Shown: positions 1 through 60,000 of the stretch, piece by piece
How positions within the stretch are numbered: position 1 is the first letter of the stretch
How the letters are laid out: each line of letters starts with the position of its first letter
From: Malacoraja senta
Lineage: Eukaryota
NCBI GenBank assembly: GCA_038087875.1
Contig: CM075994.1
Coordinates: 6,326,001 to 6,386,000, forward strand
Length of the DNA stretch: 60,000 nt
Reading direction: 5' to 3'
Notes under the pieces: model-generated
What the model saw: only the letters and a program-made list of their open reading frames with translations
Databases searched by the model: none
What the model was told of the DNA's origin: nothing
Translations under genes and position numbers: made by a program

Positions 1-522
1 CCAAGTGGGACGGGCCCTTAAGAATACGATTAACAATTCCAGCGACAGTAGCTTCTGCAGAGTGGTCATTTATCAAACTCAAGAATTATTTAAGGTCTAC
101 AATGTCTCAGGAACGTCTTATGGATTTGGCCCGGCTAAGTATTGTATCAAACATTGCCAGGACAATACATTTTCATGCTGTGATTTGAATTTTCACAAAA
201 AAGGCCAGGAAAGCTCTTTATTTAAAGTATCTACCTTTTTTAAAAAACTTTTAAACTAATAATTATGTCTTCTGATGATCTGATCTGCATTGAAATATAA
301 AAGGATGTTTCAATGCGAATTATTTCTCCTTATCTGTATTGTCGAATAAAAAAAGATGTTCAAAACAAATGTGCTTTCTTCTCTCTGATCCTTTTATTTT
401 GTTTATATTTATTTATATGTATCATGGAGGGAGTATAGGAGCATAAGGCCTCAAATGCAGAAAATCATCAGAGTGCTCCATTCCACCCCTCTCCCATCTT
501 CCATATCCTTTTGGCCTTACAG

Positions 523-650
523 GCTGCAGCTCATGGCATAAAACCGTAGTGGATAAAAACAGGCAAAATGGAGAAGGAAACTTTGTAGCCACTGATAAAA
601 TTCCTCTCAGAGGCCCTGCTGACTGTGATGATAATGTCTCCAACAAATGA
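523..650 (+). other. Possible terminal coding exon of an upstream gene
   Basis: Pyrimidine-rich acceptor (ccatatccttttggccttacag), open phase-1 frame CSSWHKTVVDKNRQNGEGNFVATDKIPLRGPADCDDNVSNK-TGA and AATAAA at 767, in non-repetitive sequence. No homology recognised. Confidence 0.3.
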
Positions 651-1092
651 CTCATTAAATTGAGGTGAAAAAACAGACAGGATAAATAGTAAGATGGGCA
701 GGGTGTAGTCCAGACACTCAAAACACAAAATGTGATCAACTTGTTAAATTGTGAAATAACAACAGCAATAAAAGTGATTTCCCATCGTAACTGCTTAGTT
801 ATAGGGAGCACAGATTGTTCAAATGCAGCCATAGGAGACTTTTTAACGAGTACATAACAAATCCGCTGAGGCAGAAGGTTCAGGGGAGCAGAGGCGTGCA
901 GCAAAAACCTGCTGGTGTGGATAGGAAAGATCCAACATTTCGAAAGCACTAAAATCTGAGATTCTCGGAGCGGGGTTTCCTCTAGATGGCTGACTAGAAC
1001 TTCTCATCAGTTGTGCACTGTGATCTCAGCGTTTCATTTAGAGGTACCATGGACAGTTCAGAATACGTTGATAAGACACAGGAGAAGAATTA

Positions 1093-1398
1093 AGGACCTG
1101 TCCCACTGTACAAGGTAATTCAAGAGCTCTCCCGAGTTTAAAAAAAATCAAACTCGTGGTAAGTACGTAGAATGTACGTAGCGGCTACGTCAGAGCTCGT
1201 GGATGTCTCGTAGCAGCTCCTAATGCTAACGGCAGGTACTCGGGAAACGCGGTAACTCGTGAATTTTTTTCAGCGCTGTGAAAAATGTCCACGAGAGCCC
1301 CAAGTACATACGAACGGCTATTACCGTAATTCTCCGAGTTCGAATCAGGGGAAACTCGGGAGAACTCTTGAATTACCTCGTACAGTGGGACAGACCCT
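1093..1398. mobile_element. PIF/Harbinger-type MITE
   Basis: ~47-bp terminal inverted repeats (aggacctgtcccactgtacaaggtaattcaagagctctcccgagttt / aaactcgggagaactcttgaattacctcgtacagtgggacagaccct). TTA on both flanks (1090-1092, 1399-1401) fits a 3-bp TWA target duplication. Non-coding. Confidence 0.8.
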
Positions 1399-1401
1399 TT
1401 A

Positions 1402-2916
1402 GGCCACTGGACGCCAAGAAAGGGAGTTTGTGGAGTGCCTCTGAGATGAATTTTTAGAGAAGCTTGTACCGGAGCCTACCAGGGAGAAGGCAATTCTGGG
1501 TTTAGTGTTGTGTAATGAACCTGATTTGATAAAGGAACACAAGGTTATGGAACCATTTGGAGGTAGTGACCATAATAAGAAAAGTTTTAGTCTACAATTT
1601 GGGAGGGAGAAGGTAAATTTGGAAGTGTCAGCACTACAGTTAGCAAAGGGGACTATGGAGGCATGAGGGAGGAGCTGGCCAAAGTAGACTGGAAAGATTC
1701 TCCAGCAGGGATGACAGTGGAACAACAATGGCAGGTATTTCTGGGAATAATACAGGTGCAGGATCAGTTCAATCTAAAGAGGAAGAAAGTTTCTAAGGGG
1801 AGTAAGAGGCGACCATGGGTGACAAGGGACATCAAGGACAGTATAAAAATAAAAGAGAAGAAGTATAACATAGCAAAGATGAGCGGGAAGCCAGAAGATA
1901 GGGGAACTTTTAAAGAGCAACAGAAGATAACTAAAAAGGCAATATGGGGAGAAAAGATGAGGTACAGAGGTAAGCTAGCCAAGAATATAATGGAGGATAG
2001 TAAAAGCTTCTTTAGGTATGTGAAGAGGAAAAAATTCAATAAGACAAACGTGGGTCCCTTGAAGACAGAAACAGGTAAATTTATTATGGGGAACAAGGAA
2101 ATGGCAGACGAGTTGAACAGGTACTTGGGTTCTGTATTCACTAAGGAGGACACAAACAATCTCCCAGATGTACTAGTGGCCAGAGGATCTAGGGTGATGG
2201 AGGAACTGAAGGAAATCCACATTAGGCAGGAAATGGTGTTGGGTAAACTGATGGGGCTGAAGGCTGATAAATCCCCAGGGCCTGATGGTCTGCATCCCAG
2301 GGTACTTAAAGAGGTGGCTCTAGAAATCGTGGACGCATTGATGATCATTTGCCAATGTTCTATAGATTCAGGATCGTTCCTGTGGATTGGAGGGCAGCAA
2401 ATGTTATCCCACTTTTTAAGAAAGGAGGGAGAGGGAAAACAGGTAATCATGGACCAGTTAGCCTGACATCGGTTGTGGGGAACAATCTGGAGTCAATTAT
2501 AAAAGATGAAATAGCGGCACATTTGGATTGCAGTAACAGGATCAGTCCGAGTCAGCATGGATTTACAAAGGGGAAATGATGCTTGACTAATCTTCTGGAA
2601 TTTCTTGAGGATGTAATTAGGAAAATGGACATGGGCGAGCTAGTGCATATAGTGTACATGGACTTTCAGAAAGCCTTTGATAAGGTCCCACTTAGGAGAC
2701 TAGTGGGGAAAATTAGAACACATGGTATTGGGGGTAGGGTACTGACATGGATAGAAAATTGGTTGGCAGACGAGAACCAAAAAGTAGGGATTAACGTGTC
2801 CCTTTCAGAATGGCAGGCAGTAACTAGTGGGGTACCGCAAGGCTCAGTCATGGGACTGCAGCTATTTACAATATACATTCATCAATTAGATGAAGGGACT
2901 AAAAGTAACATTAGCG
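1402..2916 (+). mobile_element. CR1 LINE ORF2, 5' portion (endonuclease end plus RT), degraded
   Basis: Motifs EPTRE..ILGLVL, SDHN, KSPGPDGLHPRVLKE, QHGF, DFQKAFDKV and SGVPQGS spread across frameshifted ORFs. Confidence 0.95.
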
Positions 2917-2931
2917 GCTATTTACAATATA

Positions 2932-4374
2932 CAATGCCCTCCATAATGTTTGGGACAAAGACCCATCATTTATTTATTTGACTCTGTACTCCACAATTTG
3001 AGATTTGTAATAGAAAAAATCACATGTGGTTAAAGTGCAGTTTATTAAAGGGTATTTTTATACATTTTGGTTTCACCATGTAGAAATTACAGCTGCATTT
3101 ATACATATTCCCCCATTTCAGGGCACCATAATGTTTGGGACACATGACTTCACAGGTGTTAGTAATTGCTCAGGTGTGTTTAAATGCCTCCTTAATGCAG
3201 GTATAAGAGAGCTATCAGCACCTTGTTTTTGCTCCAGTCTTTCCATCACCTTTGGAAACTTGTATTGCTGTTTATCAACAAGAAGACCAAAGTTGTGCCA
3301 ATGAAAGTCAAAGAAGCCATTATGAGACGAAGAAACAAGAATAAAACTGTTAGAGACATCAGCCAAACCTTAGGCTTACCAAAATCAACTGTTTGGAACA
3401 TCATTAAGATGAAAGAGAGCACTGGTGAGCTTACTAATAGCAAAGGGACTGGCAGGCCAAGGAAGATCTCCACAGCTGATGACAGAAGAATTCTCTCTAT
3501 AATAAAGAAAAATCCCCAAACACCTGTCCGACAGATCAGAAACACTCTTCAGGAGTCAGGTGTGGATTTGTCAATGACCACTGTTCACTGTAGACTTCAT
3601 GAACAGAAATACAGAGGCTACACTGCAAGATGCAAACCACTGGTTAGCTGCAAAAATAGGATGGCCAGGTTACAGTTTGCCAAGAAGTACTTAAAAGAGC
3701 AACCACAGTTCTGGAAAAAGGTCTTGTGGACAGATGAGGCGAAGATTAACTTATATCAGAGTGATGGTAAGAGCAAAGTATGCAGGAGAGAAGGAACTGC
3801 CCAAGATCCAAAGCATACCACCTCATCTGTGAAACACAGTGGTGGGGGTGTTATGGCCTGAGCATGTATGGCTGCTGAAGGTACTGGCTCACTTATCTTC
3901 ATTGATGATACAACTGCTGATGGTGGTAGCATAATGAATTCTGATGTGTATAGACACATCCTATCTGCTCAAGTTCAAAGAAATGCCTCAAAACTCATTG
4001 GCCGAAGGTTCATTCTACAGCAAGACAATGATCCAGAACATACTGCTAAAGCAACAAAGGAGATTTTCAAAGCTAAAAAATGGTCAATTCTTGAGTGGCC
4101 AAGTCAATCACCCGACCTGAACTCAATTGAGCATACCTTTTATATGCTGAAGAGAAAACTGAAGGGGACAAGCCCCCAAAACAAGCATAAGGTAAAGATG
4201 GCTGCAAAACAGGCCTGGCAGAGCATCACCAGAGAAGACACCCAGCAACTGGTGATGTCCATGAATCGCAGGCTTCAAGCAGTCACTGCATGCAAAGGAT
4301 ATGCAACTAAATACTAAATATGACTATTTCATTTACATGACATTGCTGTGTCCCAAACATTATGGTGCTCTGAA
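2932..4374 (+). mobile_element. Tc1-family DNA transposon, IR/DR type, right end truncated
   Basis: Starts after TA with caatgccctccataatgtttgggaca. The same direct repeat recurs at ~3123 and inverted at ~4349. The outer right TIR is missing. Confidence 0.93.
3280..4317 (+). pseudogene. Tc1 transposase (DD34E), inactivated
   Basis: HTH region, GRPRK, WTDE, QQDND and SPDLNSIE, with 34 residues between the second D and the E. In-frame TGA at 3859-3861 replaces Trp. The presumed start codon reads AAG at 3280. Confidence 0.93.
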
Positions 4375-5096
4375 CGAGATCTGGGAGTCCATGAACATCA
4401 GCCACTCAAAGTAAGCATGCAGATACAGCAGGCAGTGAAGAAAGCTAATGGCATGTTGGCCTTCATAACAAGAGGAATTAAGTAGAGGAACAAAGAAGTC
4501 CTTCTGCAGTTGTACAGGGCTCTGGTGAGACCACACCTCGAGTATTGCGTACAGTTTTGGTTTCCAAATTGAAGGAAGGACTTTCTTGCTATTCAGGGAG
4601 TGCAGCGTAGGTTCACGAGGTTAATTCCCAGGAAGTCTAGACTACCATATGTTGAAACAATGGAGCGACTGGGCTTTTATGCACTGGAATTTAGAAGGTA
4701 GAGTGGGGATCTTATTGAAACATATACGATTATTAAGGGATTGGACACGCTAGAGGCAGGAAACATGTTCCCGATGTTGGGTGAGTCCAGAACCAGGGGC
4801 CACAGTTTAAGTATAAGGGATAGGCCGTTTAGAACGGAGATGAAGAAAAACTTTTTCACCCAGAGAGTTGTGAATCTGTGGAATTCTTTGCTTCAGAAGG
4901 CAGTGGAGGCCGATTCTCTGGATACTTTCAAGAGAGAATTAGATAGATCTCTTAAAGATAGCGGAGTCAAGGGATATGGAGAGAAGGCAGGAACGGGGTA
5001 CTGATTATGGATGATCAGCCATGATCACATTGAATGGCGGTGCTGGCTCGAAGGGCCAAATGGCGTACTCCTGCACCTATTGTCTATTGTCTATTG
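4375..5096 (+). mobile_element. CR1 LINE 3' portion, continuation of the 1402-2916 copy
   Basis: Motifs LYRALVRPHLEYC, SRTRGHSL and FFTQRVVNLWNSL, then the CR1 3'UTR and a (ctattgt)n tail. Confidence 0.93.
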
Positions 5097-5219
5097 ACCC
5101 ATCGAATATGCTCCTTCATTCAATCGATACGATACTATATAACTTTATTTATCCGAGGAGGGAAATAGATCGGCCATATTCATAAAACACAAAATACATG
5201 AAACATGAAATTAAAGTGA

Positions 5220-6330
5220 CGAGTGGCAATGAATTCCACAGATTCAACAGCCTGTGGCTAATGAAATGCCTCCTCATCGCCTTTCATAAATTCCTAAGGT
5301 GTTGGAGCAGAATTGTGCCATTTCGCCTTTCAAGTCTACTCCGCCATTCAAGCATTGTTGATATTCCTTACCTCTCAATTAAATTCTCCTGCCTTCGCCC
5401 CATAACCTCGGACACCTATACTAATCAAGAACCTACCAAACTCCACCTTAAAAATATCTATTGACAGCCTCTGCAGCCTTCTGTGGCAATGAATTCCACA
5501 GATTCACACCCTCTGGCGAAATAAATTCCTCTTCATCTCCTTTCGAAAGGTATGTCATTTTCTTCTGAAGCTGTGCCATCTGGTCCTAGACTCTCCCACT
5601 GGTGGAAACATCCTCACCACATCCAATTTATCGAGGCCTTTAACTATTCTGTACGTTTCAATGAAGTTCCCCCCCCCCTCTCATTCTTCTGAACTCCAGT
5701 GAATACAGTGCCAGTGCTGTCAAACACTCATCATAGGTTAACCCACTCATTCCTGGGATCATTCTTGTAAACCTCCTCTGGACCCTCTCCAGGGCCAACA
5801 CATTCTTCCTCAGATATGGTGCCCAAAATTGCTCACAATACCCCAAATGCTGCCTGACCAGCGCCTTATAGAGCCTCAGCATTACAATCTGCTCCTCCAT
5901 TCAATCAAAGCTGATCCTTCCTTCCTTCTCAACCCCATTCTCCTGCCTTCTCCCCGTAACCATTGATACCCTTACTATTCAAGACCCTATCAATATCTGC
6001 TTTAAAAATACCCAAAGACGCCCTCCAGATTTATCTGTGGCAATAGATTCCACCGACTCACCACCATCTGGCTGAATAAATTCCCCTTCGTCTCGTTTCT
6101 AAAGATACATCCTTTTATTCGGAGGCTGTGCACTCTGGTCCTAGCCTCTTCCTCTAATGGAAACATCCTCTCTACATCCACAATATCCAGGCCTTTCACT
6201 ATTCGGTAAGTATCAATTAGATCCCCCTTCATCGTTCTGAACTCCAGCGAGTCCAGGCCCATAGCCAACAGATGTTCATTGTAGATTAACCCAGTCAACC
6301 CTGGGAACATTCTCGTAAACCTCCTCTGGT
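5220..6330 (-). mobile_element. Stacked CR1 3' fragments
   Basis: LYKALVRQHLGYC, ERVQRRFTRMIPG and RTRVHSLRIKG on the minus strand. Confidence 0.85.
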
Positions 6331-6488
6331 AAACAGGCCTGTCGGCCCACCTTCAATCTGCTCTCTCTGGTTCCATGTTCTGGAGCTGCTGCTTGTGCTG
6401 GCATCTGCTCCACCTTGTGGTCTGTCTGAGAACAGCGATCAAACAGAAAGGTGAACAAAGGCACTAACATTTCTCTTGTAACACCAGT

Positions 6489-6785
6489 CTAGTTTAGAGA
6501 TGCTGCGCGGAAACAGGCCCTTCGGCCCACCGAGTCCGCACTGACCAGATCCCCGCACAGTAACACTATCCTACACGCACTAAGGAAAAATTCCAATTTT
6601 ACCAAGCCAATTAGCCTACATGCCTGCAGGTCTTTGGAATGTGGGAGGAAACCAGAGTGTGGGAGAAAACCCACGCAGGTCACGGAGAGAACGTACAAAC
6701 TCCGTCCATACAGCACCGGTAGTCAGGATCGAACCCGGGTCTCTGACTCTGTAAGGCAGCAACTCTACCACTGCGCCACCGTGCC
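6489..6785 (-). mobile_element. tRNA-derived SINE (HE1/V-SINE-like). Further copies at ~8780, 14215, 18160, 22021, 26790, 30131, 31860, 32750, 32918, 37085, 39150, 56715 and 58875
   Basis: A-box (ggtggcgcagtgg), B-box (gggttcgatcc), central core gtttgtacgttctc..gtgggttttctcc and a CR1-like tail ending ctctaaacta. Confidence 0.85.
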
Positions 6786-6854
6786 TTCCATTACCAATAT
6801 TGAATGTATAGACATGAAACATTTTGCATGTTTCATTTTGAATATTTTTTTCTG

Positions 6855-7320
6855 ACCACCAATAAATAGGTGCAGGAGTAGGCCATTTGGCCCTTCAGGC
6901 CATTCAATGTGATCATGGCTGATCATCCCCAATAAGTACCTCGTTCCTGCCTTCTCCCCATATCTCCCAACTCCGCTATTTTTAAGAGCCCTAGCTAGCT
7001 CTCTCTTGAAAACATCCAGAGAACCTGCCTCCACCGCCCTCTGAGGCAGAGAATTCCACAGACTCACCACTCTCTGTGAGAAAAAGTGTTTCCTCGTCTC
7101 CGTTCTAAATGTCTTACTCCTTATTCTTAAACTGTGGCCCCTGGTTCTTGACTCCCCCAACATCGGGAACGTTTGCTGCCTCAAGCGTGTCCAAGCCCTT
7201 AACAATCTTATATGTTTCAATGAGATACCCTCTCATCCTTCTAAACTCCAGAGAGTACTAGCCCAGCTGCTCCATTCTCTCAGAATATGAAAGTCCCGCC
7301 ATCCCGGCAATTAACCAATA
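6855..7320 (-). mobile_element. CR1 3' fragment
   Basis: FPMLGESRTRGHSLRI..FFSQRVVSLWNSLP plus 3'UTR. Confidence 0.9.
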
Positions 7321-7404
7321 AAGTTTATTTTTGAAAAACAAAAGACTAGGGGCTTAACTGAAGTAGGCGGCCATGATGTGATTCGAACCTACTTTTGGAA
7401 TTAG

Positions 7405-8500
7405 GCAGGTAGACAAAAATGCTGGAGAAACTCAGCGGGTGAGGCAGCATCCACGGAGCAAAGGAATAGATGACGTTTCAGGTCGAGACCCTTCTTCAGA
7501 CTGATGTGGGGGTGGTGGGGGCGGGAAGAAGAAAGGAAGAGGTGGAGACAGGCTGTGGGAGAGCTGGGAAGGGGAGGGGAAGGAGGGAGAAAGCAAGGAC
7601 TACCTGAAATTGGAGAAGTCAATGTTCATACCGCTGAGGTGTAAACCACCCAAGCGAAATATGAGGTGCTGCTCCTCCAATTTGCGGTGGGATTCACTCT
7701 GGCTATGGGGGAGGGCCAGGACAGAAAGGTCCGATTTGGAATGGGAGGGGGAGTTGAAGTGCTGAGCCACCGGGAGATCAGGTTGGTTAATGCGAACCGA
7801 GCGGAGGTTTTGGGCGAAGCGATCGCCAAGCCTGCGCTTGGTCTCACCAATGTAGAACAGTTGACACCTAGAACAGCGGATGCATTAGATGAGGTTGGAG
7901 GAGGTTCAGGTGAACCTCTGCCTCACCTGGAAAGACGGCTTGGGTCCTTGGATGGTCGAGGGGAGAGACAAAGCAACAAGTGTAGCATTTCCTGCGGTTG
8001 CAAGGGAAAGTACCAGGGGAGGGCGTGGTTTGGGTGGGGAGGGCGTGGTTTGGGCGGGAAGGAACAAATTGACCAGGGAGTTACGGAGGGAGCGGTCTCT
8101 GCAGAAAGCTGAAAGGGAAGGAGATGGAAAGATGTGGCAAGTGGTGGGATCCCGTTGGAGGTGGCGAAAATGTCGAAGGATTATCTGTTGTATTTGACGA
8201 CTGGTAGGGTGGAAGGTGAGGACAAGGGGGACTCTGTCCCTCTTACGAGTGGGGGGATGGGGAGTGAGAGCGGAGCTACGGGATATAGAGGAGACCCTGA
8301 TGAGAACTTCATCTATAGTCGAAGAGGGGAACCCCTGTTTCCTAAAGAATTCCCTCCGATGCCCTGGTTTGGAACACCTCATCCTGGATGCAGATGCGGC
8401 GTAGACGGAGGAATTGGGAGTAGGGGATAGAGTCCTTACCGGAAGCAGGGTGGGAAGAAGTGTAGTCCAGATAGCCAGGGGAGTCAATGGGTTTGTATTT
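7405..8500 (-). mobile_element. Penelope-like element, 3' part (RT C-terminus plus GIY-YIG endonuclease)
   Basis: YLDYTSSHP..KDSIPYSQFLRLRRIC, VPLVLTFHP and the CSRCQL.YIGETKR GIY-YIG region, followed by the pLTR-type end. Confidence 0.88.
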
Positions 8501-9024
8501 GGAGCTCACTTTTCTACTTACTGCCGCATAGCACTGCCACCTTGTGGCGCTCCATGTATTAAACCCATGTAAAGAAATTGTCCTCCTTGCATACATTTAG
8601 AATCACCAGTGCCTGTCATGTGATGCTGGTTTACAAAAAAAAGTCACCAGGTGCTGGCGTTACTCAGAGGCTCAGGCACCATCTATAGAGAAGATGCTTA
8701 TTTTCAGGAAGGGATCCTTCTTCAAATTGATTGCAGAGAAAGGAGATGAAAGGTGAGAGAGAGAAGGCACAGGGCCGCAATGTGGGGCAGCGGTAGAGTT
8801 GCTGCCTTACAGCGCCAGAGACCCAGGTTCGATGCTGACTGCGGGTGCTGCGTGTACAGAGTTTGTACATTCTCCCTGTGACATCCGTGGGTTCTCTCCT
8901 TGAGCCTCCCACATTCCAAAGGCTTCGGTAAAAAAAAAAGAATATTGTCTATATTGTGTGTAGGATAGTGTTAGTGTGTGCGGATCGCTGGTCAGCGCGG
9001 ACTTGGTGGGCCTAAGGTCATAAG

Positions 9025-9555
9025 TGATGAATGAATGAATGAATACGTTTATTGGCCAAGTATTCACATACAAGGAATTTGCCTTGGTGCTCCGCCCACA
9101 AGTGACAACATGACATACAGTGACAGTTACGAATGACACATAAAATACTAATCATTAATAATAAAACACCATTGATCAAACATGTGAACCAAACAAAATG
9201 CCAGAGCAAAAGGAGGCTACAGATTTTGGGCTATTGAGTAGAGCTACTACTCGTGGAAAAAAGCTGTTTTATGTCTGGCTGTGGCAGCTTTGACAGTCCG
9301 GAGTCGCCTTCCAGAGGGAAGTGATTCAAAGAGTTTTTGGCCAGGGTGAGAGGGGTCAGAGATGATCTTAACCGCTTCCTGGCCCTTGCAGTGTACAGTT
9401 CGTCAATGCAGCGAAGGTTACAGCCAATAAACATCTCAGCTGTTCGGACGATTTGCTGCAGCCTCCGGGTGTCATGCTTGGTGGCTGAGCCAAACCAGAC
9501 CATGAAGGAGAAGGTGAGGACAGACTCAACGATGGCCGTATAGAACTGGACCATA
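9025..9555 (-). mobile_element. Rex1/Babar-type LINE 3' fragment
   Basis: FYTAIVESVLTFSFMVWFG C-terminal motif and a (cattcatt) tail. Confidence 0.75.
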
Positions 9556-10849
9556 GGATAGGAGCGGAATTATGCCATTCGACTCATCAAGTCTACTCCG
9601 CCATTCAATGATAGCTGATCTATCTCTCCATCCTATCCCCATTCGCCTGCTTTCTACACATAACCCATACTAATCAAGAATGTATCTATCTCTGCCTTAC
9701 AAATATCCATTGACTTGGCCTCCACAACATTCTGTTCTAAGGGCCTGCTTCCACGCTTTAATCTAAACTAAAGTTAAACCAAGCGTGGCAGGTAATAGGT
9801 GAAGACAGGTGATGGAGCTGTTTTTGAGGTAAAGTGTTGAACAGAGGCCAGACATGAAAAGACAGAAGGTACGAATACAATGATATGGTATATTTATCTA
9901 AATAGAAACACAATGTTGGAGTAACTCAGCGGGACAGGGAGCATCTCTGGAGTGGAGGAAAGGCTAACGTTTCGGGTCTAGACCCTTGTTCAGTTTAAAA
10001 CAAAAGCTTCCTGTGCGCCTGATGGTCTGTCTCCACGCTGCCCCAGGTTAGACGGCATTTGGCGGCCGCTCTTCGTCACCTGGTGGAAATGCACACAATC
10101 AGATTTGGGCCTGAGGGCTTTGTGCCCCTAACTCCCCGTGATTACACAACCGGGTTCCCGGGGATGCACCGAATATCCAGTTCAGTTAGTTTATTGTGCA
10201 GGAAGAAACTGCAGATGCTGGTTTAGCCCGAAGATAGACACTGGACTAACTCAGCGGGACACGCAGTATCTCTGGAGAGAAGGAATGGGTGCCGTTTCGG
10301 GTCGAGACCCTTCAGATTGAGGAGAGCTGCCTGTCCCGCTGAGTTACTCCGACTTTTTGTGTCTATCTTCAGTTAGTTCATTGTCACATTTACCGAGGTT
10401 CAGTGAAAAGCTTTTGATGCCTAGCTGGAAAGGGTGCAGAGAAGACTGACAACAATGCTGCTAGGACTAGATGGTCTGAGCTGTAGGCTGGGACTAAAGC
10501 GAAGGGGAAAATATTTAATAGGAATGTGAGGGGTAACATTTTCACACAAGCAGTGGTGGGTGTATGGAACAAGTTGCCAGAGGAGGTAGTTGAGGCAGGG
10601 CTATCCCAACATTTAATAAACAGTTAGATAGGTACATGGATAGGACAGGTTTGGAGGTATATGGACCAAACGCGGGCAGGTGGGACCAGTGTAGCTGGGA
10701 TATGTTGGCCGGAGGGGGCAAGGTCTCCAGAGGGCTAGTATGGACATTGTGGGCCAAATGGACTCTTGGGGTGGCAGCTCAGTCCCTCAAGCCTGAAGTG
10801 CTGGCAGCTCACTCATGACTGGTGGGCTGGCAGTTGACTCACGGCTATT

Positions 10850-11345
10850 CCTTGAAATTCCATTTAAAGCAGAGTGCAAGGACACCAAATTCAAATCCAT
10901 TTTCCTACCATTTCAAGCAGGGTGCAAGGCCACCAAATTCAAGTGCAGTTTCTTACCTCTTCGAGCAGGGTGCAAGGCCACAAAATTCAAATGCAGTTTC
11001 ATACCACTTCAAGCAGGGTGCAAGGCCATCAAATTTAGTTTCAGTTTCCAACCACTTCAAGCAGGGTGCAAGGCCACCGAATTCAAGTGCAGTTTTCAAC
11101 CACTTTAAGCAGGCAGCAAGGTCACCAAATTCAAGTGCAGTTTCATACCACTTCAAGCAGGGTGCAAGGCCACCAAATTCAAGTGCAGTTTCATACCATT
11201 TCAAGGAGGGTGCAAGCCCACCAAATTCAAATGCAGTTTCATACCATTTCATGCAGGGTGCAACGACACCACATTCAAATGCAGTTTCATACCATTTCGT
11301 GCAAGGCCACCACATTCAAATGCAGTTTCATACTATTTCAAGCAG
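10850..11345. repeat. 48-bp minisatellite, about 10 copies
   Basis: Unit aaattcaagtgcagtttcataccacttcaagcagggtgcaaggccacc. Confidence 0.95.
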
Positions 11346-11732
11346 GGGGAAACCACCATAAAAACCACCATGAAACCTCACAAAACACCACACTCACAGT
11401 TCAGTAGACATTCAGTGTGTTCAGTTGATTCACAGCTCAGACAGAGTCGTGACATCTCCCTCCCCCATCATGCAGAGACTGAGCCACACCCACACTTCCG
11501 GGTTTTATAATCGCTCCCCCTCCCACCGGAAAAGCTGTGGCCTTCATGGCGTGATTGACAGGAGAGAGATTCTCAACATTTTTAAAACACTAATAAGGCT
11601 TTTGTTTTTCATTGATGGGAAGAATGCACCTGATGAGCGGAGGGAAACTGAGTAAGATGGCCAAAAATCACAGCCGTAAGTGGTAGCGTTTTATCTAAGT
11701 ATAAAGCAAACAGGAAAATACTTCCTGTTAGA

Positions 11733-12210
11733 CAAACAACCATTTGCAGGCAGTGCCTTTTCACTTCAACCCAAACCCCCCAAACAACTATTTGCAGGCA
11801 GTACCTTTTCCCTTCAACACAAACCCCCTAAACAACCATTTGCAGGCAGTGCCTTTTCACTTCAACCCAAACCCCCCAAACAACTATTTGCAGGCAGTGC
11901 CTTTTCCCTTCAACACAAACCCCCTAAACAACCATTTGCAGGCAGTGCCTTTTCACTTCAACCCAAACCCCCCAAACAACCATTTGCAGGCGGTGCCTTT
12001 TCACTTCAACACAAACCCCCCAAACAACCATTTGCAGGCGGTGCCTTTTCACTTCAACCCAACCCCCCCAAACAACCATTTGCAGGCGGTGCCTTTTCAC
12101 TTCAACCCAACCTCCCCAAACAACCATTTACAGGCAGTGCCTTTTTACTTCAACCCAAACCCCCCAAACAACCATTTGCAGGCAGTGCCTTTTTACTTCA
12201 AACCAACCAT
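11733..12210. repeat. Second 48-bp minisatellite, about 10 copies
   Basis: Unit caaacaaccatttgcaggcagtgccttttcacttcaacccaaaccccc. Confidence 0.95.
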
Positions 12211-12650
12211 ATTTTCATTTTCAAACCACATTAAGGGCACTCACAGTTGAGTAGACATGTGTTCAGTTATTCAGAGCTCAGAGACATGAACCTCTCGCTT
12301 CCTCCATCTTGCAGAGACTGAGTGAGGCACACCACTTCCTGGTTTTATAATTCCTCCCCCTCCCTCCAACAGCGGCAGCAGAGAGAATCGCAATTTTTTT
12401 TTAAACATTAATATCTCCCTGATTGTTCATCGATGGGAAAAATGCTCTGGTCCCGGAAGGCGGAGGGGGGCTCTGAGCAAGGTGACCAAAAATGACGGCC
12501 GTAGGTGGCGGCGTTCTCTCGGAAATCACAGCACAGCGAGCCAAAAGCGGTCAAGATCAGACTTTTAGTAATATAGATATCTAGATAGGTAAAGGGACAG
12601 ATAAATAGATAGATACATATATAGACATATATTTGGGATATCTATCTATA

Positions 12651-14004
12651 TCTATATTACTAAAACTCTCATCTTGTTTCTTTGTTATTCTGCGAGTGAG
12701 TGAGTAAATGAGTGAGATTCCGGAACTACGACAAAAAGGTACACGATAACGCTACAATTTTTGGACCACCTTACTCACAATTGTCTTGAGGTGTGTTTTT
12801 ATCAAGTTTCAGATTGATGATTTTTACAAATTATTCACATTTTTAACTTTACAAAATCCCACTTTAAGAAACATTTCTTCCATCTGCACACTGGCAATTA
12901 CAGCTATGACGTCACAATGGGATCCAAATTCTTGCTGGCCTTCCCTACAACAATGTTGCAATCACAGAACACTGAGTACTGCCAGCAAGTTTTTAAAGTT
13001 TAAAAACATTGAGGCTGAACAGGAGGGGAGGGGGGACGGGGGAGGGGGGGCGGTGCTGGGGGAGGCAGGGGGAGTGCAATTGGATTTTTTTTTAAAGTCC
13101 TGCCAGCAAGTCCAATTGGGAGGCTGAAGAGGAGGAGGAGGGAGTGCTGGGGGATAAAGGCTCTGTCTTACTGTGTTGCGGTCATCGGCGGTGAAGCGCG
13201 GCTTTGCCGGTAGAGTGGACCACACGGCAACGGCGAGAGCGCCGAGCCTATGCCACGGGAGCGCCGCACGGTGCTGCGCGGGGGCCGAGTGATTTAAATA
13301 CGGCTGGTCCCACGTGCTTGCGGTAAGTTAAAAAAAGGCCGGGCCGACTGCGATGACGTAATTTTGGATCTGCGGGGCTGTGGCGGCGGCCGTCCTGATC
13401 GCGGCGCTGTAGCGGTGGCTGTGGCAGCGGCCGTGCCACACACGTGACTCACTAGCGGCGGCTGTGGCGGCGGCCGTCCTGATCGCGGCGCTGTAGCGGT
13501 GGCTGTGGCGGCGGCCGTGCCGCACACGTGCCTCACTGGCGGAGGCTGTGGCGGTGCAAGTTCGACCCACGGCGCTCGAGCCACACTGGCGGCGGCTGTG
13601 GCGGCGGCCGTGCCGCACTCGTGCCTCACTGGCGGAGGCTGTGCGGTAGGGACATATTTTTGTACAGTGTTGGTTTTATTTTAGCACCGTGCGGTGTTGG
13701 GAAAACCGCCGCACGGCCCCGGAATTGTGCGTTTGACCGAGTGCGCGGTCTATGGCGGCCCAGGAGCGGTAGATTCTTCCCGTTTCGCCACCAATGACCG
13801 CAGACTCGTGAGACAGGCCTTTAAGAGGACATCAGCCACCCAGTGCAGTTGGGGGCTATGGGTGAGTGGTAGAATGTTGCGTTGGGGAGACAGGTTGAGT
13901 TGGGGGAATGGGTGAGTGGCGGAATATTGCGTTGGGGGAATGGGTTGCGTTGGGGGACCAGGCCTCCCGTGTAACAGGGAACTAACGGGTCCCACTTGGT
14001 CTAG
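12651..14004 (+). mobile_element. Non-autonomous Helitron-like element
   Basis: a|TCTATATTACTAAAA start, imperfect subterminal hairpin gggaact-aac-gggtccc, CTAG|t end, no TSD. Internal GC-rich repeats at 13370-13645. Confidence 0.65.
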
Positions 14005-14057
14005 TATGACAATAAAACACTCTTGACTCTTGACGCACCGTGTGTCCGCACCCGTTC

Positions 14058-14153
14058 TCAATGGATCTCCCCGTCTGCCTCAGGGGACTCACTTTGTCTC
14101 CGCTTCGGCTTCACATTCAGACACGCATAGACAATATCTTGCCCACCGAGCAC
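14058..14153 (-). CDS. Mucin-like dual-ITIM receptor, exon 6 (ITIM 2 and stop)
   Basis: Acceptor gcttgcttgtag, phase 0, VLGGQDIVYACLNVKPKRRQSESPEADGEIH*. An alternative internal gtgagt donor follows 14093. Confidence 0.8.
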   Translation of the reverse strand: MLGGQDIVYACLNVKPKRRQSESPEADGEIH

Positions 14154-14541
14154 CTACAAGCAAGCACAATTGAGATGGTGAAATACGTCTCCGTCGTGAA
14201 CTGGCTCGCCGCTCCCGGTGGAGTTGCTGCCTCACAGTGCCAGAGACCTGGGTTCGATCCTGACATCAGGTGCTGCCTGTTTCACCCTGTGACCTGCATT
14301 GGTTTTCTCCGGGTGAACCGGTTTCCGCCCACACTCCAAAAGACATACAAGTGTGTAGGTTGATTCGCTTTAGTACATATTTTAAATTTTCCCTAGTAAA
14401 TTTTCCCTAGTCGGCGCGGCCTCGGTGGGCCTGTTTCCGCGCTGTATCTCTAAACTAAACTGAACTATACATGCACGCAGTAATTTTACATGGCACCATG
14501 GAATCCCAAGTATTGATTGGTCGCTAGATAGGAAGAGAATT

Positions 14542-14569
14542 CTGAAGAAGGGTCTCAACCCGAAACGTC
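14542..14569 (+). ncRNA. Minimal hammerhead-ribozyme core in a Penelope-derived short repeat (representative copy)
   Basis: CTGAAGA-a-GGGT(ctca)ACCC-GAAACGTC. Other copies at 25969, 26694, 33361, 55377 (+) and 7472, 33844, 53190 (-). Helix I is weak. Confidence 0.5.
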
Positions 14570-15902
14570 AATCATTCCTTCTCTCCTGAGATGCTGCCTG
14601 ACTCGCTGAGGTACTCCAGCATTGTGTCTATCTTTGGCCCCTTGATTGTTGACCAAGACATGAATACAATGAGCTGCCAGAGGACATGGTTGAGGCAGGT
14701 ACAATAACAATATTGAAAATTCATTTGGACAGGTGCATGGAAAGGAAATGTTTAGTTGAGTATGGGGCAAACGTGGGTAAGTAGGAGCAGCTTTGATGGG
14801 GCATGTCGGTTGGCGTGGACAAGTTGGTCCGAGGGGCCTGTTTCTGTGCTGTATGACTCTGTGACTCTATGGGCTTAAGGACCTGTTTCTTTGCCCCATG
14901 ATGCCATTGTAATGCAGCACCAGTATCGCGTCAACATTGGAACATTGAACCGCTGTAATAACGCAACACATCATTCTCCACATTCACGCTGGAGACAATG
15001 TGTTACTCACCGTCCCCTCCCCTCTCCTTCCCCCTCTCTCCCTTCATCCCCGCTCCCACTCTCCCCGTCCTCTTCCCCCCTGTCTTTTAACCATTTCCTC
15101 AGCTCTCCACGTTGTACCACTCTTGAGATCACTCTTGCCCATGTCAACAATAGGCCCACCAGGGCAGGACACTGCCTGAGGTCATCTGTGGCCGGTCTTG
15201 CTCTGTCCTGGTCTTCTCTCGCCCCCAGCTCTTCACCCACCCCACTCCCCTCCCCCTATGCCCCATCCTCCTACACCCCCCCCCCCCGCCCACACCCGTT
15301 CTTTCTGAAGGAGACAGAAAAAATAAATCTGAACAAGTGCGCCGACTCGAACGTGGCCCACTCACATACTCTGGAGATTCTGCCTGACCCACTGAGTTAC
15401 AGGAGCGCTGCGTTTCTCCAGCACTTAGTACTAGAAGAGGCCCATCAGTTAACAATTCTCTTTCACTCACTCCCGGGCTATCGTTACCATTACTAGGTAG
15501 GATACACTACAACATTCATTAAGCTCTGAACTACATATTGTTGTTTTTGCACTATTATTGCTTTTTGTTTTTATGTGTACCCATGTGTGCGCGGGTGTGT
15601 GTATATATGTGTGTATGTATATGTGTGTATATATATATATCAGGCCCGTACGAAGCTTTTCAAAAAGGGGGGTGGCAAGGCAGATTACAAAAAATGTATG
15701 CGAAATAACTGCATACAGCGCATATCACAAGCGCGAAGCTGAAAGACCCTTGCGGCCGGGGTCCAGGGCCCACTTAAGGGCCCTGGAAGCTCTGGGGTTT
15801 TAGATGCTCTCTGGTGCATTCTGAGCCTTATTTTGGAGCATTTTTGCACCGAATTTATGACCAATATTTCAGAAGTAATTTTGGTTGAGTCAAGAGCAAT
15901 GA

Positions 15903-16102
15903 NNNNNNNNNNNNNNNNNNNNNNNNNNNNNNNNNNNNNNNNNNNNNNNNNNNNNNNNNNNNNNNNNNNNNNNNNNNNNNNNNNNNNNNNNNNNNNNNNN
16001 NNNNNNNNNNNNNNNNNNNNNNNNNNNNNNNNNNNNNNNNNNNNNNNNNNNNNNNNNNNNNNNNNNNNNNNNNNNNNNNNNNNNNNNNNNNNNNNNNNNN
16101 NN
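15903..16102. other. Assembly gap (200 N)
   Basis: Run of N. Confidence 1.
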
Positions 16103-16319
16103 GGACACGTACAAGCCCTGAACCCATGGTTGTGACCTTAGATGGAAGTGATGGTGAGATATCGAGCCATTAAAGGGGCACTTACTTGTCGAACTCACAG
16201 GACCATGAGGGACAAAGGCTGAATTTCCTCCAATTCCTAACAGGAGCCATCCTACAGAAAGAGCCCAGACAGGGGATTCTGACGGTGGCAAAAAGACGCG
16301 GGAGGGTGGGCGAAGATGA

Positions 16320-16965
16320 AAGTGGCGCGGGCCCAGCGGGGGTGGCGTGGGCCCAGCGGGGGTCAGCGGGGGTGGCATGTACCCAGCAGGGGTGGCGTGT
16401 GCCCTGCTGGGGTCAGCGGGGGTGGCGTGGACCCAGCAAGGGAGGCGTGGATCCAGTGGGGGTGGCGTGGACCCAGCGGGGGAGGCATGTACCCAGCGGG
16501 GGTGGCGTGGGCCCAGCGGGGGTCAGCGGGTGTGGCGTGTGCCCAGCTGGGGTCAGCGGGGGTGGCGTAGACCCAGCGGGAGAGGCGTGGACCCAGCGGG
16601 GGTGGCTTGGGCCCAGCGGGGGTGGCGTGGACCCAGCTGGGGTCAGTGGGGGTGGCGTGGACCCAGCGGGGGAGGCGTGGACCCAGCGGGGGTGGCGTGG
16701 GCCCAGCGGGGGTGGCGTGGACCCAGCGAGCGTCAGCGGGGGTGGCGCAGACCCAGCGGGGGAGGCGTGGACCCAGTGGGGTGGCGTGGGCCCAGCGGGG
16801 TGGCGTGGACCCAGCAGGGGTACAGCAGGGGTGGCGTGGACCCAGCAGGAGTCAACGAGGGTGGCGTGGACCCAGCGGGGGTGGCGTGGACCCAGCGGAA
16901 GTGGCGTGACCCAGCGGGGGTCCAGCGGGGGTGGCGTGTGACCAGCTAGGGTCAGCGGGGGTGGT
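16320..16965. repeat. GC-rich minisatellite with 20-bp and 30-bp units
   Basis: ggtggcgtggacccagcggg units, some with an added ggtcagcggg. Confidence 0.95.
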
Positions 16966-17764
16966 GTGGATAGAAGATGGCTTGGGCCCCACCGGCGGGA
17001 GGGAGGCGAGGGGAGCGGGCCGCATCGGCGTCTGGTGTTGGGGTTACAGACGCTGGGTTAAGATTCAGCCACTCCCGCCCGGCGATGGGAGAACGGTCTC
17101 ATGGTCGCATGGCTGGCCGTTGGGGGGGACCGATGCCTGCAATGCAATATTTCTACGTACCTGGAGTAGACACAAGGCATCGGGCCCAATGTTGGGAGTC
17201 AAATGGCAGTCTGATCCCGCCCGGGCCCACTGCGCACGCGCGGAGACGGCGTCATTTTGCGGCGTTTCCCCAACTGCGCAGGCGCAGATGGTCGAGTTTT
17301 TTCTCCCAAATCATCCAGCGTCCGGAACCAGAATTTCGGGCGATTTCCGACAAAGTGGAAACGCTGATTGCGCTCCGATTTTAACAAAAAATGTTCTCGG
17401 GATTTTTTCTTGCTCTGGAGGAAAAGGGGGGCGCGATCGCACCCAACGCACCCCCCCTTCGGACGGCCATGTATATATATATATACACACACACACTGTA
17501 TGTGTGTGTGTATATGTGTGTGCGAGTGTATGTGCGCGTGTGCGTGTGTGTGCGCGCACATGTGTATGTGTGAGTTTGTATGTGTATACACACACTGAAA
17601 TTACTTTTTCTCGTTTATTCTATTGTTTACATTGTACCATGTTTACACATTCTGTTGTGCTGCTGCAAGTAAGAATTTCATTGTTCTATCTGGGACGTAC
17701 GACAATAAAACCGCTTGACTCTTGGATTGCGGTCGCCAATTGTTAAAATGTTTGCTATTGGTAC

Positions 17765-17917
17765 CTTCTCCTGCTCTTCAGCAAACTGCCCGCGCGTCGA
17801 TACCGGGTCTACCAGTGAATCTTCGTGTGAATCCTCCCCGTCTCCCGAAGTCTCTCTACGTGTCCGCGCTGGTTTCACATTTACGCTCGCGTAGATGATA
17901 GTTTGTCCCCGGGGCAG
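17765..17917 (-). CDS. Mucin-like dual-ITIM receptor, exon 5 (ITIM 1)
   Basis: Acceptor ctctttccttgcag, donor AAG|gtacca, 153 nt, phase 0-0. Encodes LPRGQTIIYASVNVKPARTRRETSGDGEDSHEDSLVDPVSTRGQFAEEQEK. Confidence 0.85.
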
Positions 17918-18339
17918 CTGCAAGGAAAGAGAATTGAGACGGCCAAACGCCGTGTTGATATTTCAGCACCACAACAGACCTGAATTAACATTGAACAATA
18001 CTCTAACAACATTACATATATATCACACCGCACTCCGAGCAGCAGAATTATCAACGTGGACGTTGGGATAAACAGGACAATGCAGAACAATATTTCTACC
18101 CTGAGTATTTTTTCACGGTTTCATTTAAACTTCACACAGTATTTACATCTCAACACCATCACGGCACAGTGGCGCAGCGGCGCAGCTGGTGGAGCCGCTG
18201 TCTCACATCGTCAGGGACGCAGAGGCGATTCTGACCTAGGGTGTTGTCTGCGTGTCGCGTTTGTACGTTCTCCCTTTGATGGCGTGTTGTGTTTTCTCCA
18301 ACTCTTCCCGCTTCCTCCTACATTCCAAATGACCCTCTG

Positions 18340-18660
18340 TAGAGTAGGGAAGCGGTACACATACCCCGATTTGCATTGATGTTGCTGAAGTAGAGATGGT
18401 CGAAAACTTCAAATTCCTCGGAGTCAATATCACCAACAACTTCTCCTGGACCACCCATATTGAGGCAACGACCAAGAAGGCACAGCGACGCTTTACTTCC
18501 TTAGAAGGTTAGGAAGCTTGCTACAACACTCACCAACTTCTACAAATGCACCATAGAAAGCATTTTGTCAGGATGCATCTCAGCCTGGTTCGGAAACAGC
18601 TCCATCCAGGACCGTAAGAAATTGCCGCGAATTGCGGACACAGCCCAGGCCATCAAGAGT
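18340..18660 (+). mobile_element. Rex1/Babar-type LINE fragment that resumes at ~20070-20200 after the L1
   Basis: VENFKFLGVNI..TNFYKCTIESILSGCI motifs, degraded. Confidence 0.7.
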
Positions 18661-18669
18661 TCAAGAGAG

Positions 18670-20065
18670 TTTTATTTTTATTTATTTTTAAATTTTGATT
18701 AATATTTTTATTAGAAGCAAACATATTATAAAGTATAGGAACAAATTATAATAGAAAAAAAACTTTTCATATACATCAATCATACATTATTAAAATTGTC
18801 AATTGTCGATTAATTCTGCTTCTAGTGTTTTTTTTTATATAGATAGAAAAAGAGAGGTAGAAAGAAAAAAGCATTACAAATATCGAAAAAAAGAGGTGGA
18901 ATGAGTTATTTATAATACGTCATTGGAGATAAGTTCGTAGGTTATGAAATATAATTTTACATCTAATCCTGAGTTCAAGCTTCAGTTGGGTTTTCGTGCT
19001 GGGTCCATCTATCCCTTCAAATAGTTAATGAATGGAGCCCATATTTTAACAAAAAGTTCTTGTTTGTCCATTAAGACAAGTCTAATTCTTTGTAGATGTA
19101 GGGTCTCCGACATTTCCACAATCCACATTTTAATTGTGGGGGTTATAGGACCTTTCCAAAATATTAATATTATTTTTTTCCCAGTTATTATACTGTAGTC
19201 AAGGACGTTTCTTTGGCTTGTTGTGAGTGTTAAACTTTGTTCTGATATCCCAAGTATTATTAAATTTGAGTCTGGATCCAATTTAGTATTAACAACTTCA
19301 GAAATTATTTCAAAAATATCAATCCAGAAATTTTTGATTTTTATACAATTTGCAAAAGTATGTGTTAAATTGGCCTCTAGATGTAGGCATTTATCACAGA
19401 TAGGAGAAATATGTGGGAAGATTCTATAAAGTTTTATTTTGGAGTAATGTAATCTGTGTAAGACTTTAAATTGTATTAAAGCATGTCTGGCATTTAACGA
19501 GCATTGATGTATATGTTGTAAACTTTCGTCCCAAATGTCTTTCGTTATAGAGTGACCTAACTCATTTTCCGATGTGTGTCTATATAGTTCCATCGGTGGT
19601 ACCTCATTGTTTAAGAGGGTGTTATAAATATAAGCTATTAATTTTTCAGTGTTAGGATGCTTATTCAAACATTCATCAAGAATTTCTGGTTCCCTAGTCC
19701 TATATACTTGTGTATTAGATTTAACATAATCTCTAATTTGTAGATATCTGAAAAAATTATTTGAGTGTAGTCCATAATTTTGTTGTAACTCTTGAAAAGA
19801 CAGAAAGATGCCTTCCCTATAAAGATGTCCAATGTTATTAATTCCATAATTTTTCCATTGTATAAAACCTCTATCCAATATGGATGGCTTGAATAAAGGA
19901 TTATTTACAATGGGAAGACATAGTGGTATATTATTCAGTTTTAAAGCTTTTTTAAATTGTTTCCAAATTCGTATTCCACTATGTATTATAGGCTTTTCCT
20001 TATAGGTTATTTAATGCAATTTTGTGGGAGCAAATATAATCGAACCAATTTCAAAAGGTACAGAA
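18670..20065 (-). mobile_element. L1/Tx1-clade LINE, 5'-truncated (ORF2 C-terminus, 3'UTR, A-rich tail)
   Basis: 289-aa ORF with FQELQQNYGL, FFRYLQIR, IQFKVLHRLHY and a CDKC..HTFANC zinc knuckle. A-rich tail at ~18670-18710. Confidence 0.88.
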
Positions 20066-20883
20066 TTGTCATGCAAACCAACTTCCCTTCTACTGATTCC
20101 AGCAGCATAATCAAAGACGAGTCGCACCCTGGCCATTTCCTCTTCTCCCCTCTCCCATAAGGCAAAAGGTATAGAAGTGTGAAAACGCACACCTCCAGAA
20201 TCAGCCCCCCCTCCCCACAACCGCGCGTTGAGGGGACGAGACACAACGGCTCCCACTTGGTCTATATCTCGCTAAACCTATACTACCAGGTTAATTAAGA
20301 ATAGGGTGTAGGTCATTTAGCACTGAGATGAGGAAAAATCTTTTCACCCTGAGAATTGTGCACATGTGGAATTCTCTGCCACAGAAAGGGCAGTGGACGC
20401 CAATTCACTAGATGTTTTCAAACTAGAATTAGATATAGCTCTTCGGGCTAACGGAATCAAAGGATCATGGGAAAAAGCAGGAATGGGCTACCGATTTTGG
20501 ATGATCAGCCATGATCATATTGAATGGCGGGTCTGGCTTGAAGGGCCGAATGGCCTACTTCTACGCCTATTTTCTATGTTTCTATCGTATCTATCAACTG
20601 TAAATGGACTAAATTGTAATCATGTTTAGATTTTCTGCTGACTGGTTAGGACGAAACAAAATGCTTTTCACTGTGCCTCGGTACACGTGACAATAAACTA
20701 AACTGAACTGAACGGAACTGAGATTGTCTCTACTGTGTAAGTTAGAACTAGCGTGAATGGATGATCGCTGATCGGCGTGGTTTCGGTGAGTGGAAGGGCC
20801 TGTTTCCTTCCATGCTGTATCTCTTAAACCTCTAGCTCGGTAAACTGAACGAGCTCAAAGAACGAAGTGAAAATGACAAGTAC

Positions 20884-20948
20884 CTCGCTGTTCGATCGAC
20901 GAATAAAGTCAAAGGACCCATCAAAGCAGCTCGAATCCGTACAGGCGC
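20884..20948 (-). CDS. Mucin-like dual-ITIM receptor, exon 4 (juxtamembrane cytoplasmic)
   Basis: Acceptor ctatttccattttcag, donor GAG|gtactt, 65 nt, phase 1-0, linking exons 3 and 5 in frame. Encodes (G)ACTDSSCFDGSFDFIRRSNSE. Confidence 0.7.
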
Positions 20949-20969
20949 CTGAAAATGGAAATAGAAACC

Positions 20970-21955
20970 AAGAAAATAGGTGCAGAATTATGCATTTCGA
21001 CCCTTTAAGCCAGCGGCCATTCAATATGATCATGGCTGATCATCCAAAATCAGTACCCTGGTCCTGCTTTCTCCCCATATCTCTTGATTCCATTAGCCCC
21101 AAGAGCGATATCTAACTCTATTGAAAACATCCAGTGAATTGGTCTCCACTGTCTTATGTGGCACAGAATTCCACAGATTTGTTTGGGTTTTCATCCTTCT
21201 AAATTCCAGTGATTAATAGCCCAGTCGATCCATTCTTTCATCATATGTCAGTCCCGCCATCCCGGGAATTAACCTGGTGAACCTACGTTGCACTCCTTCA
21301 ACAGCAAGAATGTTATTCCTCAAATTGGGAGACTAAAACTGTACACAAACTCTGTTGTGGTCTCACTAGGGCCCTGTACAACTGCAGGGGGCTCTCCTTG
21401 CTAATCTGCTTCGATCCTCTCGCTATGAAGGCCAAAGTGCCATTTACTTTCTTCATTGCCTGCTGTACCTGCATGCTTACTTTCAATGACTGATGTACAA
21501 GGTTGCCCAATTCTCGTTGCACCTCCCCTTTTCCTAATCTGACACCATTCAGATAATAATCTGCCCTTGTTTTTGCCACCAAAGTGGATAACCTCACTTT
21601 TATCCACATTATATTGCATCTGCCAATCATCTGCCCACTCACCAAACCTTTCCAAGTCACACTGCAGCCTCTAAGCATCCTCCTCGCAGCCCACCCTGCC
21701 ACCCAGCTTTGTGTCATCCGCAAACTTGGAGATGTTACATTTAATTCCCTCGTCAAAATCGTTTATAATTTGTAAATAACTGGGGTCCCAGCACTGAGCC
21801 TTGTGGCACCCTACTAATCACTGCCTGCCATTCTGAAAAGGGACCCGTTAATTCCTACTCTTTGCATCCTGTCTGCCAACCAGCTCCCTATCCATGTCAA
21901 TCCCTTACCCCCAATACCATGTGCTCTAATATTGCACACTAATCTCTTGTGTGGG
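20970..21955 (-). mobile_element. CR1 RT/3' fragment
   Basis: SKFADDTKLGG, WADDWQMQYNVDK and LYRALVRP motifs plus 3'UTR. Confidence 0.9.
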
Positions 21956-22862
21956 ATTGGAATGGAACTGAAACACAAGCGAACTCTTTAAAATTAACTA
22001 CGCTGGACATTCATATATCAGGGCGGCACGGTTGCTCAGCGATAGATTTGCTTCCTTACAGCGCAAGAAACCTGGGTTCGATCCTGACCACGGGTGTTGT
22101 TTGTATGGAGTTTGTACGTTCTCCCCGTAGCTGCGTGGGTTTTCTCCTGGTGCTCCAGTTTCCTCCCACAACTAAAGGTTTGTTGGATAATTGGCTTGGT
22201 ATAATTGTAACTTACCCCTAGTGTATGTAGGGTAGTGCTAGTGTACGGGGATCGCTGGTCGGCCTGGACTCAGTGGGCCGAAGGGCCTGTTTCCGTGCTG
22301 TATCTCTAAACTAAATCTGTAACCGTTAGATCAATTAATCTCAGCACCATTTAAACAGCTCAAATCGAAATCAACTCGTTTATATTGTAATGAACAGGGG
22401 TTAGGCTCAGAACAACGATTTACGATTTCAATTAAATTGTGATCAATGCTTTCAGATTATAGTGAAATAGATTAGATTGAAATCAGCCGTTTTATGTTAA
22501 AGGAATTTATAATGAAGTTAAAGTTTCGATGTACCAATGAAATGAAAATCAGACTGTGATTCGTGAAGCAAGTCTGCATGTAATCAGAGAAAATGATAAT
22601 CAGTGGTAATTAAATAACAATTAGACGCCCCATTTGTTTTAGATGATATAATGGAAATTAGAGTGACATTTATTATTTTGTATTGCAATTAAGCAGGGAG
22701 CTGATTTGCGAGGCAGGATTGTAGCTTACATTAAAACAGATAAAATCCTGATAATTCAGAATGTTATATGAAGAAGCGTTTCGGCCCAAAACGTTGCCTA
22801 TCTCCTTCGCTCCATAGATGCTGCTGCACCCGCTGAGTTTCTACAGCATTTTTGTGTACCTA

Positions 22863-24325
22863 AAATTATAAAAGGACTGGACTAGATGCAGGAAAAATGT
22901 TCCCAATGTTGGGCGAGTCCAGAACCAGGGGGCACAGTCTTAGAATAAAGGGGACGCCATTTAAGATTGAGGTGAGAAAAAACGTTTTCACCAAGAGAGT
23001 TGTGAATTTGTGGAATTCCCTGCCACAGAGGGCAATGGAGGCCAAGTCACTGAATGGATTTAAGAGAGAGTTCGATAGAGCTCTAGGGGCTAGTGGAATC
23101 AAGGGATACGGGGAGAAGGCTGGCACGGGTTATTGATAAGGGACGATCAGCCATGATCACAATGAATGGTGCTGCTGGCTCGAAGGGCTGAATGGCCGCC
23201 TCCTGCACCTATTTTCTATGTTTCTATGTGCTGCCTGATCCGCTAAGTTACTCCAGCATTTAGCGTCCTTTTGTGCATGAAGGAGCACCGGCACTTTTTT
23301 ATTTCGACAGGAAAGATTTATTAGGAACCTGAGAGGGCAAATTACCTTATTGGGGCATTTATTTACCTAGAGGGTGGCGAGTATATGGAACGAGCTGTCC
23401 GAGAGGGTAGTTGAGGTAGGTACTACAGCAACATAAAAAAACACATTTGGACGTACATGGATAGGAAAGTTTTGGAGGAATATGGGCCAAACACGGTCAG
23501 ATGGGACTAATGTAGATGATGCATGTTGGTCGGCGTGGGCAAGTTGGGAAAAGGGCTGTTTCATAGAGCATAGAGCATAGAACAATATAGCACAGGAATG
23601 GGTCCTTTGGCCCACAATGTTTGTGCCAAACATGATGCCCATTTAAACCGATATCATCTGCCTGCACATGATCCACATCCCTGTTTCCTGTGCACTTCCA
23701 TCAGCCTATCCAAAGAGCCTCTTAAACGGCGCTATTGTATCTGCCTCCACCACCACTCCAGGCACCCACCACCCTGTGTGTAAAAAAACTTGCCACGCAC
23801 ACCTCCATTAAACTTTCCCCCTCTTACCTTATAGCTAAGTGCTCGAGTTGGGCATTTCCATCCGTGGAGAAAGGTTCTAAATGGTCTACCATATCTATGC
23901 CTCTCATAATTGTCTATACTTGTTTAAGACGTTGTATAATGTGTTGCTGAGGCCGCATTTGTATAAGACGCTGATGAGGCCGCATTAAGGGTATCGTGTT
24001 CAGTTCTGGCCACCATGTTATAGAAAAAGATATTGTCAATCTAGAACAGGTTTAAGGAGAAAAGGAAAAGATTTAATAGAAATCTGAGAGGTAACTTTTT
24101 CCACACAAAGGGTGTATGAAAAAAGATGCCAGATGAGATAGTTGAGGCAGGGACCATTTAAGAAACAGTTAGACAGGTACATGGATAGGACAGGTTTGGA
24201 GGGATGTGGATCAAACGCGGGCAGGTGGTACTAGTGTAGATGGGGCATGTTGGTTGGTGTGGACAAGTTGGGCTGAACGGCCTGTTTCCACACTGCATCA
24301 CTCCATGACTCTAAAACTCTATGAC
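22863..24325. mobile_element. Cluster of CR1 3' fragments in both orientations
   Basis: SRTRGHSLRIKG and VVNLWNSLP motifs plus several CR1 3'UTRs. Confidence 0.8.
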
Positions 24326-24516
24326 TTCTATCAAGTCTCCCCTCAAACTCCGATGTTCCAGGAAATGTTCTTGAGAGGCTTCCATGTTGTATTACTCTAT
24401 AACTCTGTGCGCTGGCATCTGAAAAACCTGGGCAGTTACCAATCATCGAGTAATCCTTTGACCGGTCCCTTGCCCGATATCTAAGGAACACCTCTGGAAG
24501 GCTCTCAGTCACTCAC

Positions 24517-24639
24517 CGATCCGATTTTTAACCAGGTACAGGCAGGACAATGCGGCGATCCCGAACACAAGTCCAAGCGCGGCGGCGATCAAAATGTCAC
24601 TTCCAGTGAGCGAGGGGCAATTCGGTCCGCTGTCACCGT
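24517..24639 (-). CDS. Mucin-like dual-ITIM receptor, exon 3 (transmembrane)
   Basis: Acceptor ctctttctgatag, donor G|gtgagt, 123 nt, phase 1-1. Encodes (D)GDSGPNCPSLTGSDILIAAALGLVFGIAALSCLYLVKNRI, a 22-aa hydrophobic helix followed by KNR. Confidence 0.88.
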
Positions 24640-24942
24640 CTATCAGAAAGAGTTGTTACAAAACGGGTCGCTGGTAAACCACTACATTTGCTCTATTGGT
24701 CGTTGGTCAGGGTTCATATGTGTGAAACATGCCCAGAGTATTGTGAGCGGGTGGGGGGGCCCTACTGGGAAATTGTCACAGTGGCGTATCGGTAAAGTTG
24801 CTCCCTCACAGAGCCAGAACTAGTGTATGGGGTGATCGCTGGTCGGCGTAGACACGTCACGGGAAAAGGATGCAATAGGAATCTGAGGGGTAACTTTTTC
24901 ACACAAAGGGTGGTGGGTGTATGGAACAAGCTGCCGGCGGAG

Positions 24943-27900
24943 CAGGGCCGGATTTAGATGAAGTGGCTGTTCCACTTTTGAGGCCCCTCCCAATCCCCCA
25001 CCCCACGACTAGAGGAAGATGGTCCACCAGATTGACACCAAGTTGCAGCCGAGCGTGGCCAATGAGATAAAGGGCTGGAAAGCTGCGCTTTTTATTTAAT
25101 TATTTATTGCCAGTGCTAGTGTCGAATTATCGGCTTAAAACACTATTATTCTGAAATGGAGGGCAAGGAAAATTACTGAAGGGTTGTTCAGAGACTACAG
25201 TGCGTTGTGACAGCATATGTAAGAAAGGCCTATGTCAAAAATATTATACACCTTGCAGGGCTCTCACTAAACTTTTATTTTCTGTTGTCAACCGGGCAAC
25301 CTCGGCAGCTTTTTAAGTTGCCAAATGACAGTTTAGGTGGTCATTTAAGACGGCTTGCATGACGCATGCGATAATGTGCTCGGACGAAGTGCGTAGTTAC
25401 CAGTCGGAATTATGCTCAATGAAGCATTCACATATAATTTCTGCTTCAAATAAAGTCACAAACTAAACATATTAACCAACCAAGACATGATATATACCAC
25501 AATGACATGCAGCAAAATTATAATACAGTATCTGAACTCTTTTTACACATTGCAAGGAATGCAATTTCTATTATTTCTTTCCACTTCCAAACAAAAATGT
25601 GGTTGGATTATTCTGCATATGATCAACTTCGGTGAGACTAAGCGCAGGCTTGGCGATCGCTTCGCACGACACCTCCACTCAGTTCGCAATAACCAACCTG
25701 ACCTCCGGTGGCTCAACACTTCAACTCCCCCTCCCATTCCGTATCCGACCTTTCTGTCCTGGGCCTCCTCCATGGCCAGTGAGGCCCACCGCAAATTGGA
25801 GGAGCAGCACCTCATATTAGCTTGGGTAGTTTACACCCCAGCGGTATGAACATTGGCTTCCCTAATTTCAGGTAGTCCTTGCTTTCTCCTTCCCCTCCCA
25901 TTCCCAGCTCTCCCACAGCCTACTGTACCGCCTCTTCCTTTCTTTTTCGTGTCCCCCCCGACATCAATCTGAAGAAGGGTATCGACCCGAAACGTCGCCT
26001 GTTCCTTCGCTTCATAGATGCTGCCTTACCCGTTGATTTTCGTCAGCTTTTATGTCTACCAATGGGATCCCACCACTGGCCACATCTTCCCATCTCCTCC
26101 CCATTGGCTTTCCACAGAGACCGCTCCCTCCGTAACTCCCTGGTCAATTCGTCCCTTCCCACCCAAACCACCGCCTCTCCTGGCACTTTCCCTTGCAACC
26201 GCAGGAAATGCTACACTTGTTGCTTTACCTCCCCCCTTGACTCCATTCAAGAACCCAAGCAGTCTTTCCAGGTGTGGCAGAGGTTTACCTATGCCTCCTT
26301 CAACCTCATCTATTGCATCCGCTGCTCTAGGTGTCAACTGCTCTACATCGGTGAGACCAAGCGTAGGCTTGGCGATCGCTTCGCCCAAAACCTCCGCTTG
26401 GTTCGCAATAACCAACCTGATCTCCCGGTGGCTCAGCACCTCAGCTCCCCCTCCCATTCCGAATCCGACCTTTCTGTCCTGGGCCTCTTCCATGGCGAGA
26501 GTGAGGTCCACCGTAAATTGGAGGAGCAGCACCTCATATTTCACGGGCAGTTTACACCCCAGCGGTATGAACATTGACTGCTTCAATTTCAGGTAGTCCC
26601 TGCTTTCTCCTCCCCTTCCCAGCTCTCCCTCAGCCCATTGCCTCCGCCTCTTCCTTTCTTCTTCCCGTCCCCCCCCCCCACCCTCACATCAGTCTGAAGA
26701 AGGGTCTCGATCCGAAACATCGCCTATTTCCTTCGCTCCATAGATGCTGCCTCACCTGCTGAGTTTCTCCCGCAATTTTGTCTACCCATTCACACAAGTT
26801 CTGTTATCCCACTTTCCTCACCCACTCCCTGCACATTAGGGGCAATTTTACAGAGACAAGTTAACCTACAAAGCCAATGTGTCTTTGGGATGTGGGAGGA
26901 AACCCACACACTTGCAGGGAGAATGTACAAATTCAACACAGACAGTGCCCGAGGACAGGATCGAACACAGATCTCTGGCGTGTGAGGCAGCAAGTCTACC
27001 AGCTGTGCCACTATATATTCTTTTCCAACACACAAAATTATACGTTGATAACTTTGATTACTAAAAAAATGAAAATAACCATTTTCAGTCTTAAATCTCC
27101 AATTGATGCTATGTCCCCCTTTACAGTTACTGTATGTTTTAATTCAGTTCAAGACTGTGGGGCAGTACATTGGCCATAAAGTTGCTGCCTAAAAGTGTCT
27201 CAGACCCGGAATTGATCCTGAATATGGGTGCTGTCTGTATGGAGTTTGCTTCTTTTCCCTTTGATCGCATGGGTTTTGTCCGGGTGCTCTTGTTTCATAG
27301 AAAACATAGACATAGAAAATAGGTGCAGGAGTAGGCCATTCGGCCCTTCGCGCCTGCACCGCCATTCGATATGATCATGGCTGATCATCCAACTCAGCAT
27401 CCCATCCCTGCCTTCTCTCCATACCCCCTGATCCCTTTAGCCACAACGGCCACATCTAACTCCCTCTTAAATATAGCCAATGAACTGGCCTCAACTACCT
27501 TCTGTGGCAGAGAATTCCACAGATTCACATATCTCTGTGTGAAAAAATGATTTTCTCATCTCGGTCCTAAAAGTCTTCCCTCTTATCCTTAAACTGTGAC
27601 CCCTAGTTCTGGACTTCCCCAACATCGGGAATAATCTTCCTGCATCTAGCCTGTCCAACCCCTTAAGAATTTTGTAAGTCCAGTGGTAAATCCGGCTCTG
27701 CGGAGGAGGTAGTTGAGGCAGGTACAATCGCAACGTTTAAGAAACATTTAGACAGGTACATGATAGGATAGGTTTAAGAAACGTTTAAGAAACATTTAGA
27801 CAGGTACATGATAGGATAGGTTTCCTTCCACATTCCAAAGGTGTGCAGGAACCTATTTCAGACCCATCCCAAAATGTAATATTTTCCTTTTGTCCAGCGA

Positions 27901-29315
27901 TTCTGTCTGACCTGTTTTCAAGCTTTTTGTGTCTATCTTCAGTTTAAACCAGAAATCTGCAGTTCCTTCCTACACACACGATACTATACGATAGAATTTT
28001 ATTAATCCCAGGAGGGCAAATTGTGTGTGTGTGTGGGTATATATATTACACGCACGCACGCGCGCGCGCACACGCACGCGCACACGCACACACATATATA
28101 TTTATATAGTTATATATTCATATATAAATATACACCGTTTTGTTTTCTCGTTTATAACATTGTTTACAGAGTACTATGTTTACATAGTCTGTTGTGCTGC
28201 TGCAAGTAAGGATTTCTTTGTTCTAACTGGGCCATGAGAATAAAACACACTTGACTCTTGACTTACGTCGCTAATGTGTGGGATAGAACTAGTGTACAGG
28301 TGATCGGTGGTTGGCGTAGACTCGTTGGGCCGAAGGGTCTGTTTCCACGCTGTATCTTTAAACTAAACTAAAAACACTAACACCAGAGGGAGTCTAAAGA
28401 AGGGTCTCTACCCGACACGTCACCCAATTTCTTCTATCCAGAGTTGCTGGCTGCTCCATGGAGTTCTCCCGCACAATTAAAGCATGGAATAGTCTTCACC
28501 CTACCACAGTTACCCAACCAGACGCAACTAAATTTAAGGTAGCTCTTTTTCCCCCCAAGAACACTTTTTTACTTAAGTCCAAGTCAAGAGTCAAGATAGT
28601 TTTATTGTCATGTGTCCCAGATAGGACAATGAAATTCTTGTTGCTGCAGCACAACAGAATATGTAAACATAATACAGAACAGGAGATAAAAGTTCAGTGT
28701 GTTTATATACCATAGACCATATATATACACAATAAATAAGCAGCTAAAATGCAATAGGCTGTTATTGTTCAGAGTTTGGAGTTTGGTGATGGACCCTCCA
28801 CCACCTGCAGTTTAAATTCCATTTAGAATATTTTTGGAGGACCAGGAAACCAGAAGCAAGAGTTACTCCAGGGAGTTACTCCAGCTCCAGGGAGTGATTC
28901 GGCGTTGGTTTTCAGCGGTCGAGGCGAGGCGGCGACCGGACAGCAATGCCGGCCAGATCTCCCACAATTCAAAGCTAGGGAGAAAGTGCCCAGCGCCGAC
29001 CAGTTGCCGTGGCAGTGCGCATGTGCACGGCGGCCGATGATGTGCTGGCCGTGGTTGTGCGCATGTGCGTGGGGATGGTGTGCTGGCCGTAGCAGTGCGC
29101 ATGTGCAAGGCGGCCGGCTGTGCCGGCAGATGAGGAGCGAGCGGAGAGCGGAGACCCGGCGGCCCGGACAGGGATACGGATGGCGGGCGGAGACGGCGAG
29201 TGGCACAGAGAGAGAGAGATAGAGAGGGGGGCCCGCTCAGAGTTGAACAGCAGGCCCCCTAGATTTCGACGCCCCAGGCTTCAGCCTATGAATCCTAGTG
29301 GTAAATCCGGCTCAG
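24943..29315. mobile_element. hAT-like element with nested insertions, inserted into a CR1 3' end
   Basis: Termini cagggccggattt / aaatccggctc(t/a)g. 8-bp flanks cggcggag (24935) and cggaggag (27701 and 29316). Confidence 0.55.
25625..26790 (+). mobile_element. Penelope-like element, partial tandem (GIY-YIG plus pLTR, twice)
   Basis: NLIYCIRCSRCQLLYIGETKRRLGDRF..RKLEEQHLI. The 3' segment occurs twice (25625-26060 and 26350-26790). Confidence 0.88.
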
Positions 29316-30859
29316 CGGAGGAGGTAGTTGAGGCAGGTACAATCGCAACGTTTAAGAAACATTTAGACAGGTACATGATAGGATAGGTTTAAAGGGATAT
29401 GGGCCGAACACATATTGGCCGGTATGGGCAGGTTGGGCCGAAGGGCTGTTTCCACGCTGTGTGACTATGACTCTTTGACAATCTCCTTTGAACTTTGCTC
29501 CTCTGAATGAAAAGATGGGCCCTCTAGTCTTTGACATTTCCACCCTGGAAAATGGTTCTGATTGTCCACCCCCTCGATGCCAATCATAATGTTGCATACT
29601 TCGATCAGGTCTGGTCGAATGTACAGCGATGGACACGATTTAGTAGGGAGGAAGGTCTTTGAAGGCTACACTTTGTTTCGCGAAACCGCAGCGAGAGTAT
29701 GAGACCTGCACACTTGGCAGCAAGACTCACAACTGGGGAGTCAAAGATAGGTCATCTACCCACAGACATCCCTCGGTCTCAGCTTAATGCAAGGCGGTGA
29801 CTTGGTCAGAGGGGAAATGCCTGTGGGAGTGGGCGATCTGCCATCGCCCGCACCTCCCCCATTCTAAGCCACGGCCAGTGTCACACGGCATCGGCCTGAA
29901 TGTGAGACATCTGTTGTTTCCTTCCCAAATTTACTGCAGCTGAGCAGGCGGCCATTTGGCCCACAGAGTCGCTGCTGGTCCGTGGGAAGATGGAATCAAT
30001 TAGTCGCTCTACTCGCCCCCAATCTTTGGGGCTCGGGAGTTTCCCGAAGCGAGAAGATAATAATGAGATCACAAAGTGCTGGAGAACCTCAGCTGGTCAG
30101 GCAGCATCGCTGGAGAACATGGATAGATGAGGTGCAGCGGTAGAGTTGCTGCCTTACAGCGCCAGAGACTCGGGTTCGAGTGTGGAGACTACGGATTCGG
30201 CCTGTGTGGAGTTTGTACGTTCTCTCTGTGACCCCGTGGGGTTTCTCCGAGTTTTCCGGTTTCCTCCATCATCACAAAGGCGTGAAGGTATTTCGGGTAA
30301 TTGGCTTCTGTAAATCTGTCCCTGGAGTGTAGGATACTGATAATGTACGGGGTGATCGCTGGTAGGTGGGGACTCAGTGGGCCGAAGAACCTGTTTCTGC
30401 ACTGTATCTAGTCTAATGTCTGAAGTCCAGTGACGGTTCGGGCCGGGACCCCTTCTTCAGATCACCCGCAAAAGTGGACGCAGAAGATAAACACAAAATG
30501 CTGGAGTAACTCAGCGGGTCAGGCAGCATCTCTGGAAGAAAAAGGAATAGGTGACCTTTCGTGTCGAGACCCTTCATCAGAATGAGAATCAGGGGCGAGG
30601 GATATTGAGGTATGAGAGGTACAGAACAAAGCAGTGCCAGCATAGATCACGCAGGAAAGGTGGAGCCCACAATGGTCCATTGTTGGCTGGGGACGAGGTG
30701 ATAACGAAAGAGTACACACGGTGAAATTAGCAAGAGAAGCAGGGTGGGTGAGGGACATTGACGGAGGGAATGCAAGGCTTACCAACGCAGGTTGCATTAA
30801 AAAAGTGGGATTGAGTGGGGTCGGGAAGGGTTAGGACGGAATTCTAATACCTGATCACA

Positions 30860-31505
30860 AGGTCATAATGTCATAATTGATAGGAACAGAATAAGGCCAT
30901 TTAGCCTATCAAGTCTACTCCACCACTCAATCATGCCTGATCTATCTCTCCCTCCTAACACAATTCTCCTGCCTTCTCCCCATAAATCCTGACACCCGTA
31001 ATAGTCAGGAATCTCTGCCTTAAAACATATCAATTGACTTGGCATCCACAGCCTTCTGTGGCAAAGAATTCCACAGATTCACCACCCTCGGATTAAAGAA
31101 ATACCTCCTCATCTGGGTCTCTATTCATTGGAGAGGAGGAAGATGAGGGGTGATCTTATTGATATGTGTAAAATCATGAGAGGAAAAGATCGGGTAGATG
31201 TACAGAAACTCTTGCCCAGAGTAGGGGATTCGAGGACAAGAGGACATAGGTTCAAGGTGAAGGGGAAAAGATTTCATAGGAATCTGAGGGGTAACTTTTT
31301 CACACTAAGGGTGCTGGGTGTCTTGAACAAGCTGCCAGAGGAGGTAGTTGAGGCTGGCGTTATTCCAACGTTTAAGAAACTGTTAGACAAGTACATGGAT
31401 AGGACAAGTTTGGAGGGATAAGGACTAAGCGTAGGCAGGTGGGGCATGTTGGCCGGTTTGGGCTGAAGGGCCTGTTTCCGCACTATTGCTCTATGCTCTA
31501 TGACT
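30860..31505. mobile_element. Two CR1 3' fragments in opposite orientation
   Basis: ERRKMRGDLI..RTRGHRFKVKG..LPEEVVEAG on the plus strand and a CR1 3'UTR on the minus strand. Confidence 0.85.
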
Positions 31506-31572
31506 CTTAAAGGAACGTCCTTTAATTCTGAGACTATGACCTCTTGTCCTAGACTCTCCCACTAGTTTTTAC

Positions 31573-31707
31573 CTGTGGATTTGGTCAGACTGCTCCATGA
31601 TGTATCGGTTATAGCCTCATTCATAACTGTGGTCTCCGTCATCGTTCTCGCTCCCCTAGCTGTCTCCATTTTACCCGTCGGCGCCGAAATGACCAGGACA
31701 CCAAAGG
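31573..31707 (-). CDS. Mucin-like dual-ITIM receptor, exon 2 (end of signal peptide plus Thr/Ser-rich ectodomain)
   Basis: Acceptor ctctctttttcacctgacatttgtttag, donor CAG|gtaaaa, 135 nt, phase 1-1. Encodes (T)FGVLVISAPTGKMETARGARTMTETTVMNEAITDTSWSSLTKST. Confidence 0.85.
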
Positions 31708-32480
31708 CTAAACAAATGTCAGGTGAAAAAGAGAGAGGAAATTCAACGCCATATTCAGCTCAAGCAAACACAAACAGATTAATATTCTCTCACCAACACT
31801 GTACAATGTTATGGGTTTAGTCCCTATTTCCCTTTATCCAGTATCCACCAGCGAATATTAGCGGCGGATGTTCTGCCTCACAGCGCCAGAGACCCGGGTT
31901 CGATCCTGACTACGGGTGCTATCTGTACGGAGTTTGAACATTCTCCCCGTGACCACCTGGGATTTCTTCGAAATCTTCGGTTTCCTCCCACACTCCAAAT
32001 GCGTACAGGTTTGTAGATCAATTCGCTAAAAATAAAAATTGTGCCGGTCGGTACAGACTCGGTGGGCCGAAGAAGCAGTTTTCGTGTACCTCAAAGCTAA
32101 ACTGAAAAAAAAAACTCGCACTTCGTTTTTCACTCAAGATTCCAGCATGAAGTCACAGTCATATAATCATACAGCGTGGAAAAAGCCACCTTCAGCCCAA
32201 ATTGCCCACACCGACCAACTTGCCCCATTTACACTAGTCCCACCTGCTTGCGTTTGGCACATGTCCCTCTGAACCTATCCTATCCATGTATTTATCTAAA
32301 TTGTTCTTAAACGTTGGAATTATACCTATCTTCTCTGGCACCTACCACACTTTGTGTTAACAAGTTGCCCCTCAGGTTCCTATTAAATATCCCCCCCCCC
32401 CACCCCCACCCAACGTAAACCTATATCTCACTTTCTCCCAAAATAAACAAAAAACTACTTCCCTCCATCATGGCACTTAC

Positions 32481-32508
32481 TCAGTATTACAAGGTACACG
32501 GGAAGCAT
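32481..32508 (-). CDS. Mucin-like dual-ITIM receptor, exon 1 (start and leader)
   Basis: agaagATG with A at -3, MLPVYLVIL plus A|gtaagt (phase 1). Joins exon 2 to give the signal peptide MLPVYLVILTFGVLVIS/A. Confidence 0.8.
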
Positions 32509-33950
32509 CTTCTGCTGTCCAACCCCGATGCCAATTCAGGCTCACTATCCCCGGCGTCAAGCTGAGTTTATCTGGTGGGTTTCTCTCTTGATATTCTTGT
32601 CCAGTGGCCGACAGATATATAAATAATTTTCGCGTTGTAGCATGGGTGTGAATTTTAATTTAAATGGCCCGTGCTCCTTTCCCCACCCACTTCGCATCTC
32701 CAATTAGAGATGGAACACATACTATCCTTTATCTCTGTTAACCTTTTCCAGCGCAGCGGTTGATTTGCAGCGGCTGAGATCTGGGTTCGATCCTGACCTC
32801 GGGTGCTGCCTGTGTGGAGTTTACACGTTTTCCATGTGAATGCGTGGGTTTTCTCTGGGTGCTCCGGTTTCACACACTCCAAAGACGTACTAGTTTGTAG
32901 GTTTATTGACTAACTTTAGTTTAGATATACCGTGCGGAAACAGCCCCTTCCCCCCCCCCCCCCCCCCCCCACCGAGCCCGCACCGACCACGATCCCCGCA
33001 CACTACCACTATCCGACACACACTGGGGACAATTTGCAATTATACCGAAGCCAATTAACTTACGAAACTGAACGTGTTTGGAATGTGGGAGGAAACCGAA
33101 GATCTCAGAGAAAATCCACAGGGGGAACGTGCACACGCTGTACAGACCACATAGGCAGTCCCTGTCGTCTCGGCTATATTTTCAACTCTGACAGCACCCG
33201 TTGTCAGGATCGAACCAGGGTCTCTGGCGCTGTGAGGCAGCAACTGTACTGCTGCGCCACCGTGCCGCACTACTTTGGGAAAACAATTGCAAAAGTGTCC
33301 CCAGTACAAGTGTATGGGGTGATCGCTGATCGGCACAGACTTGAGGGACTGTTTCCGCGATGAAGAAAGGTCTCGACCCGAAACGTCACCCATTCCTTCT
33401 CTCCAGAGACACTGAGTTACTCCAGCATTTTGTGTCTATTGTCTGTATCCCTCAGTCCGAAGCCTCTCCCCTCGCTTGATTCTATCAGCCTACCAGCGTG
33501 GGTTTCCTCCGAGATCTTCAGTTTCCTCCCACATACAGGTCTGTACCTGACTGGCTTGGCCGAAGTGTAAATTGTCCCGAGTATGTTTAGGATAGTATAA
33601 ATGCGCGGGGATCGCTGGTCGGTGCGGACTCGGTGGGCCGAAGGGCCTGTTTCCACGCGGTATCTTTAAACTAAACTAAAGTCTTATTGTTATTATTGCA
33701 TTATTATTGTTTTTTTCTATGTACATATATGCCTATTAAGTGCGTATGTGCGCGAATATATTTATGAATATAAAAAAAGATAGACACAAAATGCTGGAGT
33801 AACTAAGCGGGACAGGCAGCATCTCTGGAGATAAGGAATGGGTGACGTTACGGGTCGAGACCCTTCTGCAGACTGTCCCGCTGAATATAGCATTTAGTGT
33901 CTATATTCGGTTTAAAACACCATCTGCAGTTCCTTCATATTCATATATAT

Positions 33951-33952
<2 letters not shown>

Positions 33953-34046
<94 letters not shown>
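33953..34046. repeat. (AC)n microsatellite, about 47 units
   Basis: Read directly from the sequence. Confidence 0.98.
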
Positions 34047-34049
<3 letters not shown>

Positions 34050-34072
34050 TATACACATATGGTACACTGTAA

Positions 34073-34102
34073 ACATTTGCGTATTATGTGCGTATGTGTG
34101 CT

Positions 34103-34160
<58 letters not shown>

Positions 34161-34190
34161 AGCACACATACGCACATAATACGCAAATGT
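34073..34190. repeat. Perfect 118-bp palindrome centred on (TA)25
   Basis: acatttgcgtattatgtgcgtatgtgtgcttgtg-(ta)25-cacaagcacacatacgcacataatacgcaaatgt. Confidence 0.92.
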
Positions 34191-34917
34191 ACATAAAAAG
34201 TAACAATAACAATGCAATAATAACAATAATGGTGTGTGTGTGTGTGTTTACAGTGTACCATATTTACACATATTGTTGTGCTGCTGTAAGGTAAGAATTT
34301 TATTGTTCAATCTGGGGCATATGACAATAAAACACTCTTGATTCTTGACGAGATGATACCTGAGGGAGAAGGAAACATGAATTGTTGTTGGTTGGTTGAA
34401 ATGAATGGTTGGATTCCATGAAAAGGAATCATACATTTCAGTTCAGAAATACAGCATTTAAAAAACATTTTAATAGAATGATCCCGGGGTTGAGTTGGGT
34501 TAACATAAGATGAGCGTTTGATGGCAATGGGCCTGTACTCGCTGGAGTTTAGAAGGATGAGGGGGATTATCACTGAAACTTAACAGATGTTTTCACGAGG
34601 GGGAGAGTCTAGGATCACTGTACGGGTGTCAGGGGTTATGGGGAGAAGACAGGAGAATGGGGTTGAGAGGGAAAGATAGATCAGCCAAGATTGAATGGCG
34701 GAGTAAACTCGATGGGCTTTCTGCTCCTATGACTTATGAACATGAACTTCCTTTCCTCGGCACTGAGTTCTGATGCGGTTCTTGTCCAGCATTTCTTTGC
34801 CTTCACAAATGCTGCTCGAACTGCTGAGATCCTCCAACAGGTTATGTTTTTCTTGCTACAGATTCCAGTAACTGCAGTCTCTTGTGACTCAATAACAACC
34901 TGCTCTTTGGAGAAGAC

Positions 34918-34987
34918 ATGGCCAGGAGAGTTCCTGAGATTCACTCCCTCATCGGGATATTTTGGCTGCTGTTGAGCGACCCTGGAG
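34918..34987 (+). pseudogene. CD2/SLAM-family locus, leader exon
   Basis: gacATGG Kozak context, MARRVPEIHSLIGIFWLLLSDPG plus G|gtgagt (phase 1). Continues in frame as GLGQTA in the V exons. Confidence 0.75.
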
Positions 34988-35447
34988 GTGAGTCCATGCC
35001 TTGAGCTAGGGATGGGGGTGGCGGTAGGGTGGAAGAAGGTGTGCTACATAGAACAGTACAGCACATGAACAGGCCATTCAGCCCACAACATCCATGCCGA
35101 ACACGATGCCAAGTTAAAGTAAGGTCCTCTGCCTGCATATAATACATATCAATGCATTCCCTGTATATCAATTAGCCTTTCCAAAAGCCACACAAACCCC
35201 GCTATCGTATCTGCCCTCCACCGCCACTTCCAGCAGCGCAATCCAGACACCAACCACTCTTGGTGTAAACAAAAACATGTGGTGCCCCAGTCATCTCCCA
35301 CATCCCAAAGGCGTGCATGTGTGTAAGTTAATTGCCCACAGTGCGTATGGAGTGGATGCGAAAGTGGAATGATATAGAACCTGCATGATCAGGTGATCCA
35401 TGGTTGATGTGAATTTGGTGGGCTGAGGGGCCTGTTTCCATGCTCGC

Positions 35448-35485
<38 letters not shown>

Positions 35486-35549
35486 CGTCCGTCCGTCCGT
35501 CCGTCTGTCTGTCTGTCTGTCTGTCTGTCCTTATCCATCCACCTATCCA

Positions 35550-36190
35550 GGTGGTACAAATACCTGGGAGTGTACATGGACAGTAAACTGGACTGGTCCA
35601 GGAACGCTGAAGCAATGTACAAGAAGGGACAGAGCTGCCTGTACTTTTTGAAAAGGCTCAGCTCCTTCAACATCTACAGTGAGATACTGCAGATGTTCTA
35701 CCAACCGGTGGTAGCCAGTGCCATCTTCTTCACTGCCGTGTGCTGGGGCAGCAGGGCGAAGGCTGCGGATGGTAACAGGATCAATAAACTCATCAGGAAG
35801 ACTGGCTCCGACCTGGGGACAGAGTTGGATTCATGGGAGGTCGTCTTGGAGGGGAGGATGCTCCTCAAACTGCGTAGCACCTTGGACAATACAACTCACC
35901 TCCTCCATGACACATGGGTCAACATGAGGGGCACCTTCTGCAACTGACTGCTTCCACGAAGATGCAGGACAGAACGTCACAGGAGATCCTTCTTCCCTGT
36001 GGCTATCAAACATTACAACTCCTCCCCCTCTGTCGTGGTGTAGACTGAGACTGACACCCCCCCCCCCTCAATCTTTGCACATCCCCAAAGCCTACCAACT
36101 TATCACTTGATTTTCATGTTTCATGTTTAATTATTTTATGACTGTTGGCAAATTAATTTCGCTCCTGGGATAAATAAAGTTCCATTGTTT
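35550..36190 (+). mobile_element. Rex1/Babar-type LINE 3' fragment
   Basis: YKYLGV..LDWSRN..LYFLKRLSSFN..MFYQPVVASAIFF motifs. Confidence 0.8.
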
Positions 36191-36257
36191 CATATCGTAT
36201 CTATCTCAAAGCTTTTCACGGTACCTCGGTACATGTGACAATAAACTAACCTAAATT

Positions 36258-36480
36258 ATCTATCTATCTATCCATCTATCCATCTATCCATCTATCTAAT
36301 CTAATCTATCTAATCTATCTATCTAAATAATCTATCTAAATAATCTATCTATATAATCTATCTATATAATCTATCTATATAATCTATCAATATATCTAAT
36401 CTATCTAACATATCAACCTATCTAATCTATCTAGTTTATTTATCAATCTATTTAATTTATCAATCTAATCTATCCATCCA
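36258..36480. repeat. (TCTA)n-type compound microsatellite. A (TCTG/TCCG)n tract also lies at 35447-35530
   Basis: Read directly from the sequence. Confidence 0.95.
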
Positions 36481-36700
36481 GACAGGGTTCAATCACAACC
36501 TCCAGAAATGTCTGTGTGGAGTTTTCATATTCTGCCTGTGACGGACCCTTGCTAACTCCAAATTGAAGATGTGAGGTGATGCCATGGGTAGACCTGCTGC
36601 CCTTGCCCATTGGGTTGGGACAACTCACTGCCATGCTGGGAAACTATGAACACAAACACACCCGAGCTGATGGCACTAATACCTTGTCCTTGTGTTTCAA

Positions 36701-37029
36701 GTCTGGGACAGACAGCTTGAAAACCAGGCACTCGCCGCTTGGAGAATGGGACACTCGGGCAGTCAGTCACATTACCAGGATGTATCTCAGGAGAAAACAT
36801 TTCAATCCTCACTTGGGATTACCAAAGTTAACCAACAACAGGAAATATCCCATTATGTATGAAAACTCAATCAGTCCAACAAAATATGGCAAACAGCGAA
36901 TCAGATTAAATTTAAAAGACTGTAGTCAAGGAATACAGAACCTAACAGAACGTGATCAAGGTCTATATGAAATGAATTTAACGACGAATCAGGGGCTCCA
37001 TGTACAAGTGACAGAACTGAACATTTATG
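36701..37029 (+). pseudogene. CD2/SLAM-type Ig V exon, copy 1 (disabled)
   Basis: NGTLGQSVTLPG..LTWDY..RIRLNLKDCSQGIQNLTERDQGLYEM..ELNIY|gt. Acceptor mutated to caa, two stop codons and a frameshift. Confidence 0.85.
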
Positions 37030-37535
37030 GTAATCTTATTTTAATTTTTATAAACTGTACATTCTCTAACAAACTTAGGTGTGTGTGAGGAAACCTGAGC
37101 ACTCGGAGTAAACCCACGCGGTCACGGGAAGAACGCATAAATTCCATTCAGACATCAGCCGTAGTCAGGATAGAAACTGGGTCTCTGGCGCTGAGAAGCA
37201 GCAAATGAGTTTAGTTTAGAGATACAGCGCAGAAACAGGCACTTCGCCCCACCGAGTCCTCACCGACCAGCGATCCCCGCACATTAACGCTATCCTACAT
37301 ACAATAGGGACAATTTACAATATACCAAGCCAATTAACCTACAAAGCCGTAGGACTTTGGACTGTGGGAGGAAAACGGAGCACCCGGAGAAAACCCACGC
37401 GGTCACGGGGCAAACGCAGAAAATCCATACAGACAGCACCCGTAGTCAGGATCAAACCCGGGTCTCTTCCGCTGTAAGGCATCAAGTTTTTCAATACCGT
37501 GATTTTTTTTTAAAGTCTGCTTTTCATTGAGACAG

Positions 37536-37826
37536 AACGTGTATTATTACCGGTGATAAATATCAGTGAAACCTTCACTGAAGGAGTGTGTAACGTTAGC
37601 TTGGTGGGTTCACTGGAGCACGGTACCGAGCCAGTCTAGACTTGGTGGTCAGGAGATGGCAAGGTCACGGCAGATGGGTCGCACATACTGACTGATGAAG
37701 GGAGAAGGCTGGCACTATCCATAGCTCTACCCAACAACAACAGCGTGTATAACTGTACCGTGGGGAACCCTGTTAGTGAGGAAACGCGGAGCGTGGATCT
37801 GACAGAGCTCTGTAATGCCCATGAAG
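37536..37826 (+). pseudogene. CD2/SLAM-type Ig C2 exon (disabled)
   Basis: ERVLLPVINISETFTEGVCNVSLVGSLEHGTEPV*TWWSG..SVYNCTVGNPVSEETRSVDLTELC. The SLAM hallmark Y.C...NPVS is present. The B-strand Cys reads Gly and there is a TAG at 37637. Confidence 0.88.
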
Positions 37827-38346
37827 GGTTGTGGCTTTATCTTTTCACACTAAGCACACTTCTCAAATAAAATATGGGCTAATTATTATGTTCCTATACA
37901 AATCCCCAAATCCTTCCAGTGGAAGAAATCAGGTAATAGATTTAGTTTAAACAGGCACAAAATGCTGCCTGTGGAATTATATGCCACACAAGGCAGTGGA
38001 GTCTAATTCAATGGATGTATTCAAGAGAGAGTTAGATACAGATATTGGGGCTAACGGAATCAAGGGAAATGAAGAAAAAAGCCGGAACAGGGTACCTGTT
38101 CAGGATAATTAGCCATGATCATATTGAATGGCGATGCTGGCTCGAAGGGCCGAATGGCTTACTCTGCAGCTACTTTCTATGTTTCTGAGATTATTCATCC
38201 AGAGCCTCATCTGTATGGGTGGTGGAATATTCATGTCCCTGCTGCCCTTGTCCATTAGGGTTGGGACAACTCACTGCCGTGCTGGGAAACTATGGACAAC
38301 AACACACCAGAGCTGATGGCACTAATATCTTGTCCTTGTGTTTCAG

Positions 38347-38676
38347 GTCTGGGACAAACTGCTGGGAAACCAGGCACTCGTCGCTTGGTGAATGGGACAC
38401 TGGGGCAGTCAGTCACATTACCAGGATGTATCTCAGGAGAATACATTTTGATCCTCACTTGGGATTACCGCAATTCACCAACAACAGGAAAGGTTCAATT
38501 ATGTATGAAAACTCAAAACAATCCAATACAATGTAACAAACAGCGAATTAGGTTAAACTTACAGGACTGTAGTCGGGAAATACAGAACCAAACAGAACAC
38601 GATCAAGGTCTATATGAAATGAACTTCTGGACGAATCTGGCTGTCCATGAACAAGTGTAAGAACTGAAGATTTATG
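38347..38676 (+). pseudogene. CD2/SLAM-type Ig V exon, copy 2 (single stop)
   Basis: Intact ag/gt, 330 nt, phase 1-1. GLGQTAGKPGTRRLVNGTLGQSVTLPGC..DQGLYEMNF..EQV*ELKIY, with TAA at 38658. Confidence 0.88.
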
Positions 38677-39624
38677 GTAATCTATTTCAATTTAAAAAAC
38701 AGTATATTTTCCAATCTAACAACCTTTAAGAACTGTAAGGGGAGATGCTTACGATGTGAGGCAAGTCTGTGGGTTATACGGGCAGGGTGAATACTGAAAC
38801 ATCACATGGGTTGGAGCACTTGGTTGTTCAGGAATCAGTCCTCAGTAATTGCTGTTTAAATATTAATGGAGGAGAATTAGGATGGGTTCTTGAAGGTAGG
38901 TCTCTCCAAGCCATCGGACTTTTCTGTAAAATTATAGGTCCACAGACATTAAACTTTAGCTGCTCATAACGAGTTTACTTGTGATCTAGTTTTGGTGGCA
39001 AAATGTAACCTGGACGATTATTTTTTGTAAACTCACGGGAAGGATTTTGCACTAAAACTACAGTTATAATCTGACAAACAAAATGTAGAAGCAAAGAGCT
39101 GCAGATTCTGGTTTACAATGAAAGACACAAAGTGCTGGAACGACACGGTGGGCGGCACGATGGGTGGCACGATGGCGTAGCAGCAGAGTGGCTGCCTTAC
39201 AGCGCAAGAGACCCGTGTTCGATCCTGACTATGGGTGCTTGTCTGTACGGAGTTTGTATGTTCTCCCTGTGACCCGAGTTAGTTTTCTCCAGGATCTCTG
39301 GTTTGCTCCTATATTCCAGAAATACATAGGTTTGTAGGTTAGTTGGCTTGGTATATTTGGAAATTGTCCCTAGTGTGTGTGGGATAGCGTTAGTGTGCGG
39401 GAATCGCTGGTCGGAGCGGATGCATTGGGTCGAAGAGGCTATTTCCCCGCTGTATTTCTAAACTAAACCCAGCGGGTCAGGCAGCATCCCAGGCAGCATC
39501 CCAAGCAGCATCACCTATCTATGACTATAAAGTCATAGATAGGTGACTTTTAGCTTGGGGACCCTTCTTCAGGCTGCAATCTTAATTTTGCAGATCATCT
39601 TAGGAACAGTTTCCGTCGCCAAAA

Positions 39625-40330
39625 TTCATAATAATAATCATACTTTATTAGCCAAGGAGGGATTTGATTTGACATACAGTCATACCAAGAAAAAGCAATA
39701 AAACACATAAAATCCATTTTAACATAAACATCCACCACAGTGACTTCTCCACATTCCTCACTCACTGTGATGGAAGGCGAAAAAAAAGTTCAATCTCTTC
39801 CCTTCTTTGTTCTATTGTGGTCGAGGGCCTCAAGACTTCCGTTGTCGAGGCGATCTTGGCTCCCGTAACCAGTGGTCGGGCTCTCCGCGTCAGGGCAATC
39901 AAGCTCCCACATCGGGGACGGGGGTATATCAGCTTCCCCGCACTGGGCGATTGGACCCCGGGTCGGGGCTGGTCAAACCTCTTGCGACTTTGGATCTACC
40001 CGAGACAGCTAGCTCCTCGATGGTTGGCGTGTCGATCCCACGCAAGGGATCGCAGGCTCCGATGGTAAGTCCATTGCCACGAGGTGGGGCTCAAAGCCAG
40101 CTCCATGATGTTAGGCCGCAGAGCGCCTGGAAATATGATCAGGAAAAAATCGCATCTCCGGCAAGGTAAGAGATTGAAAAAAAAGTTCCCGCCCCCCTCC
40201 CCCCCCCCCCCCCGCCCACCTCCCACATAAAACAAACCAGAGAACATTAAAATATACGTTTAAAACATACTCAAAATAACAAAAAAGACAAAAAGACAGA
40301 GGTTGGTGAGGCTGCCATTGCTGACGGTGC
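39625..40330 (-). mobile_element. Unclassified non-coding retroposon-like repeat
   Basis: GC-rich head near 40330 and an aataaa plus (att)n tail near 39630. Confidence 0.45.
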
Positions 40331-40437
40331 CACGCGGTGCATTCAGCTGCATTTCTCAATTTTGAGCAAAGTTCACTTTATATTTCTCTGCATTAAAACA
40401 CTAATGCAGTCACAGTTGAATGTCAATCCTTTTTCAG

Positions 40438-40558
40438 GTGACAAGCTACACCAAGCACTCCATATTAGCTTGATTACTGCGGGAATTGTGGGAGCTATCA
40501 TCTTAGCTATCGTTGGCTACATGCATTGGAAGAAAGGACCAAAGCACATTGAAGACAG
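40438..40558 (+). pseudogene. CD2/SLAM-family locus, transmembrane exon
   Basis: Acceptor cctttttcag, phase 1. Encodes GDKLHQALHISLITAGIVGAIILAIVGYMHWKKGPKHIED. Donor at 40559, or alternatively at 40603. Confidence 0.78.
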
Positions 40559-43500
40559 GTGCTCGACTATTCTTCTTCTTAAACTATGCAAACTATTCCC
40601 AGGTAATGTCCAATGACAACAAGGCAGCTCATATTTTGGCTTTAGCTCCTTTTGAAAGCCTATGGGCCAAATGCAAGCATTGAAAAGGCATGTTGGTCGG
40701 CATGGCTGAGTCGGGTCATGTTTCCATGCAGCATGATTCCATTTGAAATGCAAGAACTCTTTCACTGGAGATTAAAGATTAGTTAAAATGATGAAGAACT
40801 GTGCATTCTGAAGAACCAGGACAGAAAGGGTTGTGAGGCAACAGTGAAATTCTAATCCGTGAGTGAAGCAGAGGCACAAGGAATAACTCACTTGGGATAG
40901 ACACAAAATGCTGGAGTAACTCAGCAGAACAGGCAGCATCTCTGGAGAGAAGGAATGGGTGATGATTCGGGTTGGGATCCTTCTTCAGACTGGTTCTTTT
41001 TGTCCAGAGATGCTGCCTGGCCGGCTGAGTTACTCCAGCATTTTCTGCCTATTATCTCATGGTAACTTGGTTCAAATTTTACAAAGACTCAGCGCATAGT
41101 CTGTGAAACCATTCTTATCCATGATCAGAGTAACTCTTTCATGTTTCTTCTCCTGCTCTTTCTGCATTACAGTTGACACTAACAAAATGTAACTTTTACA
41201 ACTGATCAAATCTGCTTTTCTTGCTTTTCTTTTTTTTCTGATTTTCTTGCTGTCTAAGCTGAAAGGTGTGAAGCTTGATCTAATTTCTCTGCTGCAACGC
41301 TGCTTTAACTCTTCCTCTATGTCCAGCACAGATAATTCACTGGTGGTCTTAATTCAGATGGACACAAAATGCTTGAGTAACTCAGCGGGTCCGAGTAACT
41401 AATAAATGTTTGTATATTTATTTGCCAGGCTTGCCTTCTTTGTTCTAAAAGGCATAGAGAGAGTGGATGCAGGAAAGGATGTTTCCACTGGTGTGTGAGT
41501 CTTGGACCTGAGGTCATAGCTCAGAATTAAAGGAACTTCTTTAGTCAGAAGCGGTTAATCTGTGGAAATCTGTTGCCCTTCTCTGGTCCAAACAATCTGT
41601 GATTCCCGACTCATCTTAGTGTGGTTCATTTTTAAGCAGGTTTCAGAATTACAATTTTGTTGTGCACAAAGGCAGTTTACCACCACCTTCTCAAGGGCAA
41701 TTAATGATGGGCATTACATGCTGGCCTTGTCAGTGAAGCCCAGTTCAAGAAAATGGAATTGAAAAAAATGATGTGATCCCAGAACCCATTGATTGAGCCA
41801 ATAAGGCTTATTTTTGTTGAGTTTTTGGGTGATTATGTTATTAAGGGTTGATTCATCCCTACTTCACTTAGAGCCTCATTATGGGCAATTTCACAAATCC
41901 CAGGAGCCCAGATTAGATGGGGTGCAAGAACAGTTTTATACTGAAGATGCACACAAAATGCCGGAGTAACTCAGCGGATGAAGTAGCATCTCTGGAAAAA
42001 AGGGATAGGTGATGTTTTGGGTTGAGACCCTTCTTCAGAGATACTCTTATACAGTTTGATTCTGCACGTCATTATGATCAGCAAAAAATATTCCATCCAA
42101 TCCTATGAGATTGCTGAATCTTTTGTGTTTTGTTCAAGATTCCAACATCTGCAATTCCTTGTGGCTCTACCTTTGCCTCCATTGTTCTCACATTTCACAA
42201 ATGTTTAACCCTTGTTGTAAACCTATTTGTCTTTCTGTGGGTTTCCCCATTTTGTAGCTTGTCTGCCATCTTTGTTTTTGTGTGTTTTCTCACTTCCTCA
42301 TTTAGCTTCTGTTGCAGTTCAACTTTCCTGCAGTTTGCTCCTAGTTCTGTTCCTTCTTCCCTGGGCATTGTTCTCTCGTAGGTACACAAAAATGCTGGAG
42401 AAACTCAGCGGGTGCAGCAGCATCTATGGAGCGAAGGAAATAGGCAACGTTTCAGGCCGAAACCCTGATCTCTCATAGTTCTCTCTCTCTCTCTCTCTGT
42501 TGCACATTGAGTGTTTCGGCTGCGTTCATGATCTCATGAATCTAACCGCGCCTGTTTCAATCTCATCTAATTATTTGGACATTGCAACTATCCCACTAAC
42601 ATCTGAATACGAGGCTTTATTACCCAAGCTGAATGAAAGAGTTACCAGAAAGACATTTAAAAGATGAGTGGAGTATGGAAAATTTAAAACAAAAATGTAG
42701 CGAAATGTCCAAAGAAATATCATAGTGTTAATAACCTAAAACTGTCACTGTGCCACTGAAGGTAAAAAGCTAAGAAAGATGACAAATGATTAGTCGGTTA
42801 GATTTTAACAAGTGTTCAATAAGAGAGGGAAGGAATTCCAGAAGTTGTTGATTTGACAGTGGATAGAATGCGCCAAGAATAAAGATTAAATTGTGGGTGT
42901 TCGAGAGGCCAAGGATGACGGTTTATGGAGGGATTATAGGGCTGATAGAAACTGCAGGCAGGCAGGGGCTAAACCGTCATGGAAAATAAAAGTAATTTAA
43001 AAATTCTCCAAATAGTTTGTCCATTTAGCGAGGCGAGGTTTAGATCGTTCGACTCTATGTGGTTTGGATCCTGTCTGCAGTATTCTATGTCCATTGTGGT
43101 CACATGCCACACTTGGTGTGAATAAAAATGTGTGCGTGATTCTCAGAAATGTTACCAATGCATTGTACAAAACAACCAGTTTTACCAGATGATAGTTGCT
43201 GTCTATAACCCTGAGAAAGCAGCCCTCCCACGGCAAGTCCTCTAGCACAAAGCTTCAGCCATGATAGCGAACTCTGTTTTACCGTAAAGTACTCTCACTG
43301 CAGAGTTCACAAGACAGAAATGACCATAACATGCAGAAGTCTGCAGCCCATGTCTTGTGGTACAAAGACCACTAAACATGAGAAAATTCCTTCTATGTTA
43401 CTTCATAGCACATAACAGTAAGATTAAATGAGAATTTACCAGTTTGAAGTTTGATCTTTATTTTATGAGTTACGTTGAGGGATTACGTGAAGAACCCGCC

Positions 43501-43848
43501 AGCCCGCATGCGCGTCAATCTTCAAAGCAGCGGTGTGAGATCGCAGATAACAGTTGTTGAACATAGTAAGATTAGAGAAGACTAGAATACCAGCTGACCT
43601 TTATGATAGAGAGTTGGGAGTGGAGGGCACGTAATCCCTCAACGTAACTCCTCATTAAATAAAGATCAAACTTAAAACTGGTAAGTTCTCATTTAATCTT
43701 ACTATTTTACTTCGGAGTCACGTGAGTGACTACGTGAAGATTTCAAAGCTCTGTGACTTCATGCTGTAGAAATGAGTCCACGCGTCACACACTGTGTTAA
43801 TTGACCAAGGAGGAGTAAAAATACAATGCATTCAGACATGACATAGTT

Positions 43849-44881
43849 TTAAAGCATGCTGATGCTTTTATTAATAAAATAAATAATAATGACCCCTAAC
43901 ACTCGGGGTAAATTATAAGACAGAATTAAAAATAGAATCCTCAAACACCCCTGGCCTGGTAATGGGTTTGTCATAGAATATCTGAAAAGTTCTTTCACTA
44001 GACCATCCTGCCGCTGCAAGGATGTGGTCCGTAGGAACTTCCAACCCTTTCGCTGCCGATGTCGATGCAGCCATAGTGGAATGAGATTTAAAAACATCAG
44101 TGTCCACATCTGTCCAAGCCAACACCCGTCTTAGCCACCTTGAGATGGTTTGCACTGACACACTTCTGTGAGTTTTTTATGACTGATAAGTAATGCCAAT
44201 TCAGTGCCTCTGAGGTTTTTTGTGACCTTGATATATTTTAGCAAATGCGTGACTGCAAATAAACGAAGGTCTATGGGATATGCTACGAATTCCAATCTGA
44301 GACCTGATGCCCCTGGTCTGCTCTGCTTGATTAATTAATATACGTAGAAAGGTATTTTATTAGCAGATGTTATCATTGTGTCCAGTCGCAATTTATGTAG
44401 CGACTGGACCCATTGTGCCGAAACTAGTGCCATAAGCATGACTACTTGACCAGTGACAGGGATGTTGCTGGTGCCCACCCCGAAGCAGCGTCAGTACAAT
44501 GCTTACATCCCAAATCTCCGAGTACCGCGGTTTGGGAGGATTGGTGTTAAAAATACCCTTCATGAGTTTCGACACCAGTGGGTGAGACCCGACAGCGTGG
44601 TGTCCCGACCCTAGCCATAAATATGAATATAGTGCACTTCTTGCACAATTGATGGCACTGTAACCCAGTCCTTCCTCAAAGTAAAGACTGGACAAAAACT
44701 CTAACACATCTGTCACACGTACTGTGTTATACATGATATTAGACCGTGAGCAGAACTTCTCCCATTTCCTAATATAGGAGATATACTGTTTTTTGGTGGT
44801 ATCCCTCCAAGATGCCGTGATCATGTTCAAGGTTCGATCCGTCAGTCCAAGCCCAAGAAAAGGTCTCTTCAGACTCTGCAA
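43849..44881 (-). pseudogene. DIRS tyrosine recombinase (frameshifted)
   Basis: SWRDTTKKQY, YSAINCARSAL, WDVSIVL, TISRWL, FKSHST.AASTS and AAGWSSERTFQIFY motifs. Confidence 0.9.
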
Positions 44882-45009
44882 ATTAATAAATTTATACGGT
44901 CATGGCATGGGTGACTTTCCCCTGTTACATGATGAACCAGCAAATCATAGCATTTGGAAATGGTCATACAAGGTTCTGATATCATACCAAGAACCAAAGG
45001 GAACCATGG

Positions 45010-46535
45010 CTAAGTAGGCCAGTCGGGTACTACTAAGATACCTGACGCGGTGTCTTGTTGGATCTTTTGCAAGACCTGACTGATGAGGCTGATGGGAGGA
45101 AATGCATAGAAAAACAATTCTCCCCAGTGTAGCAAGAACGCATCCATCGCCACTGCCCCATGGTCTGGTTCCCATGCAACAAACATTGGCAATTGGTGAT
45201 TAAGCCTGGATGCGAATAGATCGATATCCGGCGTTCCATACCGAGAAATAATATCGGCGAAAACTTTGCGGTCCAACATCCATTCGATGTTGCTAGAAGG
45301 TAGGTAGCTGACAACCAAATGTTTCTTTTAATGCACCAGTGCCAAATACGGTTAGCCAAATAATCACAATATACCGACTTAATTCCGCCCATGTGATTAA
45401 TATATGCCACCGCAGTGATATTGTCAACCTGAAGTTGAACGTGTAAATGATGCATTTCTGTACAGTAAGCCTTTAGCCCATAAAATGCACCCAACATTTC
45501 TAAATAATTAATACCATGTGACTTGAACAATGATGATTCATGCACATCCCATCTGCCACCGCAACTAGAGATGGTATTAATACCACCCCAACCTTGGGTG
45601 CTAGCATCGGTTTGTAAAATAACCGAAGGACTGCTGATTACAATGGTATTGGAACAATGCCGAATGTTGAGTATCCACCATTGCAATTCAGAAATAGCAT
45701 TGGCTGGTAACCGCATAGGTCGGTCAAAATGACCAGCATGGTTTTTGAAGGCTTGTACCCTTGCACGTTATCAATTTTGATAATGCAAGGGTCCAAATTG
45801 AGCGGCTGGAAATGCCGCCACTAACTTGCCAATTACCCTGGCTACTTGTCGAATAGATGGCTGCTCAACAACCACAAGGTTGTAACAGGCCTCTGCTATT
45901 TCCAATCTCTTGCCCCAGGGCAGAGTCACAGACATGTGAAGAGAGTTAATAGTAAACCCTAAATAATCAATCACCTTGCATGGTGTCAACTTAGATTTAA
46001 CTGGATGGATGAGAAACCCCAATTTCTCAAACGAGAGTTTAGTGGCTGAAACAGCTAATTTAGCTATTTCCAGAGTTTCCCCAATGATCAAAATATCATC
46101 TAGGTATGCCATGACAATATATTTTTGAGCTCTAAGAAGCGCAAGAGCCGGTTTTAATATTTTGGTAAACAATCTGGGGGCTGATGTTAACCCATTAGGC
46201 AATGCTTTGAACTGCCACAGTTGCCCCATCCAGTTAAACTTCAAATACCTCCGGTGATCCCTATGAATGGGTACCGAATAGTATGCATCTTTGGGATCGA
46301 TGCATGCCATAAAGCATCCTTTGGAAATCAAATGTTTGTCAGTAACAAAAGTTTAAATTTTAAAATGTTTATACTGCACAAAAGCATTAAGCTCAGACAG
46401 ATCCAGGATGATGCGGCATCCACCATCTGTCTTTCTCCTTGTAAAGATATTAGAAACAAATTCGTGAGAGTCATGCCGTGATCTCTCAACTACCCCTTTT
46501 GAATGCAACTTCAATATTTCTGCATGCACCACCAA
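45010..46535 (-). pseudogene. DIRS pol: RT, RNase H and N6-adenine methyltransferase-like domain (frameshifted)
   Basis: RT: RIILDL, DPKDAYY, LPNGL.SAPRLFTK, YLDD. RNase H: TDAS..GWG, INYLEM, DN.TAV.YIN..GG. Methyltransferase-like: DLFAS..N and YAFPP. Confidence 0.92.
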
Positions 46536-46547
46536 ACCTTCCTGCTG

Positions 46548-47959
46548 TTAAAGCCTAAACGTTCGGTTCGGTGCATTATGAAGGAACTCAATTTTATACC
46601 CCTGTACACTGTGCAGTATAAACGGGTCAGAAGTTATAGAACTCCACGCATTCCAAAACAAGTGTAACCTTCCTCCAACGTGTAAATAATCGACACACCC
46701 CATGTTCCGGAAGGAACCAGACCCACCTACCTCCATGGTCACTAGTGGGTTTGTATTTATTTCTTCCGCCCCTGAGTCCTGGGGGGTAGAGATGCTGGAA
46801 TGCGGGAATGGCGCATCTTCCAAGAAGTCCGTTCTGGACCTTTGTCCATGATATGCGGCCTTCGAGCTTTCATCAGCCTCAGGATACCGTTTTCTGCTGG
46901 TGGATGCATAGGGGTGCTGCCGCCGAAATTGAGGGGTCTTGCTGGTTGATGGCGGCTTCATCAGGCCGACAGCTTTCGCCTCTTCATCAAGGTCTTTGAC
47001 TTGTTTCGGTAGGTTCTCCCCGAACAACAAATTTGGCGGCTGGATGTTGCTTGCTTTACACAACCCCGCAAACTTGGGGTTTAGGGCAGGTCGGATGGCA
47101 CTTTTTCGAAAACAGTTAATCTCAAAATGGGCATTGCACATCAGTGCTAGTGCATCTTGCTGCTCATCTGATAAAGGTCCTCCATCGACAGACCTGGCAA
47201 ACGCCGTTATGCCCGAAGCCACTAATTTGAGAATGTTTTGGATCTTAATTTCTTGGGCCCTGATGCCCCCTCCAATGTATCCCCAAATTGAATTATTCAT
47301 GGCTGGAACATTCAGTGATGTACAATTTGCAGGTGCCATGTATTTGGCGGCTGTTTCAGTCATCGCCTGCTCCTGCAGCTGGTGGGAGGTAAGATAATTG
47401 ATACTCGCAGCGAGCTGTTCCTGCAACGATTCCCCTGTTTGTGAGGGGACTGCGAATCTGGAAACCATGGTAGGTAGATTCCGAGCTTCGTGCACCCCAA
47501 ACACACGAAGCTTCTTCAGCCATTTCCCCGAATTCGGAGTCAGCCCATTACTGGCTCCGTACACTCCCCTCCGACGAGACCCACGCTGACCCTGCTCCGA
47601 CTGCTGGACCATGTCATGCTGGAGAATTTTCTCCATTAAACGCTCCATTCGAGCTAAACGCCCTAGGGCGCTATCTGCCAAAGGAGTTGAGTCTTCCCAG
47701 CCTGACTCATCCGAGTCCACAGTCCGGTCTGTTTTACGTTGGATTTACCCCCTTTCTGGGGAACCACTGCCGATTGTAAAGGTACTAAGTCGGAGGTCAT
47801 TGACCGTGTCAGTGACTCAGGTGGAGAATTCGACCTACCCTGGCTGTCCGCATTTCCGCGGTCCTCTGCAGCCTGTTTTGCCGAGGTCCGTTTGGACTTA
47901 GCCCTTAATTTATCCATTGACTGGAAAACCAACGTCCTGTAAACGAATTTACAGAACAA
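46548..47959 (-). pseudogene. DIRS ORF1 (gag-like)
   Basis: 390-aa ORF with P.NC..L.VP.MN..IW and LLFGENL, lying upstream of the RT. Confidence 0.8.
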
Positions 47960-48308
47960 ACGACCTCAGAATAAGTTAAACTTACCTGGAGGGTCCTTTT
48001 AAACTTACCACTGTAGGAGCAGCGCGCCTACCAGCCGGTTGCTGCGCCATGTGTTAGACAATATGATGCGCATGCGGGCTGGCGGGTTCTTCACGTAGTC
48101 ACTCACGTGACTCCAAAGTAAAATCTCTTTTACCAGGCATTCCAGAATTTATACAGCACAAAACTCTATCTCCTAATGCCAAGATCTCTCTTCATGCCTG
48201 TAAACTGCCTTGTACTCCAAAACAATCCTCTGCACTATGCGTTACAAGCCTGAGTCACATAAACACAGGATTTGAACACACGGTCCTTTGACATTCTTTC
48301 CTTTCAAG

Positions 48309-48434
48309 CCACAGAGACATTTACGTGAACTGGATGCCAGTGGAGGAGAGCAAAATCGAAAGGCGCAGCTCACCACGCTATACGATGAGATAATTCAACC
48401 CCAATCTGGACACTGCAGGGGCAAGAACGAATGA
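48309..48434 (+). pseudogene. CD2/SLAM-family locus, probable terminal exon with ITSM
   Basis: Acceptor cattctttcctttcaag. Encodes PQRHLRELDASGGEQNRKAQLTTLYDEIIQPQSGHCRGKNE*, where TLYDEI matches TxYxxI. AATAAA at 48881. Confidence 0.65.
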
Positions 48435-48933
48435 GGGAAAGGTGCTCTCTGCCCACCGTTTATCGTCTGATACATGAAATTTAACCACCAGGTTGAATTA
48501 CGCCTTGAATTGCTCCTCCGACCTTTGTGCTGAACTGCTTGCTGCAATAAGCTGTATCTCCAAACAAAGTAGAGTAGAGGTAAAGGCAAATTCAGATGGG
48601 CCATGATCTTACTGAACACCGAGCAAGCAACAGCACCGTGAAGCAAACCACTGTTACAGTTAAGTCTTGTGGTCGTGTTGATTAAGAGCTGTCAACCGCT
48701 GTGTATTTCCACCAATTCCTGTTTGTTTCAGCTATCGTGCCTATGTGCATGAAGTTAGATTTTATTTAATTGTTGAAGTAAACTAATTTTTAAACAAAGC
48801 TATTTAACTGTGTGAGGCTGTTTCTTTGCCAACCCAAATGTGTTCTCATTCTGTCAACAAAGCATTTCAGTGTGGCTTTCAATAAAATGTGCCTCAGTCG
48901 ATTGTACAAAGTGCACCCAGAAACATCACTGTT

Positions 48934-51900
48934 GAATGAATGATATCTTTTATTTCGAACAATTAAAAAAAGAAGAAAAGAAAAGATGAAAATGTATAAT
49001 AAATAAAGGAAAATTATATATATACATATATATATACATAAATACATACACACATACATACATATACATGTACATATATACATACATACATATACACACA
49101 TACACATATACATAACATATATGTACATACATAAATTAAAAAATCAAAAGCCAATTTCAACATAATACACATTAGACTCGTTGGAAAAGGGATAGGAAGA
49201 AGCCTATGCTTGTCAAGTCCTACCCCCATTCTTCACCATTAACAAATGCAAAATTCAATAAAATAAACTAAACAGACAATTCAAATAAAACTACTCCAAT
49301 CAAGCTATTAAGAAAAAAGAACAAAAAAAGAAAAGAACAGAAAGAACAAGCACCATTAACATCTGTGAGATTTACATTCTCCTTCCTTATTACTGTACTT
49401 TTCAAAGATATATCTTTTGTACATTTTTTTAAATTGCATTATATTCATACTTTGTTTAATCGTTTCGTCAAGACCATTCCACAAAACTACCCCACAAATG
49501 GAAATGCACATACTTTTTAAAATGGTCCGAGCATAATGCTGTTTCAAATTTAGTTTCCCTCTAAAGTTATAACCCCCCTCTCTGTCTTTGAACAGTTTTT
49601 GTATGTTTACAGGTAGCAGTTTATTTTTTGCTTTATAAATTATTTGTGCAGTCTTAAATTCTACCAGATCCTTAATCTTTAAGGTGTGTAATTTTAAATA
49701 CAGTATATTAGTGTGTTCATGATATCCTACATTGTTTACTATACGAATAGCTCTTTTTTGTAGTGTGCTTAGTGATTGTAAGGTGGTTTTGTAGGTGTTG
49801 CCCCATACTTCCACACAGTAATTTAAATACGGTAACACAAGTGAGCTGTACAGAATATACAGTGCTCTCTCATTCAAAACATGCCTTGCTTTCCCCATCA
49901 CTCCAATACTCCGTGCTACTTTTGCTCTCACATGTTTTATATGGGGTTTCCAGCAGATTTTGTGATCAAGAATCACACCCAGAAATTTATTTTCATACAC
50001 TCTTTCTATTTCAACATTATTTATCATTACTTTTACTTGTGTATTTATTTTGCGTTTTCCAAACAGCATAAGTTTGGTTTTGTTTAAATTTAATGATAAT
50101 TTATTCAAATCAAACCATGTTTTTAGTTTACTCATTTCTGCTGTGACCACCTCCAAAAGCTGCTGCAAATTGTCCCCATCACAGAAAATATTAGTGTCAT
50201 CTGCAAATAACACAAATTTCAAGAGGTTTGACACCCTACATATATCAGTAATATACAAAATAAATAATTTGGGGCCCAAAACCGACCCCTGTGGGACTCC
50301 ACAAGTTATTTCTAAGCATGTTGATTTGCAGTCCCCTATTTGCACAAACTGATGTCTTTTACTTATGTAGCTTCTCATCCACTCTAGTACAACCCCTCTG
50401 ATTCCATACTTTTCCAGTTTTTTGATTAGCAAATGATGATCAATTGTATCGAATGCTTTTTTCAAATCTATAAATACACCCACTGCATATTTCTTGTTAT
50501 CTATAGAACTGATAATATCTTCAATTAACTCCATTAATGCCATGGATGTCGATCTGTTTGACCTGAATCCATATTGACTATCAACTAGCAATTCGTGCTT
50601 CTCGATAAAGTTATCTAATCTACTTACATACAGTTTTTCTAATATTTTTGAGAACTGAGAGAGTAACGACACCGGCCTGTAATTTGTAAATTGATTTCTG
50701 TCTCCAGCTTTGTATAGTGGGATGACTTTGGCAGTTTTCATTTTACATGGAAATACACCAGTTTTGAAAGATAAATTGCAAATATAAGTTAAGGGTTTTA
50801 CAATTACACCAATGACTACCTTGATTAAAGCCATATCAATGTCATTCCAGTCTGTAGACCTTTTATTCTTACAATTACTAACAATGTCAATAATCTACTT
50901 TTCATCAGCTGCTTTCAAAAACATTGAGTTTGGGTTGCTGTCTAACAAGTCCACAACCTTCCCCTCTTCTTCTTCTGACTGTGGATTATCGATTTCTTCT
51001 GCCAGTTTTGGTCCCACACTTACAAAAAATTTATTAAACCCATTAACCACATCATTCATGTCGCTTACAGTTGTATCATTGTCTTCAAAATACTGAGGGT
51101 AGTTTATATTCATTGATCCATTCCTGATAATATCATTTAACACATTCCATATGCCCTTGATATTATTTTTATTATCGTTTAATATTTTATTATAATAATC
51201 TTTCTTACATATCCTCATAATACTAGTCAATTTGTTTTTGTATCTTTTGTATTTACTTTCTGCTTCTATAGTTCTGAATTTTATGAATTCTTTATACAAG
51301 ATATTTTTTTTGTTTTGCATGCATTTTGTAGTCCTTTTGTCATCCATGGCCTATCTATATATTTTTGCTTCTTGTTGTGTTGTTTCAAAGGACAGTGTTC
51401 ATCATATAATGATTTAAATATTATCAGGAATGTTTCATACGCTTTGTTGGTATCAGTCTCTTTAAACACCTGTTTCCAATTTTGGGTCAGTAATACATTT
51501 CTAAATTTATTTATAGATTCTTCTGTTCTTACTCTCCTGTATCTAATCTTATTAACATCCTTACACTTAACATAATCACAAACAAACATTACAAAAACCG
51601 GCAGATGGTCACTGATGTCATTTAGTAGTAACCCACTCTTTATGCTGTTGTCCATACTGTTTGTAAATATGTTGTCTATTAGAGTTGTACAGTGAGATGT
51701 TATTCTACTTGGTTTGGTGATAAGTGGAAAAAAACTCATACTGAACAATACATCGATAAATTCATCAGTCTGTCTGTGCTTGTTGGGATTTAAGAGATCT
51801 AAATTAAAATCCCCACAAATGAACACAACTCTGTGATCTTTCTTGGCAAACAATCTTTCCATACTATTCTTAAATATTTCAATATTGGAACCAGGTGCTC

Positions 51901-53075
51901 TGTATACACAACTTACAATTACATTTTTCTTTTTTTCCAGGTCGATTTCTACAGTAATAATCTCCATCACATCATCAATATTAGTTGTCATATTTTCCAC
52001 TATTTTATAATTTAATCTTTTATCTACATACTATGCCACCCCTCCTCCTTTTTTATTTTTCCTATTTATGTAATTCAGTTCATATCCATTTAACTCAAAA
52101 TCCACACCCTTTTCAGTACTAAGCCAGGTCTCAGATATGGCTATCACATTGAATGGTTTGTTTAGATGACTTAAGTAATCCTTGATGTTGTGAACATTTG
52201 CATATAAACTTCTGCTATGGAAATGAATTATTGACATTCCATGATCTGATTTTATGTTCATGTTGAATTGATCTTCAGAGTAATAACAGCAGTTATTGTT
52301 TATATTGTTAAGAAAATTATTTTCAGGGTCAATATCTTGTTCAAAATCATGCATATTATGATCAGTGAATTTAAATGATTTAAAGTTCCAACCATCACAG
52401 TCATCATTGTCCCTTTCATTTCCAGCTGTTATCAAGTTTAAACAGTCAAACTCTTCACAAGAGTCCATGGTCATAATAGTTCAAGTCAATCACACTGATA
52501 GACACAGTCACTGTTCTGGAGTCACTGGTACTTGTCCAGCTCCTCGATGTAACTTATGGTCAGCACTTTAGCCTCCTCTGGTGACCCGTTTAGCTTGATG
52601 AACACCTTACAGTTTGTTGTCCAGGTTGACTGGATTTTTTTCTGCTTCCTTAGGATGCGTGCGCTTCTGGCGATATCTGCATTTTTTTTTGTAAGGTGCT
52701 CATTCACATAAACATCAGATCCCTTGAGCTTTTTCCCTTGTCTGAGCAATGCATTTTTGTGTTTTCTGTTCGTAAAACAAATTATTATGGCTGGTTTGAC
52801 ACTTTGGTTTTTTCGAGGTAAAGGATGACATGCTTCAATGTCTGTGTTGGATATGGATATGCCTTTGCTATGAGAGAAAGCAGTTACCTGTTGCTCCAAG
52901 GAGTCCATGTCTGGAGCGGTGGGCTCCCCATCGGCCATTGCTGTTACCGCCCTGGCGTAGGACCGGGGCCTGGTCTCCAGTCCGCTGACAATAATGTCAT
53001 TCATGCGGGTGCACTGCTCCAGGTCTGTTACACGGCATTCTAGGCTGATTCTGTTCTGGGAATGCTTCAAGGTAT
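48934..53075 (-). mobile_element. L2/Crack-clade LINE, near full length (ORF1 C-terminal part, ORF2 APE plus RT), frameshifted
   Basis: ORF1 motifs IIVSGL..IEACHPL..YVNEHLT. APE motifs ISETWL, GGGVA, GDFN, SDHLP. RT motifs DLKKAFDTI, GVPQGSVLGP, FADDT. 3'UTR ends aataaaagatatcattcattcaa. Confidence 0.9.
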
Positions 53076-54079
53076 ACTGCTCTGGAGTGATGGAATACCA
53101 GTGGAACAACTACTGTTTGGACAAGATAGACACAAAATGCTGGAGTAACTCAGCAGGACATGCAGCATCACTGGAGAGAAGGAAGGGGTGACGTTTCGGG
53201 TCGCGATCCTTCTTCAGACTGTTTGGTCAAATTTACTGTTTGGTCAAATTTTGTCTGCGACTTAGAGCCAAAGCCATGGTAGCACATTTTAGCCTTCAGA
53301 TTTGGAGAAGGAGGCTCTCACAGCACTAAATTGTCTTCAGAGCAACTCTACACAATGCACAGGAAGTTATATCATCATATATATTCCCAAAATCAAATTG
53401 GGTCTGCGAAGCTAAATCTTGAATGGTACAACCTCGTCAAATGTCAGCATTGGCATGATTTAATACCAAAATACAGCAACTGTATATATAATAGTTACAA
53501 AATATATATTTTAAAAAATCATGCAACATTGGAAAAACCATTGAAGTTTTAGGCATCTGCATTGTTAACCATGGATTAAAGAAATGTTATCAGGCAACTG
53601 AACCATCCTATCAAATGGCGATCCAGAGCTACCATCTACCTCATTGGAGACCCATGGACTATCGTTAATCAGACTTTATGTTGCACTAAACGTTATCCAC
53701 TTTATGTCATGTATCTGTATACTGTGGATGGCTTGATTATCTTCATGTAATCTTTTCACTGGCTGGTTGGCACGCAAAATAGCTTTTCATTGTACCTCAG
53801 TACACGTGACAGTAAACCAAACTCACATACAGAAAGAAGTGACAACCATGCATCACAATGCCTCTCTCCGACCTTCTTCTGTCTTCTACTCTTGTGTAAA
53901 GAAAGGTCAAGTTAGATAGGGTCCCCTCACACAAACCGAGAGGGGAATTTATTGTGAAATAAAGCAAATACATTGCGAATCCTATTGCGGAAGTAAGCAA
54001 GCTAGAAATACCAACGAAGCATGTCAAGTGAGAAAAGAGGATATTGTGTTCATAAAAACATATATGGAAGAAGTGTTCA

Positions 54080-55130
54080 TAAGTCATAGGAGCATAATTA
54101 GGCCATTCGGCCCATCGGGTCTACTCTGCCATTCAATCGTGGCCGATCTATCTTTCCCTCTCAACCCCATTCTCCTGCCTTCTCCCCATAACCCAACACC
54201 CATACTAATCAACCTATCAATCTCCAGCTTAAACATATCCATTGACGAGGCCTCCATGTCTCCTGTGGCAATGAATTACACAGATTCATCATCCTCTGAC
54301 TAAATAAATTCTTTCTCATCTCTTCCGAAATGTCCGTCCTTTTTGACGAGACTGGCCACCAATAAATTCTAAGAATCTATACCACAGAGTTTTGAAATAG
54401 GTTACCTATAAAAAGCGGATGCTCCACTTACTGTTCTTCTAAATTCTATAGATTGAGATGTTCTGCAAATGGAATCCTGCTGATATGAATCCATTATTTA
54501 AGAAAGGAGGGAGAAACTGACCAAAAATTGCAAGAATTTATAATGATATATCAGGACATCATGGAATATGCTTGAGCATAGTAAACATATATACAAATGG
54601 AAAATACACTTGGCTAACCTATTGAGAATGTGACTGGCACAATAGATGATGGGGAACCAATGAATGTGGCTTATTTGGTTTACAGAAGGCTTTGAACAAG
54701 GCCCCGTACAGATAACTGGTCAACAAGTTGAGCGCACAAGGAATTGAAGGTTATATGGACAGACAATTGGTTAATGGATAAAAAGCAGAAAGTGTTTCTC
54801 AGATTGGCAAACTGCAGCGAGTGGGATACCGCATGGATCCGTACAGTGCAGCGAAGATTTGGTAGACTGGTTCAGTATAAGGCAAGATTGAGCAGAATAG
54901 GCCAATGTTATTTAGAATTGAATAGAATGAGGGGTGATCTCGTTTAAATTTACAAAATTCTTATAGTGCTCGGCAATGTAGATGCACAGATGAATCTGGA
55001 ACCAGGAGTCACTGTTTCAGAATCATTGATTGAGATAAGGGAAGATTTATCTGCTGAGATGTTGGAATTCTTCTATGTCGGAGACCTGTGGATGTTCAGT
55101 CACTGAATTCAATCAAAAGGCAAATCAATA
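54080..55130. mobile_element. Old, degraded CR1 fragments
   Basis: Minus-strand 3'UTR, then weak plus-strand RT remnants (QKA..KAP, WL.DKKQKV, RMRGDL). Confidence 0.65.
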
Positions 55131-56814
55131 GGTACTCATTAAGCTGTACACACAAGGCCCTGACATGTGGTCGAACAGGTAAACGTATCTATTGGAAACA
55201 AATCCAGCTTTCTTCTTCCTCCACACCAGGCCCTGAACCGGCTCTGCTATTGATCTGACTAACCTCAACTTCTACCCCAAATCTTTCCCCAACCCCAATA
55301 TACCAAGAATCTATCTATCTCCATCTTAAAACTAATCACCAGCTCTTGAGTCTGAGGAACAAAGGGTCAAAGACCTCTGAAGAAGGGTCTCGACCCAAAA
55401 CGTCTCCCATTCCATCTCTCCAGAGATGCTGCCTGTTCCGCTGAGTTACTGTCCAGCTTTTTGTGTCTATCTTCAAAAGAAAATCACCTGCTCTCTGTCT
55501 AAAGTAGATGACCCCTTACTTTGAAAGAATGATCCATAGCTCTCCTACAAGAGGAGGCATTCTCTACAAATCCATCCATGAAAACTACTTAGGAACATGT
55601 CTTCCCTGAAACATGCGAAACGCAGCAGCGAATTAGCACATTGCAAGGTCACAAACACAGAAAAGAGAAAACAGGCAATTTATTTTGAGTGATGCTGGTT
55701 GAACAATAATTCTCGGTCCGAAAGGAATCCAATGATCTTCTTTGAAATACTGTTATTGGCAATCTTCAACGTCCACCTGAATCCATTTATAATCCAATAT
55801 AATAATAGGTGAATACAGGAAATACAGGAAACCCTCAGTGGGTCAGGCAGCATCTGTGGAAAGGGAAACAGGTTTCAGGTGAAATTCCTTCTTGAGAAAG
55901 TAAGCTTGTTTTAAGTTTCAAAGAGGATGAGGGGGTGGGATGAATAGGACAAAGGGAATACCTATGGTACGGTGAGCCCAGGGTTTTTTTGTGGGGATAA
56001 CCTTCAGCTTAAACCACTGTAGGAAATGTACAGCAGATGGGAGGCACTGCCAATGCAGAGAGAAAACAGAGTTAATTTTGCAGATGGGTGATATTATTTT
56101 CAGCCAAAAAAAGACACAAAGTGCTGGACTAACTTGGCCAGTGAGACAGCACTTCTGGAGAACATGGTTAGGTGACATTTTCGTTTCTCAGACTGTCCAT
56201 CTCCATTTTTAATTCAGACAAAAGATGCTGTTTTAAAGCAACTAAATGAGCGGAATTCATTGCGTGGCTTTGTGGTTATGAAGATTTTGTTCTTATTTGG
56301 AGTTCACAATTCTCGTTTAATTTTCCACGAAAACTGAAGCATCCCCATCGCTACTTTCACAAAGAAAATTTATATTTATTTGCAGCAATGGTCTAAAAAG
56401 TGAAACAAGAGTTTGCCATTGTGGAAGTGAAGTGAAACATCAGTCAAGACGTTATTGTGCAGTGGAGCAGGAACAAGGGATTGAATAGCTTTTCCTGCTT
56501 TTATTTCTGCTGTTTTTATTTTCAATGACCTCACGGTTGCATCGGTGAGAAAAAAACAAAGCAAAAGCAGAAATGAAAAACTGTTAAGTTTATATATAAT
56601 CAAGGTGTGAAATTAGCTGCAGTCAAGACTAGTCATGACCAGATTCGGCAAGATGGTGTTGAGATAGCAGCATCATAAAATATTTGAAGGATAGCACAAT
56701 GTCAGGGTGTAACAGGGGCGCAGCAGTAGAGTTGCTGCCTTACAGCACCATAGATCCGCTTATAATCGTGACTATGGTACTGTCTGTATGGAGTGTGTAC
56801 ATTCTCCCTGTGAC

Positions 56815-57995
56815 CATAGAAACATAGAAAATAGGTGCAGGAGGAGGCTATTTCGCCCTTCAAGCCAGCATTCATTGTGATCATGGCTGATCATCCACAA
56901 TCAGTAACCCCATAACCCTTGATTCCGTTAGCCCCTAGAGCTCTATCTAACTCTCTTTTAAATTCATCCAGTGAATTGGCCTCTACTGCCTTCTGAAGAG
57001 AGAATTCCACAAATTCACAACTCTCTGTGTGAAAACGTTTTTTCTCATTTCAGTTTTAAATGGCCTCCCCTTTATTCTTAGACTGTGACCCCCTGGTTCT
57101 GGACTCCCCCAACATTGGGAGCATTTTTCCTGCATCTAGCTTGTCCGGTCCTTTTATAATTTTATACGTTTCTATAAGATTACCTCTCATCCTTCTCAAT
57201 ACCAGTGAATACAAGCAGTCTTTCCAATCTTTCCTCATATGAAAGTCCCGCCATCCCGGGGATCAAATTAGGAGACCAAAACTGCACACAATACTCCAGA
57301 TATGGTCTCAACAGGGCCCTGCACAATGGCAGAAATACCTCTTTACTCCTATACTTTACACCTAATTCTTCTGAACTCCAGGAGTACAGGCCCAGTGTCG
57401 TCAAACACTCATCATAGGCTAACCCACTCATTCCTAGGATAATTCTTGTAAACCTCCTCTAGACCCTCTCCAGGGCCAGCACATCCTTCCTCAGATATGG
57501 TGCCCAAAATTGCTCACAATACCCCAAATGCGGCCTGACCAGTGCCTAATAGAGCCTCAGCATTACGGTCTGGTCCTCAATTCTATCCTTCCTTCTCAAC
57601 CCCATTCTCCTGCCTTCTCCCTGTAACCATTGATACCCTTACTAATCAAGCACCTATCAATCTCTGCTTTAAAAATAGCCAAAGACGCCCTCCAGATTTA
57701 TCTGTGGCAATAAATTCCACCGACTCACCACCCTCTGGCTAAATAAATTCTCCTTCGTCCTATTTCTAAAGATAGATCCTTTTATTCTGAGGCTGTGCAC
57801 TCTGGTCCTAGCCTCTTCCACTAGTGGAAACATCCTCTCTACATCCACGATATCCAGGCCTTTCACTATTCGGTAAGTATCAATTAGATCCCCCTTCGTC
57901 GTTCTGAACTCCAGCGAGTCCAGGGCCATAGCCAACAGATGCTCATTGTAGATTAACCCAGTCAACCCTGGGAACATTGTCGTAAACCTCCTCTG
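56815..57995 (-). mobile_element. Stacked CR1 3' fragments (partly a duplicate of 5690-6330)
   Basis: RRMRGNLIETYKI, RPYLEYCVQFWSP and RTRVHSLRIKG motifs. Confidence 0.88.
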
Positions 57996-58139
57996 GTAAA
58001 CAGGCCCGTCGACCCACCTTCAATCTGCTCTCTCTAGTTCCATGTTCTGCAGCTGCTGCTTTGCTGGCTTCTGCTCCACCTTGTGGTCTGTCTGAGAACA
58101 ACAATCAAACAGAAGGGTGAACATTTCTATTGTAACAAG

Positions 58140-58868
58140 TCAAGTCAACTCAAGTGAGTTTATTGTCATGTGTCCCTGATAGGACAATGAATTTCTTGCT
58201 TTGCTTCAGCGCAACAGAACATAGTAGGGATTGACTACAAGGCATTCTATAAATATATACACACATGAATCAATATACTGATAAATTGCAAATAACAGTA
58301 TTGGCTAATAAAGTTCAGTGTTATGTCCGAGCCAGGTTTAATAGCCTGATGGCTCTGGGGAAGTAGCTGTTCCTGAACCTGGTCGTTGCAGTCTTCAGGC
58401 TCCTGTACCTTCTACCTGAAGGTAGTAGGGAGATGAGTGTGTGGCCAGGATGGTGTGGGTCCTTGATGATACTGCCAGCCTTTTTGAGGCAGCGACTGTC
58501 ATAGATCCCCTCGATGGAAGGGAGGTCAGAGCCGATGATGGACTGGGCAACTCTCCAGGGCGCTCAAGTTGCCGAACCAAGCCACGATGCAACCGGTCAG
58601 CATGCTCTCTACTGTGCACCTGTAGAAGTTAGAGAGAGTCCTCCTTGACAAACCGACTCTCCGTAATCTTCTCAGGAAGTAGAGGTGCTGATGTGCTTTC
58701 TTAATAATGGCATCAGTGTTCTCGGACCAGGAAAGATATTCAGAGATGTGCACACCCAGGAATTTGAAGCTCTTGACCCATTCAACCATCGACCCATTGA
58801 TATAAACGGGACTGTGGGTCCCCATCCTACTTCTTCCAAAGTCCACAATCAGTTCCTTGGTTTAGAGG
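58140..58868 (-). mobile_element. Rex1/Babar-type LINE 3' fragment
   Basis: VKSFKFLGVHI..KKAHQHLYFLRRL..NFYRCTVESMLTGCI..WFG motifs with an (acttg)n tail. Confidence 0.85.
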
Positions 58869-59088
58869 AACCAGTCTAGTTTAGAAATACAGTGCGGAAA
58901 CAGGCCCTTCGGTCTACCGAGTCCGCACAGACCAGATCCCCGCACACTAACACTATCCTACACGCACTAGGGACAATTTATAATTTTACCAAGCCTACAT
59001 ACTTGCAAGTAGCCTACATACCGAGCAATACCTGCACGTCTTTGGAGTGTGGGAGGAAACCAGTGTGTGGGGAAAAAACCCACGCAGG

Positions 59089-59822
59089 CAGGGCCGGATT
59101 TATGTATAAGCTTGACAAGCTGAAGCTTAGGGCCTCAAGATCTAGAAGGGCCTCGCAGAGCCGGATTTAACACTAGGCTTCATAGGCTGAAGCCCAGGGC
59201 CTCAAAATCTAGGCTGCCTCCGGCCAAGGCAGGACACCTGCCGTTCAACTCTGGGCCGGTCAGATATGGTGCCCAAAATTGCTCACAATACCCCCAAATG
59301 CAGCCTGACCAGTGCCTAATAGAGCCTCAGCATTACAGTCTGCTCCTCGATTCTATCCTTCCTTCTCAACCCCATTCTCCTGTCAACTCTCCGTCTCCGC
59401 CCGCCATCCGTATCCGTGTCCGGGCCGCCGGGTCTCCGCTCTCCGCTCGCTTCTCATCTGCCGGCACGACAGGCCGCTTTGCACATGCGCACTGCTACGG
59501 CCAGCACATCCTCCCCCTGCACATGTGCACAACCACGGCCAGCACATCCTCCCCCTGCACATGTGCACAACCACGGCCAGCACATCATCGGCCGCCCTAC
59601 GCATGCCCACTGCCACGGCAACTGGTCGGCGCTGGGCACTTTCTCCCTCGCTTTGAATTGTGGGGGATCTGGCCGCCATTGCCGTCCGGTCGCCGCATCG
59701 CCGCGACCGCTGAAAACCAACGCAGAATCACTCCCTGACCCTGGATCTGGAGTAACTCCCTGGAGTAACTTGCTTCAGGTTTCCTGGTCCTCCATAAATA
59801 TTCAAAATGAAATTTAAACTGG
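59089..59822. mobile_element. hAT-like non-autonomous element(s), an inverted homologue of 28800-29315
   Basis: Two nested termini, cagggccggattta (59089) and cagagccggattta (59156). The body is the reverse complement of 28800-29200. Confidence 0.6.
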
Positions 59823-60000
59823 AGGTGGCAGACAGAGCAGAGGTGTTGGGCGAAGCGATCGCCAAGCCTAAGCTTGGTCTCACCGATGTAGAGCAGCTGA
59901 CACCTAGAGCAGTGGATGCAATAGATGAGGTCGGAGGAGGTGCAGGTGAACCTCTGCCGCACCTGGAAAGACTGCTTGGGTCCTTGAATGGAGTCAAGGG
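59823..60000 (-). mobile_element. Penelope GIY-YIG fragment running off the window
   Basis: DLIYCIHCSRCQLLYIGETKLRLGDRFAQHL. Confidence 0.85.

Follow-up and report, generated by a model that had tools for sequence, protein, structure and literature searches.

Immune gene clusters of fish are expected to contain fast-evolving orphan ITIM proteins, and the locus described here, in a 60,000-nucleotide stretch of contig CM075994.1 of the skate Malacoraja senta (the window), raises the question of whether such a protein is encoded there by an intact gene and, if so, to what kind of receptor or adaptor it belongs. A first-pass annotation had placed six exons on the minus strand between 32508 and 14058 and had joined them, through introns of phases 1,1,1,0,0, into a 600-nt reading frame. 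Recheck found all six exon coordinates correct and reproduced the phases; each of the five introns starts with GT and ends with AG (10/10 ends), and the frame translates to 199 amino acids and a stop, the two alternative frames of the spliced sequence holding 12 stops each. Among all GT sites of the gene span the five donors stand at the 89th-99th percentile, the donor weights being approximate, and among all AG sites the five acceptors stand at the 89th-99.6th. Judged from these features of the DNA, the gene is probably real, with the following parts.

32509..32760, minus strand: candidate promoter and 5' UTR (putative function), conserved in 3/3 copies
32481..32508, minus strand: exon 1, coding part, 28 nt, phase 1; ATG and first half of the signal peptide
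31573..31707, minus strand: exon 2, 135 nt; remainder of the signal peptide and Ser/Thr-rich stalk
24517..24639, minus strand: exon 3, 123 nt; Cys62, transmembrane helix (~24530-24595) and Cys87
20884..20948, minus strand: exon 4, 65 nt, phase 1 to 0; Cys98 and Cys103, in the part of the tail next to the membrane
17765..17917, minus strand: exon 5, 153 nt; ITIM 1, IIYASV, at 17882-17899
14058..14153, minus strand: exon 6, coding part, 96 nt; ITIM 2, IVYACL, at 14118-14135, then the stop
13675..13680, minus strand: candidate polyadenylation signal (AATAAA/ATTAAA), 377 nt past the stop and the sole one within 3 kb

The gene is one of a three-copy tandem family, in which copy B, 70 kb from the window copy, keeps 6/6 exons and 10/10 splice dinucleotides, and copy C is broken. 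Exon 1 is identical in copy B (28/28 nt); exon 2 has 14 substituted bases there and an in-frame insertion of 3 nt, and has no counterpart of the in-frame GT that follows base 33 inside the window's exon, use of which could give a predicted short-stalk form. The candidate promoter region is 91% and 84% identical among the copies, and an AT-rich box lies about 110 nt upstream of the ATG. Between the window copy and copy B dN/dS over the whole reading frame is 0.38 (13 changes at 147 synonymous sites versus 15 at 429 non-synonymous ones, Fisher p=0.014), a signal that comes from one copy pair and 28 changes; two weaker tests gave a third-position excess of 13/27 (p=0.079) and a mismatch of 4.5% in exons vs 6.4% in the immediate flanks (p=0.11). 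ITIM 1 is retained in 3/3 copies, as IIYASL in copies B and C, and ITIM 2 in 2/2, being followed in copy B by a 5-nt deletion that shifts the frame. With copy B frameshifted past ITIM 2 and copy C broken, the family shows rapid turnover.

Anatomy of the predicted protein

The signal peptide claimed earlier corresponds to a signal-like hydrophobic stretch at residues 6-16, within a 17-aa leader that runs across exons 1 and 2 directly into the stalk. The proposed ectodomain of about 52 aa with 18 Ser/Thr (35%) is likewise present, probably unfolded and repeat-free, with only 3 Pro; its sole cysteine, Cys62, is juxtamembrane, and Cys87, Cys98 and Cys103 lie at the membrane or just inside it. The 22-aa transmembrane helix, located at residues 70-91, carries a GxxxG-type face, A73xxxG77xxxG81, of which G77 and G81 are unchanged in 4/4 exon 3 copies; a homodimer model of the exon 3 peptide scored 0.06 against a mark of 0.32, a result that speaks neither for nor against dimerisation.

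Whether such a protein is sialomucin-like or adaptor-like had been left undecided by the first-pass annotation. As a ligand-driven sialomucin receptor, its stalk O-glycans would be bound by lectins (selectin-, Siglec- or C-type-lectin-like) and clustering would trigger the ITIMs. The Ser/Thr content of the ectodomain (18/52 vs 17/106 in the tail) speaks for this, as do the pace of exon 2, which changes fastest between copies (14/135 bases) as expected for a stalk under outside pressure, the N-glycosylation sequon acquired by copy B, and a cleavable leader and 52-aa ectodomain that exceed what LST1 has. Against it, the stalk is short, Pro-poor and without repeats, the ectodomain dN/dS of 0.36 gives no sign of positive selection, and the Pfam Glycophorin_A model (PF01102) fails to match the exons or to hit the locus; we regard the sialomucin alternative as rather unlikely, and the lone ectodomain cysteine, the GxxxG face and the inner cysteines fit the adaptor half of the earlier proposal better.

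Adaptors with two ITIMs and no Ig domain are a known kind, the LST1/SIT type being known from mammals. LST1 has a dimerisation cysteine, a helix, a palmitoylation site and two ITIMs binding SHP1/2, and the skate protein resembles that description in its lack of an Ig or lectin domain, its ectodomain Cys62, its one helix, its juxtamembrane cysteine and its exactly two ITIMs (PMC8111073). LST1 differs in having 97 aa, a very short ectodomain and an MHC class III location, whereas the skate protein has 199 aa, a leader, a 52-aa Ser/Thr stalk, a place in a SLAM cluster and no match to the LST1 model PF05083, whose 4 matches in the genome include 0 at this locus; of 78 MHC class I matches none lies on the gene's contig, most being on small unplaced contigs. 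SIT1 has a leader, a small Cys-linked ectodomain and a tail with an ITIM and several further tyrosine motifs. In the skate protein, unlike SIT1/TRIM adaptors, both tail tyrosines lie in ITIMs, and the SIT model PF15330 leaves the locus unmatched, its 2 weak matches elsewhere falling below the cut-off and giving no positive control. Membership of the LST1 or SIT families failed at the level of sequence, in comparisons that used single exons and so had low sensitivity.

Both claimed motifs, IIYASV and IVYACL, are found in the tail and satisfy the ITIM pattern (S/I/V/L)xYxx(I/V/L) (PMC12151841). They contain the only two tail tyrosines, Tyr126 and Tyr177, 51 residues apart. Shuffled tails acquire two ITIMs in 0.16% of cases and one or more in 8%, but exons 5 and 6 share 69% nucleotide identity, acceptor included, and on that likeness exon 6 is an old duplicate of exon 5; because the two ITIMs derive from one duplicated exon they are not independent evidence, and 8% is the fairer figure. 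ITIM matches are, moreover, widespread in transmembrane proteins, with >1600 estimated in man (PMC11460946). The ITIM of BTLA is IVYASL, in which Ala at pY+1 promotes SHP-1 binding (PMC8631942); both window ITIMs are one or two residues off this motif with Ala at pY+1, and IIYASL (copies B and C) and IVYACL are each one residue from it. BTLA differs in having an Ig domain and an ITIM plus an ITSM, and a likeness over six residues is no evidence of kinship.

We put at about even odds (roughly 0.5) the reading that the skate gene encodes a small transmembrane adaptor with an inhibitory role, of LST1/SIT-type anatomy with an added Ser/Thr stalk. The stalk would be O-glycosylated and the protein a disulfide-linked, palmitoylated homodimer; Src-family kinases near active receptors would phosphorylate Tyr126 and Tyr177; SHP-1, which the Ala at pY+1 favours, or SHP-2/SHP-2L would dock there through its tandem SH2 domains, and the phosphatase so recruited would raise the activation threshold of the leukocyte, with no need of a ligand of the adaptor's own, as for LST1. 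A family search for tyrosine phosphatases was too general for naming SHP genes.

The search for an Ig exon and for relatives

Alternatively, the gene could encode an inhibitory receptor of the usual Ig-superfamily kind, its Ig exon having been overlooked here or lost only recently in this lineage. KIR, LILR and CEACAM genes have a leader split across exons and, ahead of the ITIM exon, a short exon of phase 1 to 0, an arrangement that the skate gene may resemble; its phases 1-1-1 could accept an Ig exon, and its contig is rich in Ig genes. Yet no Ig exon, the omission that the first-pass annotation had named as a possible refutation, is present in introns 1-2 of either intact copy (0 Ig-like phase-1 frames; 5 open stretches of >=60 aa, none Ig-like), intron 2 of copy B being 1.1 kb, and an Ig-motif scan of the window's minus strand gave one match, which is not an Ig domain. 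The single assembly gap of the locus interrupts intron 5, within the part that encodes the cytoplasmic tail; in copy B this intron is free of gaps and has no candidate exon. Searches of the genome with the exons recovered the local copies alone and no Ig-bearing parent, and comparison with 36 SLAM-like proteins in the predicted frame gave no similarity beyond E 0.03; the helix is weakly similar to one type of SLAM leader (E 0.012-0.05), but this similarity was rejected, 38/300 DNA shuffles equalling it. The MDIR/CD300-like genes, multigene receptors of skates with activating and inhibitory members (PMC3031540), are defined as a group by V-type Ig domains, and neither the exons nor introns 1-2 hold the extracellular Ig domain required of MDIR/CD300, BTLA or KIR/LILR-type receptors. 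We accordingly consider a hidden or recently lost Ig exon very doubtful, and the sequence supports the earlier description of an intact, single-pass ITIM protein of cartilaginous fish with no Ig domain.

Protein collections including Leucoraja erinacea, A. radiata and R. longicauda hold no annotated protein in the predicted frame, while the SLAM neighbours of the same three skates were recovered from them as a positive control; these searches used single exons as queries, with thresholds that diverged orthologues of sharks or rays might not reach. Exon 5 against longer proteins yielded 0/11 accepted candidates and the exon 3 alignment 0/2882, and a profile of exons 5 and 6 run against 1.84 billion representatives gave 3 matches, none accepted. 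One, a secreted effector of Bartonella in which DIVYAQV motifs recur, was rejected as motif mimicry; the other two, a lectin-repeat protein from a bacterium and an Ig-repeat protein from a fish, were rejected because their matches lie outside any ITIM. The ESM Atlas returned nothing usable for exon 5 and scores of just 0.82 for exon 3; Pfam returned 0 families for four exon peptides, and the same for exon 4, at the low sensitivity of single exons. The open-access main texts covered do not describe the gene, and its lack of a named family stands after the protein, Pfam and literature searches. Six sequencing runs of unrecorded kind from three organisms contain 0.24-0.48 of the words around exon 5, which is no evidence, and among the runs containing exon 5 words none is listed as RNA.

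The SLAM-family neighbours and exon 5

All three copies lie head to head with a SLAM-family gene, whose leader exon faces 3/3 copies, at 2-4 kb where exon 1 is in place. In the window's unit this partner is broken, and the intergenic region between the two genes measures 2.4 kb.

34918..48474, plus strand: SLAM-family neighbour, head-to-head partner
34918-34989, plus strand: its leader
36703-37029, plus strand: its IgV, with a frameshift and stops
37535-37828, plus strand: its IgC, with a stop
38346-38675, plus strand: its second IgV, with a stop
40443-40560, plus strand: its transmembrane segment
48309-48474, plus strand: its tail exon, with a frameshift

The neighbour proteins are 88-90% identical to Leucoraja and Amblyraja proteins. 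The ITIM gene shares with the SLAM/CD2 genes a cluster and head-to-head co-duplication, but those genes have an IgV+IgC2 ectodomain and a switch-type motif (TIYDEI, an ITSM), both lacking from the ITIM protein, and no homology to it in the predicted frame. A Pfam scan of 103/423 low-copy open frames in 200 kb, with short exons outside its scope, found mobile-element domains and one sub-threshold UBA match, and therefore no synteny marker besides SLAM. The head-to-head arrangement hints that the gene is co-expressed with SLAM-family receptors, and the adaptor would possibly damp their signals; several annotated SLAM isoforms themselves lack a tyrosine motif. Copy C, the dead ITIM copy, adjoins an intact-looking SLAM gene, and since one partner is dead in each of two units, the pairing may be mere co-duplication.

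Among the six exons, exon 5 alone occurs in annotated models. Six SLAM-like RefSeq models of L. erinacea include it near their start, with exactly the predicted ends and in a different frame, so that both of its junctions have been annotated independently in another skate genus. In these models the first exon, which ends in a SINE, is spliced to exon 5, and exon 5 to a SLAM IgV exon; a matching site lies in the window.

18147..18159, minus strand: cryptic donor where a SINE-like repeat of intron 4 ends; corresponds to the five opening residues in the L. erinacea models; also in copy B, altered in copy C

It might accordingly be held that the six-exon protein is not made and that a decaying or silent unit supplies exons mainly to stray, repeat-started or read-through SLAM transcripts. 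The six models fit such a view, as do copy C, where exon 5 lies upstream of a same-strand SLAM gene, the lack of an annotated protein in three skates, and the state of the family, with one of three copies broken and another frameshifted near its end. Taken by itself, exon 5 does not favour the ITIM frame when the three copies are compared (synonymous/non-synonymous changes 2/3, 3/6 and 1/5 in that frame; 1/4, 4/5 and 3/3 in the other). In the window copy, however, the frame of the SLAM models has two stops, its product is leaderless (best 9-residue hydropathy 0.41 vs 2.8-3.0 in true SLAM leaders), and the closest SLAM IgV detected on the strand of exon 5 lies 130 kb further downstream; purifying selection over the whole frame and the keeping of all splice sites also fit poorly with long decay. 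A silent unit is in our view unlikely, if a chance to be taken seriously, and the adaptor remains our preferred reading. The wider scenario, of an independent LST1-like origin, duplication of the ITIM exon, a SLAM module of Ig sensor and detached tail under a bidirectional promoter, and absorption of exon 5, is quite improbable as a whole.

Implications

The gene settles no long-standing question, and in the literature searched no Ig-less inhibitory adaptor of LST1/SIT type has been described in cartilaginous fish. Its absence from protein databases is explained in part by the absorption of exon 5 into SLAM models in another frame: an immune gene has stayed hidden with one exon inside its neighbour's RefSeq models. 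If the protein is expressed and binds SHP phosphatases, the oldest lineage of jawed vertebrates would have this design, which probably arose there independently, and would have it tied to a SLAM cluster.

Gene model and predicted protein

The predicted ITIM gene, on the minus strand at window 14058-32508, comprises six exons, every intron being bounded by GT and AG, whose phases (1,1,1,0,0) let them join into 199 codons and a stop, so that the exon coordinates, splice ends, phases and 199-aa product claimed in the first-pass annotation were all reproduced from the window sequence. Each of the two other frames of the spliced sequence holds 12 stops, and among all candidate splice sites of the gene span the donors and acceptors fall into the best-scoring 11%, with approximate weights for the donors. 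The signal peptide, ~52-aa ectodomain, membrane helix and two ITIMs claimed at the same time also have their counterparts: a hydrophobic, leader-like stretch at residues 6-16, a predicted ectodomain of 52 aa (18 Ser/Thr, 3 Pro and one cysteine, the unpaired Cys62), a helix at 70-91 and a tail in which both tyrosines fit the ITIM consensus (IIYASV, exon 5; IVYACL, exon 6). Cys87, Cys98 and Cys103 are placed at the inner membrane face, and the helix carries the motif A73xxxG77xxxG81, both glycines of which are invariant in all four copies of exon 3. The window copy alone has an in-frame GT inside exon 2 (31673-31674, minus strand, after 33 bases), use of which would remove most of the stalk and leave an LST1/SIT-sized ectodomain. 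Two distinct 48-nt tandem arrays of ~10 units each lie on opposite strands at window 10860-12206, 1.9-3.2 kb past the stop codon.

The gene could instead encode an Ig receptor whose Ig exon was missed or lately lost. The leader spans exons 1 and 2 and continues straight into the stalk, and none of the five open phase-1 stretches of at least 60 aa that follow a plausible acceptor in intron 1 or 2 of the two intact copies is Ig-like, in agreement with the earlier claim that an Ig domain is lacking. The sole assembly gap is in intron 5, and the same intron of copy B, the second intact copy, has neither a gap nor a candidate exon. We consider such a receptor improbable.

Three copies opposite SLAM-family genes

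The contig that holds the window is 11.9 Mb long, and the genome 1.94 Gb. Exon searches of that genome turned up three hits to exon 5, four to exon 3, two each to exons 2 and 6 and three to the promoter region, all inside 150 kb. Copy B, 70 kb away, retains all six exons and 10/10 splice dinucleotides; its exon 2 has gained 3 nt in frame, and the loss of 5 nt after the second ITIM lengthens the reading frame to 321 aa. In copy C the gene is broken (exon 1 shortened, exon 3 as two altered pieces, exon 5 alone), and exons 2, 4 and 6 were not found in it. Opposite every copy stands a SLAM leader exon, with intergenic DNA blocks in common; in the window an IgV-IgC-TM gene begins on the opposite strand 2.4 kb from the ITIM-gene start codon. 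Intact relatives of this neighbour have SLAMF6 and CD150 as best matches among solved structures; SLAM-like proteins of Leucoraja and Amblyraja share 88-90% identity with them, which marks the animal as a skate.

Features accompanying the ITIM gene in the window
34918-48474, plus: SLAM-family pseudogene (leader, IgV, IgC, second IgV, TM, tail), a stop or frameshift in every Ig exon
44393-47744, minus: fragmented retroelement, presumably DIRS-like (gag-like, reverse transcriptase/RNase H and recombinase-like frames; reverse transcriptase by Pfam)
3196-4317, plus: Tc1/mariner transposase with a stop
49356-53109, minus: nearly whole LINE (ORF1-like, endonuclease, reverse transcriptase) within the 3' region of the SLAM pseudogene

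Since the SLAM gene is inactivated in the unit of the window copy and intact-looking in that of copy C, the head-to-head pairing could reflect co-duplication alone. Within 200 kb around the locus, a scan covering 103 of 423 longer low-copy frames recognised only the SLAM and ITIM gene types and mobile elements, and the stretch at 6.21-6.50 Mb contains seven complete or almost complete IgV exons of the neighbour's type. The same contig carries more CD2/SLAM-type IgV exons that are without the usual cysteine pair (G000:C18:89528-441806 and 6805912-6806166), making at least three such clusters. Elsewhere in the genome, MHC class I-like alpha1 and alpha2 regions occur in a single intronless 502-aa open frame, with a second match in a 1254-aa frame (G000:C2938:644508-645131 and 617101-617367), and small contigs carry many near-identical class I-like exons.

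Selection, age and traces in another skate

For one paralogue pair, the window copy and copy B, dN/dS is 0.38 (13 synonymous changes at 147 sites, 15 non-synonymous at 429; Fisher p=0.014). Base differences amount to 4.5% in exons, 7.2% in collinear intron blocks (p=0.017) and 6.4% in immediate flanks (p=0.11), and changes at codon positions 1, 2 and 3 number 8, 6 and 13 (p=0.079); exon 5 by itself shows no preference for the ITIM frame over an alternative frame. This one pair suggests a moderate signal of purifying selection. Exons 5 and 6 share 69% identity together with the acceptor (19/25 intron bases), far above the level of 1000 shuffles, and on this likeness both ITIMs derive from one duplicated exon; being duplicates, they are not independent evidence. 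The duplication long preceded the separation of the copies (dS 0.09), and the gene therefore probably predates Malacoraja senta. The ~230 bases of intron 4 directly before exon 5 (window 17918-18146, minus strand) are 98-99% identical in all three copies, with exon 5 lower and other introns at 93%, suggesting either a regulatory element here or gene conversion in recent times.

All membership and homologue searches used single-exon queries, which distant kin can escape. Three of them returned no protein relatives from a collection that, as a control, yielded the neighbouring SLAM proteins of three skates, three rays and one shark. The best match of an ITIM-exon profile, a secreted Bartonella effector with seven repeats of the DIVYAQV type, was rejected as motif mimicry, not kinship. 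Six of 36 SLAM-like proteins examined, all isoforms of a single Leucoraja erinacea RefSeq gene (XP_055522183, -184, -186 to -189), start with exon 5 translated in another frame, and 44 of these 50 residues are identical to copies B and C. The match runs from the predicted acceptor to the predicted donor and then into a SLAM IgV exon, and the opening five residues of the models fit a cryptic donor with which a SINE-like repeat ends, 229 nt upstream of exon 5. Judged by these models, exon 5 is present in a second skate genus with both ends independently annotated. Because the SLAM product is leaderless and its frame of exon 5 is interrupted by two stops in the window copy, the models probably represent stray transcription or read-through from a layout like that of copy C, or an annotation artefact. 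Absorption of exon 5 into them accounts for only part of the database absence. None of three annotated skates has a six-exon model, which counts against strong expression; that the six-exon product is not made seems unlikely to us.

A putative inhibitory adaptor

The reading we favour, with a probability of about one half, is that the product is a dimeric, lipid-anchored, glycosylated adaptor: the protein would dimerise and be anchored by lipid, its ectodomain would be glycosylated, and phosphorylation close to active receptors would let SHP phosphatases bind and so bring them to the membrane. LST1 has an outer dimerisation cysteine, one helix, a palmitoylation site and two ITIMs binding SHP1 and SHP2 (PMC8111073), and the predicted protein follows that plan with Cys62 outside, one helix, inner cysteines and two ITIMs, although LST1 is without the leader and stalk found here. 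Both predicted ITIMs have Ala at pY+1, a residue that favours SHP-1 binding according to PMC8631942, and both are close to the IVYASL of BTLA given there. ITIM matches are frequent by chance in membrane proteins, as PMC11460946 states; the single-ITIM chance figure here, 8%, is inside that paper's 25% filter but exceeds the 5% usual for most known receptors.

By analogy, the product would work like LST1/SIT. In kinship it resists assignment to a named family, as previously claimed: single-exon queries connected it with none of LST1, SIT and glycophorin, and it lacks the Ig domain of BTLA and SLAM and that which PMC3031540 gives for MDIR/CD300. Of the functional analogies first offered, the adaptor stands on the plan shared with LST1, and the sialomucin, as a glycan-engaged receptor bearing the Ser/Thr-rich stalk, is a shade less likely than the absence of a product. 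No published account of the gene was found in the literature searched, subscription journals and supplements lying outside that scope. Its inhibitory design is already known in mammals, and on the sequence evidence it is probably a genuine immune gene, left out of annotation, whose mechanism lends itself to testing.
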